NCBI GenBank assembly: GCA_001002325.1
Contig: LCNZ01000006.1
Span: forward strand, 66,130-108,491
Length of the DNA stretch: 42,362 bases
DNA from: Candidatus Amesbacteria bacterium GW2011_GWB1_47_19
Lineage (GTDB): Bacteria > Patescibacteriota > Microgenomatia > CAZETR01 > Amesbacteraceae
Direction of reading: 5' to 3'
Program-made: the position numbers and the translations under genes
Notes under the pieces: generated by a model
What the model was told of the DNA's origin: nothing
Database searches by the model: none
Seen by the model: the letters and a program-made list of their open reading frames with translations, nothing else
Shown: piece after piece, positions 1 through 42,362 of the stretch
Position numbering within the stretch: position 1 is the first letter of the stretch
Layout of the letters: every line of letters starts with the position of its first letter

Positions 1-326
1 TGTCCATTGTCGGTACAGTTACCGTCCAATACTTGGAACGTTCCCTGGCTGAGATTGATTTTACATGTACCCACCAAGGCCACGAATATCCGGCGTCCGC
101 TACTACCAATCATATCCGCTGATTTACCTTTGGGAACACCGATAATGTTCAGATTGTAGTGCGGGCCCGATGGGGCACCGTTTCCAGCAGCAGTAGCACT
201 GGTACCAAACCGGGTGTCCTGTGACTTGATAGCAATGATGGCCGTGATAGCTGCAAGAATAACCAACGCGGCCAAGGAAGCTAAAATATTATTTGCTGAA
301 GCGTTTATTTTTTTCTTACTTGCCAT
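1..326 (-). CDS. hypothetical secreted or membrane-anchored protein; N-terminal part only, the gene runs off the window start
   Basis: Absent from the supplied ORF track because it has no stop in the window. The minus-strand ATG at 326..324 has AGGAGGTG about 8 nt upstream, and the frame stays open to position 1. The translation starts MASKKKINASANNILASLAALVILAAITAIIAIKSQ, a basic N-terminus followed by a hydrophobic helix. Confidence 0.55.
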   Translation of the reverse strand, partial: MASKKKINASANNILASLAALVILAAITAIIAIKSQDTRFGTSATAAGNGAPSGPHYNLNIIGVPKGKSADMIGSSGRRIFVALVGTCKINLSQGTFQVLDGNCTDNG

Positions 327-354
327 GTCATATCACCTCCTTCCTGTATTCAAT

Positions 355-1773
355 TTACTTAACCCAAATCGTCAGGTCAATAGGATCCGGATCAAACGGC
401 CCAGAGACAGCGCAGGATAAAGTGTCTGCTATCTGACGGGTGGATGCAGCAAGGATGTACCTGCCGTCGGGAGTCCAGACTTTGAGGGGGGTGGAGTAGT
501 CCAGTCCCCCGCCCCAGGAATAGTAACTATAACCGAATCCGGTGTAACCGCAGTTGGACTGCATATTTCCGTCCACTTTAAACACCTGAAATCCCCGGTC
601 ATGGAATAGTATTTTTTGCCTCGAGGAATCAGGAAGCGGACTGGTAAGGGAAATTGATGTTTTGCGATCGGCGAAGAAAGGCTGTCCGGTCTTGTCTTCC
701 AGCCGCAGGATGTAAACCGGATTGTCGTCCAGACCGGGTGAATAGACCTCCTTTTTCAGGTTGTAATATACCAGCAGCCGGCTATCGGGACTGTAGGTTA
801 TTGCTTCACCGAACGAATAACTGCCGGAGCCTTCCGCGAGTGTCTGGAAGCTACCGTCCTGCCGGTCGTACAACACCAACTGGCTTAAGGAATTGTGAAA
901 AGCGATAAAACGTCCGTCCGTTGAATAAAGAGGTGGGTCGGGGAGCTGAGGACCCGCGGCAACCTCCCGGACGGGGCTGACTCCCTGAATCAGCTGAATG
1001 TTATTTTCCCCACCGTATTCAACTTCATACAGGTTGCCGTTTTGAACGTATGATACTTTGTTTTGGTTGGGGATAAAAACTATCTGCCCCATTTTGGTTC
1101 CTCCTATTGCCGGCAGGTCCATCACCCGTCGTTTATTGGTCATGTCAAAAAGGACACTGGAAACACCGTTGTTCCATACCGAGAGATACAAACTGTCCGA
1201 GGACCAGACCGGATAGCGGATGGATTGGGAATCCAGGCTGATAAACTCTGTGGCGGTTTTGTCCCTCAGGTCCATGACTTGCAGGCCTGTCGGAGGGTAG
1301 GTGTTTTCCCTACCGGGCGGGTTCCGGTCAGTATAGGTGAAAGCCAACCACTGCCGGTTCGGGGAAAGGGATAAATCAAGAATCCGGTATTTGGCATCCA
1401 AGAGAAGTGTTTTACGGGGACCCTGCAAGGTGAAATCAACCAGCCAGAGTCTGGTGCCGGAGGCGATAATCAGTTGGTGCCCTGCCAGGTTGGTCAGAGC
1501 CAGACGGCTGATTTTGCCGTCTGCGGGGGGCTGGACAGGTGATGGAGAAGGTGTGAGTGAGGGATGTTGAGCTACAGGTGTCGGTGAGGGGAGAGGACGG
1601 ACCGGATTTTGAGACCTGCGGCGCAATAAAGTCAATACCAGCAGCAGTAAAACCACCGGGAGCAGGGCAAGAATTATTATGACCGAAACCGGGATGCGTT
1701 TCTTTTCCGGGAGAGTGGCAATATTGCCATCCAGTTCCGGCGGGGGGGGGATCTTGGCAGGCAGGTGAGCCAT
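355..1773 (-). CDS. TolB-like (PD40/WD40-like) beta-propeller protein with an N-terminal TM anchor and a Pro/Ser-rich linker
   Basis: 472-aa ORF. It has a TM helix (VSVIIILALLPVVLLLLVLTLL) and a PSPTP-rich linker. It then shows repeated PD40-like units: SPNRQWLAF, STDGRFIAF, SPDSRLLVY and TPDGRYILA. Confidence 0.7.
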   Translation of the reverse strand: MAHLPAKIPPPPELDGNIATLPEKKRIPVSVIIILALLPVVLLLLVLTLLRRRSQNPVRPLPSPTPVAQHPSLTPSPSPVQPPADGKISRLALTNLAGHQLIIASGTRLWLVDFTLQGPRKTLLLDAKYRILDLSLSPNRQWLAFTYTDRNPPGRENTYPPTGLQVMDLRDKTATEFISLDSQSIRYPVWSSDSLYLSVWNNGVSSVLFDMTNKRRVMDLPAIGGTKMGQIVFIPNQNKVSYVQNGNLYEVEYGGENNIQLIQGVSPVREVAAGPQLPDPPLYSTDGRFIAFHNSLSQLVLYDRQDGSFQTLAEGSGSYSFGEAITYSPDSRLLVYYNLKKEVYSPGLDDNPVYILRLEDKTGQPFFADRKTSISLTSPLPDSSRQKILFHDRGFQVFKVDGNMQSNCGYTGFGYSYYSWGGGLDYSTPLKVWTPDGRYILAASTRQIADTLSCAVSGPFDPDPIDLTIWVK

Positions 1774-1787
1774 CTTGTAAAATTATT

Positions 1788-2411
1788 CTACACTAATTTT
1801 TCACCCAGTGATGCAGGGACGAGGCTCATATCCCCGGCCGGATATGGTACCAGTAACCGGAGAAGGTTCGGGGAATAGGAAGAATTGTCGGCCCACAGGT
1901 CTTCATCCCGGGCTTTCAGGATAGCCGGCATCCGGTCGTGAATTTTGGCTACGACTGAATTAGCCGGAACGGTAATGATGGTATAGGTTTTGTGCTCCAT
2001 GCCTTCCGGGTCTTTCCAGATATCATATAAACCCGCAAAAACGAACCAGTCATGATTCTTTAATTTAACAAAGTATGGTTTTTTGGTATTTCCGGTACGC
2101 GCCCACTCGAAAAACCCGCTGGCAGGAATTAAACACCGCCGATTTTTAAGTAAGCCCCGGAAAGCGGGTTTGGAGGCCAGGCCTTCCACCCGGGCATTAA
2201 TCGTATGATAAGCGATGCGGGGGTCTTTAGCCCAATAGGGAATCAACCCCCAGCGCATATTTGCCACTTGCTTGGGGCTACTTTTAAAAACCACCGGCAT
2301 AAAGGATCCGGGAGTAACATGGTAGTTGGCCTGCAACTGATAATCGCGGTTGGTAATTTCCAGCCGGGAAAAAAAGTCCGCCGGGGGAATAAAACTGTAT
2401 CTGCCGCACAT
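1788..2411 (-). CDS. SOS response-associated peptidase (SRAP, YedK/HMCES family)
   Basis: 207 aa starting MCGRYSF, with the catalytic Cys2 typical of SRAP. It also has IPYWAKD, GFFEW and HDRMPAIL motifs. Confidence 0.85.
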   Translation of the reverse strand: MCGRYSFIPPADFFSRLEITNRDYQLQANYHVTPGSFMPVVFKSSPKQVANMRWGLIPYWAKDPRIAYHTINARVEGLASKPAFRGLLKNRRCLIPASGFFEWARTGNTKKPYFVKLKNHDWFVFAGLYDIWKDPEGMEHKTYTIITVPANSVVAKIHDRMPAILKARDEDLWADNSSYSPNLLRLLVPYPAGDMSLVPASLGEKLV

Positions 2412-2421
2412 GTTGCCCTCA

Positions 2422-3693
2422 TTATATAACCTGGTTGGAAAAGACCAGTTCCTCCAGTTCTTTGACTGAACCGAAGGCTACTCTGTCCGGAACCGCCGAG
2501 GAAGTACCCAGCATCCGGGCGGGAGTGATGACAAAATTGCCCCAGCGGCTGTTGATTTTGTCTAAAGCTTTCGTCAGACAGTGTTTACGCCGCATATCTT
2601 CCAGAAAAGTCAGCTGCAGAGTATTTGCCTGTTCCAGATTGAAACAGGAAACCGATAAGGTGTGGACCGGCCGGCGGTAAGGTGAACGACAGAGCAGCCG
2701 GTAGGCGATTTTGTAAATATCCCGGCCGTCAAACAGTCGCTCCGGGCGGGTCTCCCCTTTGTGCCAATACGACCAGTCGCGATAGAGAAGGGATACGTGG
2801 ACTCCACCGGCCCGGTAGCCGCCACGGCGTAAGCGGAAAGACATTTTTTCCACCAGCTTGTGAAGAAGCGGCGAAAGCTCTTCCGGGGTAACCAAAGGCC
2901 GGGGCAGGGAATAACTATTGCCGTAACTGCTTCTGGCAAAAACGACATCGTCCGGCTCGTAACCCCGCAATCTCAGGTACCAGTAATACGCCACCACCGA
3001 GCGGAAAGCGGATTTGAGAATGCCTGCCGAGCTCTGATAAAAATCCCAGACCGAAAAAATACCTGAAGAATTGAGCCGGACGGCATTGTTGGCTTTGATG
3101 CCGCACAGATCCGTCAAAGACAAAGACCGGTAAATGTCCGTGAAATTGGCAAGACTGATTTCGTCCAAACCGTCCGGTTTGTGCAGGCCGGCGGCCGTTT
3201 TGGCCAGAAAACGGTTGGGGGCAATACCGACCGAGACTGTCAGCCAATCCCCGATTTCGGTTTTTATCCGGGACTTGATCTGCTGGGCAACTTCCCGTAT
3301 TCCCAAGCGGTGAAAAGCCGGGGTACCCTCCAGATCCAGGACAAATTCATCAATGGATTTGGGAGTGTTTTTGTCGGTGTAAGTACCTAAGAGCCGTTTT
3401 AACTGAAGGTGAACGGCCCGGTATTTGGCGGGGTCCGGCGGTAAAACCACCAGTCCCGGGCAGAGCATCCGGCCGTCCCTGACCCGCAGCCCCACTTTTA
3501 TACCCAGTCTTTTGGCCTCTACCGAAGGGGCCACAATGCAACCGGAGGGAGAGGTATAGGCGGCTACGGCTATGGGTTTGCCGCGGAGAAAGGGATTGGC
3601 CTGCTGTTCAATGGTGGCGAAACAGGAGTTGAGATCCAGGTGAAGAATAGTCGGGGGTTTGGGGTTAAAAGGCAGGTCAAACAACTTCTCCAT
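2422..3693 (-). CDS. Y-family translesion DNA polymerase (DinB/UmuC-like)
   Basis: 423 aa. It has the motif I-like HLDLNSCFATIEQ and the motif III-like SIDEFVLDL. Length and layout fit a Y-family polymerase. Confidence 0.85.
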   Translation of the reverse strand: MEKLFDLPFNPKPPTILHLDLNSCFATIEQQANPFLRGKPIAVAAYTSPSGCIVAPSVEAKRLGIKVGLRVRDGRMLCPGLVVLPPDPAKYRAVHLQLKRLLGTYTDKNTPKSIDEFVLDLEGTPAFHRLGIREVAQQIKSRIKTEIGDWLTVSVGIAPNRFLAKTAAGLHKPDGLDEISLANFTDIYRSLSLTDLCGIKANNAVRLNSSGIFSVWDFYQSSAGILKSAFRSVVAYYWYLRLRGYEPDDVVFARSSYGNSYSLPRPLVTPEELSPLLHKLVEKMSFRLRRGGYRAGGVHVSLLYRDWSYWHKGETRPERLFDGRDIYKIAYRLLCRSPYRRPVHTLSVSCFNLEQANTLQLTFLEDMRRKHCLTKALDKINSRWGNFVITPARMLGTSSAVPDRVAFGSVKELEELVFSNQVI

Positions 3694-3937
3694 CGGATAT
3701 TTCCTCCAGCTGCCAGTGCAGGTTGTCGGTATTTAAAACCAGACGAAAAAACAAAGTGTCCGAAGCGACGGAAAAGACGTGATACAGCGTCCGGCCTTCG
3801 CGATAGACATGGTGAAAACCGATACGACGGATCAGATGATTCCGGCCTTCAAAGATCAGGCGTACCGGAAGGACAGTCCGGGTGTGATGATTGAAAGACA
3901 GGTCCACGGAGACCGGAACGGAGATTTTTTGGATCAT
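3677..3937 (-). CDS. small uncharacterised protein translationally coupled to the Y-family polymerase
   Basis: The ORF overlaps the polymerase start by 17 nt (3677..3693). The track starts it at TTG 3943, but ATG 3937 is more likely. I recognise no family motif. The sequence looks beta-rich (VSVDLSFNHHTRTVLPVRLIFEG, LYHVFSVASDTLFFRLVLN). Confidence 0.55.
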   Translation of the reverse strand: MIQKISVPVSVDLSFNHHTRTVLPVRLIFEGRNHLIRRIGFHHVYREGRTLYHVFSVASDTLFFRLVLNTDNLHWQLEEISDGEVV

Positions 3938-3946
3938 TGCCAACTT

Positions 3947-3975
3947 AATGTATACCGAATATTACCCGAAGTCAA
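3947..3975 (-). promoter_or_regulatory. candidate sigma70-type promoter for the small-ORF/polymerase/SRAP transcription unit
   Basis: The minus strand reads TTGACT-N17-TACATT, and the -10 ends 9 nt before ATG 3937. The spacer contains the direct repeat TTCGGGTA-ATA-TTCGGTA. Confidence 0.3.
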
Positions 3976-3998
3976 TAAGCCCGCGGGCCGGTAAGTGG

Positions 3999-4574
3999 CT
4001 AATTAGTAACCAGACGCAGAATTTGGACCAACCGGGTTTGGTGGGTGCTGATGAAGTAAAACAGATAAATCAAAATCCCGGGAAAAACCACGAATTTTTC
4101 AAACCAGTGCCCGGTCTTGATTCTCCAGGAAGAAACAGGGGGGAAACCGATTTTGAAATTAAACGGAAATAACAGAGGCAGACCCTCTTCGGTTAAGCCG
4201 TCGGCTACCAGATGTGAAATAATACCAGTCATCACGGCGGCCAGAACCACCCGGGAATCAATATAAACGGCGTTGAGAAATTTGGGTAAGAGCCAGCTTA
4301 ATCCCTGATAAAAAATGTATATGCCCAGAAGGGAGTGGGACAGGGAGCGGTGGCCTAAGAATAAGCGCCGGAAAATTTTTCCCAGGAAGTCTCCCCCGGG
4401 AAGCAGGTTCCAGAGACGGTTTGTACCCTGATCCATATCCGGCGCCAGTGATCCGACGACACAAGCCACCATAGCGGCAAAAAGAGTAGCCAGATTGAGG
4501 TGCTGCGGGGGATAATAAACCGAGACGGTAACGAGGGAAGCCAGAGCAAAAATATCGTGGGTGCGGGCAGTCAT
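3999..4574 (-). CDS. YdjM-family membrane-bound metal-dependent hydrolase (PF04307-like)
   Basis: 191 aa and multi-TM. It has GHRSLSHSLLG and ISHLVADGLTEEGLPLLFP motifs, as in YdjM/DUF457. Its start codon overlaps the upstream stop (TGATG at 4574). Confidence 0.7.
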   Translation of the reverse strand: MTARTHDIFALASLVTVSVYYPPQHLNLATLFAAMVACVVGSLAPDMDQGTNRLWNLLPGGDFLGKIFRRLFLGHRSLSHSLLGIYIFYQGLSWLLPKFLNAVYIDSRVVLAAVMTGIISHLVADGLTEEGLPLLFPFNFKIGFPPVSSWRIKTGHWFEKFVVFPGILIYLFYFISTHQTRLVQILRLVTN

Positions 4575-5875
4575 CAGCCGAGAGAAAATTCCTCCGAATG
4601 AATATGACTGTTCGGGATATGTAGTTTGCGGAATTGATTGCGAAGACCGGTCATCATGGTCGGAGGTCCACAGAGAAAAATTTCCCGATCAGTCAAATCC
4701 GGTAGCCGGGAGGCGATAATTTCCCCTGTTAGGCGACCCTTTTTTGAAGTTTCGTGAAGCTGAAAATTGAAACCGGGAGTGGTGTCAGCTATTTTGGACA
4801 ATAAATCAGAATATACCGCCTCTGACTTGCCTTTGACACTGTAATAAAAATCCACCTGCAAGCCCGGTCGGGTATCCAAGGCAGCGGCCATACTTACAAA
4901 AGGCGTGATTCCGATACCACCTGCTATCCAGAGTTGTTTCGGGTGCGGAAAATATTCGTAACTGAAGCGACCAAAGGGGCCTTCAACCAAAACCGGATTA
5001 TCTGGCCGGAGAAGATTTAAAGTCGCGGTGAAATCCCCTACCTGTTTGGCTGCGACCGTCAATATTTGTTTTCCGGGAACTGACGTCAGGGAAAACGGAT
5101 GAGATTGGCGCATTATCCCCTGAACTAGGGGGGTGATGAAAATGAACTGTCCTGGGGAAAAAGCCAAGTCTTTGGAGTTTCGGGGAATTAGGGAAATTTC
5201 CAGAGTATCGGGCGAGAGAGCCCGGACGACCGACACGGTGTATGCCAATTTGCGAATCAGATAACGTCCCAGCAGGGTGTGGTAGATAAAACAGCCAGCG
5301 GCCAAACCGGTAAGAAGCAGCATATAAATTTTCAGGGGGGGGCTGGCAGCCAGGGTACTGCCAATAAGAAAAACATGCAGTGAAGCCAGGAATAAGGCCA
5401 GTCCCAGGTATTTATGGGTCTTTTTCCAAAAATCGTATTCCAATTTGACATACAAAGTCAGCACCATCAGGATGATGAACAACGACATGGCAGCTATTCC
5501 GAAATAAACAGGCAGGTTACTAACGGATGGCCAGATAAAATCTACCGCAGCCTTCAGGGAAATATTCAGGTAACTGACGGTGATCATCAGAGGATGAAAC
5601 AGAAGTAGGATTAATCCCGCAGCACCTACCAGGTGATGAAAAACATATACCCGGTTGAGACCCGAAAACAATGGTTCTAGAATTTTGATCCGGGTGGAGA
5701 GGATGAAATTTAGACAAAAAAGGGAATAGCCGGTAAGGGCGGCGATTTGACCCAGACTCAGCCAAAAAGCAGAGGCGGGGGAAAAGTCGGCAAACTGCCA
5801 CCACAATACAGCCGGTACCAACGCCAACAAAATGACGATTGACGGACCGGAAGAGGACACTAATCGATTGTTCAT
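4574..5875 (-). CDS. ferric-reductase/NADPH-oxidase-like flavocytochrome (6-TM bis-heme domain plus FAD/NAD(P)H dehydrogenase domain)
   Basis: 433 aa. His pairs in TM helices (FHHLVGAAGLILLLFH and THKYLGLALFLASLH) fit bis-heme ligation. HPFSLTS fits the FAD motif, GGIGITPF the NAD(P)H motif, and CGPP is the C-terminal motif. Confidence 0.75.
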   Translation of the reverse strand: MNNRLVSSSGPSIVILLALVPAVLWWQFADFSPASAFWLSLGQIAALTGYSLFCLNFILSTRIKILEPLFSGLNRVYVFHHLVGAAGLILLLFHPLMITVSYLNISLKAAVDFIWPSVSNLPVYFGIAAMSLFIILMVLTLYVKLEYDFWKKTHKYLGLALFLASLHVFLIGSTLAASPPLKIYMLLLTGLAAGCFIYHTLLGRYLIRKLAYTVSVVRALSPDTLEISLIPRNSKDLAFSPGQFIFITPLVQGIMRQSHPFSLTSVPGKQILTVAAKQVGDFTATLNLLRPDNPVLVEGPFGRFSYEYFPHPKQLWIAGGIGITPFVSMAAALDTRPGLQVDFYYSVKGKSEAVYSDLLSKIADTTPGFNFQLHETSKKGRLTGEIIASRLPDLTDREIFLCGPPTMMTGLRNQFRKLHIPNSHIHSEEFSLG

Positions 5876-6048
5876 GATTGCGTGTCTATATTATATGTGA
5901 AAATATAAATCCAGGTGTTAAAAATACTATAGGGATTTCCAGCTTCACAAGAGGACCTCTTTTGAGGTTGTTTGGGGATATACATTTATTAAACCGATCC
6001 ATTCTCTTATACTTCTTATTTAGCAACCCCTTGAATCCAGACTAATAT

Positions 6049-7488
6049 ATGTTTTCCAAACGCGGCTGGTCTTCTTTTTTGATACTTATTCCATTAATTT
6101 ACGTCTTTGTCTCATCTTTGTACCCGGCTACCGACTTTGACTTGGGTTGGCATCTTAAATACGGTGAGTATTTCTTTAATAACGGGGTCATCCTGAGAGA
6201 AAATGTTTTCTCTTCTGCCCTACCTCAATATAAATGGGTGAACATCTCCTGGGGTATTGATCTCGTTGAGTATCTGATTTTTTCCCGTTTCGGATTTATC
6301 GGACTGAGTTTACTGGCTGCCTCAGCTATCACTCTGGCAATTCTGCTAGTGATACGCACTTCTCACGCCGGTCTCTGGGAACTTCTGATTCTCCTCCCAT
6401 TCTTTGTCTGGGTCAACAAATCGCTTTTCCAGACCTCATTTCGGGGGCATGTTTTAAGTACGCTCTATTTCTCCCTGCTGCTTTATATTCTTAATTTGTT
6501 CTCTTCCAATCCACGTTTGGCGCTGTATATCCTGCCGGCTCTTTTTGTTGTCTGGGCGAACACTAACGGCTCCTTTATCCTGGGGTTGCTTCTCACAGGG
6601 ATCTGGTTGGGTTCATCGTTTTTTACCAAGGCTACACACCGCCGTTATCTGGCTTCAGGATTATTGTTGGCAATATTATTTACGCCAATTCATCCTTTTG
6701 GTTTAGGAATATTCAAAGAATCACTACGTCATGCTCATAATTCAGACTTAGCCAAAATCGCGGAATGGAGCAGCCCCCTGGTAAATCGCAACGGTTCTGG
6801 ACCCATTGCCTGGCAGATTGCCTTGTATCTGGCCTGTTTGGCCTTGATCATCACCCGCCGGCATACTTTCCAGCTCCAAATATTTATTTTATCCCTGACT
6901 CTCTCTGTATTGTCCTGGGCAGCTATGCGATACATTACTCCTTTAACCATTATCTCCTTCCCCCTGCTTGTCTACCTGCTCAAATCAATCCGCCCGCCTT
7001 CCCATATGTTAGTCAGCGTTTTGCTTGTAAGTATCTTCACACTACTAATCTTAATGCGAATAATCCAGTTTTCGCAACAGAATAACTTTTACTCTATGAA
7101 CTGGAATCTTTATTGCAGTGTATACAACTCATGTTCTCCGGCCGGGGCTGAATTTATTATTGCCCATAGCTTGAATAAACCGGATCTTCTCACGGCATAT
7201 GAATTCGGAGGATGGTTAATTTGGAATTATCCTCAAATCAAACCTTATATTGACGGCCGCATGCATATCTGGTCCCAAAACGACTTTTCTCCGTTCGCCT
7301 ATTATTACTCTGTATCGGAATCGGGTGAACAAGATATTAATGACAGTCAATTTAATACTGTTTTCATTTCCAAAGACACACATTTATACTTTGAGTTGGA
7401 GCGAAGATCAAAAACCGGCTCGTGGAAAAAAATATTTGAAGATGCTACCACGGCAATCTTTGTCCGCAAGTTTGTTAGTCATTATTAA
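6049..7488 (+). CDS. polytopic membrane protein, possibly a GT-C-type glycosyltransferase, with a C-terminal soluble domain
   Basis: 479 aa with about 10-12 hydrophobic helices followed by a non-hydrophobic tail. I see no diagnostic catalytic motif. Its last 159 nt are duplicated at 23985..24143. Confidence 0.75.
   Translation: MFSKRGWSSFLILIPLIYVFVSSLYPATDFDLGWHLKYGEYFFNNGVILRENVFSSALPQYKWVNISWGIDLVEYLIFSRFGFIGLSLLAASAITLAILLVIRTSHAGLWELLILLPFFVWVNKSLFQTSFRGHVLSTLYFSLLLYILNLFSSNPRLALYILPALFVVWANTNGSFILGLLLTGIWLGSSFFTKATHRRYLASGLLLAILFTPIHPFGLGIFKESLRHAHNSDLAKIAEWSSPLVNRNGSGPIAWQIALYLACLALIITRRHTFQLQIFILSLTLSVLSWAAMRYITPLTIISFPLLVYLLKSIRPPSHMLVSVLLVSIFTLLILMRIIQFSQQNNFYSMNWNLYCSVYNSCSPAGAEFIIAHSLNKPDLLTAYEFGGWLIWNYPQIKPYIDGRMHIWSQNDFSPFAYYYSVSESGEQDINDSQFNTVFISKDTHLYFELERRSKTGSWKKIFEDATTAIFVRKFVSHY
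7318..7476 (+). repeat. direct repeat copy 1 (3' end of the 6049..7488 gene); the partner is at 23985..24143
   Basis: The 159-nt hand alignment has 6 mismatches and no indels. Confidence 0.9.
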
Positions 7489-7542
7489 TCAAAAAAACTT
7501 CCCCCAAAAGCCTTGCTTCCAGAAGCAGATCAGTTTATAAGC

Positions 7543-8616
7543 TTACTGGGAAGCCAGGCTTGCAACTTCGGTAGCAGAAAGCGCACGTTGATAAATCACA
7601 ACCTCATCAATTTTTCCGTTCCAAACACTGTAATTATTGGGGTTAGCCCCTACCAATACATTGTAGTTACTTTGCGTAATATTTCCTGTTTTGTTCATGC
7701 TCCCAACCTGCACGCCGTTTTGATAAATCCGCATTTTTGAGCCATCATAAACCGCTGCTATATGCACCCACTGGTTAGTAGGTAAATTCGGGCTGGCACC
7801 CAAAGTAGAGGTACTACTGCCGGTTTTTAAACGAAATCTTAGTCTTGAGCCACTTAAACTAATCATCCAGTAGTGTTGGCTGGTTGAATTTCCTGATGCC
7901 TTTGAAATAATCCTGTCATCGTCGATATACCCGTATGAGTATACCCAAGTAGAAATCGTCAGCTTGTTACCGACAACATCCACATCACCCAAGTTTACAT
8001 TGTCATTGATAGCATCATATGAAAGTGCATTACCACTTTTACCGGTCGTCCAAGTTGCACCGCTAATAGTGCCGTTGTGCGTACCCACACGGTCATCGGT
8101 TACAGAACCGCTTCCTTCTTCAAAACTGTATGCTGCCACAGCTCCCAATAATTCAGTCGCTGAAATTACTTTGGTTTCGGTGTCTATGGCGCCGCTGCCG
8201 TCAGTAACTGTTAAGGTAACTGTAAAGTCGTTTGTGCTAGTAAATACATGACTTGTTGTTACACCTGAACCTGTAGTTGTATCTCCAAAATCCCAAGCAT
8301 AATCCGCCAATACTCCTTCTATATCGCTTGAAGCCGAAGCATCAAAGTTAACAGTCAAAGGAATTTGCCCTGAGGCAGGAGACGCTGTAAAACTTGCGGC
8401 AGGCAGATCATTGACTGGATTTACGGTTATACTCACAGTTGCTGTATTGCTGTCTAATTGACCATCGTTGGCTTTGTAGGTAAAACTATCTGAACCGTTA
8501 AAGTTGGCGTTGGGAGTGTAGGTGGCGTTAGCTCCAGCGATATTTACCGAGCCATTTGCGGGTTGCGCAACTACCGAATAAGTTACCGGTTCTCCTTCCT
8601 GGTCCGTGGCAGTCAA
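7543..8616 (-). CDS. C-terminal portion of the giant surface protein, read in a different frame: cadherin-like tandem repeat, PKD domain, LamG-like domain
   Basis: The 357-aa ORF contains a PKD-like stretch (FTASPASGQIPLTVNFDASASSDIEG, YAWDFGD, TVTLTVTD). It also has a LamG/Laminin_G_3-like stretch (LRFRLKTGSSTS, WVHIAAVYDGSKMRIYQNG, IDEVVIYQRAL). This frame is open upstream to about 8757 and overlaps the 8613..13271 ORF. Confidence 0.8.
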   Translation of the reverse strand: MTATDQEGEPVTYSVVAQPANGSVNIAGANATYTPNANFNGSDSFTYKANDGQLDSNTATVSITVNPVNDLPAASFTASPASGQIPLTVNFDASASSDIEGVLADYAWDFGDTTTGSGVTTSHVFTSTNDFTVTLTVTDGSGAIDTETKVISATELLGAVAAYSFEEGSGSVTDDRVGTHNGTISGATWTTGKSGNALSYDAINDNVNLGDVDVVGNKLTISTWVYSYGYIDDDRIISKASGNSTSQHYWMISLSGSRLRFRLKTGSSTSTLGASPNLPTNQWVHIAAVYDGSKMRIYQNGVQVGSMNKTGNITQSNYNVLVGANPNNYSVWNGKIDEVVIYQRALSATEVASLASQ

Positions 8617-8740
8617 AATAATCTGAACTGCCGTATCTTCATCAGTCGTTTTTTGTTGATTCTGGGCAACCGGCGCGTCATTGACTGAGTTGACGGTGAT
8701 ATCAACTGTTGCTGTGTTGCTGTCAAGCGTGCCATCGTTG
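8552..8740. repeat. 189-bp near-identical intragenic repeat, copy A (partner 9571..9759)
   Basis: Constant offset of 1019 nt and a single mismatch (8641 a versus 9660 g). Identity stops abruptly at 8740/9759. Confidence 0.9.
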
Positions 8741-11700
8741 ATTGGCTGCCATTTTGATCAAGTGTTCCATCGTCAGGCTGGCTTACTAATATATATGTAA
8801 GTGTATCTCCATCCACATCCGAAGATTCGAGTGTTATAGACAAGTCGTTGTCTTCGTTGACATCATAAACTGCAGTTTTGGCGACCGGCGCATCGTTTAC
8901 AGAAGTTACCGTAATACTAACCATTGCCACATTACTGTCGTCCATGCCATCATTGGCTTTAAAGGTAAAAGTATCACCACCGTTATAATTAGCGTTAGGT
9001 GTATAGCTGGCAATATTTGCGGCAAGTACTAGTGAACCATTCATCGGTTGACTAACTATCGAATAGGTTAAGATTTGGCCATCAGAATCTGTACCTGTGA
9101 GCGCAATATTGATATCCGCGTCTTCTGCCGTAGTTACTGATTGGTCAGAAGCAACTGGCGGTTTATTTGGCGGGAAAACCGTAATTTCAACTGTTTCCGT
9201 ATCCTGTCCGCCTTCGTTATCGGTAACCGTCAATTCTGTGGTATAAACTCCTTCTGCAGTGTATTCATGGTTGACTAGGCTGCCGGTAGAAGCGGTTGTA
9301 TCGCCAAAGTCCCAGGCGTAACTGGCTACAGTTCCATCAATATCACTCGATGCGCTTGCGTCAAAACTCACTGTCATTGGCACACCACCTGAAGTCGGAT
9401 TTGCAGCAAATGCCGCAACCGGCAAGTCATTAATCGAACTTACGGTTATTGTTACCGTTGCAACATTGCTGTCGGATAATGCGTCGTTAGCTTTAAATGT
9501 AAAACTATCCGCGTCATTGAAATTTGCATTGGGAGAATAAGTGACTGTGTCACCCGAAAGATTGGCTGTACCGTTTGCGGGTTGCGCAACTACCGAATAA
9601 GTTACCGGTTCTCCTTCCTGGTCCGTGGCAGTCAAAATAATCTGAACTGCCGTATCTTCGTCAGTCGTTTTTTGTTGATTCTGGGCAACCGGCGCGTCAT
9701 TGACTGAGTTGACGGTGATATCAACTGTTGCTGTGTTGCTGTCAAGCGTGCCATCGTTGCGACCAAAATAATTGTCGCCCGGGATATAATCTACCGAATT
9801 TCCGGTCAAATTGACTTGACCATTTAAGGTAGATGTAACAATACTATAAGTTAATGTATCTCCGTCAACATCGCTGGCACCAAGTGTTACGGCCAGGTTA
9901 TTATCTTCATCGACACTGTAGCTAGCATTTTGGGCTACAGGTGTATCACTAACCGGGGTAACTGTGATACTTATTGTGGCTACGTTGCTATCTGCTATTC
10001 CGTCATTTGCTTTGAAAGTAAATGAATCGTATCCATTGAAATTTTCATTTGGCGTATAAGTGGAAATATTACCAATATGTGTAACTGCTCCGTTTGACGG
10101 TTGGCTAACAATCGAATAAGTCAACGGATTATCATCAGCATCAGTCGCAACGAGAGTAATATCTACCGGAGTATCTTCGTCGGTCGTTGCCGTGCCGTTA
10201 TCAGCCATTGGCGGCTGATTCAGCGTGCCAGTCATCAAGCTTTGGATTTGGTTTTGAGTCAGTGCTTCCTCAAACAGATGTACCTCATCAACAACTCCAT
10301 CAAACACACTATAATTGTTAGGGTTGGCTCCGATTAACACATCGTTGGTGCTGTTGCTGACTGTACCAGTTTTATTAGTACTGCCTACCTCTGCTCCATC
10401 CTGATACAGTTTCATGGTAACCCCGTCATACACTGCAGCGATGTGGACCCATTGATCAAGCGGCACACCTCCATTGTTTGCAATTAACGTGGAAGTTGTA
10501 CCATTTGTTTTCAAGCGAAATCTCAGTTGATTACTCGGGTAAATAGTCCCAAGCATCCAATAATGATCTTGTTCGCCTGATCCATTTGCCTTGGAAACAA
10601 CCCTGGGGTCGGTTTCAAATCCAAGAGTATCGGTATTAACCCATGTAGCAATTGTCAGTTTACTCCCTGTAACATTAAGAGAACCTAGGTTTACATTATC
10701 ATTAACGCCGTCGAACGACAAACCGCTACCAACTTTTCCGGTTACCCAAACTGCACCATTAACTACTCCATTATTTCCACTTCCTGAAGAATCTGTCGCG
10801 GTCGTTCCACTGCCTTCATCTAAATTATATACACCAAATGCAGGTGGAGTCGATGGAGTTGGTGATGGCGTCGGCGTCAGAGTTGGAATTGGTGTAACAG
10901 ATGGTTCAACCGTTGGCGAAGGCTCCGGTGAAACGGTTGGGGATGGAGTTACTGACGGAATAGGTGTAGGCTGAGGGCTTCCTATCGAACCATTCTTCCA
11001 CAAATGAATGTTTTCGGGTGCATCGTATGCAATGCTCACGATATCCAAGTCTCCGTCATTATCCAGATCATACGGCTGGCTACCCAAGTGGCTTTCTTTG
11101 CCGCTGTCAACTACGTGCTCGATAAAACTGCCACCGGCGATATTTTCCCACACCGCCATCTTGAGAGTCCCCTTGTGTTCTCCCAGGATGATATCAATAT
11201 CGCCATCTCCATCCATATCAGCAGTGCCCATAGAATTGGTAGTTGCCTGGGAAACTATGGTTAAGCGGGTCCAATTGAGAGTCGTCGGATCGGCTGGCTG
11301 CTGCCACCAATAAGTTTCGGCCCCATTCACTTCCCCATTCTCTTCCGTACCCACAATGTCAAGCCTGCCGTCTTCATTAACATCCAGAATGGCAAACCGG
11401 TCCGGAAAAATGTCACCGGTCATGTTGCCTATTTGGAAGTTTGTCCAATTAGCACTTCCGTCTCCGGGATTTCTGTACCAGTCAACTTCCAAGCTTGGCG
11501 TGCCTGCAGCAATATCCAAGTCTCCGTCGCCATCAATATCGCCGATTCCCATTCCCTCATCGGACGGCCGAGAATTCACTTGTGTCCGTGGCCAGTTTCC
11601 ACCATCCGGATTTGCCGGAACTTTAAAATAGTAAATTCCATTGCCGCTTGAAAGCCCCAACTCCGGTAGTCCGCCTGCTTCAACTTGTGCAACCCGATAT

Positions 11701-13271
11701 CCCTGAAATCCGAGATTATGACTTGGCGTAGGTACCGTACCTATTAGCACTGTGTTCCAGGAAGCGCCCTGATCGCTAGATTCAAGCCAGTATATATTAT
11801 CAGGAGAGCTATTAACCTCCTGGCCAAATAAATCAATATTGCCGTCACTATCAACATCAAAACTCGCAAACACATGTATACTGTTGGGAAACGCACTCGA
11901 TTGAGTCCATGATCCGGTCATGTCTCCACCGGGATTTCGGTACCAGTTCGGCCCGGAAACAATGTCTTTAGGTCCATCATTATTAACGTCGGCAAAAGCC
12001 AAGCCAAAAGTCTGGACATGGTTAGCAGATACTTGCTTGTAAATCCAGCTATTCAAAGGAAGAGTAAACTGGCCCTGATTAATATAAACCTTGGTGGGCG
12101 GATGACCTATCCAGTCGGCACCAAAGATGTCGGTTTTACCATCGTTATTCAGGTCCCCGAAACGGGCATTGTGGGCTGCTACGGTGTCGAGCTGTTGTTT
12201 ATCGAAGGTGGGAGTGGTTTCACCATTATTAAAGTAAATACTTAAATCCTGCAATTCTAGCCCCATCAGAATATCGGGTTTGCCGTCGTTATTAAAGTCT
12301 GCCACTTCCGGATGGTGTGCTCCCATGGCATTGTCAATGACCCTTTTGGTCCAAGTGGGTAAAGTAGGATCAGTAGGTTGCTCATACCAGGCAAATGTGT
12401 CCGCGGTATGCGCATCCATCGTCATCAGGTCCAAACGGCCGTCAGCATTTAAGTCGCCCAACAATACTTCATCTCCGTTTGTGTTGTTCACTCCGTATTT
12501 GGTCCAAGTACCGTTCATCGGGTCTCCCGGATTTTTAAGCCAGCCGTTGGTTACGGCAATATCTTTAAGCCCATCCCTGTCAATATCGCCAACATAAATC
12601 CCACGGTTAGGTGTCGCAATGGAGGTGATATCTCGTTCATTCCACGAGATTGGTGTATTTTGAATCCAGAGGTGAGTCCGGACATTAACACCTGCACTGT
12701 CACCGCTGGTCACTATATCGAGCTTGCCGTCGTTATTAAAGTCGCCCGTTTCAATGTCATGAATCCAGGTGCTGTGAGTTCCGATGATATGATACGTCCA
12801 ATTGTCAGTTATTTTAGGATCAGCTGTCTTTCCTGCCGGTGGATTTACAACTGGGTTTTCAAACCATAAAAGATTGTCGATGCCTCCTCCGTCTCCGGTC
12901 ACCAAGTCGAAGTCTGTGTCGCCATCCACATCAACGGCCTGCATATCAGTGGAAAATTCTTCATGTACTGTTGCAGCACTGATGATATGCATTGCATAGT
13001 TTTCGCCGGACTCGTACCAAACGAGTGCACGACCCGGAAGATTACCACCTAAAATACCATCGTCGTCGCCATCAAGATCAATATCGGCTACAGCCTTATT
13101 ATCTCCTGATCCGTCACTATCTATTGTGGTGGTCTGGAACGGGATAGGGTCGGCTGCATATACATGTGTAGCGAGTAAATTAAGGGGTAAGTAAGTCAAA
13201 CTAAGAAGTGAAAAGATCGCAAGGAATGAAAAAAACCGATATTTTAGACCTATTGAAATTTGAAAGTTCAT
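8613..13271 (-). CDS. giant secreted surface protein, N-terminal about 1500 aa: signal peptide, FG-GAP/VCBS beta-propeller repeats, PT-rich linker, LamG-like domain, cadherin-like tandem (about 95 aa) repeats, PKD domain
   Basis: There are about 12 FG-GAP-type units (GDFNNDGKLDIVT, GDIDRDGLKDIAV, ADFNNDGKPDILMG, ADMDGDGDIDIILG and others). A PTPIPSVTPSPT linker follows, then a LamG stretch (LRFRLKTNGTTS, WVHIAAVYDGVTMKLYQDG). After that come repeats of the form DEDTxxxIxLxxTDxDGDxLTYSIVSQPxNG and a PKD unit (YAWDFGD). The last about 45 codons are out-of-frame translation of repeat copy A. Confidence 0.85.
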   Translation of the reverse strand: MNFQISIGLKYRFFSFLAIFSLLSLTYLPLNLLATHVYAADPIPFQTTTIDSDGSGDNKAVADIDLDGDDDGILGGNLPGRALVWYESGENYAMHIISAATVHEEFSTDMQAVDVDGDTDFDLVTGDGGGIDNLLWFENPVVNPPAGKTADPKITDNWTYHIIGTHSTWIHDIETGDFNNDGKLDIVTSGDSAGVNVRTHLWIQNTPISWNERDITSIATPNRGIYVGDIDRDGLKDIAVTNGWLKNPGDPMNGTWTKYGVNNTNGDEVLLGDLNADGRLDLMTMDAHTADTFAWYEQPTDPTLPTWTKRVIDNAMGAHHPEVADFNNDGKPDILMGLELQDLSIYFNNGETTPTFDKQQLDTVAAHNARFGDLNNDGKTDIFGADWIGHPPTKVYINQGQFTLPLNSWIYKQVSANHVQTFGLAFADVNNDGPKDIVSGPNWYRNPGGDMTGSWTQSSAFPNSIHVFASFDVDSDGNIDLFGQEVNSSPDNIYWLESSDQGASWNTVLIGTVPTPSHNLGFQGYRVAQVEAGGLPELGLSSGNGIYYFKVPANPDGGNWPRTQVNSRPSDEGMGIGDIDGDGDLDIAAGTPSLEVDWYRNPGDGSANWTNFQIGNMTGDIFPDRFAILDVNEDGRLDIVGTEENGEVNGAETYWWQQPADPTTLNWTRLTIVSQATTNSMGTADMDGDGDIDIILGEHKGTLKMAVWENIAGGSFIEHVVDSGKESHLGSQPYDLDNDGDLDIVSIAYDAPENIHLWKNGSIGSPQPTPIPSVTPSPTVSPEPSPTVEPSVTPIPTLTPTPSPTPSTPPAFGVYNLDEGSGTTATDSSGSGNNGVVNGAVWVTGKVGSGLSFDGVNDNVNLGSLNVTGSKLTIATWVNTDTLGFETDPRVVSKANGSGEQDHYWMLGTIYPSNQLRFRLKTNGTTSTLIANNGGVPLDQWVHIAAVYDGVTMKLYQDGAEVGSTNKTGTVSNSTNDVLIGANPNNYSVFDGVVDEVHLFEEALTQNQIQSLMTGTLNQPPMADNGTATTDEDTPVDITLVATDADDNPLTYSIVSQPSNGAVTHIGNISTYTPNENFNGYDSFTFKANDGIADSNVATISITVTPVSDTPVAQNASYSVDEDNNLAVTLGASDVDGDTLTYSIVTSTLNGQVNLTGNSVDYIPGDNYFGRNDGTLDSNTATVDITVNSVNDAPVAQNQQKTTDEDTAVQIILTATDQEGEPVTYSVVAQPANGTANLSGDTVTYSPNANFNDADSFTFKANDALSDSNVATVTITVSSINDLPVAAFAANPTSGGVPMTVSFDASASSDIDGTVASYAWDFGDTTASTGSLVNHEYTAEGVYTTELTVTDNEGGQDTETVEITVFPPNKPPVASDQSVTTAEDADINIALTGTDSDGQILTYSIVSQPMNGSLVLAANIASYTPNANYNGGDTFTFKANDGMDDSNVAMVSITVTSVNDAPVAKTAVYDVNEDNDLSITLESSDVDGDTLTYILVSQPDDGTLDQNGSQSTMARLTATQQQLISPSTQSMTRRLPRINKKRLMKIRQFRLF
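9571..9759. repeat. 189-bp near-identical intragenic repeat, copy B
   Basis: See copy A. Here the junction is in frame, but it yields an atypical shortened repeat unit (YIPGDNYFGRNDGTLDSN). Confidence 0.9.
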
Positions 13272-13385
13272 TAATTTAAAATACTAAAGTATTAATATAT
13301 TTAATTACTGCATGTATGTTATCACAACTTTATTGTCAAGCGATATACATAACTGATGTTCATATTTTACCTGTATTGCGGATGG

Positions 13386-13425
13386 TGGCATTTCTTAAAG
13401 TGCTAGTTAAATAGGGTACCACATA
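13386..13425. repeat. conserved 40-nt intergenic motif, copy 1 (upstream of the giant surface-protein gene)
   Basis: TGGCATTTCTTAAAGTGCTAGTTAAATAGGGTACCACATA. It aligns without gaps to the copies at 18474 and 23331. Confidence 0.85.
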
Positions 13426-13736
13426 ACTTTTTTATTTTAGTCCAGCGGTATTTTTTAGTGTCATAAAATATAAAATTATCGGTAGTATCCATGTATGTAC
13501 TTCAAAATTTTATAGGATGTAAATTACACGAGCAAGTAGTGATTATAGTGTGGATCCTAAGAATAGTGTCTTAGTTTTGAGAATAGATATTGATGGTATT
13601 CAGGCTTGGGAAGCTGAATATATCACCAATTATCGGTTAGTTAAGTTGGGAAATTATGGATAATAATAATAATGTATGTGTTATAAAAACGTATCGTCAT
13701 TATTTATTTTAGTATATGTATCGAGAAGTTATTTTT

Positions 13737-16700
13737 TTACTTTGCGGTAACCGTTACTGAACTTGTTGAATTATTTGATGCAGCGTCATATGCTTTGGCG
13801 ACAATTGTATAAACAATACCCACTTTAGATGGGACTTTCCAATTACATGAATAAGGGCTGTCTGTATCTGAACAAACAAGCGTATTATTAACTAGAAAAT
13901 CTACTTTTGTTACTCCCTTATTATCAGATGCAGTCGCAGTAATTTTAATTGTTGCATTCTTTTTAACGGTACTTGCATTTGCAGGATATGTGATTTGTAC
14001 ATTCGGTGCTTGAATATCAGGTACCGGAGTAGGTGAAGGAGAAGGGCTAGGTGACAGTGTTGGTGACGGGGACGGACTTGGTGACGAACTGGGTGTGGGT
14101 GATGGCGATGGTGTAGGTGATGGTGTTGAATGTGATACCTGAACATTTACCAAACCAGATTCTCCAACATTTCCTACCTCATCGTATGACTTCACTAGTA
14201 GTGTATGCGGGCCCTCACTTAATGTAGTTGTATCCCAATTAAATGAGAATGGATCAGAGGTGTTAATTTCTTGTAAAGATCCATCCACATATAAATCCGT
14301 ACTGACAACACCAAAGTTATCCCTGGCATCTGTCTTAATTTCTACCAATCCCAATACCTGTTGACCTTCTGTTGGTGAAATTATTGATACAGTCGGGCTT
14401 ACATCGTCCAGTACAGCAATTCCCGGCCCGACAGGTAACTCAAATGAGTAGCTTAAGGTATTATCGGAATTATCTTTAGCTGTAATATTTATAGTAATTT
14501 TATTGATTGAATCGACAGGAGTGACATTTGTAGAATAAACCCCATTTGCTTCATTAACTGTTAAGGGTTTGAAACTTGATCCGTCTTTTGAATAACTTAC
14601 CTGCACTGTTGACAAGTCTCCTCCGGCCGGATCCAGTTCAAATTCAACTTTATTAATTACAGTCGGATCATACTGTTCCGACCTTTGACCATCAGAGAAA
14701 ATATATAATCTTTTAAATGCCGGAGGGTTGGCATCGGTTTTTGAGGTATCAAAGCTAGCGTTAACTTTTGCCAGCATATCCAAGCCTTTATTTTTATAAG
14801 GCATTTCTAGCTCAAATCTGTAATTTCCGGGGGTCGCAGTAATTGGTGGCCACAAACCTGTCCCTCCCGGAAATTTAGGAAAATTACCGCTATAAAACAC
14901 ATTATCGTCTTTGTATATAGTAAAGGGGATACTAACGTATGGCTTTAGTGAAAAATCCTGCCTGGTAAATCCTGGAATGTCACCACTTATAACATTGTTA
15001 CCTTGATAATAATACGAATTTAAATGAATCCAATAATTTGTATTTTTAAATCTTCCAAACCAGACAGTTGGACCTATACCAGCATAAATTTTCCTTTCGC
15101 TGAGTGCTGGGAGTAGATTGTTATTAAGATAAGTCCATCGCTGTGGATTATCATCAATACTAAATAGAGGTGTCATCTCAGTATTCATTAACAACCCACC
15201 ATCATTTGGGTTAACAAGCCTTCCGAAAAACGTTCCGGCAGATTTTGGTACTATTGAATACATGATTTGGGTAAGGGGTAATACCGGTTTGGGTAAGCTA
15301 CTACTGTAATAAACATGGTACCCAACTCTATTGCTACCGGTCCAAACAAGTGGGTAGATCTCTCCTACCTGCTGATCTAAATCCCATTGAACATCCATCT
15401 TGTAAAAATCAGATGAATTGTTAGTAAAATTAAGATTTCCCGAAAGTCCGGTAAATTTATAATAGTAATTATATAAATTAACTTCCGGCTGTTTAGATTG
15501 ATGAAAACGTTCATATGTGTAACTATCTGAAATGTTGCTAAAATACTGTGTTGCCATTATGTCGGGATTACCACCGAAGGTATTTAATCCGAAGGTAAAC
15601 GCCTGAGGGTTTGGAGCATAAGTCAAAATTTGATCTCTACCTACTATATAACCTGTGGATCCTGATGGGTCTGTGGGTATAGTCTTGACGAAATTAACTG
15701 CTTCACTTCTATTTACATTGACAATTGTTTCTCCACTATCCACCGAAGTGCCCTCCTTCATTACTACCGCATCCGCAAAGTTATTATTTGAGTCGTGGGC
15801 AAATTCATAACGGACATAAACATCATAGGTTCCCGGGTCATTGACATAAAACACCCTTTCAGCAGTTTTAGTGAAATCATAATAAACTTTTCCGGCTCTA
15901 TTATGTATTACTACAGGCCATGCTACCGTAAGCCCTGGCGATATATTATCTTGAATTTTTATAAGATAAAATTTGGTAAATTTAGTAGTCAAAGAAATAT
16001 TATTTGCCGCGTTACTAAAAGTAAGAGTACCTGTATAAATGTTATTACTCACGCTGGTGTTATCTACAATAAACCTGGTATCAATACTGCCGGTTTCATT
16101 TGCTGGTACAGTAACCGAAACCGGAGATTCATAAGTTATTCCTGTTGGGTAGGATGATGATGTTAAAGTCAGTGTTTGCTCAACATCCGTTCTTAAATTG
16201 GTTAATGTGATTGTTTTAGTGTCCGACGTCCAGTTAGCCAATGCAGGACTATCCACACCATAATCCAGAGATCCGCTAGGATTTGTAGCTATTGTGGGTG
16301 ACACTCTAAGAAACACGGGTATATTTCCTTTTACCGCCCCATTCTCTGATAAATTAATGCGGACAAAATAATTTCCTGCTCGGGCTATATCATTATCTAC
16401 GGTAATTACGGCATCAAAAACATCAGTCTGCCCACCGCTGACATCTAACGTAGTTTTAGATGCGGTTACACCTACTCCCGGAATTCCCAAGTTTAGATCA
16501 ACAGTTAAATCGGTAACTAACTCATCTGTTGATGAAACAGAAAAGCTCAGTGTGTGTTCACTTAGTTTTTGAGTTGGATCGGAACTTAGTGTCCAGGTAC
16601 TTGGTGCTGCTAATATTTTACTGCTGAAAGGAATTGCCGCCTTGACATCGACTTCCCCTGCACCGCGGTCGTTATAGGTCATACCAATATCCCTTGTGGT

Positions 16701-18338
16701 ACTTTTAAGTGTTTGCTTTATCTGTTCGGGCGTATAGTCAGGGTAAGCTTGCTTGAGAAGTGCTGCCACACCTGCGATATGAGGAGTAGCCATAGATGTA
16801 CCCGAAATCCTGACGTGTTGATCATCAAAACAGGTTGGTGCCGTACCAAAAGATGTTCCCCACCTGGCTGCACAGATTAGTACTCCGGGTGCTGCTATAT
16901 CAGGTTTTTGAATATCAACTTCGTTCCAGACAAGTGGACCACGTGAGCTAAATGAAGCGATCGGGTTAGTACAGTACGAGTTACTACCAATTTGTGAACC
17001 CTTACAAGATGCGGCTACGGTAATAGCAGTTCTAGCAGCTCCCGGTGAGCCTATTGTTGAAGCTCCGGGACCTGAGTTACCGGCAGCTATGGCATGGACA
17101 ACACCCATGGCTGTTGAATTATCTACAGCCAAACTAATTACATCATCAGGATTTCCGCTTCCACCAAGGCTCATGTTGGCTACATCCACATGATCACTGG
17201 AGTCACCATCGCCATTTGGGTCTGTGGCAAAATTAATTCCGGCTATAACCTGAGACCAAGATCCTGATCCCCCTGCACTAAGAACTTTAACTGCCAAAAT
17301 ACGGGCATCGGGAGCTACTCCATTAAGGAGGCCCTTTCCAGCTACGGTTGCCGCCACATGTGTTCCATGACCATGGTCATCCATTGGGTTGTTATCATTA
17401 TTTACGAAATCATAACCACCAATTATTTTACAATCCTGTCCCAAACAACCACCCAAATCCAGATGGGTATAGTCGACCCCCGTGTCTATGATTGCCACAT
17501 CTATACCAAATCCTGTAAGTGCTTGATTTTGAGAATCCTGCAAATTCCACACTTCTTTTGCGCGAATTTGGTCAAGAGATGTGTCAAGTGTTATTTTTAC
17601 TTCTCTATCTAATTCAACTTTCTTTACGTCCGCGTCAGCTGATAATGCCACTAATGTATCTTTATCTATATCGGCTGCAATTCCGTTGATAATTTTTAGA
17701 TCACTTTTGAATTTACTTTGAGATGTAAATTTGGAGATAACATCCTTTTTCTTGTCATCAAATTTAGAAATTTTGTCTTTTATCTGCTCTGGTTTTTGTT
17801 TAGATTCATAAAATTTATTAAAGGGTAAGTTAAATTGGATAATTACCGGGGCGGTATTGTCTGTCTCTAATTTTTTCTCTATATCGGTATCGATCTTATG
17901 AATCTTTTTACCAGAAAGGTCAAATGTTTCAGTTTTTTGATATATTTGGAAACCATCAACTCCTTTTACATAATTAACAGTATCCTTACTTCCTTGAATT
18001 AGGCTTAATGATGTAGTTTTATCAGTTTCAAAGGTAAGATATTGCCCATCTCCGACAACAAGATTCTGTTTAATTGCTTCGCCTGTTGATTCACCAAACG
18101 AATTAACTCCAATCGCATACTGATTACTTGAAATAACTTGATAACCCAAAGCGTTTAGTGTTGATTGAGAAAACGTTTGCTCAGGTGTATTAACACTAAG
18201 AACCTTGTCCCTGGAAAACGAAGGTTGTGGTAATAAGTAAAAAAGGATACCAACAACGATTATTATTAAGGAAATTCTAACTTTTTTGTGAAAGTATATT
18301 CGTCTGACGAATTTTTGGATCAAAAAAACGTTATTCAT
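13737..18338 (-). CDS. giant secreted subtilisin-like (S8) serine protease with C-terminal Ig-like domains
   Basis: The catalytic triad contexts are AIIDTGVDYTHLDL (Asp), HGHGTHVAATVAG (His) and SGTSMATPHIAGVAALL (Ser). There is an N-terminal anchor, a PS-rich linker (STPSPTPSPSPTPSSSPSPSPSP) and two C-terminal Ig-like modules. I place the start at ATG 18338 (MNNVFLIQKF) because TTGACA at 18382..18377 lies inside the longer track ORF (start 18389). Confidence 0.85.
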   Translation of the reverse strand: MNNVFLIQKFVRRIYFHKKVRISLIIIVVGILFYLLPQPSFSRDKVLSVNTPEQTFSQSTLNALGYQVISSNQYAIGVNSFGESTGEAIKQNLVVGDGQYLTFETDKTTSLSLIQGSKDTVNYVKGVDGFQIYQKTETFDLSGKKIHKIDTDIEKKLETDNTAPVIIQFNLPFNKFYESKQKPEQIKDKISKFDDKKKDVISKFTSQSKFKSDLKIINGIAADIDKDTLVALSADADVKKVELDREVKITLDTSLDQIRAKEVWNLQDSQNQALTGFGIDVAIIDTGVDYTHLDLGGCLGQDCKIIGGYDFVNNDNNPMDDHGHGTHVAATVAGKGLLNGVAPDARILAVKVLSAGGSGSWSQVIAGINFATDPNGDGDSSDHVDVANMSLGGSGNPDDVISLAVDNSTAMGVVHAIAAGNSGPGASTIGSPGAARTAITVAASCKGSQIGSNSYCTNPIASFSSRGPLVWNEVDIQKPDIAAPGVLICAARWGTSFGTAPTCFDDQHVRISGTSMATPHIAGVAALLKQAYPDYTPEQIKQTLKSTTRDIGMTYNDRGAGEVDVKAAIPFSSKILAAPSTWTLSSDPTQKLSEHTLSFSVSSTDELVTDLTVDLNLGIPGVGVTASKTTLDVSGGQTDVFDAVITVDNDIARAGNYFVRINLSENGAVKGNIPVFLRVSPTIATNPSGSLDYGVDSPALANWTSDTKTITLTNLRTDVEQTLTLTSSSYPTGITYESPVSVTVPANETGSIDTRFIVDNTSVSNNIYTGTLTFSNAANNISLTTKFTKFYLIKIQDNISPGLTVAWPVVIHNRAGKVYYDFTKTAERVFYVNDPGTYDVYVRYEFAHDSNNNFADAVVMKEGTSVDSGETIVNVNRSEAVNFVKTIPTDPSGSTGYIVGRDQILTYAPNPQAFTFGLNTFGGNPDIMATQYFSNISDSYTYERFHQSKQPEVNLYNYYYKFTGLSGNLNFTNNSSDFYKMDVQWDLDQQVGEIYPLVWTGSNRVGYHVYYSSSLPKPVLPLTQIMYSIVPKSAGTFFGRLVNPNDGGLLMNTEMTPLFSIDDNPQRWTYLNNNLLPALSERKIYAGIGPTVWFGRFKNTNYWIHLNSYYYQGNNVISGDIPGFTRQDFSLKPYVSIPFTIYKDDNVFYSGNFPKFPGGTGLWPPITATPGNYRFELEMPYKNKGLDMLAKVNASFDTSKTDANPPAFKRLYIFSDGQRSEQYDPTVINKVEFELDPAGGDLSTVQVSYSKDGSSFKPLTVNEANGVYSTNVTPVDSINKITINITAKDNSDNTLSYSFELPVGPGIAVLDDVSPTVSIISPTEGQQVLGLVEIKTDARDNFGVVSTDLYVDGSLQEINTSDPFSFNWDTTTLSEGPHTLLVKSYDEVGNVGESGLVNVQVSHSTPSPTPSPSPTPSSSPSPSPSPTLSPSPSPSPTPVPDIQAPNVQITYPANASTVKKNATIKITATASDNKGVTKVDFLVNNTLVCSDTDSPYSCNWKVPSKVGIVYTIVAKAYDAASNNSTSSVTVTAK

Positions 18339-18473
18339 ATGGGTTATATAACATAAATAATCTATATGTGTTTCACTGTCAAGCATCAATTTGAAAATCC
18401 AACTATAATCATCTGATAAATAAAAGCTATAAGTGGGGTGAAAACATTATTTTAAGTAGGTAATTGGGGGTAA

Positions 18474-18513
18474 TGGCATTTTTTGAAGTGCTAGCTAAAT
18501 AGGGTACCGCACA
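18474..18513. repeat. conserved 40-nt intergenic motif, copy 2 (upstream of the S8 protease gene)
   Basis: TGGCATTTTTTGAAGTGCTAGCTAAATAGGGTACCGCACA. Confidence 0.85.
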
Positions 18514-18553
18514 GAAATTTAGGCATGTCGCGGGTTTAGGAAGATGTTCGAGC

Positions 18554-19969
18554 TTATTTTATAGATCTGATTTGATTAAGAATTAACTTAGACAATTCAT
18601 ATGATTTCCCAGCTCCGGAAACAATTACTATGTCTCCATTTTTACATTCTGAGGCAATATTTTTTGCGACTTCCCGGAATTCCGGAATGTATTTAGCTTT
18701 CTTGCCGATTTTTTTAACTAAATCTTCCGGTTTAACCTTACCTGGATCTTTTTCTCTACCAGCATAGGGTTTGGTTACGATAACTCTATAGGCCGGTTTT
18801 AATGCCGAGGCAAAGCCATTTATAAATATTTCTAAACGGGAAAACTGGTGCGGCTCAAATACCACCCAAATATTTCGCTTGGGAAATGCCTGTTTAGCTG
18901 CTTGCATGGTCGCTCCGACCGCAGTTGGGTGAACAGCGTAATCGTCAAAAACCTTTATCCCTTTCTCTTCGCCGGTTAAACTGAATCGTCGTTCTACTCC
19001 CGAAAATCTTTTGAAGGTCTCTCTGACACCGTCGGCTTTAATTCCTAGTTCTGCAGCACCAGCCCAAATTCCCATGGCGTTGGCGATATTATGTCTGCCG
19101 GGTATTTTCAAAACAAATTCTTCATCTGATCTCCCCCCTTTAACTCTGAACCGGCTATAGGTAGGGGCTAGCTTTATGATCTCACCCCGATATTCATCGG
19201 CAAAGGGAAATTTAAACTTACGTTTAAGGAAATACCCGATAACCTTAATTTTGTTATTAGCCAACCAGTCTGACATCTCACCTAGAAGCTCTTGGATTCC
19301 TAGACTTTGCTCGTTTACTATCAATATTTTTGGTCCGGTTAGTTTCCGGATAAGTTTATTAAATGAGCCGCGGAAATCTTCAAAATTCTTATAAAACTCG
19401 GGGTGATCCATCTCGATATTATTAATAATCAAAATCGAAGGTGAATAATTTAAAAAATTATAATTAAATTCATCCGCTTCGCAGACAAAATAACGTGATT
19501 TACCGATCCGTATTGTCTTCTTCCATTCGGGGACAATGGCTCCCACTTCCACAATTGGGTCCACACCCCCCGCTTCGAGGACTAAACCGGTTAGAGCGGT
19601 CGTGGTTGATTTTCCATGGGTTCCGGCAATGGCGATTACATACTTGTCTTTTTGCAGGTATCGGCCCATTAATTCTTGCCACGTCATTAAAATACCGCGT
19701 TTCCTGGCCTCAACCACTTCCGGGTTCTCATTACTTACATCGAAAATGGCCGGAGAAACCGCCAAGATATCCACGCCTTCCAGATGGGTTTTGTCATGTC
19801 CGAAGATGGGTTTGATTTTCTCATTAATTAAAAAATCAGTATAGTAAGTATGGGGAGACAAATCACACCCTGTCACTTTATAGCCTTCATGTTGAGCTAA
19901 AATTGCCACTCCTGCCAGCGCGCTGCCTCCTATCCCCATAAAATGGATGTGTTTTTTCTTTTGAGCCAC
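18554..19969 (-). CDS. murC: UDP-N-acetylmuramate--L-alanine ligase (MurC-type Mur ligase)
   Basis: 471 aa with a GTG start. The N-terminal HFMGIGGSALAGVAILAQHEGYKVTGCD is typical of MurC/Mpl, and the P-loop is AGTHGKSTTTAL. Mpl cannot be excluded by eye. Confidence 0.8.
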   Translation of the reverse strand: MAQKKKHIHFMGIGGSALAGVAILAQHEGYKVTGCDLSPHTYYTDFLINEKIKPIFGHDKTHLEGVDILAVSPAIFDVSNENPEVVEARKRGILMTWQELMGRYLQKDKYVIAIAGTHGKSTTTALTGLVLEAGGVDPIVEVGAIVPEWKKTIRIGKSRYFVCEADEFNYNFLNYSPSILIINNIEMDHPEFYKNFEDFRGSFNKLIRKLTGPKILIVNEQSLGIQELLGEMSDWLANNKIKVIGYFLKRKFKFPFADEYRGEIIKLAPTYSRFRVKGGRSDEEFVLKIPGRHNIANAMGIWAGAAELGIKADGVRETFKRFSGVERRFSLTGEEKGIKVFDDYAVHPTAVGATMQAAKQAFPKRNIWVVFEPHQFSRLEIFINGFASALKPAYRVIVTKPYAGREKDPGKVKPEDLVKKIGKKAKYIPEFREVAKNIASECKNGDIVIVSGAGKSYELSKLILNQIRSIK

Positions 19970-19971
19970 GA

Positions 19972-20610
19972 TTACCTTACTTTAGTCAGTGATAATAATA
20001 CACCATTTCTGGTTTTGAAAAGGTTTTCCGCATTCTCCAGCAAAAATATATCGCCGCATTTAATTTCATGGGTTTTGGAAAAACCCCAAAAGTTATTTAG
20101 ATCGGAGTTTAGCAAAAACATCCACAGAGTATGAATATTGCCTCCGTGAGTCACAACCAGGGCTTTTCCCTGTTTGTCTACTTCTATAATTTCCCTCAAC
20201 GCGTTTAAAGTTCTCTCTTGCAGCTGTTCCAGCGTTTCCCCGTCGGGAGGGGAAGTGGTTTTTGGATACTTTCCCCGCAAAGCAAACTCCTCTTTCCAGG
20301 TCCTTTTTATCTCCCCGGCTGTATAGCCGGTCCATTGGCCATGATTAACTTCACTTAGTTCATTGATTATTTCCAGAGGGCATCGACAGGCATCCTGGAT
20401 AATTCTCGCAGTCTCTATTGCTCTGGCATACGGGCTGGAATGAATTCTCACGATACCGGTCTTTGCAAATACTTCAGCTAGTTTATGAGCCTCGACCTCT
20501 CCGTTTCTGTTAAGTGAAGTTTCACTGCCCGAGTATCTCTTTTCTTCGCTGTCTTTGGTGGAGCCATGTCTGACCAGGAATAATGATAGTCTGTGATCAA
20601 ATCTTCCCAT
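19972..20610 (-). CDS. histidine phosphatase superfamily protein (phosphoglycerate-mutase-like)
   Basis: It has the LVRHGST (RHG) motif and a downstream VVTHGGNI His motif. It overlaps the upstream gene by 14 nt and ends 2 nt before the murC start. Confidence 0.8.
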   Translation of the reverse strand: MGRFDHRLSLFLVRHGSTKDSEEKRYSGSETSLNRNGEVEAHKLAEVFAKTGIVRIHSSPYARAIETARIIQDACRCPLEIINELSEVNHGQWTGYTAGEIKRTWKEEFALRGKYPKTTSPPDGETLEQLQERTLNALREIIEVDKQGKALVVTHGGNIHTLWMFLLNSDLNNFWGFSKTHEIKCGDIFLLENAENLFKTRNGVLLSLTKVR

Positions 20611-21358
20611 AAGCCATCAAGGCGGCAATAATTCTTGAAAATCCTATTCCGAAGCTGGTCTGGAAGACAAAGCTGTTCTTGTCATCACACCGCTTGACTT
20701 CGAAAGCTCTGGAAAACTTTTGCCCCAAAAAGTGGGTTGAAGCGATTTGATTTTTCGATCCGTCAGGCATTGGCAGATCAAACCCGTATGTAATTTCCGC
20801 TCCCGGACATCGGTCATCATCGGCACGTTTGACAAAATCGGCTTGCAGGTTAAATTTTTCCAGGAGTTTATTAATAATTCTCCTGTCTCTTTCTGTCTGA
20901 TCCAGACATTCTTTTTCAGACCGGAACGCGGTGTGGGCTTCGATCCACAAAAATTCTTTTTCTCTTAATAACGGGGAAATTTTCTTGTGTTCGGCCCGAA
21001 AAACGGTTCGTTGCTGGTAATATTTGAAGGGCAGGCTCAGGCCGTCCGCCAGCCAATTTTTAAAAGCCAGGCAGAAGATTGTTTCTGAAGAAATAGCCAG
21101 AGCCAATCTTTCTTTAAGTCTTTTTCCTCTTCCGGTTTCAGTAACCCAGTAAACAGCCGGCCTGAACCCCCGAATATGACTTACTTCTATACTGATTACC
21201 CCTTCCGGTATCAGGGTGGGAAACAGCACCGGTTGGTATCCGTCTTCCTCCAGCAACTCCGCGGCGATTTTTTCCACCCTTTTATAGACTTTAATAAATT
21301 CCGGTCGTCTGATAAAAAATCCCTCGATAGGATAACGGCTGTCGATTAAACCGTCCAT
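20597..21358 (-). CDS. class II aminoacyl-tRNA-synthetase catalytic-core paralog (archaeal/eukaryal-type ProRS-like) lacking an anticodon-binding domain
   Basis: The 253 aa track ProRS core landmarks closely, compared with ProRS sequence quoted from memory. These are LFPTLIPE, GFRPAVYWVT, LALAISSETIF (versus LALRPTSETI), VFRAE (motif 2), REKEFLWIEAHTAF, STHFLGQKFSRAFE and QTSFGIGFSRIIAALMAYG (motif 3). The ORF stops right after motif 3. Confidence 0.7.
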   Translation of the reverse strand: MDGLIDSRYPIEGFFIRRPEFIKVYKRVEKIAAELLEEDGYQPVLFPTLIPEGVISIEVSHIRGFRPAVYWVTETGRGKRLKERLALAISSETIFCLAFKNWLADGLSLPFKYYQQRTVFRAEHKKISPLLREKEFLWIEAHTAFRSEKECLDQTERDRRIINKLLEKFNLQADFVKRADDDRCPGAEITYGFDLPMPDGSKNQIASTHFLGQKFSRAFEVKRCDDKNSFVFQTSFGIGFSRIIAALMAYGKI

Positions 21359-22059
21359 AATTTTTTTGCCATCAGCTTCAGAAAAATCGTTAATTCGAAA
21401 ACCGGCAGATAAAGAATGGTTATTACTCCGATGAATCCGTCTTTATAACCTTTGCCTTTCACCAATCTGTATTTTACATCGTTTAGGCTTTTCAACAGCG
21501 GGCTGAGATCGACTTTGGTTCTTGTTTTTGCCAGGATGTCGGTTGCTCGCCAGTATTTTTTCCCCCATTCTCCAATGTCCCGGTGAGAGTAATGTTTCAG
21601 CGGTATTTCCAGCCTGCCAACTTCCTCGCTTTGGGGATGGAAGTTGACCTGGTCCCTTTTCATCAGCCGCAGTTGATAATCCGGATACCAGTTGCCATGT
21701 TTTAGTATTTTTCCCAAAACAATATTCTCTCTGGGGATAGCATAATAATTTCTCATGTTTTGTTTTACTGTCCTTTCTATCTCGTTCAAACTGCTTTTTG
21801 TCAGGCATTCATCGGCATCCAGAAATAGAATCCACTTTTTTGTCGCCTGGCCAGCCCCGAACATTCTTTGGTCAGTTAAATTGTCAAATTTTCTGTGTAC
21901 CAGTTTCTCCCGGGTCCGGCTGATCAGCCTGTCGATTCTGTCAGAACTGAAATCATCCACGATGATTGCCTCACCTAACTGAGCCACAGAGTCTAAACAT
22001 CTTTTCAAGCTTTCCGTTTCATCCTTGGCCAGGATAATGCAGGAAATATGATCTTTCAT
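21346..22059 (-). CDS. family 2 glycosyltransferase (WaaE/KdtX-like)
   Basis: It has ISCIILAKDE, FLDADE (DXD) and GNWYPDYQLRLMKRD motifs. ATG 22059 forms an ATGA overlap with the radical SAM stop. The track's alternative start is 22071. Confidence 0.8.
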   Translation of the reverse strand: MKDHISCIILAKDETESLKRCLDSVAQLGEAIIVDDFSSDRIDRLISRTREKLVHRKFDNLTDQRMFGAGQATKKWILFLDADECLTKSSLNEIERTVKQNMRNYYAIPRENIVLGKILKHGNWYPDYQLRLMKRDQVNFHPQSEEVGRLEIPLKHYSHRDIGEWGKKYWRATDILAKTRTKVDLSPLLKSLNDVKYRLVKGKGYKDGFIGVITILYLPVFELTIFLKLMAKKLWTV

Positions 22060-23180
22060 AAGAATTTCCAATGCGGGTCGGAGCAGGTTTGTTCACTAGT
22101 TTCTCCGGCCATATACTTTAATAATTCCTCGTTCATATGATCATGCCGGCAATAAGGGCATGCCACAGCGTTGATATTATTAACCGCTTCTGCCCTCTTT
22201 CCCCCCGTCAACACTTCTTTGAATGAAGAGCCGTTTAGATTTCCAAATGAATATTTCCCGTTGCCTGTTAAATAGAGGGCCACGCAGGGAAAAACATCAC
22301 CGCCAGCTGTTACCAGTCCGATTAGACTGTCGTAAACCACCGGGCAGCGATGATAATCTCTCACCTGCCAGGCAGTTTCATACCTCTCCCTTAAAAATGT
22401 TTTGTAATTGACTGCAATCCCTTTTTCTCTGGCCGTCTCCTCGATTTCTTCCGTCCAATTAATGAAAGTTCCCTGGGTGGTTGCTGTCTGGAAGTTGTCG
22501 GTTTGGACTAACGGGCGAAACATTACATAATCGACTCCCAAATTATGAGCCACTCCGATAAAATTTCTCAGATAGGTAAGCTGGTCATATCCGTCCTGGA
22601 CTATCATGCTTATTCCTAAAGTCGGGGCGCCATCAATCCTTTGGTCGGCGATTTTTTCAATGTTTCGGCACGCCCTGTCATAAGTCCCCGCCGGTGAAAA
22701 GTTTAATCTCCGATAACTTGTCTCGTCGGCGGCATTCAGGGAGAAGCGAATCCAGCGGCATTTTTGGTAAGCCTCTTCCAGCCTGGTATTCATGGCCACA
22801 CCGTTGGTGAGTATTCCGGTTTCGATCCCGCCGGCATTTAATTGTATAATAGCTTCAGGTAAATAAGGATGACAGCTAGGCTCGCCTCCTCCGGAGAACA
22901 CCACCGAGCGGGTCTTCTGTTCTGTCACCAACTCCTGCACCAGGTCGGAAAAAACCTGGACTGGCAAATCTCCGTTTAACCTTAGATTCCTATAAGCACA
23001 GAATCTACAGGAAAGATTACACCTGTCGGTTGGTTGAATTTCTAATGAAACTGGGAAATTTGAACTAACCTCATTTCTCTCCCACGATCTCTCAACCCTC
23101 TCCAGGTGTTTGAATATACGATTGCGATGACTGGTACGATGTGCAAAATCGTTCACTTTTTTCTCCGTCTCTATAGCCAT
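22056..23180 (-). CDS. radical SAM enzyme with a C-terminal Cys-rich (SPASM/twitch-like) extension
   Basis: It has CNLSCRFCAY (CX3CX2C), a GGGEP motif and C-terminal cysteines (CPVVYDS, GGDVFPC, CPYCRHDH). GGAGG lies 9 nt upstream of the ATG. Confidence 0.85.
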   Translation of the reverse strand: MAIETEKKVNDFAHRTSHRNRIFKHLERVERSWERNEVSSNFPVSLEIQPTDRCNLSCRFCAYRNLRLNGDLPVQVFSDLVQELVTEQKTRSVVFSGGGEPSCHPYLPEAIIQLNAGGIETGILTNGVAMNTRLEEAYQKCRWIRFSLNAADETSYRRLNFSPAGTYDRACRNIEKIADQRIDGAPTLGISMIVQDGYDQLTYLRNFIGVAHNLGVDYVMFRPLVQTDNFQTATTQGTFINWTEEIEETAREKGIAVNYKTFLRERYETAWQVRDYHRCPVVYDSLIGLVTAGGDVFPCVALYLTGNGKYSFGNLNGSSFKEVLTGGKRAEAVNNINAVACPYCRHDHMNEELLKYMAGETSEQTCSDPHWKFL

Positions 23181-23330
23181 GTCATTATGCCTCCAATTAT
23201 ACCATTCGATATCCTATAATTTTCCTAATGGTTACCGATGGTTATTAGGAACTAGATCAATGAGGCTGGAGGACAGCAGTACACTTTCTAATTGCTAAAT
23301 ATTGGCTATACTTAGCTCTAATTAGGGTAG

Positions 23331-23370
23331 TGGCATTTTTTGAAGTGCTAGTTAAATAGGGTACCACACA
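23331..23370. repeat. conserved 40-nt intergenic motif, copy 3 (upstream of the radical SAM operon)
   Basis: TGGCATTTTTTGAAGTGCTAGTTAAATAGGGTACCACACA. Confidence 0.85.
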
Positions 23371-23428
23371 AAATTCACTCTATGTTGCCCATTTTTAGTA
23401 TGTTTTCTTTAAGGATGGGCAAGTCCTT

Positions 23429-23713
23429 TTAGAGAACTTCCCACACCAAGCCCAGGTCTACAGCAAAATATTCATGGATGAGCCTGTTTCTCATGTCTGC
23501 AATATCCTGCCAGGGAATATTTGGATAGTCTTGCTTGAATTTATCTTCTAAGTTGGCAACTGCTTCACCAATAACTTCCAGTTTTCTGATAATTGCGTCT
23601 TGTTTTTCTTCGTCGATCATAAACCGTTCCTTTTCTAGCCCTTTGGAGTACTTTTCGACAGACTCAATACTTTGGAGAATGTGAGTTATCAGTATTTTGG
23701 GATCTTTTTTCAC
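23429..23713 (-). CDS. HepT (DUF86) toxin of a HepT/MNT type II/VII toxin-antitoxin pair
   Basis: 94 aa with the RNRLIHEY (RX4HXY) motif. It overlaps the upstream MNT gene by 4 nt. Confidence 0.85.
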   Translation of the reverse strand: MKKDPKILITHILQSIESVEKYSKGLEKERFMIDEEKQDAIIRKLEVIGEAVANLEDKFKQDYPNIPWQDIADMRNRLIHEYFAVDLGLVWEVL

Positions 23714-23955
23714 AATATTTGAACTTGATCTTTTAAGATATAGTCTTTGAGAAGCGGGGAAATAGAATTGTATGTCAAAAGATCAACTTTTTTGACTAGT
23801 ACGTTGCCTAGCTCCCTTTGCAGTCTGACTAAGTCTAGCAAACTTCGTCCTTTGGGCAATTCCACTAGGATATCGATATCACTGTCTTCCCGGTTATCTC
23901 CTCTGACGTAAGAGCCAAAAATTGAAGACCGAATTACACCCGCGTGCTGCAGCAC
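23710..23955 (-). CDS. MNT-type nucleotidyltransferase antitoxin, apparently truncated at the 5' end
   Basis: It has the GSYVRGDNREDSDIDILV (GSX10DXD) motif. The frame stays open upstream of GTG 23955 as LVHPILDDIKQKVTP. That stretch has no start codon and runs into the duplicated gene fragment, with a stop at 24004..24006. Confidence 0.75.
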   Translation of the reverse strand: MLQHAGVIRSSIFGSYVRGDNREDSDIDILVELPKGRSLLDLVRLQRELGNVLVKKVDLLTYNSISPLLKDYILKDQVQIL

Positions 23956-23984
23956 TGGAGTAACTTTCTGTTTTATGTCGTCAA

Positions 23985-24146
23985 GAATCGGGTGAACTAG
24001 ATATTAATGACAGTCAATTCAATACTGTTTTCATTTCCAAAGACACACATTTATGCTTTGAGTTGGAGCGAAAATCAAAAACCGGCTGGTGGAAAAAAAT
24101 ATTTGATGATGCTACCACGGCAATCTTTGTCCGCAAGTTTGTTTGA
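23985..24146 (+). pseudogene. orphan 3' fragment (51 codons plus TGA) duplicated from, or paralogous to, the 6049..7488 membrane-protein gene
   Basis: About 96% identical over 159 nt to 7318..7476. It reads SGELDINDSQFNTVFISKDTHLCFELERKSKTGWWKKIFDDATTAIFVRKFV followed by a stop. There is no 5' part or start codon. Confidence 0.85.
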
Positions 24147-24184
24147 GGGCAGCTAAGGTTGTCTTGTGAGGTTATAATGACCCG

Positions 24185-24553
24185 GTGAAAATAAAAATTC
24201 TCGTTGGTATATCACTGTTTATTTTTTTTGTGTCGGTAACCTCGATACTGACCGCTTCCATGGTGGTACGGAACAAAGGCCAGGTTATAGCCTCTGCCAC
24301 CCAACGCGAATTGTTGACGGCTGAAGTGGTAGTTAAACATAACAACCGGAATGACTGCTGGCTGATCATTTCGGGTAAAGTTTATAACCTGACTGACTAT
24401 CTCGTTCAACATCCGGGTGGAGTGAGCGCTGTGACCTCCTATTGCGGCCGGGGCGAAAGCCATTCCGGAATGACCAAAGCGTTATTGGAGGACCTGTTAA
24501 TCGGGATTCTGGAAACCAATATGATCGTTAAGCGATCTTTTCGACTTGCATGA
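24185..24553 (+). CDS. membrane-anchored cytochrome b5-like heme-binding domain protein
   Basis: GTG start, an N-terminal TM helix (ILVGISLFIFFVSVTSILTA) and the DCWLIISGKVYNLTDYLVQHPGG motif typical of cytochrome b5-like domains. Confidence 0.65.
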   Translation: MKIKILVGISLFIFFVSVTSILTASMVVRNKGQVIASATQRELLTAEVVVKHNNRNDCWLIISGKVYNLTDYLVQHPGGVSAVTSYCGRGESHSGMTKALLEDLLIGILETNMIVKRSFRLA

Positions 24554-24840
24554 AAAGACCAACACCAGGGTATCTAGATCACAACGTGAAGATGGCAGAT
24601 ATTGCAGTTAGGAGTTCAGGAGGAAGATCCCCTAAAGAAAACGCACGAGATATGGTAGCAGGGTGGGGACCAAGCAGCGGTTATCCAAATACAGATGAGT
24701 TTATTCAAGCATTTGCAGACTTGATTAGACTTAGGGAACAGGGTGTCCCCATAAAAATAATCCCGGACAATCCCGGAGGCAAAGAACCGGCAGATCCACT
24801 ATGTTACGCATGCAGAATGTGTAAAAAAGAATACAAGTAA
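24550..24840 (+). CDS. hypothetical protein
   Basis: 96-aa ORF whose start forms an ATGA overlap with the b5-like gene stop. No recognisable motif. Confidence 0.4.
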   Translation: MKRPTPGYLDHNVKMADIAVRSSGGRSPKENARDMVAGWGPSSGYPNTDEFIQAFADLIRLREQGVPIKIIPDNPGGKEPADPLCYACRMCKKEYK

Positions 24841-25321
24841 GGCGATTAATCCTAAGGCTATTCACACTCCCGGTGTATGAAGGCTAAGAGAACCTCGGGC
24901 AAGTAATTTTATTCTAATAATCTGGCTATTGTTGCATTCAATCTTGCAATTTGTTTTTTTCCAAATCGAAATCCACTTGGTGCCCAAATGGTTTATTAAT
25001 TGGTGAACAAGACAAGCCTGTAATTTTTACTCCTGGTGCTTGTTTTCTGACTTCCCTAATGAACCCTACTTTGATGACCACCATTATTTAATAAGGCTAT
25101 TTACTGGCGATAATCAACATGTGGCCGCTGGTGGCAAAGACAGCCGGATCGGTAAATGTTCAATCTGACGTACCGGCGGTAATTGTGTCAAAATATCTGG
25201 GGGCAACGTTACGCAAAGGAAATTATGAGGATAACGGGAGTTGGGAGGGGAAAATCAATTACTCCGTCGGGTGCAGGGAAATCAAGGTCGGAACCTCACA
25301 AGTACTTCCCAAAAAGCATTT

Positions 25322-25839
25322 TTACCATGGGAATGGCATCGACTTGAGTTCTCCAGCATCTTTACCCAGGATGTAGGGGTCATCCCAGGAAAGCCAGTCT
25401 ACATCTCTGGTGATTATTGATTTTCTTAAACTGAAGACAATTTCTGCAAATACAGTTAAATCGCGGCTTTTTATTTCGGGAAGAATTCTTTTGAGGTCGG
25501 CAGCTTTTAATACTAGATGACACCATGCAAAATCCAGATCAGCTCCAAACAGGACTTTTCCTGTTTTGGTGACAACAGATTCGGTCACCAGGTAATTTAC
25601 GGGGTGAGTCTTCCAGGCGGGGAAAATTCAAGTCCGGTTTCTTCAAATATTTCACGGGGTAAGGCATCAATTTCGCAATGTTTGGCCGCACCTCCCGGCA
25701 GTTCATACTCGTTCCGACTGACCGAATGCAGCAGCGGGATGTGAACGTGTGATTCATCGCCGATTATGATGAATTCGATAATTCCCACCGGCCTGATGAC
25801 GGTTTTGTTACCTTCCGGATCCGGAGTGGCTTCAATCAT
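25322..25839 (-). pseudogene. Nudix-like hydrolase split by a frameshift
   Basis: The upstream ORF has a degenerate Nudix box (LPGGAAKHCEIDALPREIFEETGL) and stops at 25597. The downstream frame opens about 30 nt earlier and continues to 25322. The overlap contains the run ttttccccgcc. Confidence 0.5.
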
Positions 25840-25884
25840 GTTTAGATTGTACCACCCGGAGATTCTATGAAGTATAAATAAACA

Positions 25885-27510
25885 ATGAACCGGTTGAAAC
25901 GACATTTGGATGTGCTAATTGCCGTGGGTTTGATACTGATGACTGCAATATGTGTCTTTACTTATTCTCTGAAAATCAGAAGACCTTACTATAATACTAT
26001 TTCCCTAAAGCACCATCAGTGGAATTTAGCCGTACCGATATTGTTCGTCAATAACTGGCTCAGAGAAAATCCTTTTAAGATTTATTTTGCGATGCTTTAT
26101 AACCCTGCGTCTGTAGAATTCACCAGCTTGCATTCCAGGGAACTATACGTATCTTATCCTGTCGGTGCAATTTTCCCTATTTATCTTTTTAGTCTGCTGC
26201 TGCGGCAGGAACCTACTATACCAATAATCATGACTATTGCTTTGATAAATCACTATTTCACTGCGTTATTTTTGGGGCTGTTTGTATTTGTATTATTAAA
26301 GAAACTCCGATTGAGCACTTTTGCAGCATTTGTTTTCAGTCTTATTCCCATTCTTCTAGAATTGTTGTTACCTTCTCCTCTCTACTATTTTCAACAGGCT
26401 TATTTCACCGACCAGGCTGTTTTACTCCCGTTAGTTTTGTTCATTTTTCTGGAATTATGGCTTGATTTTTATGAAAACAAAAAAATCCGATTTGCGGTGA
26501 GTACTCTTCAGGTGATTGTAATATTTTACGGAGTTTTAACTGACTGGTTGTTCCTTATTCTGCTGATCGCATTTTACATTAAAAGATTTATCACTAATTA
26601 TAGACACCGTCTAATAAAGCCGTTTATTCCCGGAACCCTTATTTTCTTTTTGCCTGCGATATTGGCTCTGGGGTTATATACCATTCAGATTTCATTTTTG
26701 GGGGAAATGTCACAATTATCGGAAAGGTTTTTGTCGCGAACCGGTATTTGGAATGACGGAGTAAATCCCCGGGCTTTCGCGTTTGCTATTAAATCCTATA
26801 TCCAGAATGGTTACGGAGAAACGGGTCTATGGCTGTTAATGATATCAGCGGTGATTATCTACCTGATTGGAATATTTATGTATATTGCGTATCGAAAAGG
26901 GAGGCTGAAAATAAATCGAAATACCGGGTTGCTATACATCTACAACTGTATGTTTATACTTGTCCCTCTTACCCAGATAGTATTTTTTAAAGTGCATTCC
27001 GCCAATCATGATTTCTCTGTTTTGAAATTTTCTCTGACCATTGCTATCGTCCCTTTTGTATTACTGCCCGTACTGATATCTTTATTGTTTAGACACACTA
27101 CCTTTCGTATTCTACCTTTGGTAATGCTGGCCGCCGCTATTTTGTATCTACGTGGTATATTTCCGCTATATAAAATATTTTTTCCACTGCCTGACCCGTC
27201 GATTCAAAACATCGGGGCAGCTGTGAGATCGTGTACTACATTTAACGATGTGGTCTTTTCTCCCCAGTTTGAGATAGGTCCGTATCCGCCGCAGATGCTG
27301 GCTTTTTCCCTGAAAAGAGTCTACAAAATCTATTCCCTGTCTGACATCAGAAATAAAATAAAATCCATTAGAGGCGATCATTCTATAGTAGTTATTTTTT
27401 TTTCGAACCCCGAAGGCCAGTATGACTACGTTGAAAAAATAGCCATAGAAAAAATCAGATGCGGTGAATATTTCCTGTACAGGTTGGATTCTAAGAAAAT
27501 TAACGGGTAA
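25885..27510 (+). CDS. large polytopic membrane protein, possibly a GT-C-type glycosyltransferase
   Basis: 541 aa, A+T-rich, with more than 10 hydrophobic helices and a short soluble C-terminus. Function is not determinable by eye. Confidence 0.7.
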   Translation: MNRLKRHLDVLIAVGLILMTAICVFTYSLKIRRPYYNTISLKHHQWNLAVPILFVNNWLRENPFKIYFAMLYNPASVEFTSLHSRELYVSYPVGAIFPIYLFSLLLRQEPTIPIIMTIALINHYFTALFLGLFVFVLLKKLRLSTFAAFVFSLIPILLELLLPSPLYYFQQAYFTDQAVLLPLVLFIFLELWLDFYENKKIRFAVSTLQVIVIFYGVLTDWLFLILLIAFYIKRFITNYRHRLIKPFIPGTLIFFLPAILALGLYTIQISFLGEMSQLSERFLSRTGIWNDGVNPRAFAFAIKSYIQNGYGETGLWLLMISAVIIYLIGIFMYIAYRKGRLKINRNTGLLYIYNCMFILVPLTQIVFFKVHSANHDFSVLKFSLTIAIVPFVLLPVLISLLFRHTTFRILPLVMLAAAILYLRGIFPLYKIFFPLPDPSIQNIGAAVRSCTTFNDVVFSPQFEIGPYPPQMLAFSLKRVYKIYSLSDIRNKIKSIRGDHSIVVIFFSNPEGQYDYVEKIAIEKIRCGEYFLYRLDSKKING

Positions 27511-27627
27511 ACGGAGCTCTTGTGAGGCTGGGAAACTATTTGTCGTGCAGAATTGCCAGAACTAAATTATTTGCTTCATCCAAAGAAACCAGATATTTGC
27601 TCTGCGGATTAAATTTAATGAGTTAAT

Positions 27628-27789
27628 GTAACTACTCAGCCTATTTGATTAAATATCACCATCTGTGACGAAAAAGGTCGAAATTGCGATTACTCGCCAT
27701 ATCTAGCCATCCCAAATGTGGCGAATTTGAGCCAAAAGAGACCTATGCCACCACCTGTGGTGCTTTCTGAACCATGCCTGAGTAGTTAC
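27628..27789. mobile_element. MITE-like non-autonomous element (162 bp) with 12-bp perfect terminal inverted repeats and an 8-bp target-site duplication
   Basis: GAGTTAAT (27620..27627), GTAACTACTCAG (27628..27639), the element interior, CTGAGTAGTTAC (27778..27789), GAGTTAAT (27790..27797). There is no ORF inside. Confidence 0.65.
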
Positions 27790-27824
27790 GAGTTAATTTT
27801 CTTTTTTTCAGGAATATGTTTCTC

Positions 27825-28091
27825 CTATTGGCGCATTACCCAAAGCTCGGCAATCATAAACGAAGAAATACTGACTTTCGCAGAAATATCTATTTCTGAT
27901 AATTCCGGGGGGTTATTTCGCATAATTTCCGCCAAAGGTTCAATATTTTTAAGAAAATTCGGGACAATACCCACTTCAATAGCACCCGCTTTGATGGCTA
28001 AATTTGTCGACAGCAGGTCAGCAGTGTGGGTTAAAGCCAGAATTCCGATGTTAAATAGGAAAGCCCTTCCATCCGGACTTTTTTTCTCCAT
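27825..28091 (-). CDS. small hypothetical protein (weak resemblance to DUF5658-type membrane proteins)
   Basis: Internal ATG (MEKKSPDG) located 40 nt after the upstream stop. It contains FLFNIGILALTHTADLLSTNLAIKAGAIE. The opposite-strand ORF 27718..28119 looks non-genic. Confidence 0.35.
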   Translation of the reverse strand: MEKKSPDGRAFLFNIGILALTHTADLLSTNLAIKAGAIEVGIVPNFLKNIEPLAEIMRNNPPELSEIDISAKVSISSFMIAELWVMRQ

Positions 28092-28131
28092 ATTCTGCCT
28101 GCAAGAGGTCCGTTTGTGAGGTTGAGCGGGT

Positions 28132-29088
28132 TTATTTTTCGGGGATCTGTAAGGCGGACGGGTCGATGTGCCAGTTCGGCACCTGATAGGCTGAAGGCCA
28201 GGCTCCGGGTGAATCCTGCGCATTAAAATATACCAGGGTTTTAACCGACGGAAAGGAAATCAGACCGGCGATTCCCCGGCGCAACCAGGCAGTTTGATAC
28301 GCCTTATCCCCGGTAACACCGACTTCCGCCAGAATAACCGGTTTTGAAAAATCTTTTATCCGGTTAAATTTTTCGGAAAATATTTCCTGAAATGAGAAAT
28401 CCCGGTGGTAGTTGTCCTGCTCATACCGGGGATAATGGTAGACAGACAAACCGATGTAGTCCGCGTATTCATGACCCGGCCAATATTTTTCCAGACCTTT
28501 ATCTCCGGCCGGAGACCAGACAAAAAAACCGTCTTTTATCAGAGGCCGGCAAAGGGATACAAACCGGCGATAGGCGCTGATATACATATCCGGCTGTGAG
28601 ACAGCCCAGGGATATCTACCCGTGACTCTTTCCATCTCATGGGCAAAACGGATTAGTACCGGACTGGCGGAGCTGTTGATCAGACTGCATATTCCGGTAA
28701 TCCGATTATCGTAAACACCTGCTGAGATATCCTCCATAAGGCCTGATTTTTTGTCCTCCTCAACCCAAGGTTCGATGGTGAGTAGAAGCCAGCGATTTTT
28801 GTTGTGCGTTTTATCTAAAAGAGTTTGTATTCCGGAATCATCAATTTTTCGCCAATCCAGAAAATAATGGTCGACGGCAATAAAATCGGAATCGGAAAAT
28901 TCTGCCTCCGGATCATAAACCCCGAAATTGACGGTGAGGAGGGATTTGGTTAGGGGGCGGCTATTCCAACTGAGACCAGACATGGCATCCTGACCCCTTA
29001 AAACCAGTGCGTACCAGCACAGAGTAATCAGACCAAACAGCAGGATAAGATAAATCCATCCGGCTCTAAGACTCTGAAGGGTTTTCAT
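28132..29088 (-). CDS. secreted or anchored glycoside hydrolase, GH26-like
   Basis: Signal anchor (WIYLILLFGLITLCWYALVL). IRFAHEMERVTGRYPW and ILAEVGV resemble the two catalytic-Glu contexts of GH26. The start at ATG 29088 overlaps the synthase gene end by 23 nt. Confidence 0.55.
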   Translation of the reverse strand: MKTLQSLRAGWIYLILLFGLITLCWYALVLRGQDAMSGLSWNSRPLTKSLLTVNFGVYDPEAEFSDSDFIAVDHYFLDWRKIDDSGIQTLLDKTHNKNRWLLLTIEPWVEEDKKSGLMEDISAGVYDNRITGICSLINSSASPVLIRFAHEMERVTGRYPWAVSQPDMYISAYRRFVSLCRPLIKDGFFVWSPAGDKGLEKYWPGHEYADYIGLSVYHYPRYEQDNYHRDFSFQEIFSEKFNRIKDFSKPVILAEVGVTGDKAYQTAWLRRGIAGLISFPSVKTLVYFNAQDSPGAWPSAYQVPNWHIDPSALQIPEK

Positions 29089-30646
29089 CGAAGTGCTTGT
29101 AGATAACAGCAATAATTAAGATGAGATACATAAAAGCGTTGATTATCGCAAAATAATAATAACCGTAGGAAGACCGGCTTTTGGCGCCTAATAAAACCAG
29201 AAAAGCAGAAGTTCCGCTGAGAATGAAGTAGGGTATAATAACCCGTAATGGCACGGGCGACGCAGACCGGCTGCCTTTGGGAGTAACCCGGAAATCGGAT
29301 TCAACCTGCCTGAGAACACTTAATACGGCCAAAATTGTTCCCCATAATACCCATGGCCACCGGGCAATTTGAAACAAAACTATTTCCCAACTGAATAAAG
29401 GGATCCGGACCGGACGGAGCCACCCCTGGTTTCTTATCCAGAATAGAATCAGAAATCCGCTCAGCGCAGGGGCAAGAGAATTAAGTACAAACTCCACATA
29501 ATTGATGTTTACCCATGGTTTGCCGGTAATAATGGCTTCCAACGGCAGAAGAAATGCCGACAGCATAACCCCGGAGAAAAGCGGATACCACAACTGGGCA
29601 AACAGAAATTCAAACTTTTTCTTGAGAGTAAGCCTGTTGAGTACTTTCGGAGTCAGGGTTAATAAAAGTATCACCAGGCTTCGGGACCACTGGAATTCCT
29701 GGGTCATGGCGTCCGAAAAAGTTGCCGGGCCGTCCCCGTGGGCAATGGCATCAACGGCGTGCACTCCGCTCCATCCGGCGGCGTTGAAAAGTAAAGAAGT
29801 AGAATGATCTTCCGCCAATTCAGGTCCCAGTCCGCCAATGTCTTTTAAAGCCCGGGTTCTGACTGTGTAATGAGAGCCGATACATAAGGGAGCCCAGCCG
29901 GCAGAGTATCCTGCCTGAAGCGACCCGTGCAAAGACGCTTCCGCATACAATCTGGCACGGGCGGCCCAGCTTTGGCGGGCATTGGCGTCGCAAATACTCG
30001 GGGCGGAGACATAACCCACAGCCGGGTTTACAAACGGGTGCAGCATTGCCTCCAAATATCCGGGGGCGGGGACATGGTCGGCATCCATCTGAACCACGAA
30101 ATCGTAGCGGTCGTAACCGTAATGATCATAAAAATAGGCTAAGTTGCCTTCTTTGCATTTCCGGCGCCGGGGCCAGTCATACCTCTGGTATTCGGGGTCA
30201 CCTTTGCGGGTGGAAATGGCTACATTATGGTTCCTGCACCAAATAATAACTTCGGGTGCCGGATCTTCATCTGCCAGCCAGGTATCGTGCGGGTATACCT
30301 GGGATAACATGGCAAGCAGGGTTTTTTTGACCACCGGAAATGGTTCCGACGGGGCTTTGGTTACCACCATGGCAACGGACCAGGAGTCCGGCAGGCGAAT
30401 TTCAGGATTTGCCCGTTTCATCCGACCAACAAAGTAAAAATAGTAACCGGGGATAACTAAAGTCCACCCGATTAACAAACTGTTTATGATATATCTGGCC
30501 CAGGTGATGACATGGTGGTAGGCAAACCACCAATGAAAGTAGAAGATTACTGATATTATCCACACACCGACAAGAATCCGGAAGATCCGGCGCTGGCGCG
30601 CGGACATCATATCTACCAGGAAAGGCCGCTGAATGGTCTTTTGCAT
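29066..30646 (-). CDS. processive family 2 glycosyltransferase (cellulose/chitin-synthase-like membrane-embedded beta-glycan synthase)
   Basis: 526 aa. TM helices flank a GT2 domain with QMDADH (DXD), ELAEDHSTS (TED-like) and QEFQWSRS (QXXRW). Confidence 0.8.
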   Translation of the reverse strand: MQKTIQRPFLVDMMSARQRRIFRILVGVWIISVIFYFHWWFAYHHVITWARYIINSLLIGWTLVIPGYYFYFVGRMKRANPEIRLPDSWSVAMVVTKAPSEPFPVVKKTLLAMLSQVYPHDTWLADEDPAPEVIIWCRNHNVAISTRKGDPEYQRYDWPRRRKCKEGNLAYFYDHYGYDRYDFVVQMDADHVPAPGYLEAMLHPFVNPAVGYVSAPSICDANARQSWAARARLYAEASLHGSLQAGYSAGWAPLCIGSHYTVRTRALKDIGGLGPELAEDHSTSLLFNAAGWSGVHAVDAIAHGDGPATFSDAMTQEFQWSRSLVILLLTLTPKVLNRLTLKKKFEFLFAQLWYPLFSGVMLSAFLLPLEAIITGKPWVNINYVEFVLNSLAPALSGFLILFWIRNQGWLRPVRIPLFSWEIVLFQIARWPWVLWGTILAVLSVLRQVESDFRVTPKGSRSASPVPLRVIIPYFILSGTSAFLVLLGAKSRSSYGYYYFAIINAFMYLILIIAVIYKHFDENPSES

Positions 30647-30727
30647 GAAGCCGGGATTATACAGGAATAATTCAAAGATGTTCTGTGAGATATTTACGTG
30701 ACAGACGGACCAAGAGGTGATCCGGGC

Positions 30728-30937
30728 TTAAATTGACTGCGGCAATATTGTATCCAGATCCCGGCCCAAACAAGCTTCAGATTCATATCTATCCCAAAAT
30801 ATCCCAAACTCGCTGTCCCGCTCCGGTTTTATACCCAATTCATTTTTCAGAATTTGTCATTTATTCGTCCCGCTGAAATCCAGCACCACCACCCCGCCGA
30901 TATCGAAATATGCAAACCTTATTTTGGTATTGGTCAT
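30728..30937 (-). pseudogene. HAD-hydrolase-like gene remnant
   Basis: It reads MTNTKIRFAYFDIGGVVVLDFSGTNK (HAD motif I-like FDIGGV), then an in-frame TGA (30859..30857). A further 42 codons (QILKNELGIKPERDSEFGIFWDRYE) run to TAA at 30730..30728. It is far too short for a complete HAD protein. Confidence 0.4.
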
Positions 30938-30956
30938 AAGAAGAAGTTGGCTTATT

Positions 30957-31238
30957 CTACCCGGCAATTCTATCCTTCACCAGCACTTTTCTGGGTTCAG
31001 CCCCCGAGGCCGGTCCAATTACTCCATTTGTTTGCAGCTCGTCCAGTATTCTTTCTGCTCTTATATTGTCGATCAACAATTTTCTCTGCAGGAAAATTGC
31101 CGAGGCCCGATTGTGTTTTACCACCAATTCCCGGGCTTTTTTGTAAAGCTCATCCATCCAAACTTTGTCTGTCTCAAGTCTCTTTAACCTCTGTTCCAGC
31201 TCATTAACTTTCTTTTCCAAAGTCTTCAGGTCTGCCAT
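30957..31238 (-). CDS. stand-alone FtsK-gamma (winged-helix, KOPS-reader-like) domain protein with an N-terminal coiled coil
   Basis: It reads MADLKTLEKKVNELEQRLKRLE, then ASAIFLQRKLLIDNIRAERILDELQTNGVIGPASGAEPRKVLV. The second part matches the FtsK gamma-domain pattern. Confidence 0.65.
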   Translation of the reverse strand: MADLKTLEKKVNELEQRLKRLETDKVWMDELYKKARELVVKHNRASAIFLQRKLLIDNIRAERILDELQTNGVIGPASGAEPRKVLVKDRIAG

Positions 31239-31478
31239 AGTCACAATTATACAATTCAAGGAGAATCCTTTCGTGGCTAATATATAGGGAAGTCAGGGGC
31301 GGGTGAGGGAGAGATTGAATTTAACCTGGATCTCAGGCATTCCGGAAATTTTGACCGTTTTCTATCAATTGATAATCCAAATCAGAAATATTGTCAAGAA
31401 AAAAATTGGCACACAAAAACTGGTAAGGAAATTTCGCAAATTCTGGGTGTTAGTCAGTGGGTTATAAGATATTACCGA

Positions 31479-31787
31479 ATGAACTTGAATATGTGGAAAA
31501 ACCATAAAGGAACAGCCAAATCTACTTTTCGAAAGAAAGCGTTGAAGTTGTATGGGTACGCATGTGAGTGTTGTGGAATTAAAATGTGCGAATGGCATCA
31601 TTTAATATCCAAATCTAAGGATCCCAAACATTGGATCATTTTGTGTCCCACGTGTCACTCCGTAATTACTAGAAGATTTATTAAGGTTAATTCACGAGAC
31701 GATATCCAAAGAAATCTTGTTCCCTTTATCAAGAAATTATATCAAGATTTGAGGTTTAATTTGGGTAATGACAGTGTTTATATTTAA
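31479..31787 (+). CDS. HNH endonuclease
   Basis: It has CECCG, EWHHLISKS and CPTCH (HNH with Cys pairs). The frame is open upstream to 31281 and encodes an HTH-like stretch (TGKEISQILGVSQWVIRYY). That stretch has no ATG, GTG or TTG. Confidence 0.7.
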   Translation: MNLNMWKNHKGTAKSTFRKKALKLYGYACECCGIKMCEWHHLISKSKDPKHWIILCPTCHSVITRRFIKVNSRDDIQRNLVPFIKKLYQDLRFNLGNDSVYI

Positions 31788-34533
31788 CTGGTGATCCGTC
31801 TGGTTTCCTTTTGCCGCACCAGCAGGGGTCGTTGCGGCCGAGGTTTTTTCTGGGATTTTCCTGGCCGCCTTTTTGGAGAGTAGAAAATGCGGACAGGAAT
31901 TCACGGGGGGGAGCATTTTTGGCGGAAGAAACGGGAGTAGCGACCTCGGGTTGGGCCAGATCCGCAACTGACATTTCAGGTTTGATCTCGATCATCTGCG
32001 GCGGGGGTTGAATCGGCGGTGGAGTACCAATCTGAATTCTGAATAAACGTTTGCCGAATTCGGAATCGATCTGGGTAACCAGCCTCTCAAACATGGCAAA
32101 AGCCTCGCCTTTGTATTCCACCAGGGGGTCGCGCTGGCCGTAACCTCTAAGACCGATACCGGAGCGCAGATCGTCCACAGCATCCAAATGATCCATCCAT
32201 AAAGTATCGATAGAAGTGAGATAAGCATATTTGATGATGTCCTCCCAGGTCTTGTCCCCTACCTGTTTTTTGCGCTTTGAAGCGGCATCTCCGATAATCT
32301 GACCGGTGAGTTTGATGATTTCACCGGCGGTACCGGAAGTTTTCATTTGTTTGGCCAATGCCTGCTGGGAAAAATCGTCGAAGGGCACGATTTCCACCAG
32401 ACTGGTAACTATGGGCAGGACTTCGGATTCCACAATTCCCCGGGGAGCGTAGATGTTGACGATCTTGGCCAGCTGGTTTTGAAGTTTGGTAATTACTTCT
32501 TCATCGGTAATTTCGTTTTTTAACACCCGGGATCGCAATCCGTAAATTATTTCGCGCTGCTTGTTCATGACGTCGTCGTAATCGACAACATGCTTTCTGG
32601 CGTCAAAATTGAATCCTTCTACTTTGATCTGGGCCTGCTCGATAGCTTTACTAACCATGCCATGCTCGATGGGTTCGTTTTCGGGAATTTTTAAGAATCC
32701 CATAATTTTGGCTACCTGGTCACCACCGAAAATACGCATAATTTCGTCGTCCAGAGCCAGGTAGAAGCGGGTGGAACCGGGGTCACCCTGACGGCCGGAG
32801 CGACCTCGCAGCTGATTGTCGATACGGCGGGATTCATGGCGTTCAGTACCGATGACATGCAAACCTCCCAGAGAGACAACTTCGTCGTGAAGATGCTGCC
32901 ATTTGGCCAGTTCTTTTTCATACTGTTTTTCCGTAAGTTTGTCTTTGCCCAGAACGAACTTGGGGTTGGGGGGGGGTGTGCCTCCGAGAATAATGTCTAC
33001 TCCCCGACCGGCAATGTTGGTGGCGATGGTGACGGCCCCCTTGCGCCCGGCTTCGGAGATAATGGTAGCTTCCTGTTCGTGATTTTTGGCATTTAACAGC
33101 TGGTGAGGGACTCCTTTGTGTTTTAACAGTTCGGCTACGATTTCATTTTTTTCAATAGAGGTCGTACCCACAAGAACCGGCTGACCCCGGCGGTGACAAT
33201 CCGCCAGTTCCTCCGACAGCGCGGTGTATTTGGCCCGGGTGGTTTTGTAAACGATATCGGGATTGTCGATCCGGATCATCGGCCGGTGGGTGGGGATGAC
33301 GACCACTTCCAGTTTGTAAATTTTATTCAATTCTTCGGCTTCGGTGGCAGCGGTACCGGTCATACCTGCCAGTTTGGTATACATCCGAAAATAATTCTGG
33401 AAAGAAATAGTGGCCAGAGTCCGGGATTCCTGCTGGATGGTAACGTTTTCCTTGGCTTCCACCGCCTGATGAATGCCTTCCGACCAGCGGCGTCCGGGCA
33501 TAAGCCGGCCAGTAAATTCGTCTACGATCACTACCTGGTTGTCGCGGATGATGTAATCTTTGTCTTTGAGAAAAAGGGTGCGGGCTTTGAGGGCGTTTTC
33601 CAGATGGTGGATGGTGTCGAAATCTTTTTCGTAAAGATTTTCCACCCCCAGAATTTTTTCCACTTTTTTGATACCGTGTTCCGTCAGATTGGCGGTGCGG
33701 TGCTTTTCGTCAATGATGTAGTCGGTATCACCGGAAAGACGGTTGACTAGGTTGGCAAATTCAAAATATTTCTGCGTGGGTTCGATATCCGGGGCGGAAA
33801 TAATCAGCGGCGTACGGGCTTCGTCGATGAGAATAGAGTCGACTTCGTCGACAATGGCAAAATGGTGTCCGCGCTGGGACATTTCTGCCAGATCCCCGAC
33901 CATGTTGTCGCGGAGGTAATCGAAACCGAATTCATTGTTGGTACCGTACGTAATGTCCGCAGCATACGCTTCGCGGCGGGAAACGGGACGCAAGTGGGCC
34001 AGGCGGTCATCACCGTGGGTGGAATCCAGATACACCGGGTCGTACATAAATGATTTCTCATGCATAATAATCCCGACTGACAGGCCTAAAAGATGAAAAG
34101 TGGGGCCGTTCCAACCGGCATCACGGCGGGCTAAATAGTCGTTGACGGTGACCAGGTGGGTACCATTACCGGTAAGAGCATTCAGATACATGGCCGGAAT
34201 GGCGGAGAGGGTTTTGCCTTCTCCTGTTTTTTGTTCCGCCACCTTACCCTCGTGGAAAGCAATGGCGGCCATGAGCTGGACATCGTATGGACGAAGGCCG
34301 ATAGCCTGTTGGGAGGCTTCGCGAACCAGAGCAAAAGCTTCGGGCAGAATATCGTCCAAAGTCTGACCGTCTGCCAGCCGTTTTTTCAGTTGAGCAGTGT
34401 AGGCTTTGAAGTCCTCGGGTTTTTTCAGTTTGGAAAACTTGTCCCCTACCGCATTAACGGTATCTACCCGGGTCTGCAACCTGATTATCTCTTTCCGGTT
34501 CAGATCAAAAAATTTGTTCAGGAATTTAAACAT
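31756..34533 (-). CDS. secA: preprotein translocase ATPase SecA
   Basis: 925 aa. The N-terminus is MFKFLNKFFD, with a Walker A context (QKTGEGKTL), DEVDSILIDEARTPLIIS and a C-terminal zinc motif (CWCGKRK, KHCH). Confidence 0.95.
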   Translation of the reverse strand: MFKFLNKFFDLNRKEIIRLQTRVDTVNAVGDKFSKLKKPEDFKAYTAQLKKRLADGQTLDDILPEAFALVREASQQAIGLRPYDVQLMAAIAFHEGKVAEQKTGEGKTLSAIPAMYLNALTGNGTHLVTVNDYLARRDAGWNGPTFHLLGLSVGIIMHEKSFMYDPVYLDSTHGDDRLAHLRPVSRREAYAADITYGTNNEFGFDYLRDNMVGDLAEMSQRGHHFAIVDEVDSILIDEARTPLIISAPDIEPTQKYFEFANLVNRLSGDTDYIIDEKHRTANLTEHGIKKVEKILGVENLYEKDFDTIHHLENALKARTLFLKDKDYIIRDNQVVIVDEFTGRLMPGRRWSEGIHQAVEAKENVTIQQESRTLATISFQNYFRMYTKLAGMTGTAATEAEELNKIYKLEVVVIPTHRPMIRIDNPDIVYKTTRAKYTALSEELADCHRRGQPVLVGTTSIEKNEIVAELLKHKGVPHQLLNAKNHEQEATIISEAGRKGAVTIATNIAGRGVDIILGGTPPPNPKFVLGKDKLTEKQYEKELAKWQHLHDEVVSLGGLHVIGTERHESRRIDNQLRGRSGRQGDPGSTRFYLALDDEIMRIFGGDQVAKIMGFLKIPENEPIEHGMVSKAIEQAQIKVEGFNFDARKHVVDYDDVMNKQREIIYGLRSRVLKNEITDEEVITKLQNQLAKIVNIYAPRGIVESEVLPIVTSLVEIVPFDDFSQQALAKQMKTSGTAGEIIKLTGQIIGDAASKRKKQVGDKTWEDIIKYAYLTSIDTLWMDHLDAVDDLRSGIGLRGYGQRDPLVEYKGEAFAMFERLVTQIDSEFGKRLFRIQIGTPPPIQPPPQMIEIKPEMSVADLAQPEVATPVSSAKNAPPREFLSAFSTLQKGGQENPRKNLGRNDPCWCGKRKPDGSPVKYKHCHYPN

Positions 34534-34581
34534 AAGTCAGCGACTAGTGACTAGGGGCTAGCGTCTAGGAATTATAGCTTT

Positions 34582-35226
34582 TTATTCGCAAATTATCAGT
34601 AGGTTGGTCAGAACGCGGTGAAGACGGACAGAGGGAAAAATTTTGCCCAGTTTTTTAACTAACTCTTCGGCCGTCTGACGTTTAGGCGGATCATAAAAAA
34701 GGTGATTAATAACTACTAATTTACCTAATTGACCCAATTGACCTAAAAATTTTTCCGAATATACGAATTGCGGAATTTGGTCGCCGAGATAGAGGTCTAC
34801 AAGAACGAAGTCAAAGTTTAAGTTTAAGTTGCGGATATAAGAGTTGGCGTCGGCCTTGATGATTTCCAGATTGGGGATTTGATCCAGACCGAGGTATTTT
34901 TTACCCAGGTCAATCATCACCGGGTCGATTTCGACGCCGACGATGCGGATCCCGGGAAAAGCTTTAGAAATTATTCCAGCAACGGTTCCACCAGCAAGAC
35001 CCAAAATTAGACAGGTTCTAGGTTTTAGGTTATAGGTTTTAGACAATGATTTGATTACCGGACGCCAGACATCGGCTACCAGCCCGCCACTCTGGGTTAA
35101 AACACCTGTGGCGATATATTTCTGTCCACCTGTCTGCATTACCCGGATTTGGCCGCTGAAGCGGGAATTAACCGTGGTTACTACCCGGGGAGAGAAAAGG
35201 TTGGAGATGAGGTTACTGATAGACAT
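34582..35226 (-). CDS. spermidine-synthase-like SAM-dependent methyltransferase-fold protein
   Basis: It has ILGLAGGTVAGIISKAFPGIRIVGVEIDP (SAM-fold GxGxG plus an acidic residue). The start at ATG 35226 (MSISNL) overlaps the upstream gene by 14 nt. The longer track ORF would overlap by 143 nt. Confidence 0.7.
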   Translation of the reverse strand: MSISNLISNLFSPRVVTTVNSRFSGQIRVMQTGGQKYIATGVLTQSGGLVADVWRPVIKSLSKTYNLKPRTCLILGLAGGTVAGIISKAFPGIRIVGVEIDPVMIDLGKKYLGLDQIPNLEIIKADANSYIRNLNLNFDFVLVDLYLGDQIPQFVYSEKFLGQLGQLGKLVVINHLFYDPPKRQTAEELVKKLGKIFPSVRLHRVLTNLLIICE

Positions 35227-36760
35227 AGGAGGATATCTGAATTGCAGTTTTTTCGGCAATTTCAGGAGAGGTGGGCCGGATACGGTGATAAATCCGCAGG
35301 CGCACCCCGCCAGCCAGATCAAACGTCCGGGGTAAAGGCAAGAAATCTTTGGCAATGTCCCAATTGTCCATGAAGGCGGTGTAAACTACACTAACTACTT
35401 TTTGTTTCGACTCGGGTAAATGATGCTGAAAAGGTTGGGAGAGAACAACATATTCAGCCTGCAGCAGATCCTGTAGGGGTAGCCAGTCGCGGGAATCAAC
35501 CTGGGGTGAAATCAGAATATGTAATTTGGGACCGTCGGTATTTAAAATTTTATCCGCTTCAAACAGCAGGTCATCATTCATGATCAGTGAAGAATCGACC
35601 ACGTAAATCGGGTCGGAAGCTGTGGTTATGGTTCGTAAATATGCGACCAATTGAACTATTTGGTCATAATCTGTGCGAACCAGAGGAGGCGTCGGAGCGG
35701 ACAGCAGTATATTATTACCGATTCGATAGCCGAATAGTCCCCAGAAAAAGTTAACACAGAGAAAAAGGACCATAAATATCCCGGCAAACCTGAGGCGGTG
35801 GTGCAGGAGATGGGAGACCAAGCCCAGAATAATCAGAAAATTAAAATGCAGGGCATACTGAGATCCGGGTTGACGGACAATAAATATCCAGATAAAAAGG
35901 GAGATTAATGCCAGCAAATTTACCTGGCGGGGTAAATATTTCATACCTAAAATTGACAGAGTCCAGACGATCAGACCGAAAAATGTAAGAAAATAAATAA
36001 ACACAGACCAAGGAGAAACCATATAAGATGAATAAAGAACCAGGTAGTTGGTAGTCAGAGCCCGGATGAGAAAGGGTCTGCCGAAAACAAGTAGAAAACA
36101 TAAACTAACACCAGCGGTCAGACCGGCACGGTAAATATTCTTGGGTGAATAGAGAACCAGAGAGATGAAAAAAGCCAGAGCCGGATAGGCGAAATGACGC
36201 CGGAAGAGAACCATAACTCCGAGAAGAATTCCCAAAATAATAATCCGGCGGTAACTTTTTAGCAGCGGATCGGGTATGTAAATTGAGAGAGCCAAAACCA
36301 ACAGCAGGGCACCTCCTATGTCAGGAGTTCCCCGCAAGGTAGTTACCCAGGAAAATGGAGTAAATATAACCATAAAGGCGGTTATCCAAAAAGCCGGACG
36401 GGGAGTGGTTTTAAATATGCGTGAAGCCAGATATCCCAGGGCTATGGCATAAGCCAGCTGATATACCAAAGCCAGGCTGGTAATATATCCCAAGCGGGAT
36501 CCGCCGAAAACCAAAATCAACGGGATCAGGGGGAGAGCAAAGATATTATTGTATTCATAACTTAAAGTCCGACTGACCAGGGGAATGACAGACGGGAGGC
36601 TAGTGCGGAAAGTGTCTGCCAGATGAAAGGCCGAATTCTGATAATATAAATTGTCCCAGAAATAGAAGTAGCGTTCGCGGGAAACATAGGTAAAGACCAG
36701 AATGAAGATAAGGGCTACCATAAGACTAAAAAACCCCAGGTCGGAGACAGCTTTCGGCAT
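35213..36760 (-). CDS. polytopic membrane protein, ArnT/PMT-like GT-C glycosyltransferase candidate
   Basis: More than 10 TM helices plus a soluble C-terminal domain. The start is ambiguous. I chose ATG 36760 (MPKAVSD), 4 nt after the upstream stop. The track start at 36874 would overlap the upstream ORF by 110 nt. Confidence 0.7.
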   Translation of the reverse strand: MPKAVSDLGFFSLMVALIFILVFTYVSRERYFYFWDNLYYQNSAFHLADTFRTSLPSVIPLVSRTLSYEYNNIFALPLIPLILVFGGSRLGYITSLALVYQLAYAIALGYLASRIFKTTPRPAFWITAFMVIFTPFSWVTTLRGTPDIGGALLLVLALSIYIPDPLLKSYRRIIILGILLGVMVLFRRHFAYPALAFFISLVLYSPKNIYRAGLTAGVSLCFLLVFGRPFLIRALTTNYLVLYSSYMVSPWSVFIYFLTFFGLIVWTLSILGMKYLPRQVNLLALISLFIWIFIVRQPGSQYALHFNFLIILGLVSHLLHHRLRFAGIFMVLFLCVNFFWGLFGYRIGNNILLSAPTPPLVRTDYDQIVQLVAYLRTITTASDPIYVVDSSLIMNDDLLFEADKILNTDGPKLHILISPQVDSRDWLPLQDLLQAEYVVLSQPFQHHLPESKQKVVSVVYTAFMDNWDIAKDFLPLPRTFDLAGGVRLRIYHRIRPTSPEIAEKTAIQISSYVYQ

Positions 36761-36764
36761 CTTG

Positions 36765-37226
36765 TTATCCGGAGCCCAGATCACGTTGACCGGCATCTTT
36801 GTAGAAGAAATAGAAAAGGGCGGCTTTGGTTTTTCGTAAGGCATGAATTTTTTTGAGAACCTGGACGTAAGCATCGTGAAGATGCTGATTCAAAAGCATC
36901 GGCAAACGGCGTTCCAGCTGGCGTACCCGAAAATCCAAAGCTTCCGTCCGGGACATTAATTGACCTTCCGGAGTCCGCAGACGAAACGCTTCCAGATCGT
37001 CCAGATTGTCCCACTCTCCGGATTCGACTCGGGAGCGGAGTTCTTCTTCGGCGGATCGGGAGGTGGAGGAGGAATGCGATGGGGGCGAAGAAGGGGGGAT
37101 AAAAGACTCATCTACTACCGTACCTTCCAATACTTCCTCTTCTTTGACCTGGGATTCATTCGTTTGATTCAGCTGCCGGGCCAACTCGTCCGTAATCTGC
37201 TGGGAAGTGACAATAGTATTGTCCAT
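36765..37226 (-). CDS. hypothetical acidic protein
   Basis: 153-aa ORF between the ABC exporter and the GT-C-like gene. It has a low-complexity Ser/Pro segment and no recognised motif. Confidence 0.45.
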   Translation of the reverse strand: MDNTIVTSQQITDELARQLNQTNESQVKEEEVLEGTVVDESFIPPSSPPSHSSSTSRSAEEELRSRVESGEWDNLDDLEAFRLRTPEGQLMSRTEALDFRVRQLERRLPMLLNQHLHDAYVQVLKKIHALRKTKAALFYFFYKDAGQRDLGSG

Positions 37227-37245
37227 GGATAGAATTTTACCACCC

Positions 37246-39057
37246 CTATTTGTAACTTTTGGCCTGGAGGGAGAAGAGGTGGGAGTAGGTACCTTTGAGT
37301 TTAAGAAGCTGGTTATGGCTACCGGACTCGGACACCTGACCGTCTTTGATAACTAAAATCCGGTCTGCCTGGCGAACAGTGTTAAAGCGATGGGAAACTA
37401 AAACAATAATCTTCTTTCGGCCCAAAGTCAGAATTTGATTGAAAATATTCTCTTCAGCCTGGGGATCAACATTGCTGGTAGGCTCGTCAAGAATAATTAT
37501 TTGGGATTTGCGAAAAAGAGTTCGGGAAAGGGCGATTCTTTGCCATTGACCTTTTGAAGGTTCTATCCCCTGATCAAATTCCTTGGTGAGAGGATTGTCA
37601 TAACCCAGGGGCAGACGGGAAATAAATGAGTCAATGTCCGTAAGTTTGGCGGCCTCACGGATTTCGTTTAGCGAGTTTATCCTGGACACATCCCCGTAGC
37701 CGATACTTTCTCTGGCAGTAAAGGGGTATTGACTAAAGTCCTGAAACAGGACACCGATATTTTTCCAATATTCCTGTTGGTCGTAATTGTTGATATTTAT
37801 TCCATCAATCAAAATTTCACCCCTGTCAGGACGATAAAAACCGACCAAAAGTTTGATGAGAGTCGACTTCCCGGCCCCATTCTCCCCGATGAGGGCAATG
37901 TTTTCCATGGATTTAATTTGGAGATTAATATCTTTGAGTATCCAGTCCGGGGAATTGGGATATTTAAACCAAACATGCCGAAATTCCAAACCCGATGTAA
38001 TATTTTTCGGAAATGGTTTATGACCGGACGGATGTTTTGTTTCCAGGCTTAAAAACTCCGATAAATCCTGAACAAACAAATAATTTTCATAGAGCCTGAC
38101 GCCGCTATTTACCAGCATGGCGAAGCCGTTACCTAATGTGTTGGCGGCCTGGTAGAGAAGCTGGGCAGTACCGAGAGAGATTTTCCCAATTATTGCTAAA
38201 ATAAAGAAGTAGGAATTTAAGGCCAGTAACAGAATATTGTTGGGGATGTCTGCTAAATTTCTGAGTTTTGCCCGGGTCATTCTTCTTTCAAATTGAGCTT
38301 GTCTGACTTCATTCTGAACACCGGCCAGTTTCTTTATGAGATAGGCTGAATTTCCCAGAATGTTATTTTCATATAAATGTTTTATATTGGTCAGGTGATA
38401 GCTAATCCAACCCCATATCCGCCATTTCTGGCTCAATTTCTCGGAGAGTTCGTAATCCAGTTTAGCGACTTTGGTATTGGCAATAATTTCGGGAATCCGG
38501 ACAATCACAACTAACAGACCAATCAGGGGGTTGAAAATAAAAATGGGGGCAATTCCGGAGGCAAGTGTAAAAATGGCGTTAGGAATGTCCGAAATGGGAG
38601 AAACCATATTCCAGACCCGCGATCCGGATTCCCTCTCAATCTTTTTGTACTGATCCTGAAAATCCGACGATTCTACTGTGGGAATATCCAGGGTATTTAT
38701 TTTTTCGGCCAGAATTTTTTCCACATGATCATTAATTTGACTGGTGAGTTGATCCGAATACGCCATATTAATCCGGGATAAAACAGATCGGGATAAATCG
38801 ATAATGAAGCGGACAAACAGAATCAGGAGAATATTTTTTATCGGATCTACCCAATCACTTTTTCCGATATTGTTTACGACAATATCTATTAATAATTTAT
38901 TGATGTATAGCGCCGGAAGATTGGTCAGACCCCAAAATGAATTGATGACGGTTACCATAATCAATAATCCGGAATTTACTTGATAGGCGATTGATAGCAC
39001 CTGCCGGTATGTTTGCCAGAAACGACGAAGGGGAGAAAGACGATGAATAATTGCCAT
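37246..39057 (-). CDS. ABC transporter, fused permease/ATPase (MsbA-like exporter)
   Basis: 603 aa with an N-terminal 6-TM domain. It has Walker A GENGAGKST, signature-like SKGQWQRIALSR, Walker B IIILDEPTS and H-loop VSHR. Confidence 0.9.
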   Translation of the reverse strand: MAIIHRLSPLRRFWQTYRQVLSIAYQVNSGLLIMVTVINSFWGLTNLPALYINKLLIDIVVNNIGKSDWVDPIKNILLILFVRFIIDLSRSVLSRINMAYSDQLTSQINDHVEKILAEKINTLDIPTVESSDFQDQYKKIERESGSRVWNMVSPISDIPNAIFTLASGIAPIFIFNPLIGLLVVIVRIPEIIANTKVAKLDYELSEKLSQKWRIWGWISYHLTNIKHLYENNILGNSAYLIKKLAGVQNEVRQAQFERRMTRAKLRNLADIPNNILLLALNSYFFILAIIGKISLGTAQLLYQAANTLGNGFAMLVNSGVRLYENYLFVQDLSEFLSLETKHPSGHKPFPKNITSGLEFRHVWFKYPNSPDWILKDINLQIKSMENIALIGENGAGKSTLIKLLVGFYRPDRGEILIDGININNYDQQEYWKNIGVLFQDFSQYPFTARESIGYGDVSRINSLNEIREAAKLTDIDSFISRLPLGYDNPLTKEFDQGIEPSKGQWQRIALSRTLFRKSQIIILDEPTSNVDPQAEENIFNQILTLGRKKIIVLVSHRFNTVRQADRILVIKDGQVSESGSHNQLLKLKGTYSHLFSLQAKSYK

Positions 39058-39066
39058 CAGTAAATT

Positions 39067-40392
39067 CTACTTCCGGGAGGTGATTTTGTCTTTACCCATG
39101 TATGGACGGAGAGCTTCGGGGACGGTGACTGTGCCGTCGGCGTTCTGATAATTTTCCAGTATGGCAATGAGCATTCTGCCCATGGGGATACCGGTATCAT
39201 TAACAGTATGTACATACTTTCTTTGCCCCTGACTATCAAGATACCGGATATTCAACCGGCGAGCCTGATAATCCCAGGCGTCCGTATTGGAACCCAACTC
39301 GATAAATTCTTTCTGTCCCGGCAGCCAACCCTCCAAATCATACTGTAAATAGGTGGCATTATAGCCGCAATCGCGGGAACACTTCATAATTACGCGGTAG
39401 GGTAAGTTCAGCTGTTGCATCAGCCATTCATTAATACTTCGCAGATATTCCATCATTTCTTCCGATTTATCCTGTGCAGTCAATGCGTCCATTTCCAATT
39501 TATCAAACTGATGAACCCGTTTCAGTCCGCGGACATCTTTTCCCCACGAACCCACTTCACTTCTGAAACAGTGGGTATAGGCAAAGAATTTCTTCGGCAG
39601 ATCTTTTTCCGATAAAGTCCTGCCCATGTAATATGCAAACAGGGGCGGTTCGGATGAACCTACCAGAAATAGCTGTTGGTTTTCCTCCACATTTTGAGTA
39701 CCTACTTCATAAACCTGATCGCGGCCTTCGGGGAAATGGCTAGTTCCGAACAACACCTGTTCCCTGACCATGACCGGGACTATCATGGGTTCGAATCCCT
39801 CCTGCACCAATTTATTTTTGAGCAATTCGAAGAGGGCAAATTGTAAGAGAGCGGCATCCCCTTTGAGGTAGGCGAAACGCGACCCTGAAGTGACAGCGCT
39901 TTGTTCGACATCAATAATATTCAGCTCTTTTCCCAAATCCACATGATCCCTGACAGGAAAATCCTTTAACGGCATATATTGGGCGGAGTTGAAACCTTTC
40001 CCCAACTTGTTTTGGTCCAAATATTTCCGGTCCGGATTCCAGACCGCCAATTCAACATGATCAGCATCTCCATTACCCTCGGGCATGCGGGGTGAAGACA
40101 TGTTCGGTATCCGGGACAACAGATCAAGTGCTGTTTTTTCTGATTTATCCAGCCGGTTCTCCAACTTTTTCAATTCCTCACGCTGCTGTCTTAATTTTTT
40201 TAGTTCCTCAGGATTTGGTTTTTTGGCGGATGAAATATTTCTTGAGGCCCGGAGTTTTTCGACCTGCCCAATCAGATCCCGGTGTTCTTTGTCTGCCTTC
40301 AGGAAATCATCAACGCTGACTTTCCCACCCCGAAAATTTATATTCTTGCGGACCAACTCCGGGTTTTCCCTGACAAATTTTATATCCAACAT
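39067..40392 (-). CDS. serS: seryl-tRNA synthetase
   Basis: 441 aa. It has MLDIKFVRENPELV, an N-terminal coiled-coil arm and a class II core (FRSEVGSWGKDVRGLKRVHQF, GSNTDAWDYQARR). Confidence 0.92.
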   Translation of the reverse strand: MLDIKFVRENPELVRKNINFRGGKVSVDDFLKADKEHRDLIGQVEKLRASRNISSAKKPNPEELKKLRQQREELKKLENRLDKSEKTALDLLSRIPNMSSPRMPEGNGDADHVELAVWNPDRKYLDQNKLGKGFNSAQYMPLKDFPVRDHVDLGKELNIIDVEQSAVTSGSRFAYLKGDAALLQFALFELLKNKLVQEGFEPMIVPVMVREQVLFGTSHFPEGRDQVYEVGTQNVEENQQLFLVGSSEPPLFAYYMGRTLSEKDLPKKFFAYTHCFRSEVGSWGKDVRGLKRVHQFDKLEMDALTAQDKSEEMMEYLRSINEWLMQQLNLPYRVIMKCSRDCGYNATYLQYDLEGWLPGQKEFIELGSNTDAWDYQARRLNIRYLDSQGQRKYVHTVNDTGIPMGRMLIAILENYQNADGTVTVPEALRPYMGKDKITSRK

Positions 40393-40395
40393 GGT

Positions 40396-41013
40396 TTAAA
40401 GGGCATGGGTTGATAAATCTGATTTTATACTTTTTAAGTGGGAAAAGTCATTGAGATATTCGATCCGGACCGGACTATGAGCCGTGAAGAGGGAAACGCC
40501 GGTAGGTTGGAGAGGATAGTCGAGCGTACGGTTTAAGTCCGAGTTCAAGAGATTGACAATAATTGACTGGATAATATTTATGTGGGTGATTACGGCAAAA
40601 GATCCGGATCGGCGGGTTATTTGCCAAAACCAGGTCATAGCCCGGGTAGCGGTTTCGGTGAAAGCTTCCCCACCGGGGAAAACTACTTCTGCAGGACAGG
40701 TCAGCCAACAGTGATAAAGATCCGGCCAGCGAGCGGAGATTTCGGATTTTGACAAACCTTCCCAAGCACCGTGGTTTGTCTCCAGCAGACCCGTATCAGT
40801 TTCGACCCGACCCAGTCCGGAGGCAGTCTGTACTGCGCGCCTGAGGGGACTGGAAATTACTCGGTCGAAATTTTGTGCCCGGAAGCGGTCTGATAAAGCC
40901 CGTGCCTGGTGGCGGCCAAGGGGGGATAAATCGGTGTCGTATGTCTGACCCTGATAAATCCCCGCTGCATTAGCCAGGGACTCGGCATGTCTGATTAAGA
41001 ATATTTTGGTCAT
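40396..41013 (-). CDS. histidine phosphatase superfamily protein
   Basis: The start at ATG 41013 gives MTKIFLIRHAESLAN (RHG-type motif), with a later ITHINI His. It ends 3 nt before the serS start. Confidence 0.8.
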   Translation of the reverse strand: MTKIFLIRHAESLANAAGIYQGQTYDTDLSPLGRHQARALSDRFRAQNFDRVISSPLRRAVQTASGLGRVETDTGLLETNHGAWEGLSKSEISARWPDLYHCWLTCPAEVVFPGGEAFTETATRAMTWFWQITRRSGSFAVITHINIIQSIIVNLLNSDLNRTLDYPLQPTGVSLFTAHSPVRIEYLNDFSHLKSIKSDLSTHAL

Positions 41014-41021
41014 GGACAAAT

Positions 41022-41047
41022 AAAAAAACTCGCAAATGATTGCGAGC
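41022..41047 (-). terminator. intrinsic terminator hairpin immediately upstream of the histidine phosphatase-serS operon
   Basis: The minus-strand RNA is GCUCGCAA-UCAU-UUGCGAG followed by UUUUUUU. It ends 8 nt before ATG 41013. Confidence 0.7.
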
Positions 41048-41174
41048 TGCGGTTTCAGGTGCCACCTCAACTAATACTTAATTTACTGCTGTTACGGGCT
41101 GACCCGGGCTACTTCGCTAAAGCTATGAAGCCGGCATCGTCCGATGGAATTCGGACTCAAACGCCTTTGAATAT
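41022..41174 (-). promoter_or_regulatory. non-coding leader of about 150 nt with a T-box-like core; candidate tRNA-sensing attenuator or other riboswitch/sRNA
   Basis: It is bounded by a strong promoter and an intrinsic terminator. The RNA contains UUGAGGUGGCACCUG (core at 41066..41058), compared with the T-box consensus UUAGGGUGGNACCGC. The GAG of this core can pair with the CUC of the terminator 5' strand. Confidence 0.4.
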
Positions 41175-41180
41175 CCAGAA

Positions 41181-41208
41181 ATTATAACAGACCCGGATTT
41201 AATAGCAA
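41181..41208 (-). promoter_or_regulatory. sigma70-type promoter with an extended -10
   Basis: The minus strand reads TTGCTA (41208..41203), a 16-nt spacer ending in TGT, then TATAAT (41186..41181). Confidence 0.55.
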
Positions 41209-41222
41209 CATTGACATATACG

Positions 41223-41246
41223 CCGTTTGTACGATCGTACAAACGG
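41223..41246. repeat. perfect 24-bp palindrome
   Basis: CCGTTTGTACGATCGTACAAACGG, with all 12 pairs complementary. It lies 17 nt after the stop of the 41264..41773 ORF and 14 nt upstream of the -35 box. Confidence 0.9.
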
Positions 41247-41263
41247 GGTCGTAGAGGAGGGCA

Positions 41264-41773
41264 TCAGAATCCGGGTCTACGCAAGTTGGATACGAACGCA
41301 AGTTCACTTTGCCGGGCTGCATTCTGCATCCTTTCCACCATTTCGGGGGGGAAATTTCTCATATTGTAATTTTTTTCGGGATCAAAAAAGTCTTTGTTTC
41401 CCCAAGCAATATTAAAGCTAATTAATGCGATATCATCCGGGCTTAATGTGATTATATCAACGAATTTAGCCGCTTCAGGTTCCAAGGGGAGGGTGGCAGC
41501 AATTTCTGCAGCCTGATTAACCAACTTCACTAAATAAGAGGCTATCCCAGATAATGATTCCCGTTTTGAGCTAACCAATTTTAAATTGGGTAAAAATTCT
41601 TCGAAAATAACTCTAAGAGAGGATATTTGAAAATTTTTCAGGTGATCTGCCTCTATATCAGGATATTTTTGCGGCGTTATGCCGGCAGTATTTCCCGCCG
41701 CTACGTCTTTCCTTGCTGACTCAACCTGCTGATTGTATGTCCGGACGTTATTATTCGGGGTCTCCAGAGTCAT
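41264..41773 (-). CDS. hypothetical protein
   Basis: 169-aa ORF with no recognised motif. Confidence 0.5.
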   Translation of the reverse strand: MTLETPNNNVRTYNQQVESARKDVAAGNTAGITPQKYPDIEADHLKNFQISSLRVIFEEFLPNLKLVSSKRESLSGIASYLVKLVNQAAEIAATLPLEPEAAKFVDIITLSPDDIALISFNIAWGNKDFFDPEKNYNMRNFPPEMVERMQNAARQSELAFVSNLRRPGF

Positions 41774-41827
41774 GCGGCAGATTGTACTACAGGCTCAACC
41801 TATGAGCAATGGATGATTCGGAGAGGT

Positions 41828-42034
41828 TCAGGAGTAATGAACTTTGGCGGCAACCGCGTAAACGATGACTCCAACAGCCATAAGCCCGAATTTTATATAT
41901 GGTTCATTATCAACAAACAGAGCCAAACCTTCAATGAGGGTACCGTTGGCGATTAATAGGCCGGTAATTAGCCTGCGGTCCGGTGGCCGGGGGGGTGGCG
42001 GGGGACGATTATAATCCCGTTCATAATCTGACAT
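41828..42034 (-). CDS. small membrane protein with a proline-rich N-terminus
   Basis: 68 aa with RPPPPPRPP followed by two hydrophobic helices. Confidence 0.45.
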   Translation of the reverse strand: MSDYERDYNRPPPPPRPPDRRLITGLLIANGTLIEGLALFVDNEPYIKFGLMAVGVIVYAVAAKVHYS

Positions 42035-42046
42035 ACTATGGGGCGA

Positions 42047-42362
42047 TTATATACCCAATTCCGGAGAAATCGACTGCATGGCGGAGAGAGACAGGGAAAT
42101 GAAATCTTCAAGTTTGATACCCAGTTTCTGCTCACACAGGGCGATCTGTTCGCGATGAGCACCGGCGGCGAATGATTTTTGGGTGAATTTTTTCATTACG
42201 GCCTCGGGAGTAACCGAGGACAGTTTTTTGTCCGGCATAACCAAGGCAACGGCGACAATCAGACCGGTCAGTTCGTCACAACAATAAAGCGACCATTCCA
42301 GCTTATTGGCAGGCGGATTTTTACCGGTATGAGCGAAGTTGTGGGAAAGAATAGCGGAGAGA
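42047..42362 (-). CDS. HD-superfamily hydrolase (COG2316-like), C-terminal part; the gene continues beyond the window end
   Basis: The frame is open to position 42362. It reads SAILSHNFAHTGKNPPANKLEWSLYCCDELTGLIVAVALVMPDKKLSSVTPEAVMKKFTQKSFAAGAHRE. The track shows only the part after an internal TTG. Confidence 0.6.
   Translation of the reverse strand, partial: LSAILSHNFAHTGKNPPANKLEWSLYCCDELTGLIVAVALVMPDKKLSSVTPEAVMKKFTQKSFAAGAHREQIALCEQKLGIKLEDFISLSLSAMQSISPELGI

What the first reader, a model, noticed from the sequence alone, without database searches (positions are those of the whole stretch)
20597..21358. ProRS catalytic-core paralog that ends right after motif 3 and has an altered substrate-pocket signature
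The 253-aa protein follows the archaeal/eukaryal-type ProRS core block by block and keeps class II motif 2 (VFRAE) and motif 3 (GIGFSRII). It terminates where the anticodon-binding domain should begin, and the next gene is a clearly different protein (RHG phosphatase). The conserved ProRS segment that I recall as LALRPTSET reads LALAISSET here. A change in amino-acid or acceptor specificity is therefore plausible. Stand-alone aaRS cores in other families (truncated SerRS-like amino acid:carrier-protein ligases, AsnA, HisZ, PoxA) act in tRNA-independent chemistry. A ProRS-derived example in a cell-wall-type operon would be new to me.
Basis: partly seen in the sequence, partly recalled or inferred. 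Interest (0 to 1): 0.65.

Follow-up and report, generated by a model that had tools for sequence, protein, structure and literature searches.

The report
Stand-alone ProRS core linked to murC
This gene encodes a shortened relative of the enzyme that loads proline onto tRNA; it has lost its tRNA-reading part, has a remodelled substrate pocket, and sits beside a cell-wall gene (murC) wherever enough flanking DNA could be read, so it probably attaches an amino acid to something other than tRNA.

Summary
Window 20597-21358 (-) encodes a 253-aa protein that matches the archaeal/eukaryal-type ProRS catalytic domain from end to end and stops where the anticodon-binding domain should begin.

- **Not an artefact.** Eleven homologs in at least eight lineages (48-93% identity) are nearly all 249-267 aa. 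The next gene overlaps the stop codon.
- **Rare and distinct.** Only two 50%-identity clusters exist among 1.84 billion representatives. The family is monophyletic on a long stem.
- **Catalysis kept, pocket changed.** Adenylation residues are invariant. RPT becomes AIS, and two of nine proline-cavity residues shrink (Phe to Cys184; Ser/Thr to Gly239 plus an inserted residue).
- **Conserved module.** It is the best-conserved gene of a radical-SAM/SPASM, GT2, ProRS-like and His-phosphatase module. Gene order varies, yet a co-oriented murC adjoins every intact locus with readable flanks.
- **The murC is lineage-typical.** The window's copy is 62% identical to a dcw-cluster murC.
- **Nothing tRNA- or carrier-related is conserved.** No dedicated tRNA, carrier protein or precursor peptide recurs.

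Best reading (inferred, not shown): a tRNA-independent amino-acid adenylating ligase acting on a nucleotide-sugar or muramyl-type intermediate. I found no description of it in the literature. It is a new variant of the known aaRS-core paralog theme.

The parts
20597..21358 (-). ProRS-like stand-alone class IIa catalytic core (253 aa), with no anticodon-binding domain and no C-terminal Zn domain
   Evidence: The AF2 model has pLDDT 83.6. Foldseek TMq is 0.80-0.84 to ProRS catalytic domains 1nj8, 1nj2, 3ial and 1h4s.
21080..21106 (-). LALAISSET (residues 85-93): the family-invariant replacement of the ProRS 'RPTSE' loop (R88A, P89I, T90S; S91 and E92 kept)
   Evidence: In P. falciparum ProRS the equivalent Pro358, Thr359 and Glu361 contact halofuginone, which fills the proline and A76 pockets (PMC7312540; PMC9403976).
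20990..21004 (-). Class II motif 2 core VFRAE (R121 and E123 invariant)
   Evidence: R121 maps to human R1152 and P. falciparum R390, which bind the ATP alpha/beta phosphates.
20807..20809 (-). Cys184 codon. It replaces a Phe that is 100% conserved in 74 canonical ProRS sequences (human Phe1216, a wall of the L-proline cavity).
   Evidence: PMC9974123 lists the human L-proline cavity residues. The residue mapping is by motif register and is therefore inference.
20627..20650 (-). Class II motif 3 GIGFSRII (R242 invariant). Gly239 replaces the canonical Ser/Thr (human Thr1276), and Phe240 is an inserted residue.
19972..20610 (-). Histidine phosphatase (His_Phos_1, RHG motif). Its start overlaps the ProRS-like stop codon by 14 nt.
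   Evidence: The closest PDB entries are PhoE, phosphoserine phosphatase PspA, CobC and glucosyl-3-phosphoglycerate phosphatase. The same overlap is seen in L001, L011, L012, L016 and L018.
21346..22071 (-). GT2 glycosyltransferase (241 aa) with a DxD motif and a hydrophobic C-terminal helix. It overlaps both neighbouring genes.
   Evidence: PF00535, 1.5e-14. PDB hits are weak: the N-terminal halves of GmaR and SunS.
22056..23180 (-). Radical SAM/SPASM enzyme (374 aa), with a CxxxCxxC motif and a conserved C-terminus ...DPHWKFL
   Evidence: only 17 homologs found. The best Foldseek match for the AF2 model is DesII, a nucleotide-sugar radical SAM enzyme (TMq 0.67), followed by SuiB and BlsE.
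18554..19969 (-). MurC-type UDP-N-acetylmuramate:L-alanine ligase (471 aa), starting 2 nt after the phosphatase gene ends
   Evidence: TIGR01082 scores 346.7 bits against a cutoff of 335.1. PDB 9ir5 MurC, 3.7e-76. It is 62% identical to a murC lying inside a canonical dcw cluster (L017).

Best explanation
The gene encodes a catalytically competent, stand-alone class IIa synthetase core that descends from an archaeal/eukaryal-type ProRS. It has lost the anticodon-binding domain. In all members except P0006 it has also lost the C-terminal zinc domain, whose terminal carboxylate helps position ATP in canonical ProRS.

The proposed mechanism has two steps:
1. It binds ATP and an amino acid and forms an aminoacyl-adenylate. 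The substrate is probably a proline-like or bulkier imino/amino acid, because the cavity is enlarged by Phe to Cys184, Ser/Thr to Gly239 and Thr to Ser90.
2. It passes the aminoacyl group to an acceptor that is not tRNA. The segment next to the A76 (acceptor) pocket is rewritten from RP to AI.

The acceptor is most likely a nucleotide-sugar or muramyl-type intermediate that is made or used by the neighbouring enzymes. These are a DesII-like radical SAM/SPASM enzyme, a GT2 glycosyltransferase, a translationally coupled histidine phosphatase, and MurC, which itself ligates an amino acid to UDP-MurNAc.

What is shown: the homology, the truncation, the conservation pattern, and the gene linkage. 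What is inferred: the adenylation activity, the non-tRNA acceptor, and the link to cell-wall precursor chemistry.
For: 1. Catalytic machinery is kept. The following residues are invariant or nearly so in the family and match canonical ProRS: P47 (motif 1), F65, E92, R121, E123, R132, E135, F136, W138, E140, H142, Q204, H209 and R242. The fold is confirmed.
2. tRNA-reading parts are absent in every member. Ten of the 11 homologs are 215-267 aa. The exception, P0006, keeps only a ProRS-C_1-like tail (30.3 bits) and has no HGTP_anticodon domain. No tRNA gene lies in the window or within any module; the only one found in 10 related loci is a tRNA-Tyr about 800 nt upstream of murC in L007.
3. There are family-invariant switches at positions that are near-invariant in ProRS: R88A, P89I, T90S, S105D, A151C, F184C and Gly239. 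These map to the proline cavity and the A76-side contacts.
4. The clade is separate: a score gap of 410 to 254 bits, and 40/40 NJ bootstraps with a long stem.
5. The module is conserved with shuffled gene order in at least eight lineages, and ProRS-like is its most conserved gene (48-58% identity in the most distant lineages, against 29-49% for its partners). The start and stop codons of ProRS-like and HisPhos overlap in six lineages. MurC and ProRS-like overlap in L015.
6. The partners share a nucleotide-sugar or small-molecule theme. The radical SAM model is nearest DesII, MurC is a nucleotide-sugar:amino-acid ligase, and the phosphatase is nearest small-molecule phosphatases.
7. All five proteins retain their catalytic motifs (read directly from the sequences).
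Against: - No activity, substrate or product has been measured, so the amino acid and the acceptor are guesses.
- Seven of nine proline-cavity residues are unchanged, so plain proline or alanine activation is not excluded.
- Deleting the zinc domain abolishes aminoacylation in mammalian ProRS (PMC7960942), so a core lacking it may be a weak adenylating enzyme unless something compensates.
- The murC next to the module looks like the lineage's ordinary housekeeping murC. The window's copy is 62% identical to a dcw-cluster murC, and the module-adjacent MurCs are polyphyletic. The linkage could therefore reflect regulation or an insertion preference and not shared chemistry.
- The radical SAM model has only moderate confidence (pLDDT 71.7), and SuiB, a peptide maturase, is its second-best match.
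Confidence: 0.5

Rival explanations
1. A minimalist tRNA-dependent synthetase. The core still charges the acceptor end of a tRNA (tRNAPro or another) without reading the anticodon, and the aminoacyl-tRNA feeds cell-wall or other non-ribosomal chemistry, in the way Fem/MurM-type systems use aa-tRNA.
For: Class II cores carry the acceptor-end chemistry. F65 and the motif-2 loop arginines are retained. Links between the cell wall and aa-tRNA are established for Fem/MurM enzymes (general knowledge; PMC8040666 appeared).
Against: No Fem/MurM/MprF-like aa-tRNA transferase occurs in any module. No dedicated tRNA lies in the window or inside a module in 10 related loci. ProRS depends strongly on anticodon recognition (established knowledge), and that domain is missing in every member. 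The RP residues beside the A76 pocket are replaced.
Confidence: 0.15
2. Part of a small secondary-metabolite cluster, for example an aminoacyl or peptidyl nucleoside/sugar product. In this reading ProRS-like is a tRNA-independent ligase, and the adjacent murC is either an extra ligase or a self-resistance copy of the target, not a partner in normal wall synthesis.
For: The distribution is rare and patchy across phyla (CPR, a low-GC lineage, Actinobacteria), with transposases nearby and decayed copies present. The L001 and L012 lineages add a ThyA-like gene, and L001 also has PP-binding and AMP-binding genes. A Thermoleophilia locus pairs the radical SAM homolog with two Mur ligases, an MFS transporter, a HAD hydrolase and a B12-radical SAM enzyme. 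The radical SAM enzyme resembles DesII and BlsE, which act in sugar and nucleoside antibiotic pathways.
Against: No exporter or regulator is conserved within the module. The extra genes are lineage-specific. The Amesbacteria murC is 62% identical to a housekeeping dcw-cluster murC, and nothing shows that the genome has a second copy.
Confidence: 0.15
3. An AsnA-like or adenylate-only enzyme. It uses the aminoacyl-adenylate to make an amide with ammonia or a small amine, or it simply supplies an activated or modified amino acid that MurC then installs at stem-peptide position 1.
For: AsnA is a precedent for a class II core that transfers to ammonia (PMC9437257). There is tight coupling to MurC and to a phosphatase resembling phosphoserine phosphatases. 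A second HisPhos gene sits next to SerRS in the same window, which hints at phosphatases supplying amino acids.
Against: MurC needs a free amino acid with a free amine and does not use adenylates (established mechanism). This reading assigns no role to the radical SAM enzyme or to GT2.
Confidence: 0.1
4. A non-catalytic regulatory or scaffold subunit, in the manner of HisZ, that binds an amino acid or nucleotide and modulates MurC or the phosphatase.
For: HisZ is a precedent for a class IIa core turned regulator (PMC9437257). The gene is translationally coupled to its partner genes.
Against: The motif-2 and motif-3 arginines and all adenylate-binding residues are invariant across lineages that are 48-93% identical. 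A purely regulatory protein would not be expected to keep all of them.
Confidence: 0.08
5. An assembly or sequencing artefact, or a decaying pseudogene of proS.
For: Decayed copies do exist in two actinobacterial contigs (L008, L010).
Against: The same ~250-aa length appears in independent assemblies from many samples (P0001 on 32 contigs, P0009 on 208). The downstream gene overlaps the stop codon. No anticodon-domain sequence follows. There are 54 invariant columns, including the catalytic residues.
Confidence: 0.01

Closest known systems
Canonical archaeal/eukaryal-type prolyl-tRNA synthetase (TIGR00408; structures 1nj1, 1nj8, 1h4q, 4hvc)
   Same: Same catalytic-domain fold (TMq 0.80-0.84) at 26-38% identity. 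Class II motifs 1-3 are present, and most ATP- and proline-contact residues are kept.
   Different: There is no anticodon-binding domain and no Zn domain or C-terminal Tyr. RPTSE becomes AISSE, Phe becomes Cys184, and Ser/Thr becomes Gly239 with an inserted residue. The score is 193 bits against the 437-bit cutoff. The family forms a separate clade and has its own gene neighbourhood.
Amino acid:carrier-protein ligases (SerRS-derived truncated class II cores; Mocibob et al. 2010, cited in PMC9437257)
   Same: They are stand-alone class II catalytic cores that lost the tRNA-binding domain and acylate a non-tRNA acceptor. This is the closest functional precedent.
   Different: They derive from methanogen-type SerRS, not from ProRS. 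They sit next to carrier-protein genes, whereas a PP-binding gene occurs here only in the L001 lineage and outside the conserved module. Their dependence on an active-site zinc was not assessed here.
PoxA/GenX (LysRS core that beta-lysylates EF-P) and AsnA (AspRS core, asparagine synthetase)
   Same: They are truncated class II cores that keep adenylation chemistry and transfer to a protein amine or to ammonia (PMC9437257).
   Different: They belong to class IIb lineages and have different partners. No EF-P or amide-synthesis context is present here.
MshC (CysRS-like Cys:GlcN-Ins ligase of mycothiol synthesis)
   Same: It is an aaRS-derived ligase that puts an amino acid on a sugar acceptor, in a pathway that also uses a glycosyltransferase and a phosphatase. 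That is the same logic as the module proposed here. This is my own knowledge plus PMC9437257.
   Different: It has a class I fold and is unrelated in sequence. There is no Mur ligase or radical SAM partner.
ProRSx (Streptomyces ProRS duplicate paired with tRNAProA)
   Same: It is the only ProRS paralog listed in the 2022 review of aaRS duplications.
   Different: ProRSx is a full-length bacterial-type enzyme that still charges a dedicated tRNA. The family here is archaeal-type, truncated, and has no dedicated tRNA.

Membership tests
Canonical ProRS (NCBIfam TIGR00408 proS_fam_I equivalog) | Whole-protein score at or above the curated cutoff (437 bits) | tested here: not met
   193.2 bits, covering model positions 21-266 of 475 only.
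Canonical ProRS | HGTP_anticodon (anticodon-binding) domain following motif 3 | tested here: not met
   No Pfam hit in the window protein, P0005, P0006 or P0009. The canonical neighbour P0012 has it at 1.5e-20.
Canonical ProRS | C-terminal ProRS-C_1 zinc domain ending in a conserved Tyr whose carboxylate reaches the ATP site | tested here: not met
   Absent from the window protein. Only P0006 keeps a sub-threshold ProRS-C_1 tail (30.3 against 31.5 bits), and that tail ends in Val, not Tyr. The role of the domain is described in PMC7960942.
Canonical ProRS | Conserved RPTSE loop and a complete proline cavity (human E1123, F1167, W1169, E1171, H1173, F1216, H1242, T1276, R1278) | tested here: not met
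   The loop reads AISSE. Seven of the nine cavity positions are kept, while F1216 becomes C184 and T1276 becomes G239. The mapping is by motif register.
Class II aaRS catalytic core superfamily (Pfam PF00587 tRNA-synt_2b) | Score above the gathering threshold, with motifs 1, 2 and 3 and their invariant Pro, Arg and Arg | tested here: met
   78.7 bits against 29.3. P47, R121 and R242 are invariant. The fold is confirmed.
aa:CP ligases (SerRS-like) | Descent from atypical (methanogen-type) SerRS | tested here: not met
   The SerRS models hit only residues 9-76 at 38.5 bits, against 193 bits for ProRS.
aa:CP ligases (SerRS-like) | A conserved adjacent carrier-protein (PP-binding) gene | tested here: not met
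   None in the window or in 7 of the 8 lineages. The PP-binding gene in L001 and L003 lies outside the module and is absent from L002.
tRNA-independent aaRS-like ligase (functional class) | Amino-acid-dependent adenylate formation and transfer to a non-tRNA acceptor | not testable with these tools
   This needs ATP-PPi exchange and acceptor assays. Only the retention of catalytic residues and the loss of tRNA-binding domains are shown.
MurC (TIGR01082), for the neighbouring gene 18554-19969 | Score above the equivalog cutoff, three Mur ligase domains, and orthology to dcw-cluster murC | tested here: met
   346.7 against 335.1 bits. Three Pfam domains. It is 62% identical to the murC inside the mraZ...ftsW cluster of L017.

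The most novel reading that the evidence does not exclude
The ProRS-derived core directly aminoacylates a peptidoglycan precursor or a related nucleotide-sugar, for example UDP-MurNAc(-L-Ala) or a derivative tailored by the radical SAM and GT2 enzymes. This would be a previously unknown tRNA-independent, aaRS-based branch of cell-wall precursor synthesis, carried on a module that moves between phyla and repeatedly ends up beside the host's murC.
Probability: 0.2. Interest if true: 0.85.

Novelty: new variant of a known kind. Interest (0 to 1): 0.62.

Why it matters
Stand-alone synthetase cores that have left translation (AsnA, HisZ, PoxA, aa:CP ligases, MshC) are textbook cases of enzyme recruitment. 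No ProRS-derived example is listed in the 2022 review of aaRS paralogs, and my text searches found none.

This family comes with a compact, conserved set of partners: a radical SAM/SPASM enzyme, a GT2, a histidine phosphatase and murC. The whole hypothesis can therefore be tested with five recombinant proteins.

If the product is a modified muramyl or nucleotide-sugar compound, it would add a new reaction type to cell-wall precursor chemistry. It would also say something about envelope biology in CPR bacteria, which are uncultivated and poorly understood.

The enlarged proline pocket (Phe to Cys, Thr to Gly) is a natural experiment in re-engineering ProRS specificity.

Tried and rejected
- **Frameshift or hidden anticodon domain.** Rejected: the downstream gene overlaps the stop codon, and the ~250-aa length is conserved.
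- **Dedicated tRNA (as for ProRSx).** None in the window or inside any module. The only tRNA found in 10 related loci is a tRNA-Tyr about 800 nt upstream of murC in L007.
- **Riboswitch, T-box or other Rfam element** in the window, L001, L005 or L007. None found apart from the two tRNA hits at the edge of L007.
- **RiPP reading (radical SAM/SPASM plus a SunS-like GT).** I looked for a conserved small precursor ORF in the intergenic gaps of the window and L001 and found none that is conserved. The radical SAM model is closest to DesII, not to a peptide maturase. I kept this only as a minor possibility.
- **Anti-phage defence system.** No PADLOC system matched; there were only weak viperin-like radical SAM hits.
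- **Plasmid, phage or virus carriage.** tblastn against the plasmid and phage collections returned only ordinary proS at about 33% identity. No relatives were found in viral contigs.
- **Cassette-specific Mur ligase paralog.** Rejected: the module-adjacent MurCs are polyphyletic and resemble lineage-typical murC.
- **Wider sampling.** The GTDB species representatives gave only 2 loci, and the JGI metagenome scan gave only 3, all Amesbacteria.
- **Organism identity of the low-GC lineage (L001, L012, L016).** This could not be established because the cluster members carry no organism names.
- **Operon signals.** The promoter and terminator scan showed nothing above the shuffled background.
- **A first phylogeny script** timed out. 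I re-ran it with a faster distance calculation.
Full report
**1. Checking the observation.**

The ORF at 20597-21358 on the minus strand is real. It is 253 aa long and starts with ATG. Its homology to ProRS rests on three results:
- Pfam assigns it to the class II core family tRNA-synt_2b (7.5e-22).
- NCBIfam's archaeal/eukaryal-type ProRS model TIGR00408 matches at 7.8e-57. The match covers only model positions 21-266 of 475 and scores 193 bits against a cutoff of 437. The bacterial-type model gives only 2.3e-08.
- The best solved structures are M. thermautotrophicus and M. jannaschii ProRS (3e-44), aligned over their catalytic domains only.

The protein ends 11 residues after the motif-3 arginine. 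Canonical enzymes have the conserved HGD linker into the anticodon-binding domain at exactly that point.

An AlphaFold2 model built from the family alignment is confident (pLDDT 83.6, pTM 0.80). It superposes on ProRS catalytic domains with TMq 0.80-0.84.

**2. The truncation is not an artefact.**

The next gene is a His_Phos_1 'RHG' phosphatase (5.4e-42), and it starts 14 nt before the ProRS-like stop codon. There is no room for a hidden anticodon-binding domain.

A search of 5.8 billion protein clusters found 11 homologs at 48-93% identity:
- Nine are 249-267 aa long, and P0011 is a 215-aa N-terminally truncated copy.
- The best hit is a hypothetical protein of Candidatus Amesbacteria, a CPR/Microgenomates lineage.
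- The only longer member, P0006 (388 aa), keeps a sub-threshold ProRS-C_1 zinc-domain tail and lacks the anticodon-binding domain. It looks like an evolutionary intermediate in which only the anticodon-binding domain was deleted.

**3. A small and distinct clade.**

A profile of the family was scored against 1.84 billion representative proteins. Only two family representatives appeared, at 459 and 410 bits. The next hits scored 254 bits or less and are mostly of normal ProRS length (about 470-490 aa). All 20 of them that I read carry RP(T/G)(S/E)E, with T-S-E in 18.

In a neighbour-joining analysis with 45 canonical sequences, the family was monophyletic in 40 of 40 bootstraps. Its stem length was 0.31, against a median internal branch of 0.046.

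The family is very rare:
- 2 loci among 185,579 GTDB species representatives: one Amesbacteria MAG and a decayed copy in a Pseudonocardiaceae MAG.
- 3 loci in the JGI metagenome scan.
- None in viral contigs, plasmids or phages.

**4. What changed and what did not.**

I compared the family with 74 full-length canonical ProRS sequences.

These positions are conserved in both groups: P47 (motif 1), F65, E92, R121 and E123 (motif 2), R132, E135, F136, W138, E140, H142, Q204, H209 and R242 (motif 3). They bind ATP and the adenylate. Their human and parasite equivalents are R1152/R390, R1163, F1167, W1169, E1171, H1173, H1242/H480 and R1278.

Family-invariant switches occur at positions that are otherwise near-invariant in ProRS:
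- R88A, P89I and T90S (RPT to AIS).
- S105D and A151C.
- F184C, where the Phe is 100% conserved in canonical enzymes.
- Gly239 in place of Ser/Thr, followed by an inserted residue.

PMC9974123 lists the human L-proline cavity as E1123, F1167, W1169, E1171, H1173, F1216, H1242, T1276 and R1278. By motif register, seven of these are kept. F1216 corresponds to Cys184 and T1276 to Gly239. Both changes, like Thr to Ser90, go to smaller residues, so the cavity is enlarged. This residue mapping is my inference.

PMC7312540 reports that halofuginone fills the proline and A76 pockets and contacts P. falciparum Pro358, Thr359 and Glu361. These are the P, T and E of the RPTSE loop. The P-to-I and T-to-S switches therefore fall on direct contacts, and R88A lies immediately beside them.

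In canonical enzymes the C-terminal Tyr carboxylate forms a charge network with R1163, R1278 and the ATP gamma-phosphate, and deleting the zinc domain abolishes activity (PMC7960942). This family works without that element, or else compensates for it.

**5. Genomic context.**

In the window the gene is the third of five co-oriented genes that overlap or abut one another:

| Gene | Coordinates (-) |
|---|---|
| Radical SAM/SPASM | 22056-23180 |
| GT2 | 21346-22071 |
| ProRS-like | 20597-21358 |
| His phosphatase | 19972-20610 |
| MurC | 18554-19969 |

The same genes recur wherever a family member has enough flanking DNA, but in different orders:
- **rSAM - GT2 - ProRSL - HisPhos - MurC:** the Amesbacteria lineages and L011, L018 and L021.
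- **MurC - ProRSL - HisPhos - rSAM - GT2:** a low-GC lineage (L001-3, L012, L016).
- **MurC - rSAM - GT2 - ProRSL with zinc tail:** L007, which has no phosphatase.
- **MurC overlapping ProRSL:** an actinobacterial contig (L015).

Two high-GC contigs (L008, L010) carry decayed ProRSL and rSAM remnants next to transposase or HTH genes.

ProRS-like is the most conserved member of the module. In the most distant lineages it is 48-58% identical to the window protein, against 29-49% for the partner proteins.

The radical SAM family is as rare as the ProRS-like family, with 17 homologs found.

**6. The murC partner.**

The Mur ligase passes the murC equivalog cutoff (346.7 against 335.1 bits) and matches MurC structures at 3.7e-76.

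It has thousands of close relatives. It is 62% identical to a murC located inside a canonical dcw cluster (mraZ, mraW, ftsL, a PBP, murE, murC, murB, murA, murF, mraY, murD, ftsW) on a 566-kb contig (L017).

The module-adjacent MurCs do not form a clade:
- The window's MurC is closer to that dcw-cluster murC than to the other module MurCs (34-50% in the other lineages).
- The low-GC lineage's MurCs are closer to Clostridium MurC (51-53%) than to the CPR ones (43-47%).

So the module has a rare, patchy distribution that implies horizontal spread, yet in each lineage it lies beside a lineage-typical murC. The genes are often translationally coupled. This argues for a functional tie to the MurC step or to its expression. 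It does not show whether that murC is the cell's only copy.

**7. Clues from the other partners.**
- **Radical SAM.** The model (pLDDT 71.7) is structurally closest to DesII, which acts on a TDP-sugar (TMq 0.67). SuiB, a peptide maturase, is next, followed by BlsE, which acts on a nucleoside-sugar acid.
- **Phosphatase.** It is nearest broad small-molecule phosphatases: PhoE, phosphoserine phosphatase PspA, CobC and glucosyl-3-phosphoglycerate phosphatase.
- **GT2.** It has a DxD motif and a hydrophobic C-terminal helix. Its only PDB matches are weak, to the GmaR and SunS N-terminal domains.
- **Negative results.** I found no conserved precursor peptide, no conserved carrier protein, no Rfam element other than tRNA, no tRNA within any module and no PADLOC defence system.

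**8. Interpretation.**

The best-supported reading is a tRNA-independent amino-acid adenylating ligase. The reasoning is:
- The chemistry-bearing residues are under strong constraint.
- The tRNA-reading domain is gone in every member.
- The residues lining the amino-acid cavity and the acceptor-side loop are rewritten in a family-invariant way.
- The gene travels with enzymes that handle nucleotide-sugars and small phosphorylated molecules, next to the enzyme that joins an amino acid to UDP-MurNAc.

A pathway with the same logic is mycothiol synthesis, which uses a glycosyltransferase, a phosphatase and the CysRS-like ligase MshC. This is an analogy only, drawn from my own knowledge and PMC9437257.

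The amino acid, the acceptor and the product are not established here. The rivals are listed with their weights in the Rival explanations section: tRNA-dependent charging, a secondary-metabolite cluster with murC as an extra ligase or a resistance copy, an AsnA-like amide synthetase or substrate supplier, and a HisZ-like regulator.

**9. Novelty.**

The 2022 review of aaRS duplications lists ProRSx as the only ProRS paralog. Full-text searches for ProRS-like proteins, paralogs or homologs, and for combinations of the module's components, returned nothing relevant.

Truncated aaRS cores recruited to non-translational chemistry are a known kind. A ProRS-derived one, in a murC-linked module with a radical SAM enzyme, a GT2 and a phosphatase, is a new variant.

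The find is interesting but not yet mechanistically resolved, hence an interest score of 0.62.

Noticed in passing
window 39067-41070 (-): A canonical SerRS (39067-40392) is immediately preceded by a second His_Phos_1 gene (40396-41070), which is 30% identical to the module's phosphatase. The same pair occurs in L005 and L006. So a histidine phosphatase sits next to a class II synthetase-type gene twice within 20 kb. This hints at phosphatases that supply amino acids (the module's phosphatase resembles the phosphoserine phosphatase PspA).
   Followed up: partly
window 23429-23955 (-): A small HepT-like (DUF86) gene and a nucleotidyltransferase (MntA-like) gene overlap just upstream of the module. 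They look like a toxin-antitoxin pair. They are present in the window and, in part, in L004, but absent from L005 and L006, where SecA directly precedes the module.
   Followed up: no
L004 8179-12802 vs window 18554-23180: This is a strain mosaic. In L004 the radical SAM protein is 100% identical and the GT2 98% identical to the window's. Its ProRS-like, phosphatase and MurC proteins are only 91-93% identical, which is the L005 type. This implies a recombination breakpoint inside the module, around the GT2/ProRS-like junction.
   Followed up: partly
window 8613-13271 and 13737-18389 (-): Two giant (~1550 aa) predicted surface proteins lie directly downstream of murC. One carries FG-GAP, cadherin-like, PKD and laminin-G domains (Pfam). 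The other has a subtilisin-like catalytic region by eye, was not scanned against any family library, and ends in Ser/Pro-rich repeats. Other Amesbacteria strains (L004-L006) have DUF2079 or other genes and PMT_2 here instead.
   Followed up: no
L001 2037-6277; L012 1455-2516: In the low-GC lineage a divergent thymidylate-synthase-like gene (Pfam 4.6e-17) sits just upstream of murC. In L001 and L003 there is also an unassigned 380-aa ORF, a PP-binding carrier protein and an AMP-binding adenylating enzyme. L002 replaces these with an IS110 transposase and phage terminase genes.
   Followed up: partly
L013 653-10137: A Thermoleophilia MAG has a homolog of the module's radical SAM enzyme (36% identity) next to a transposase. 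Nearby are two Mur-ligase genes, an MFS transporter, a HAD hydrolase and a B12-binding radical SAM enzyme. The contig ends before any ProRS-like gene could be seen.
   Followed up: no
window 22056-22076 (C-terminus of the radical SAM protein); L001, L007: The radical SAM/SPASM proteins of all lineages end in the same peptide, ...(D)PHWKFL, directly at the overlap with the GT2 start codon. The conserved C-terminal tail has no known function.
   Followed up: no
window 1788-3693 (-): An SRAP (SOS-response-associated peptidase) gene lies adjacent to a Y-family (ImpB/DinB-like) DNA polymerase gene. This is a typical DNA-damage tolerance pair and is unrelated to the finding.
   Followed up: no
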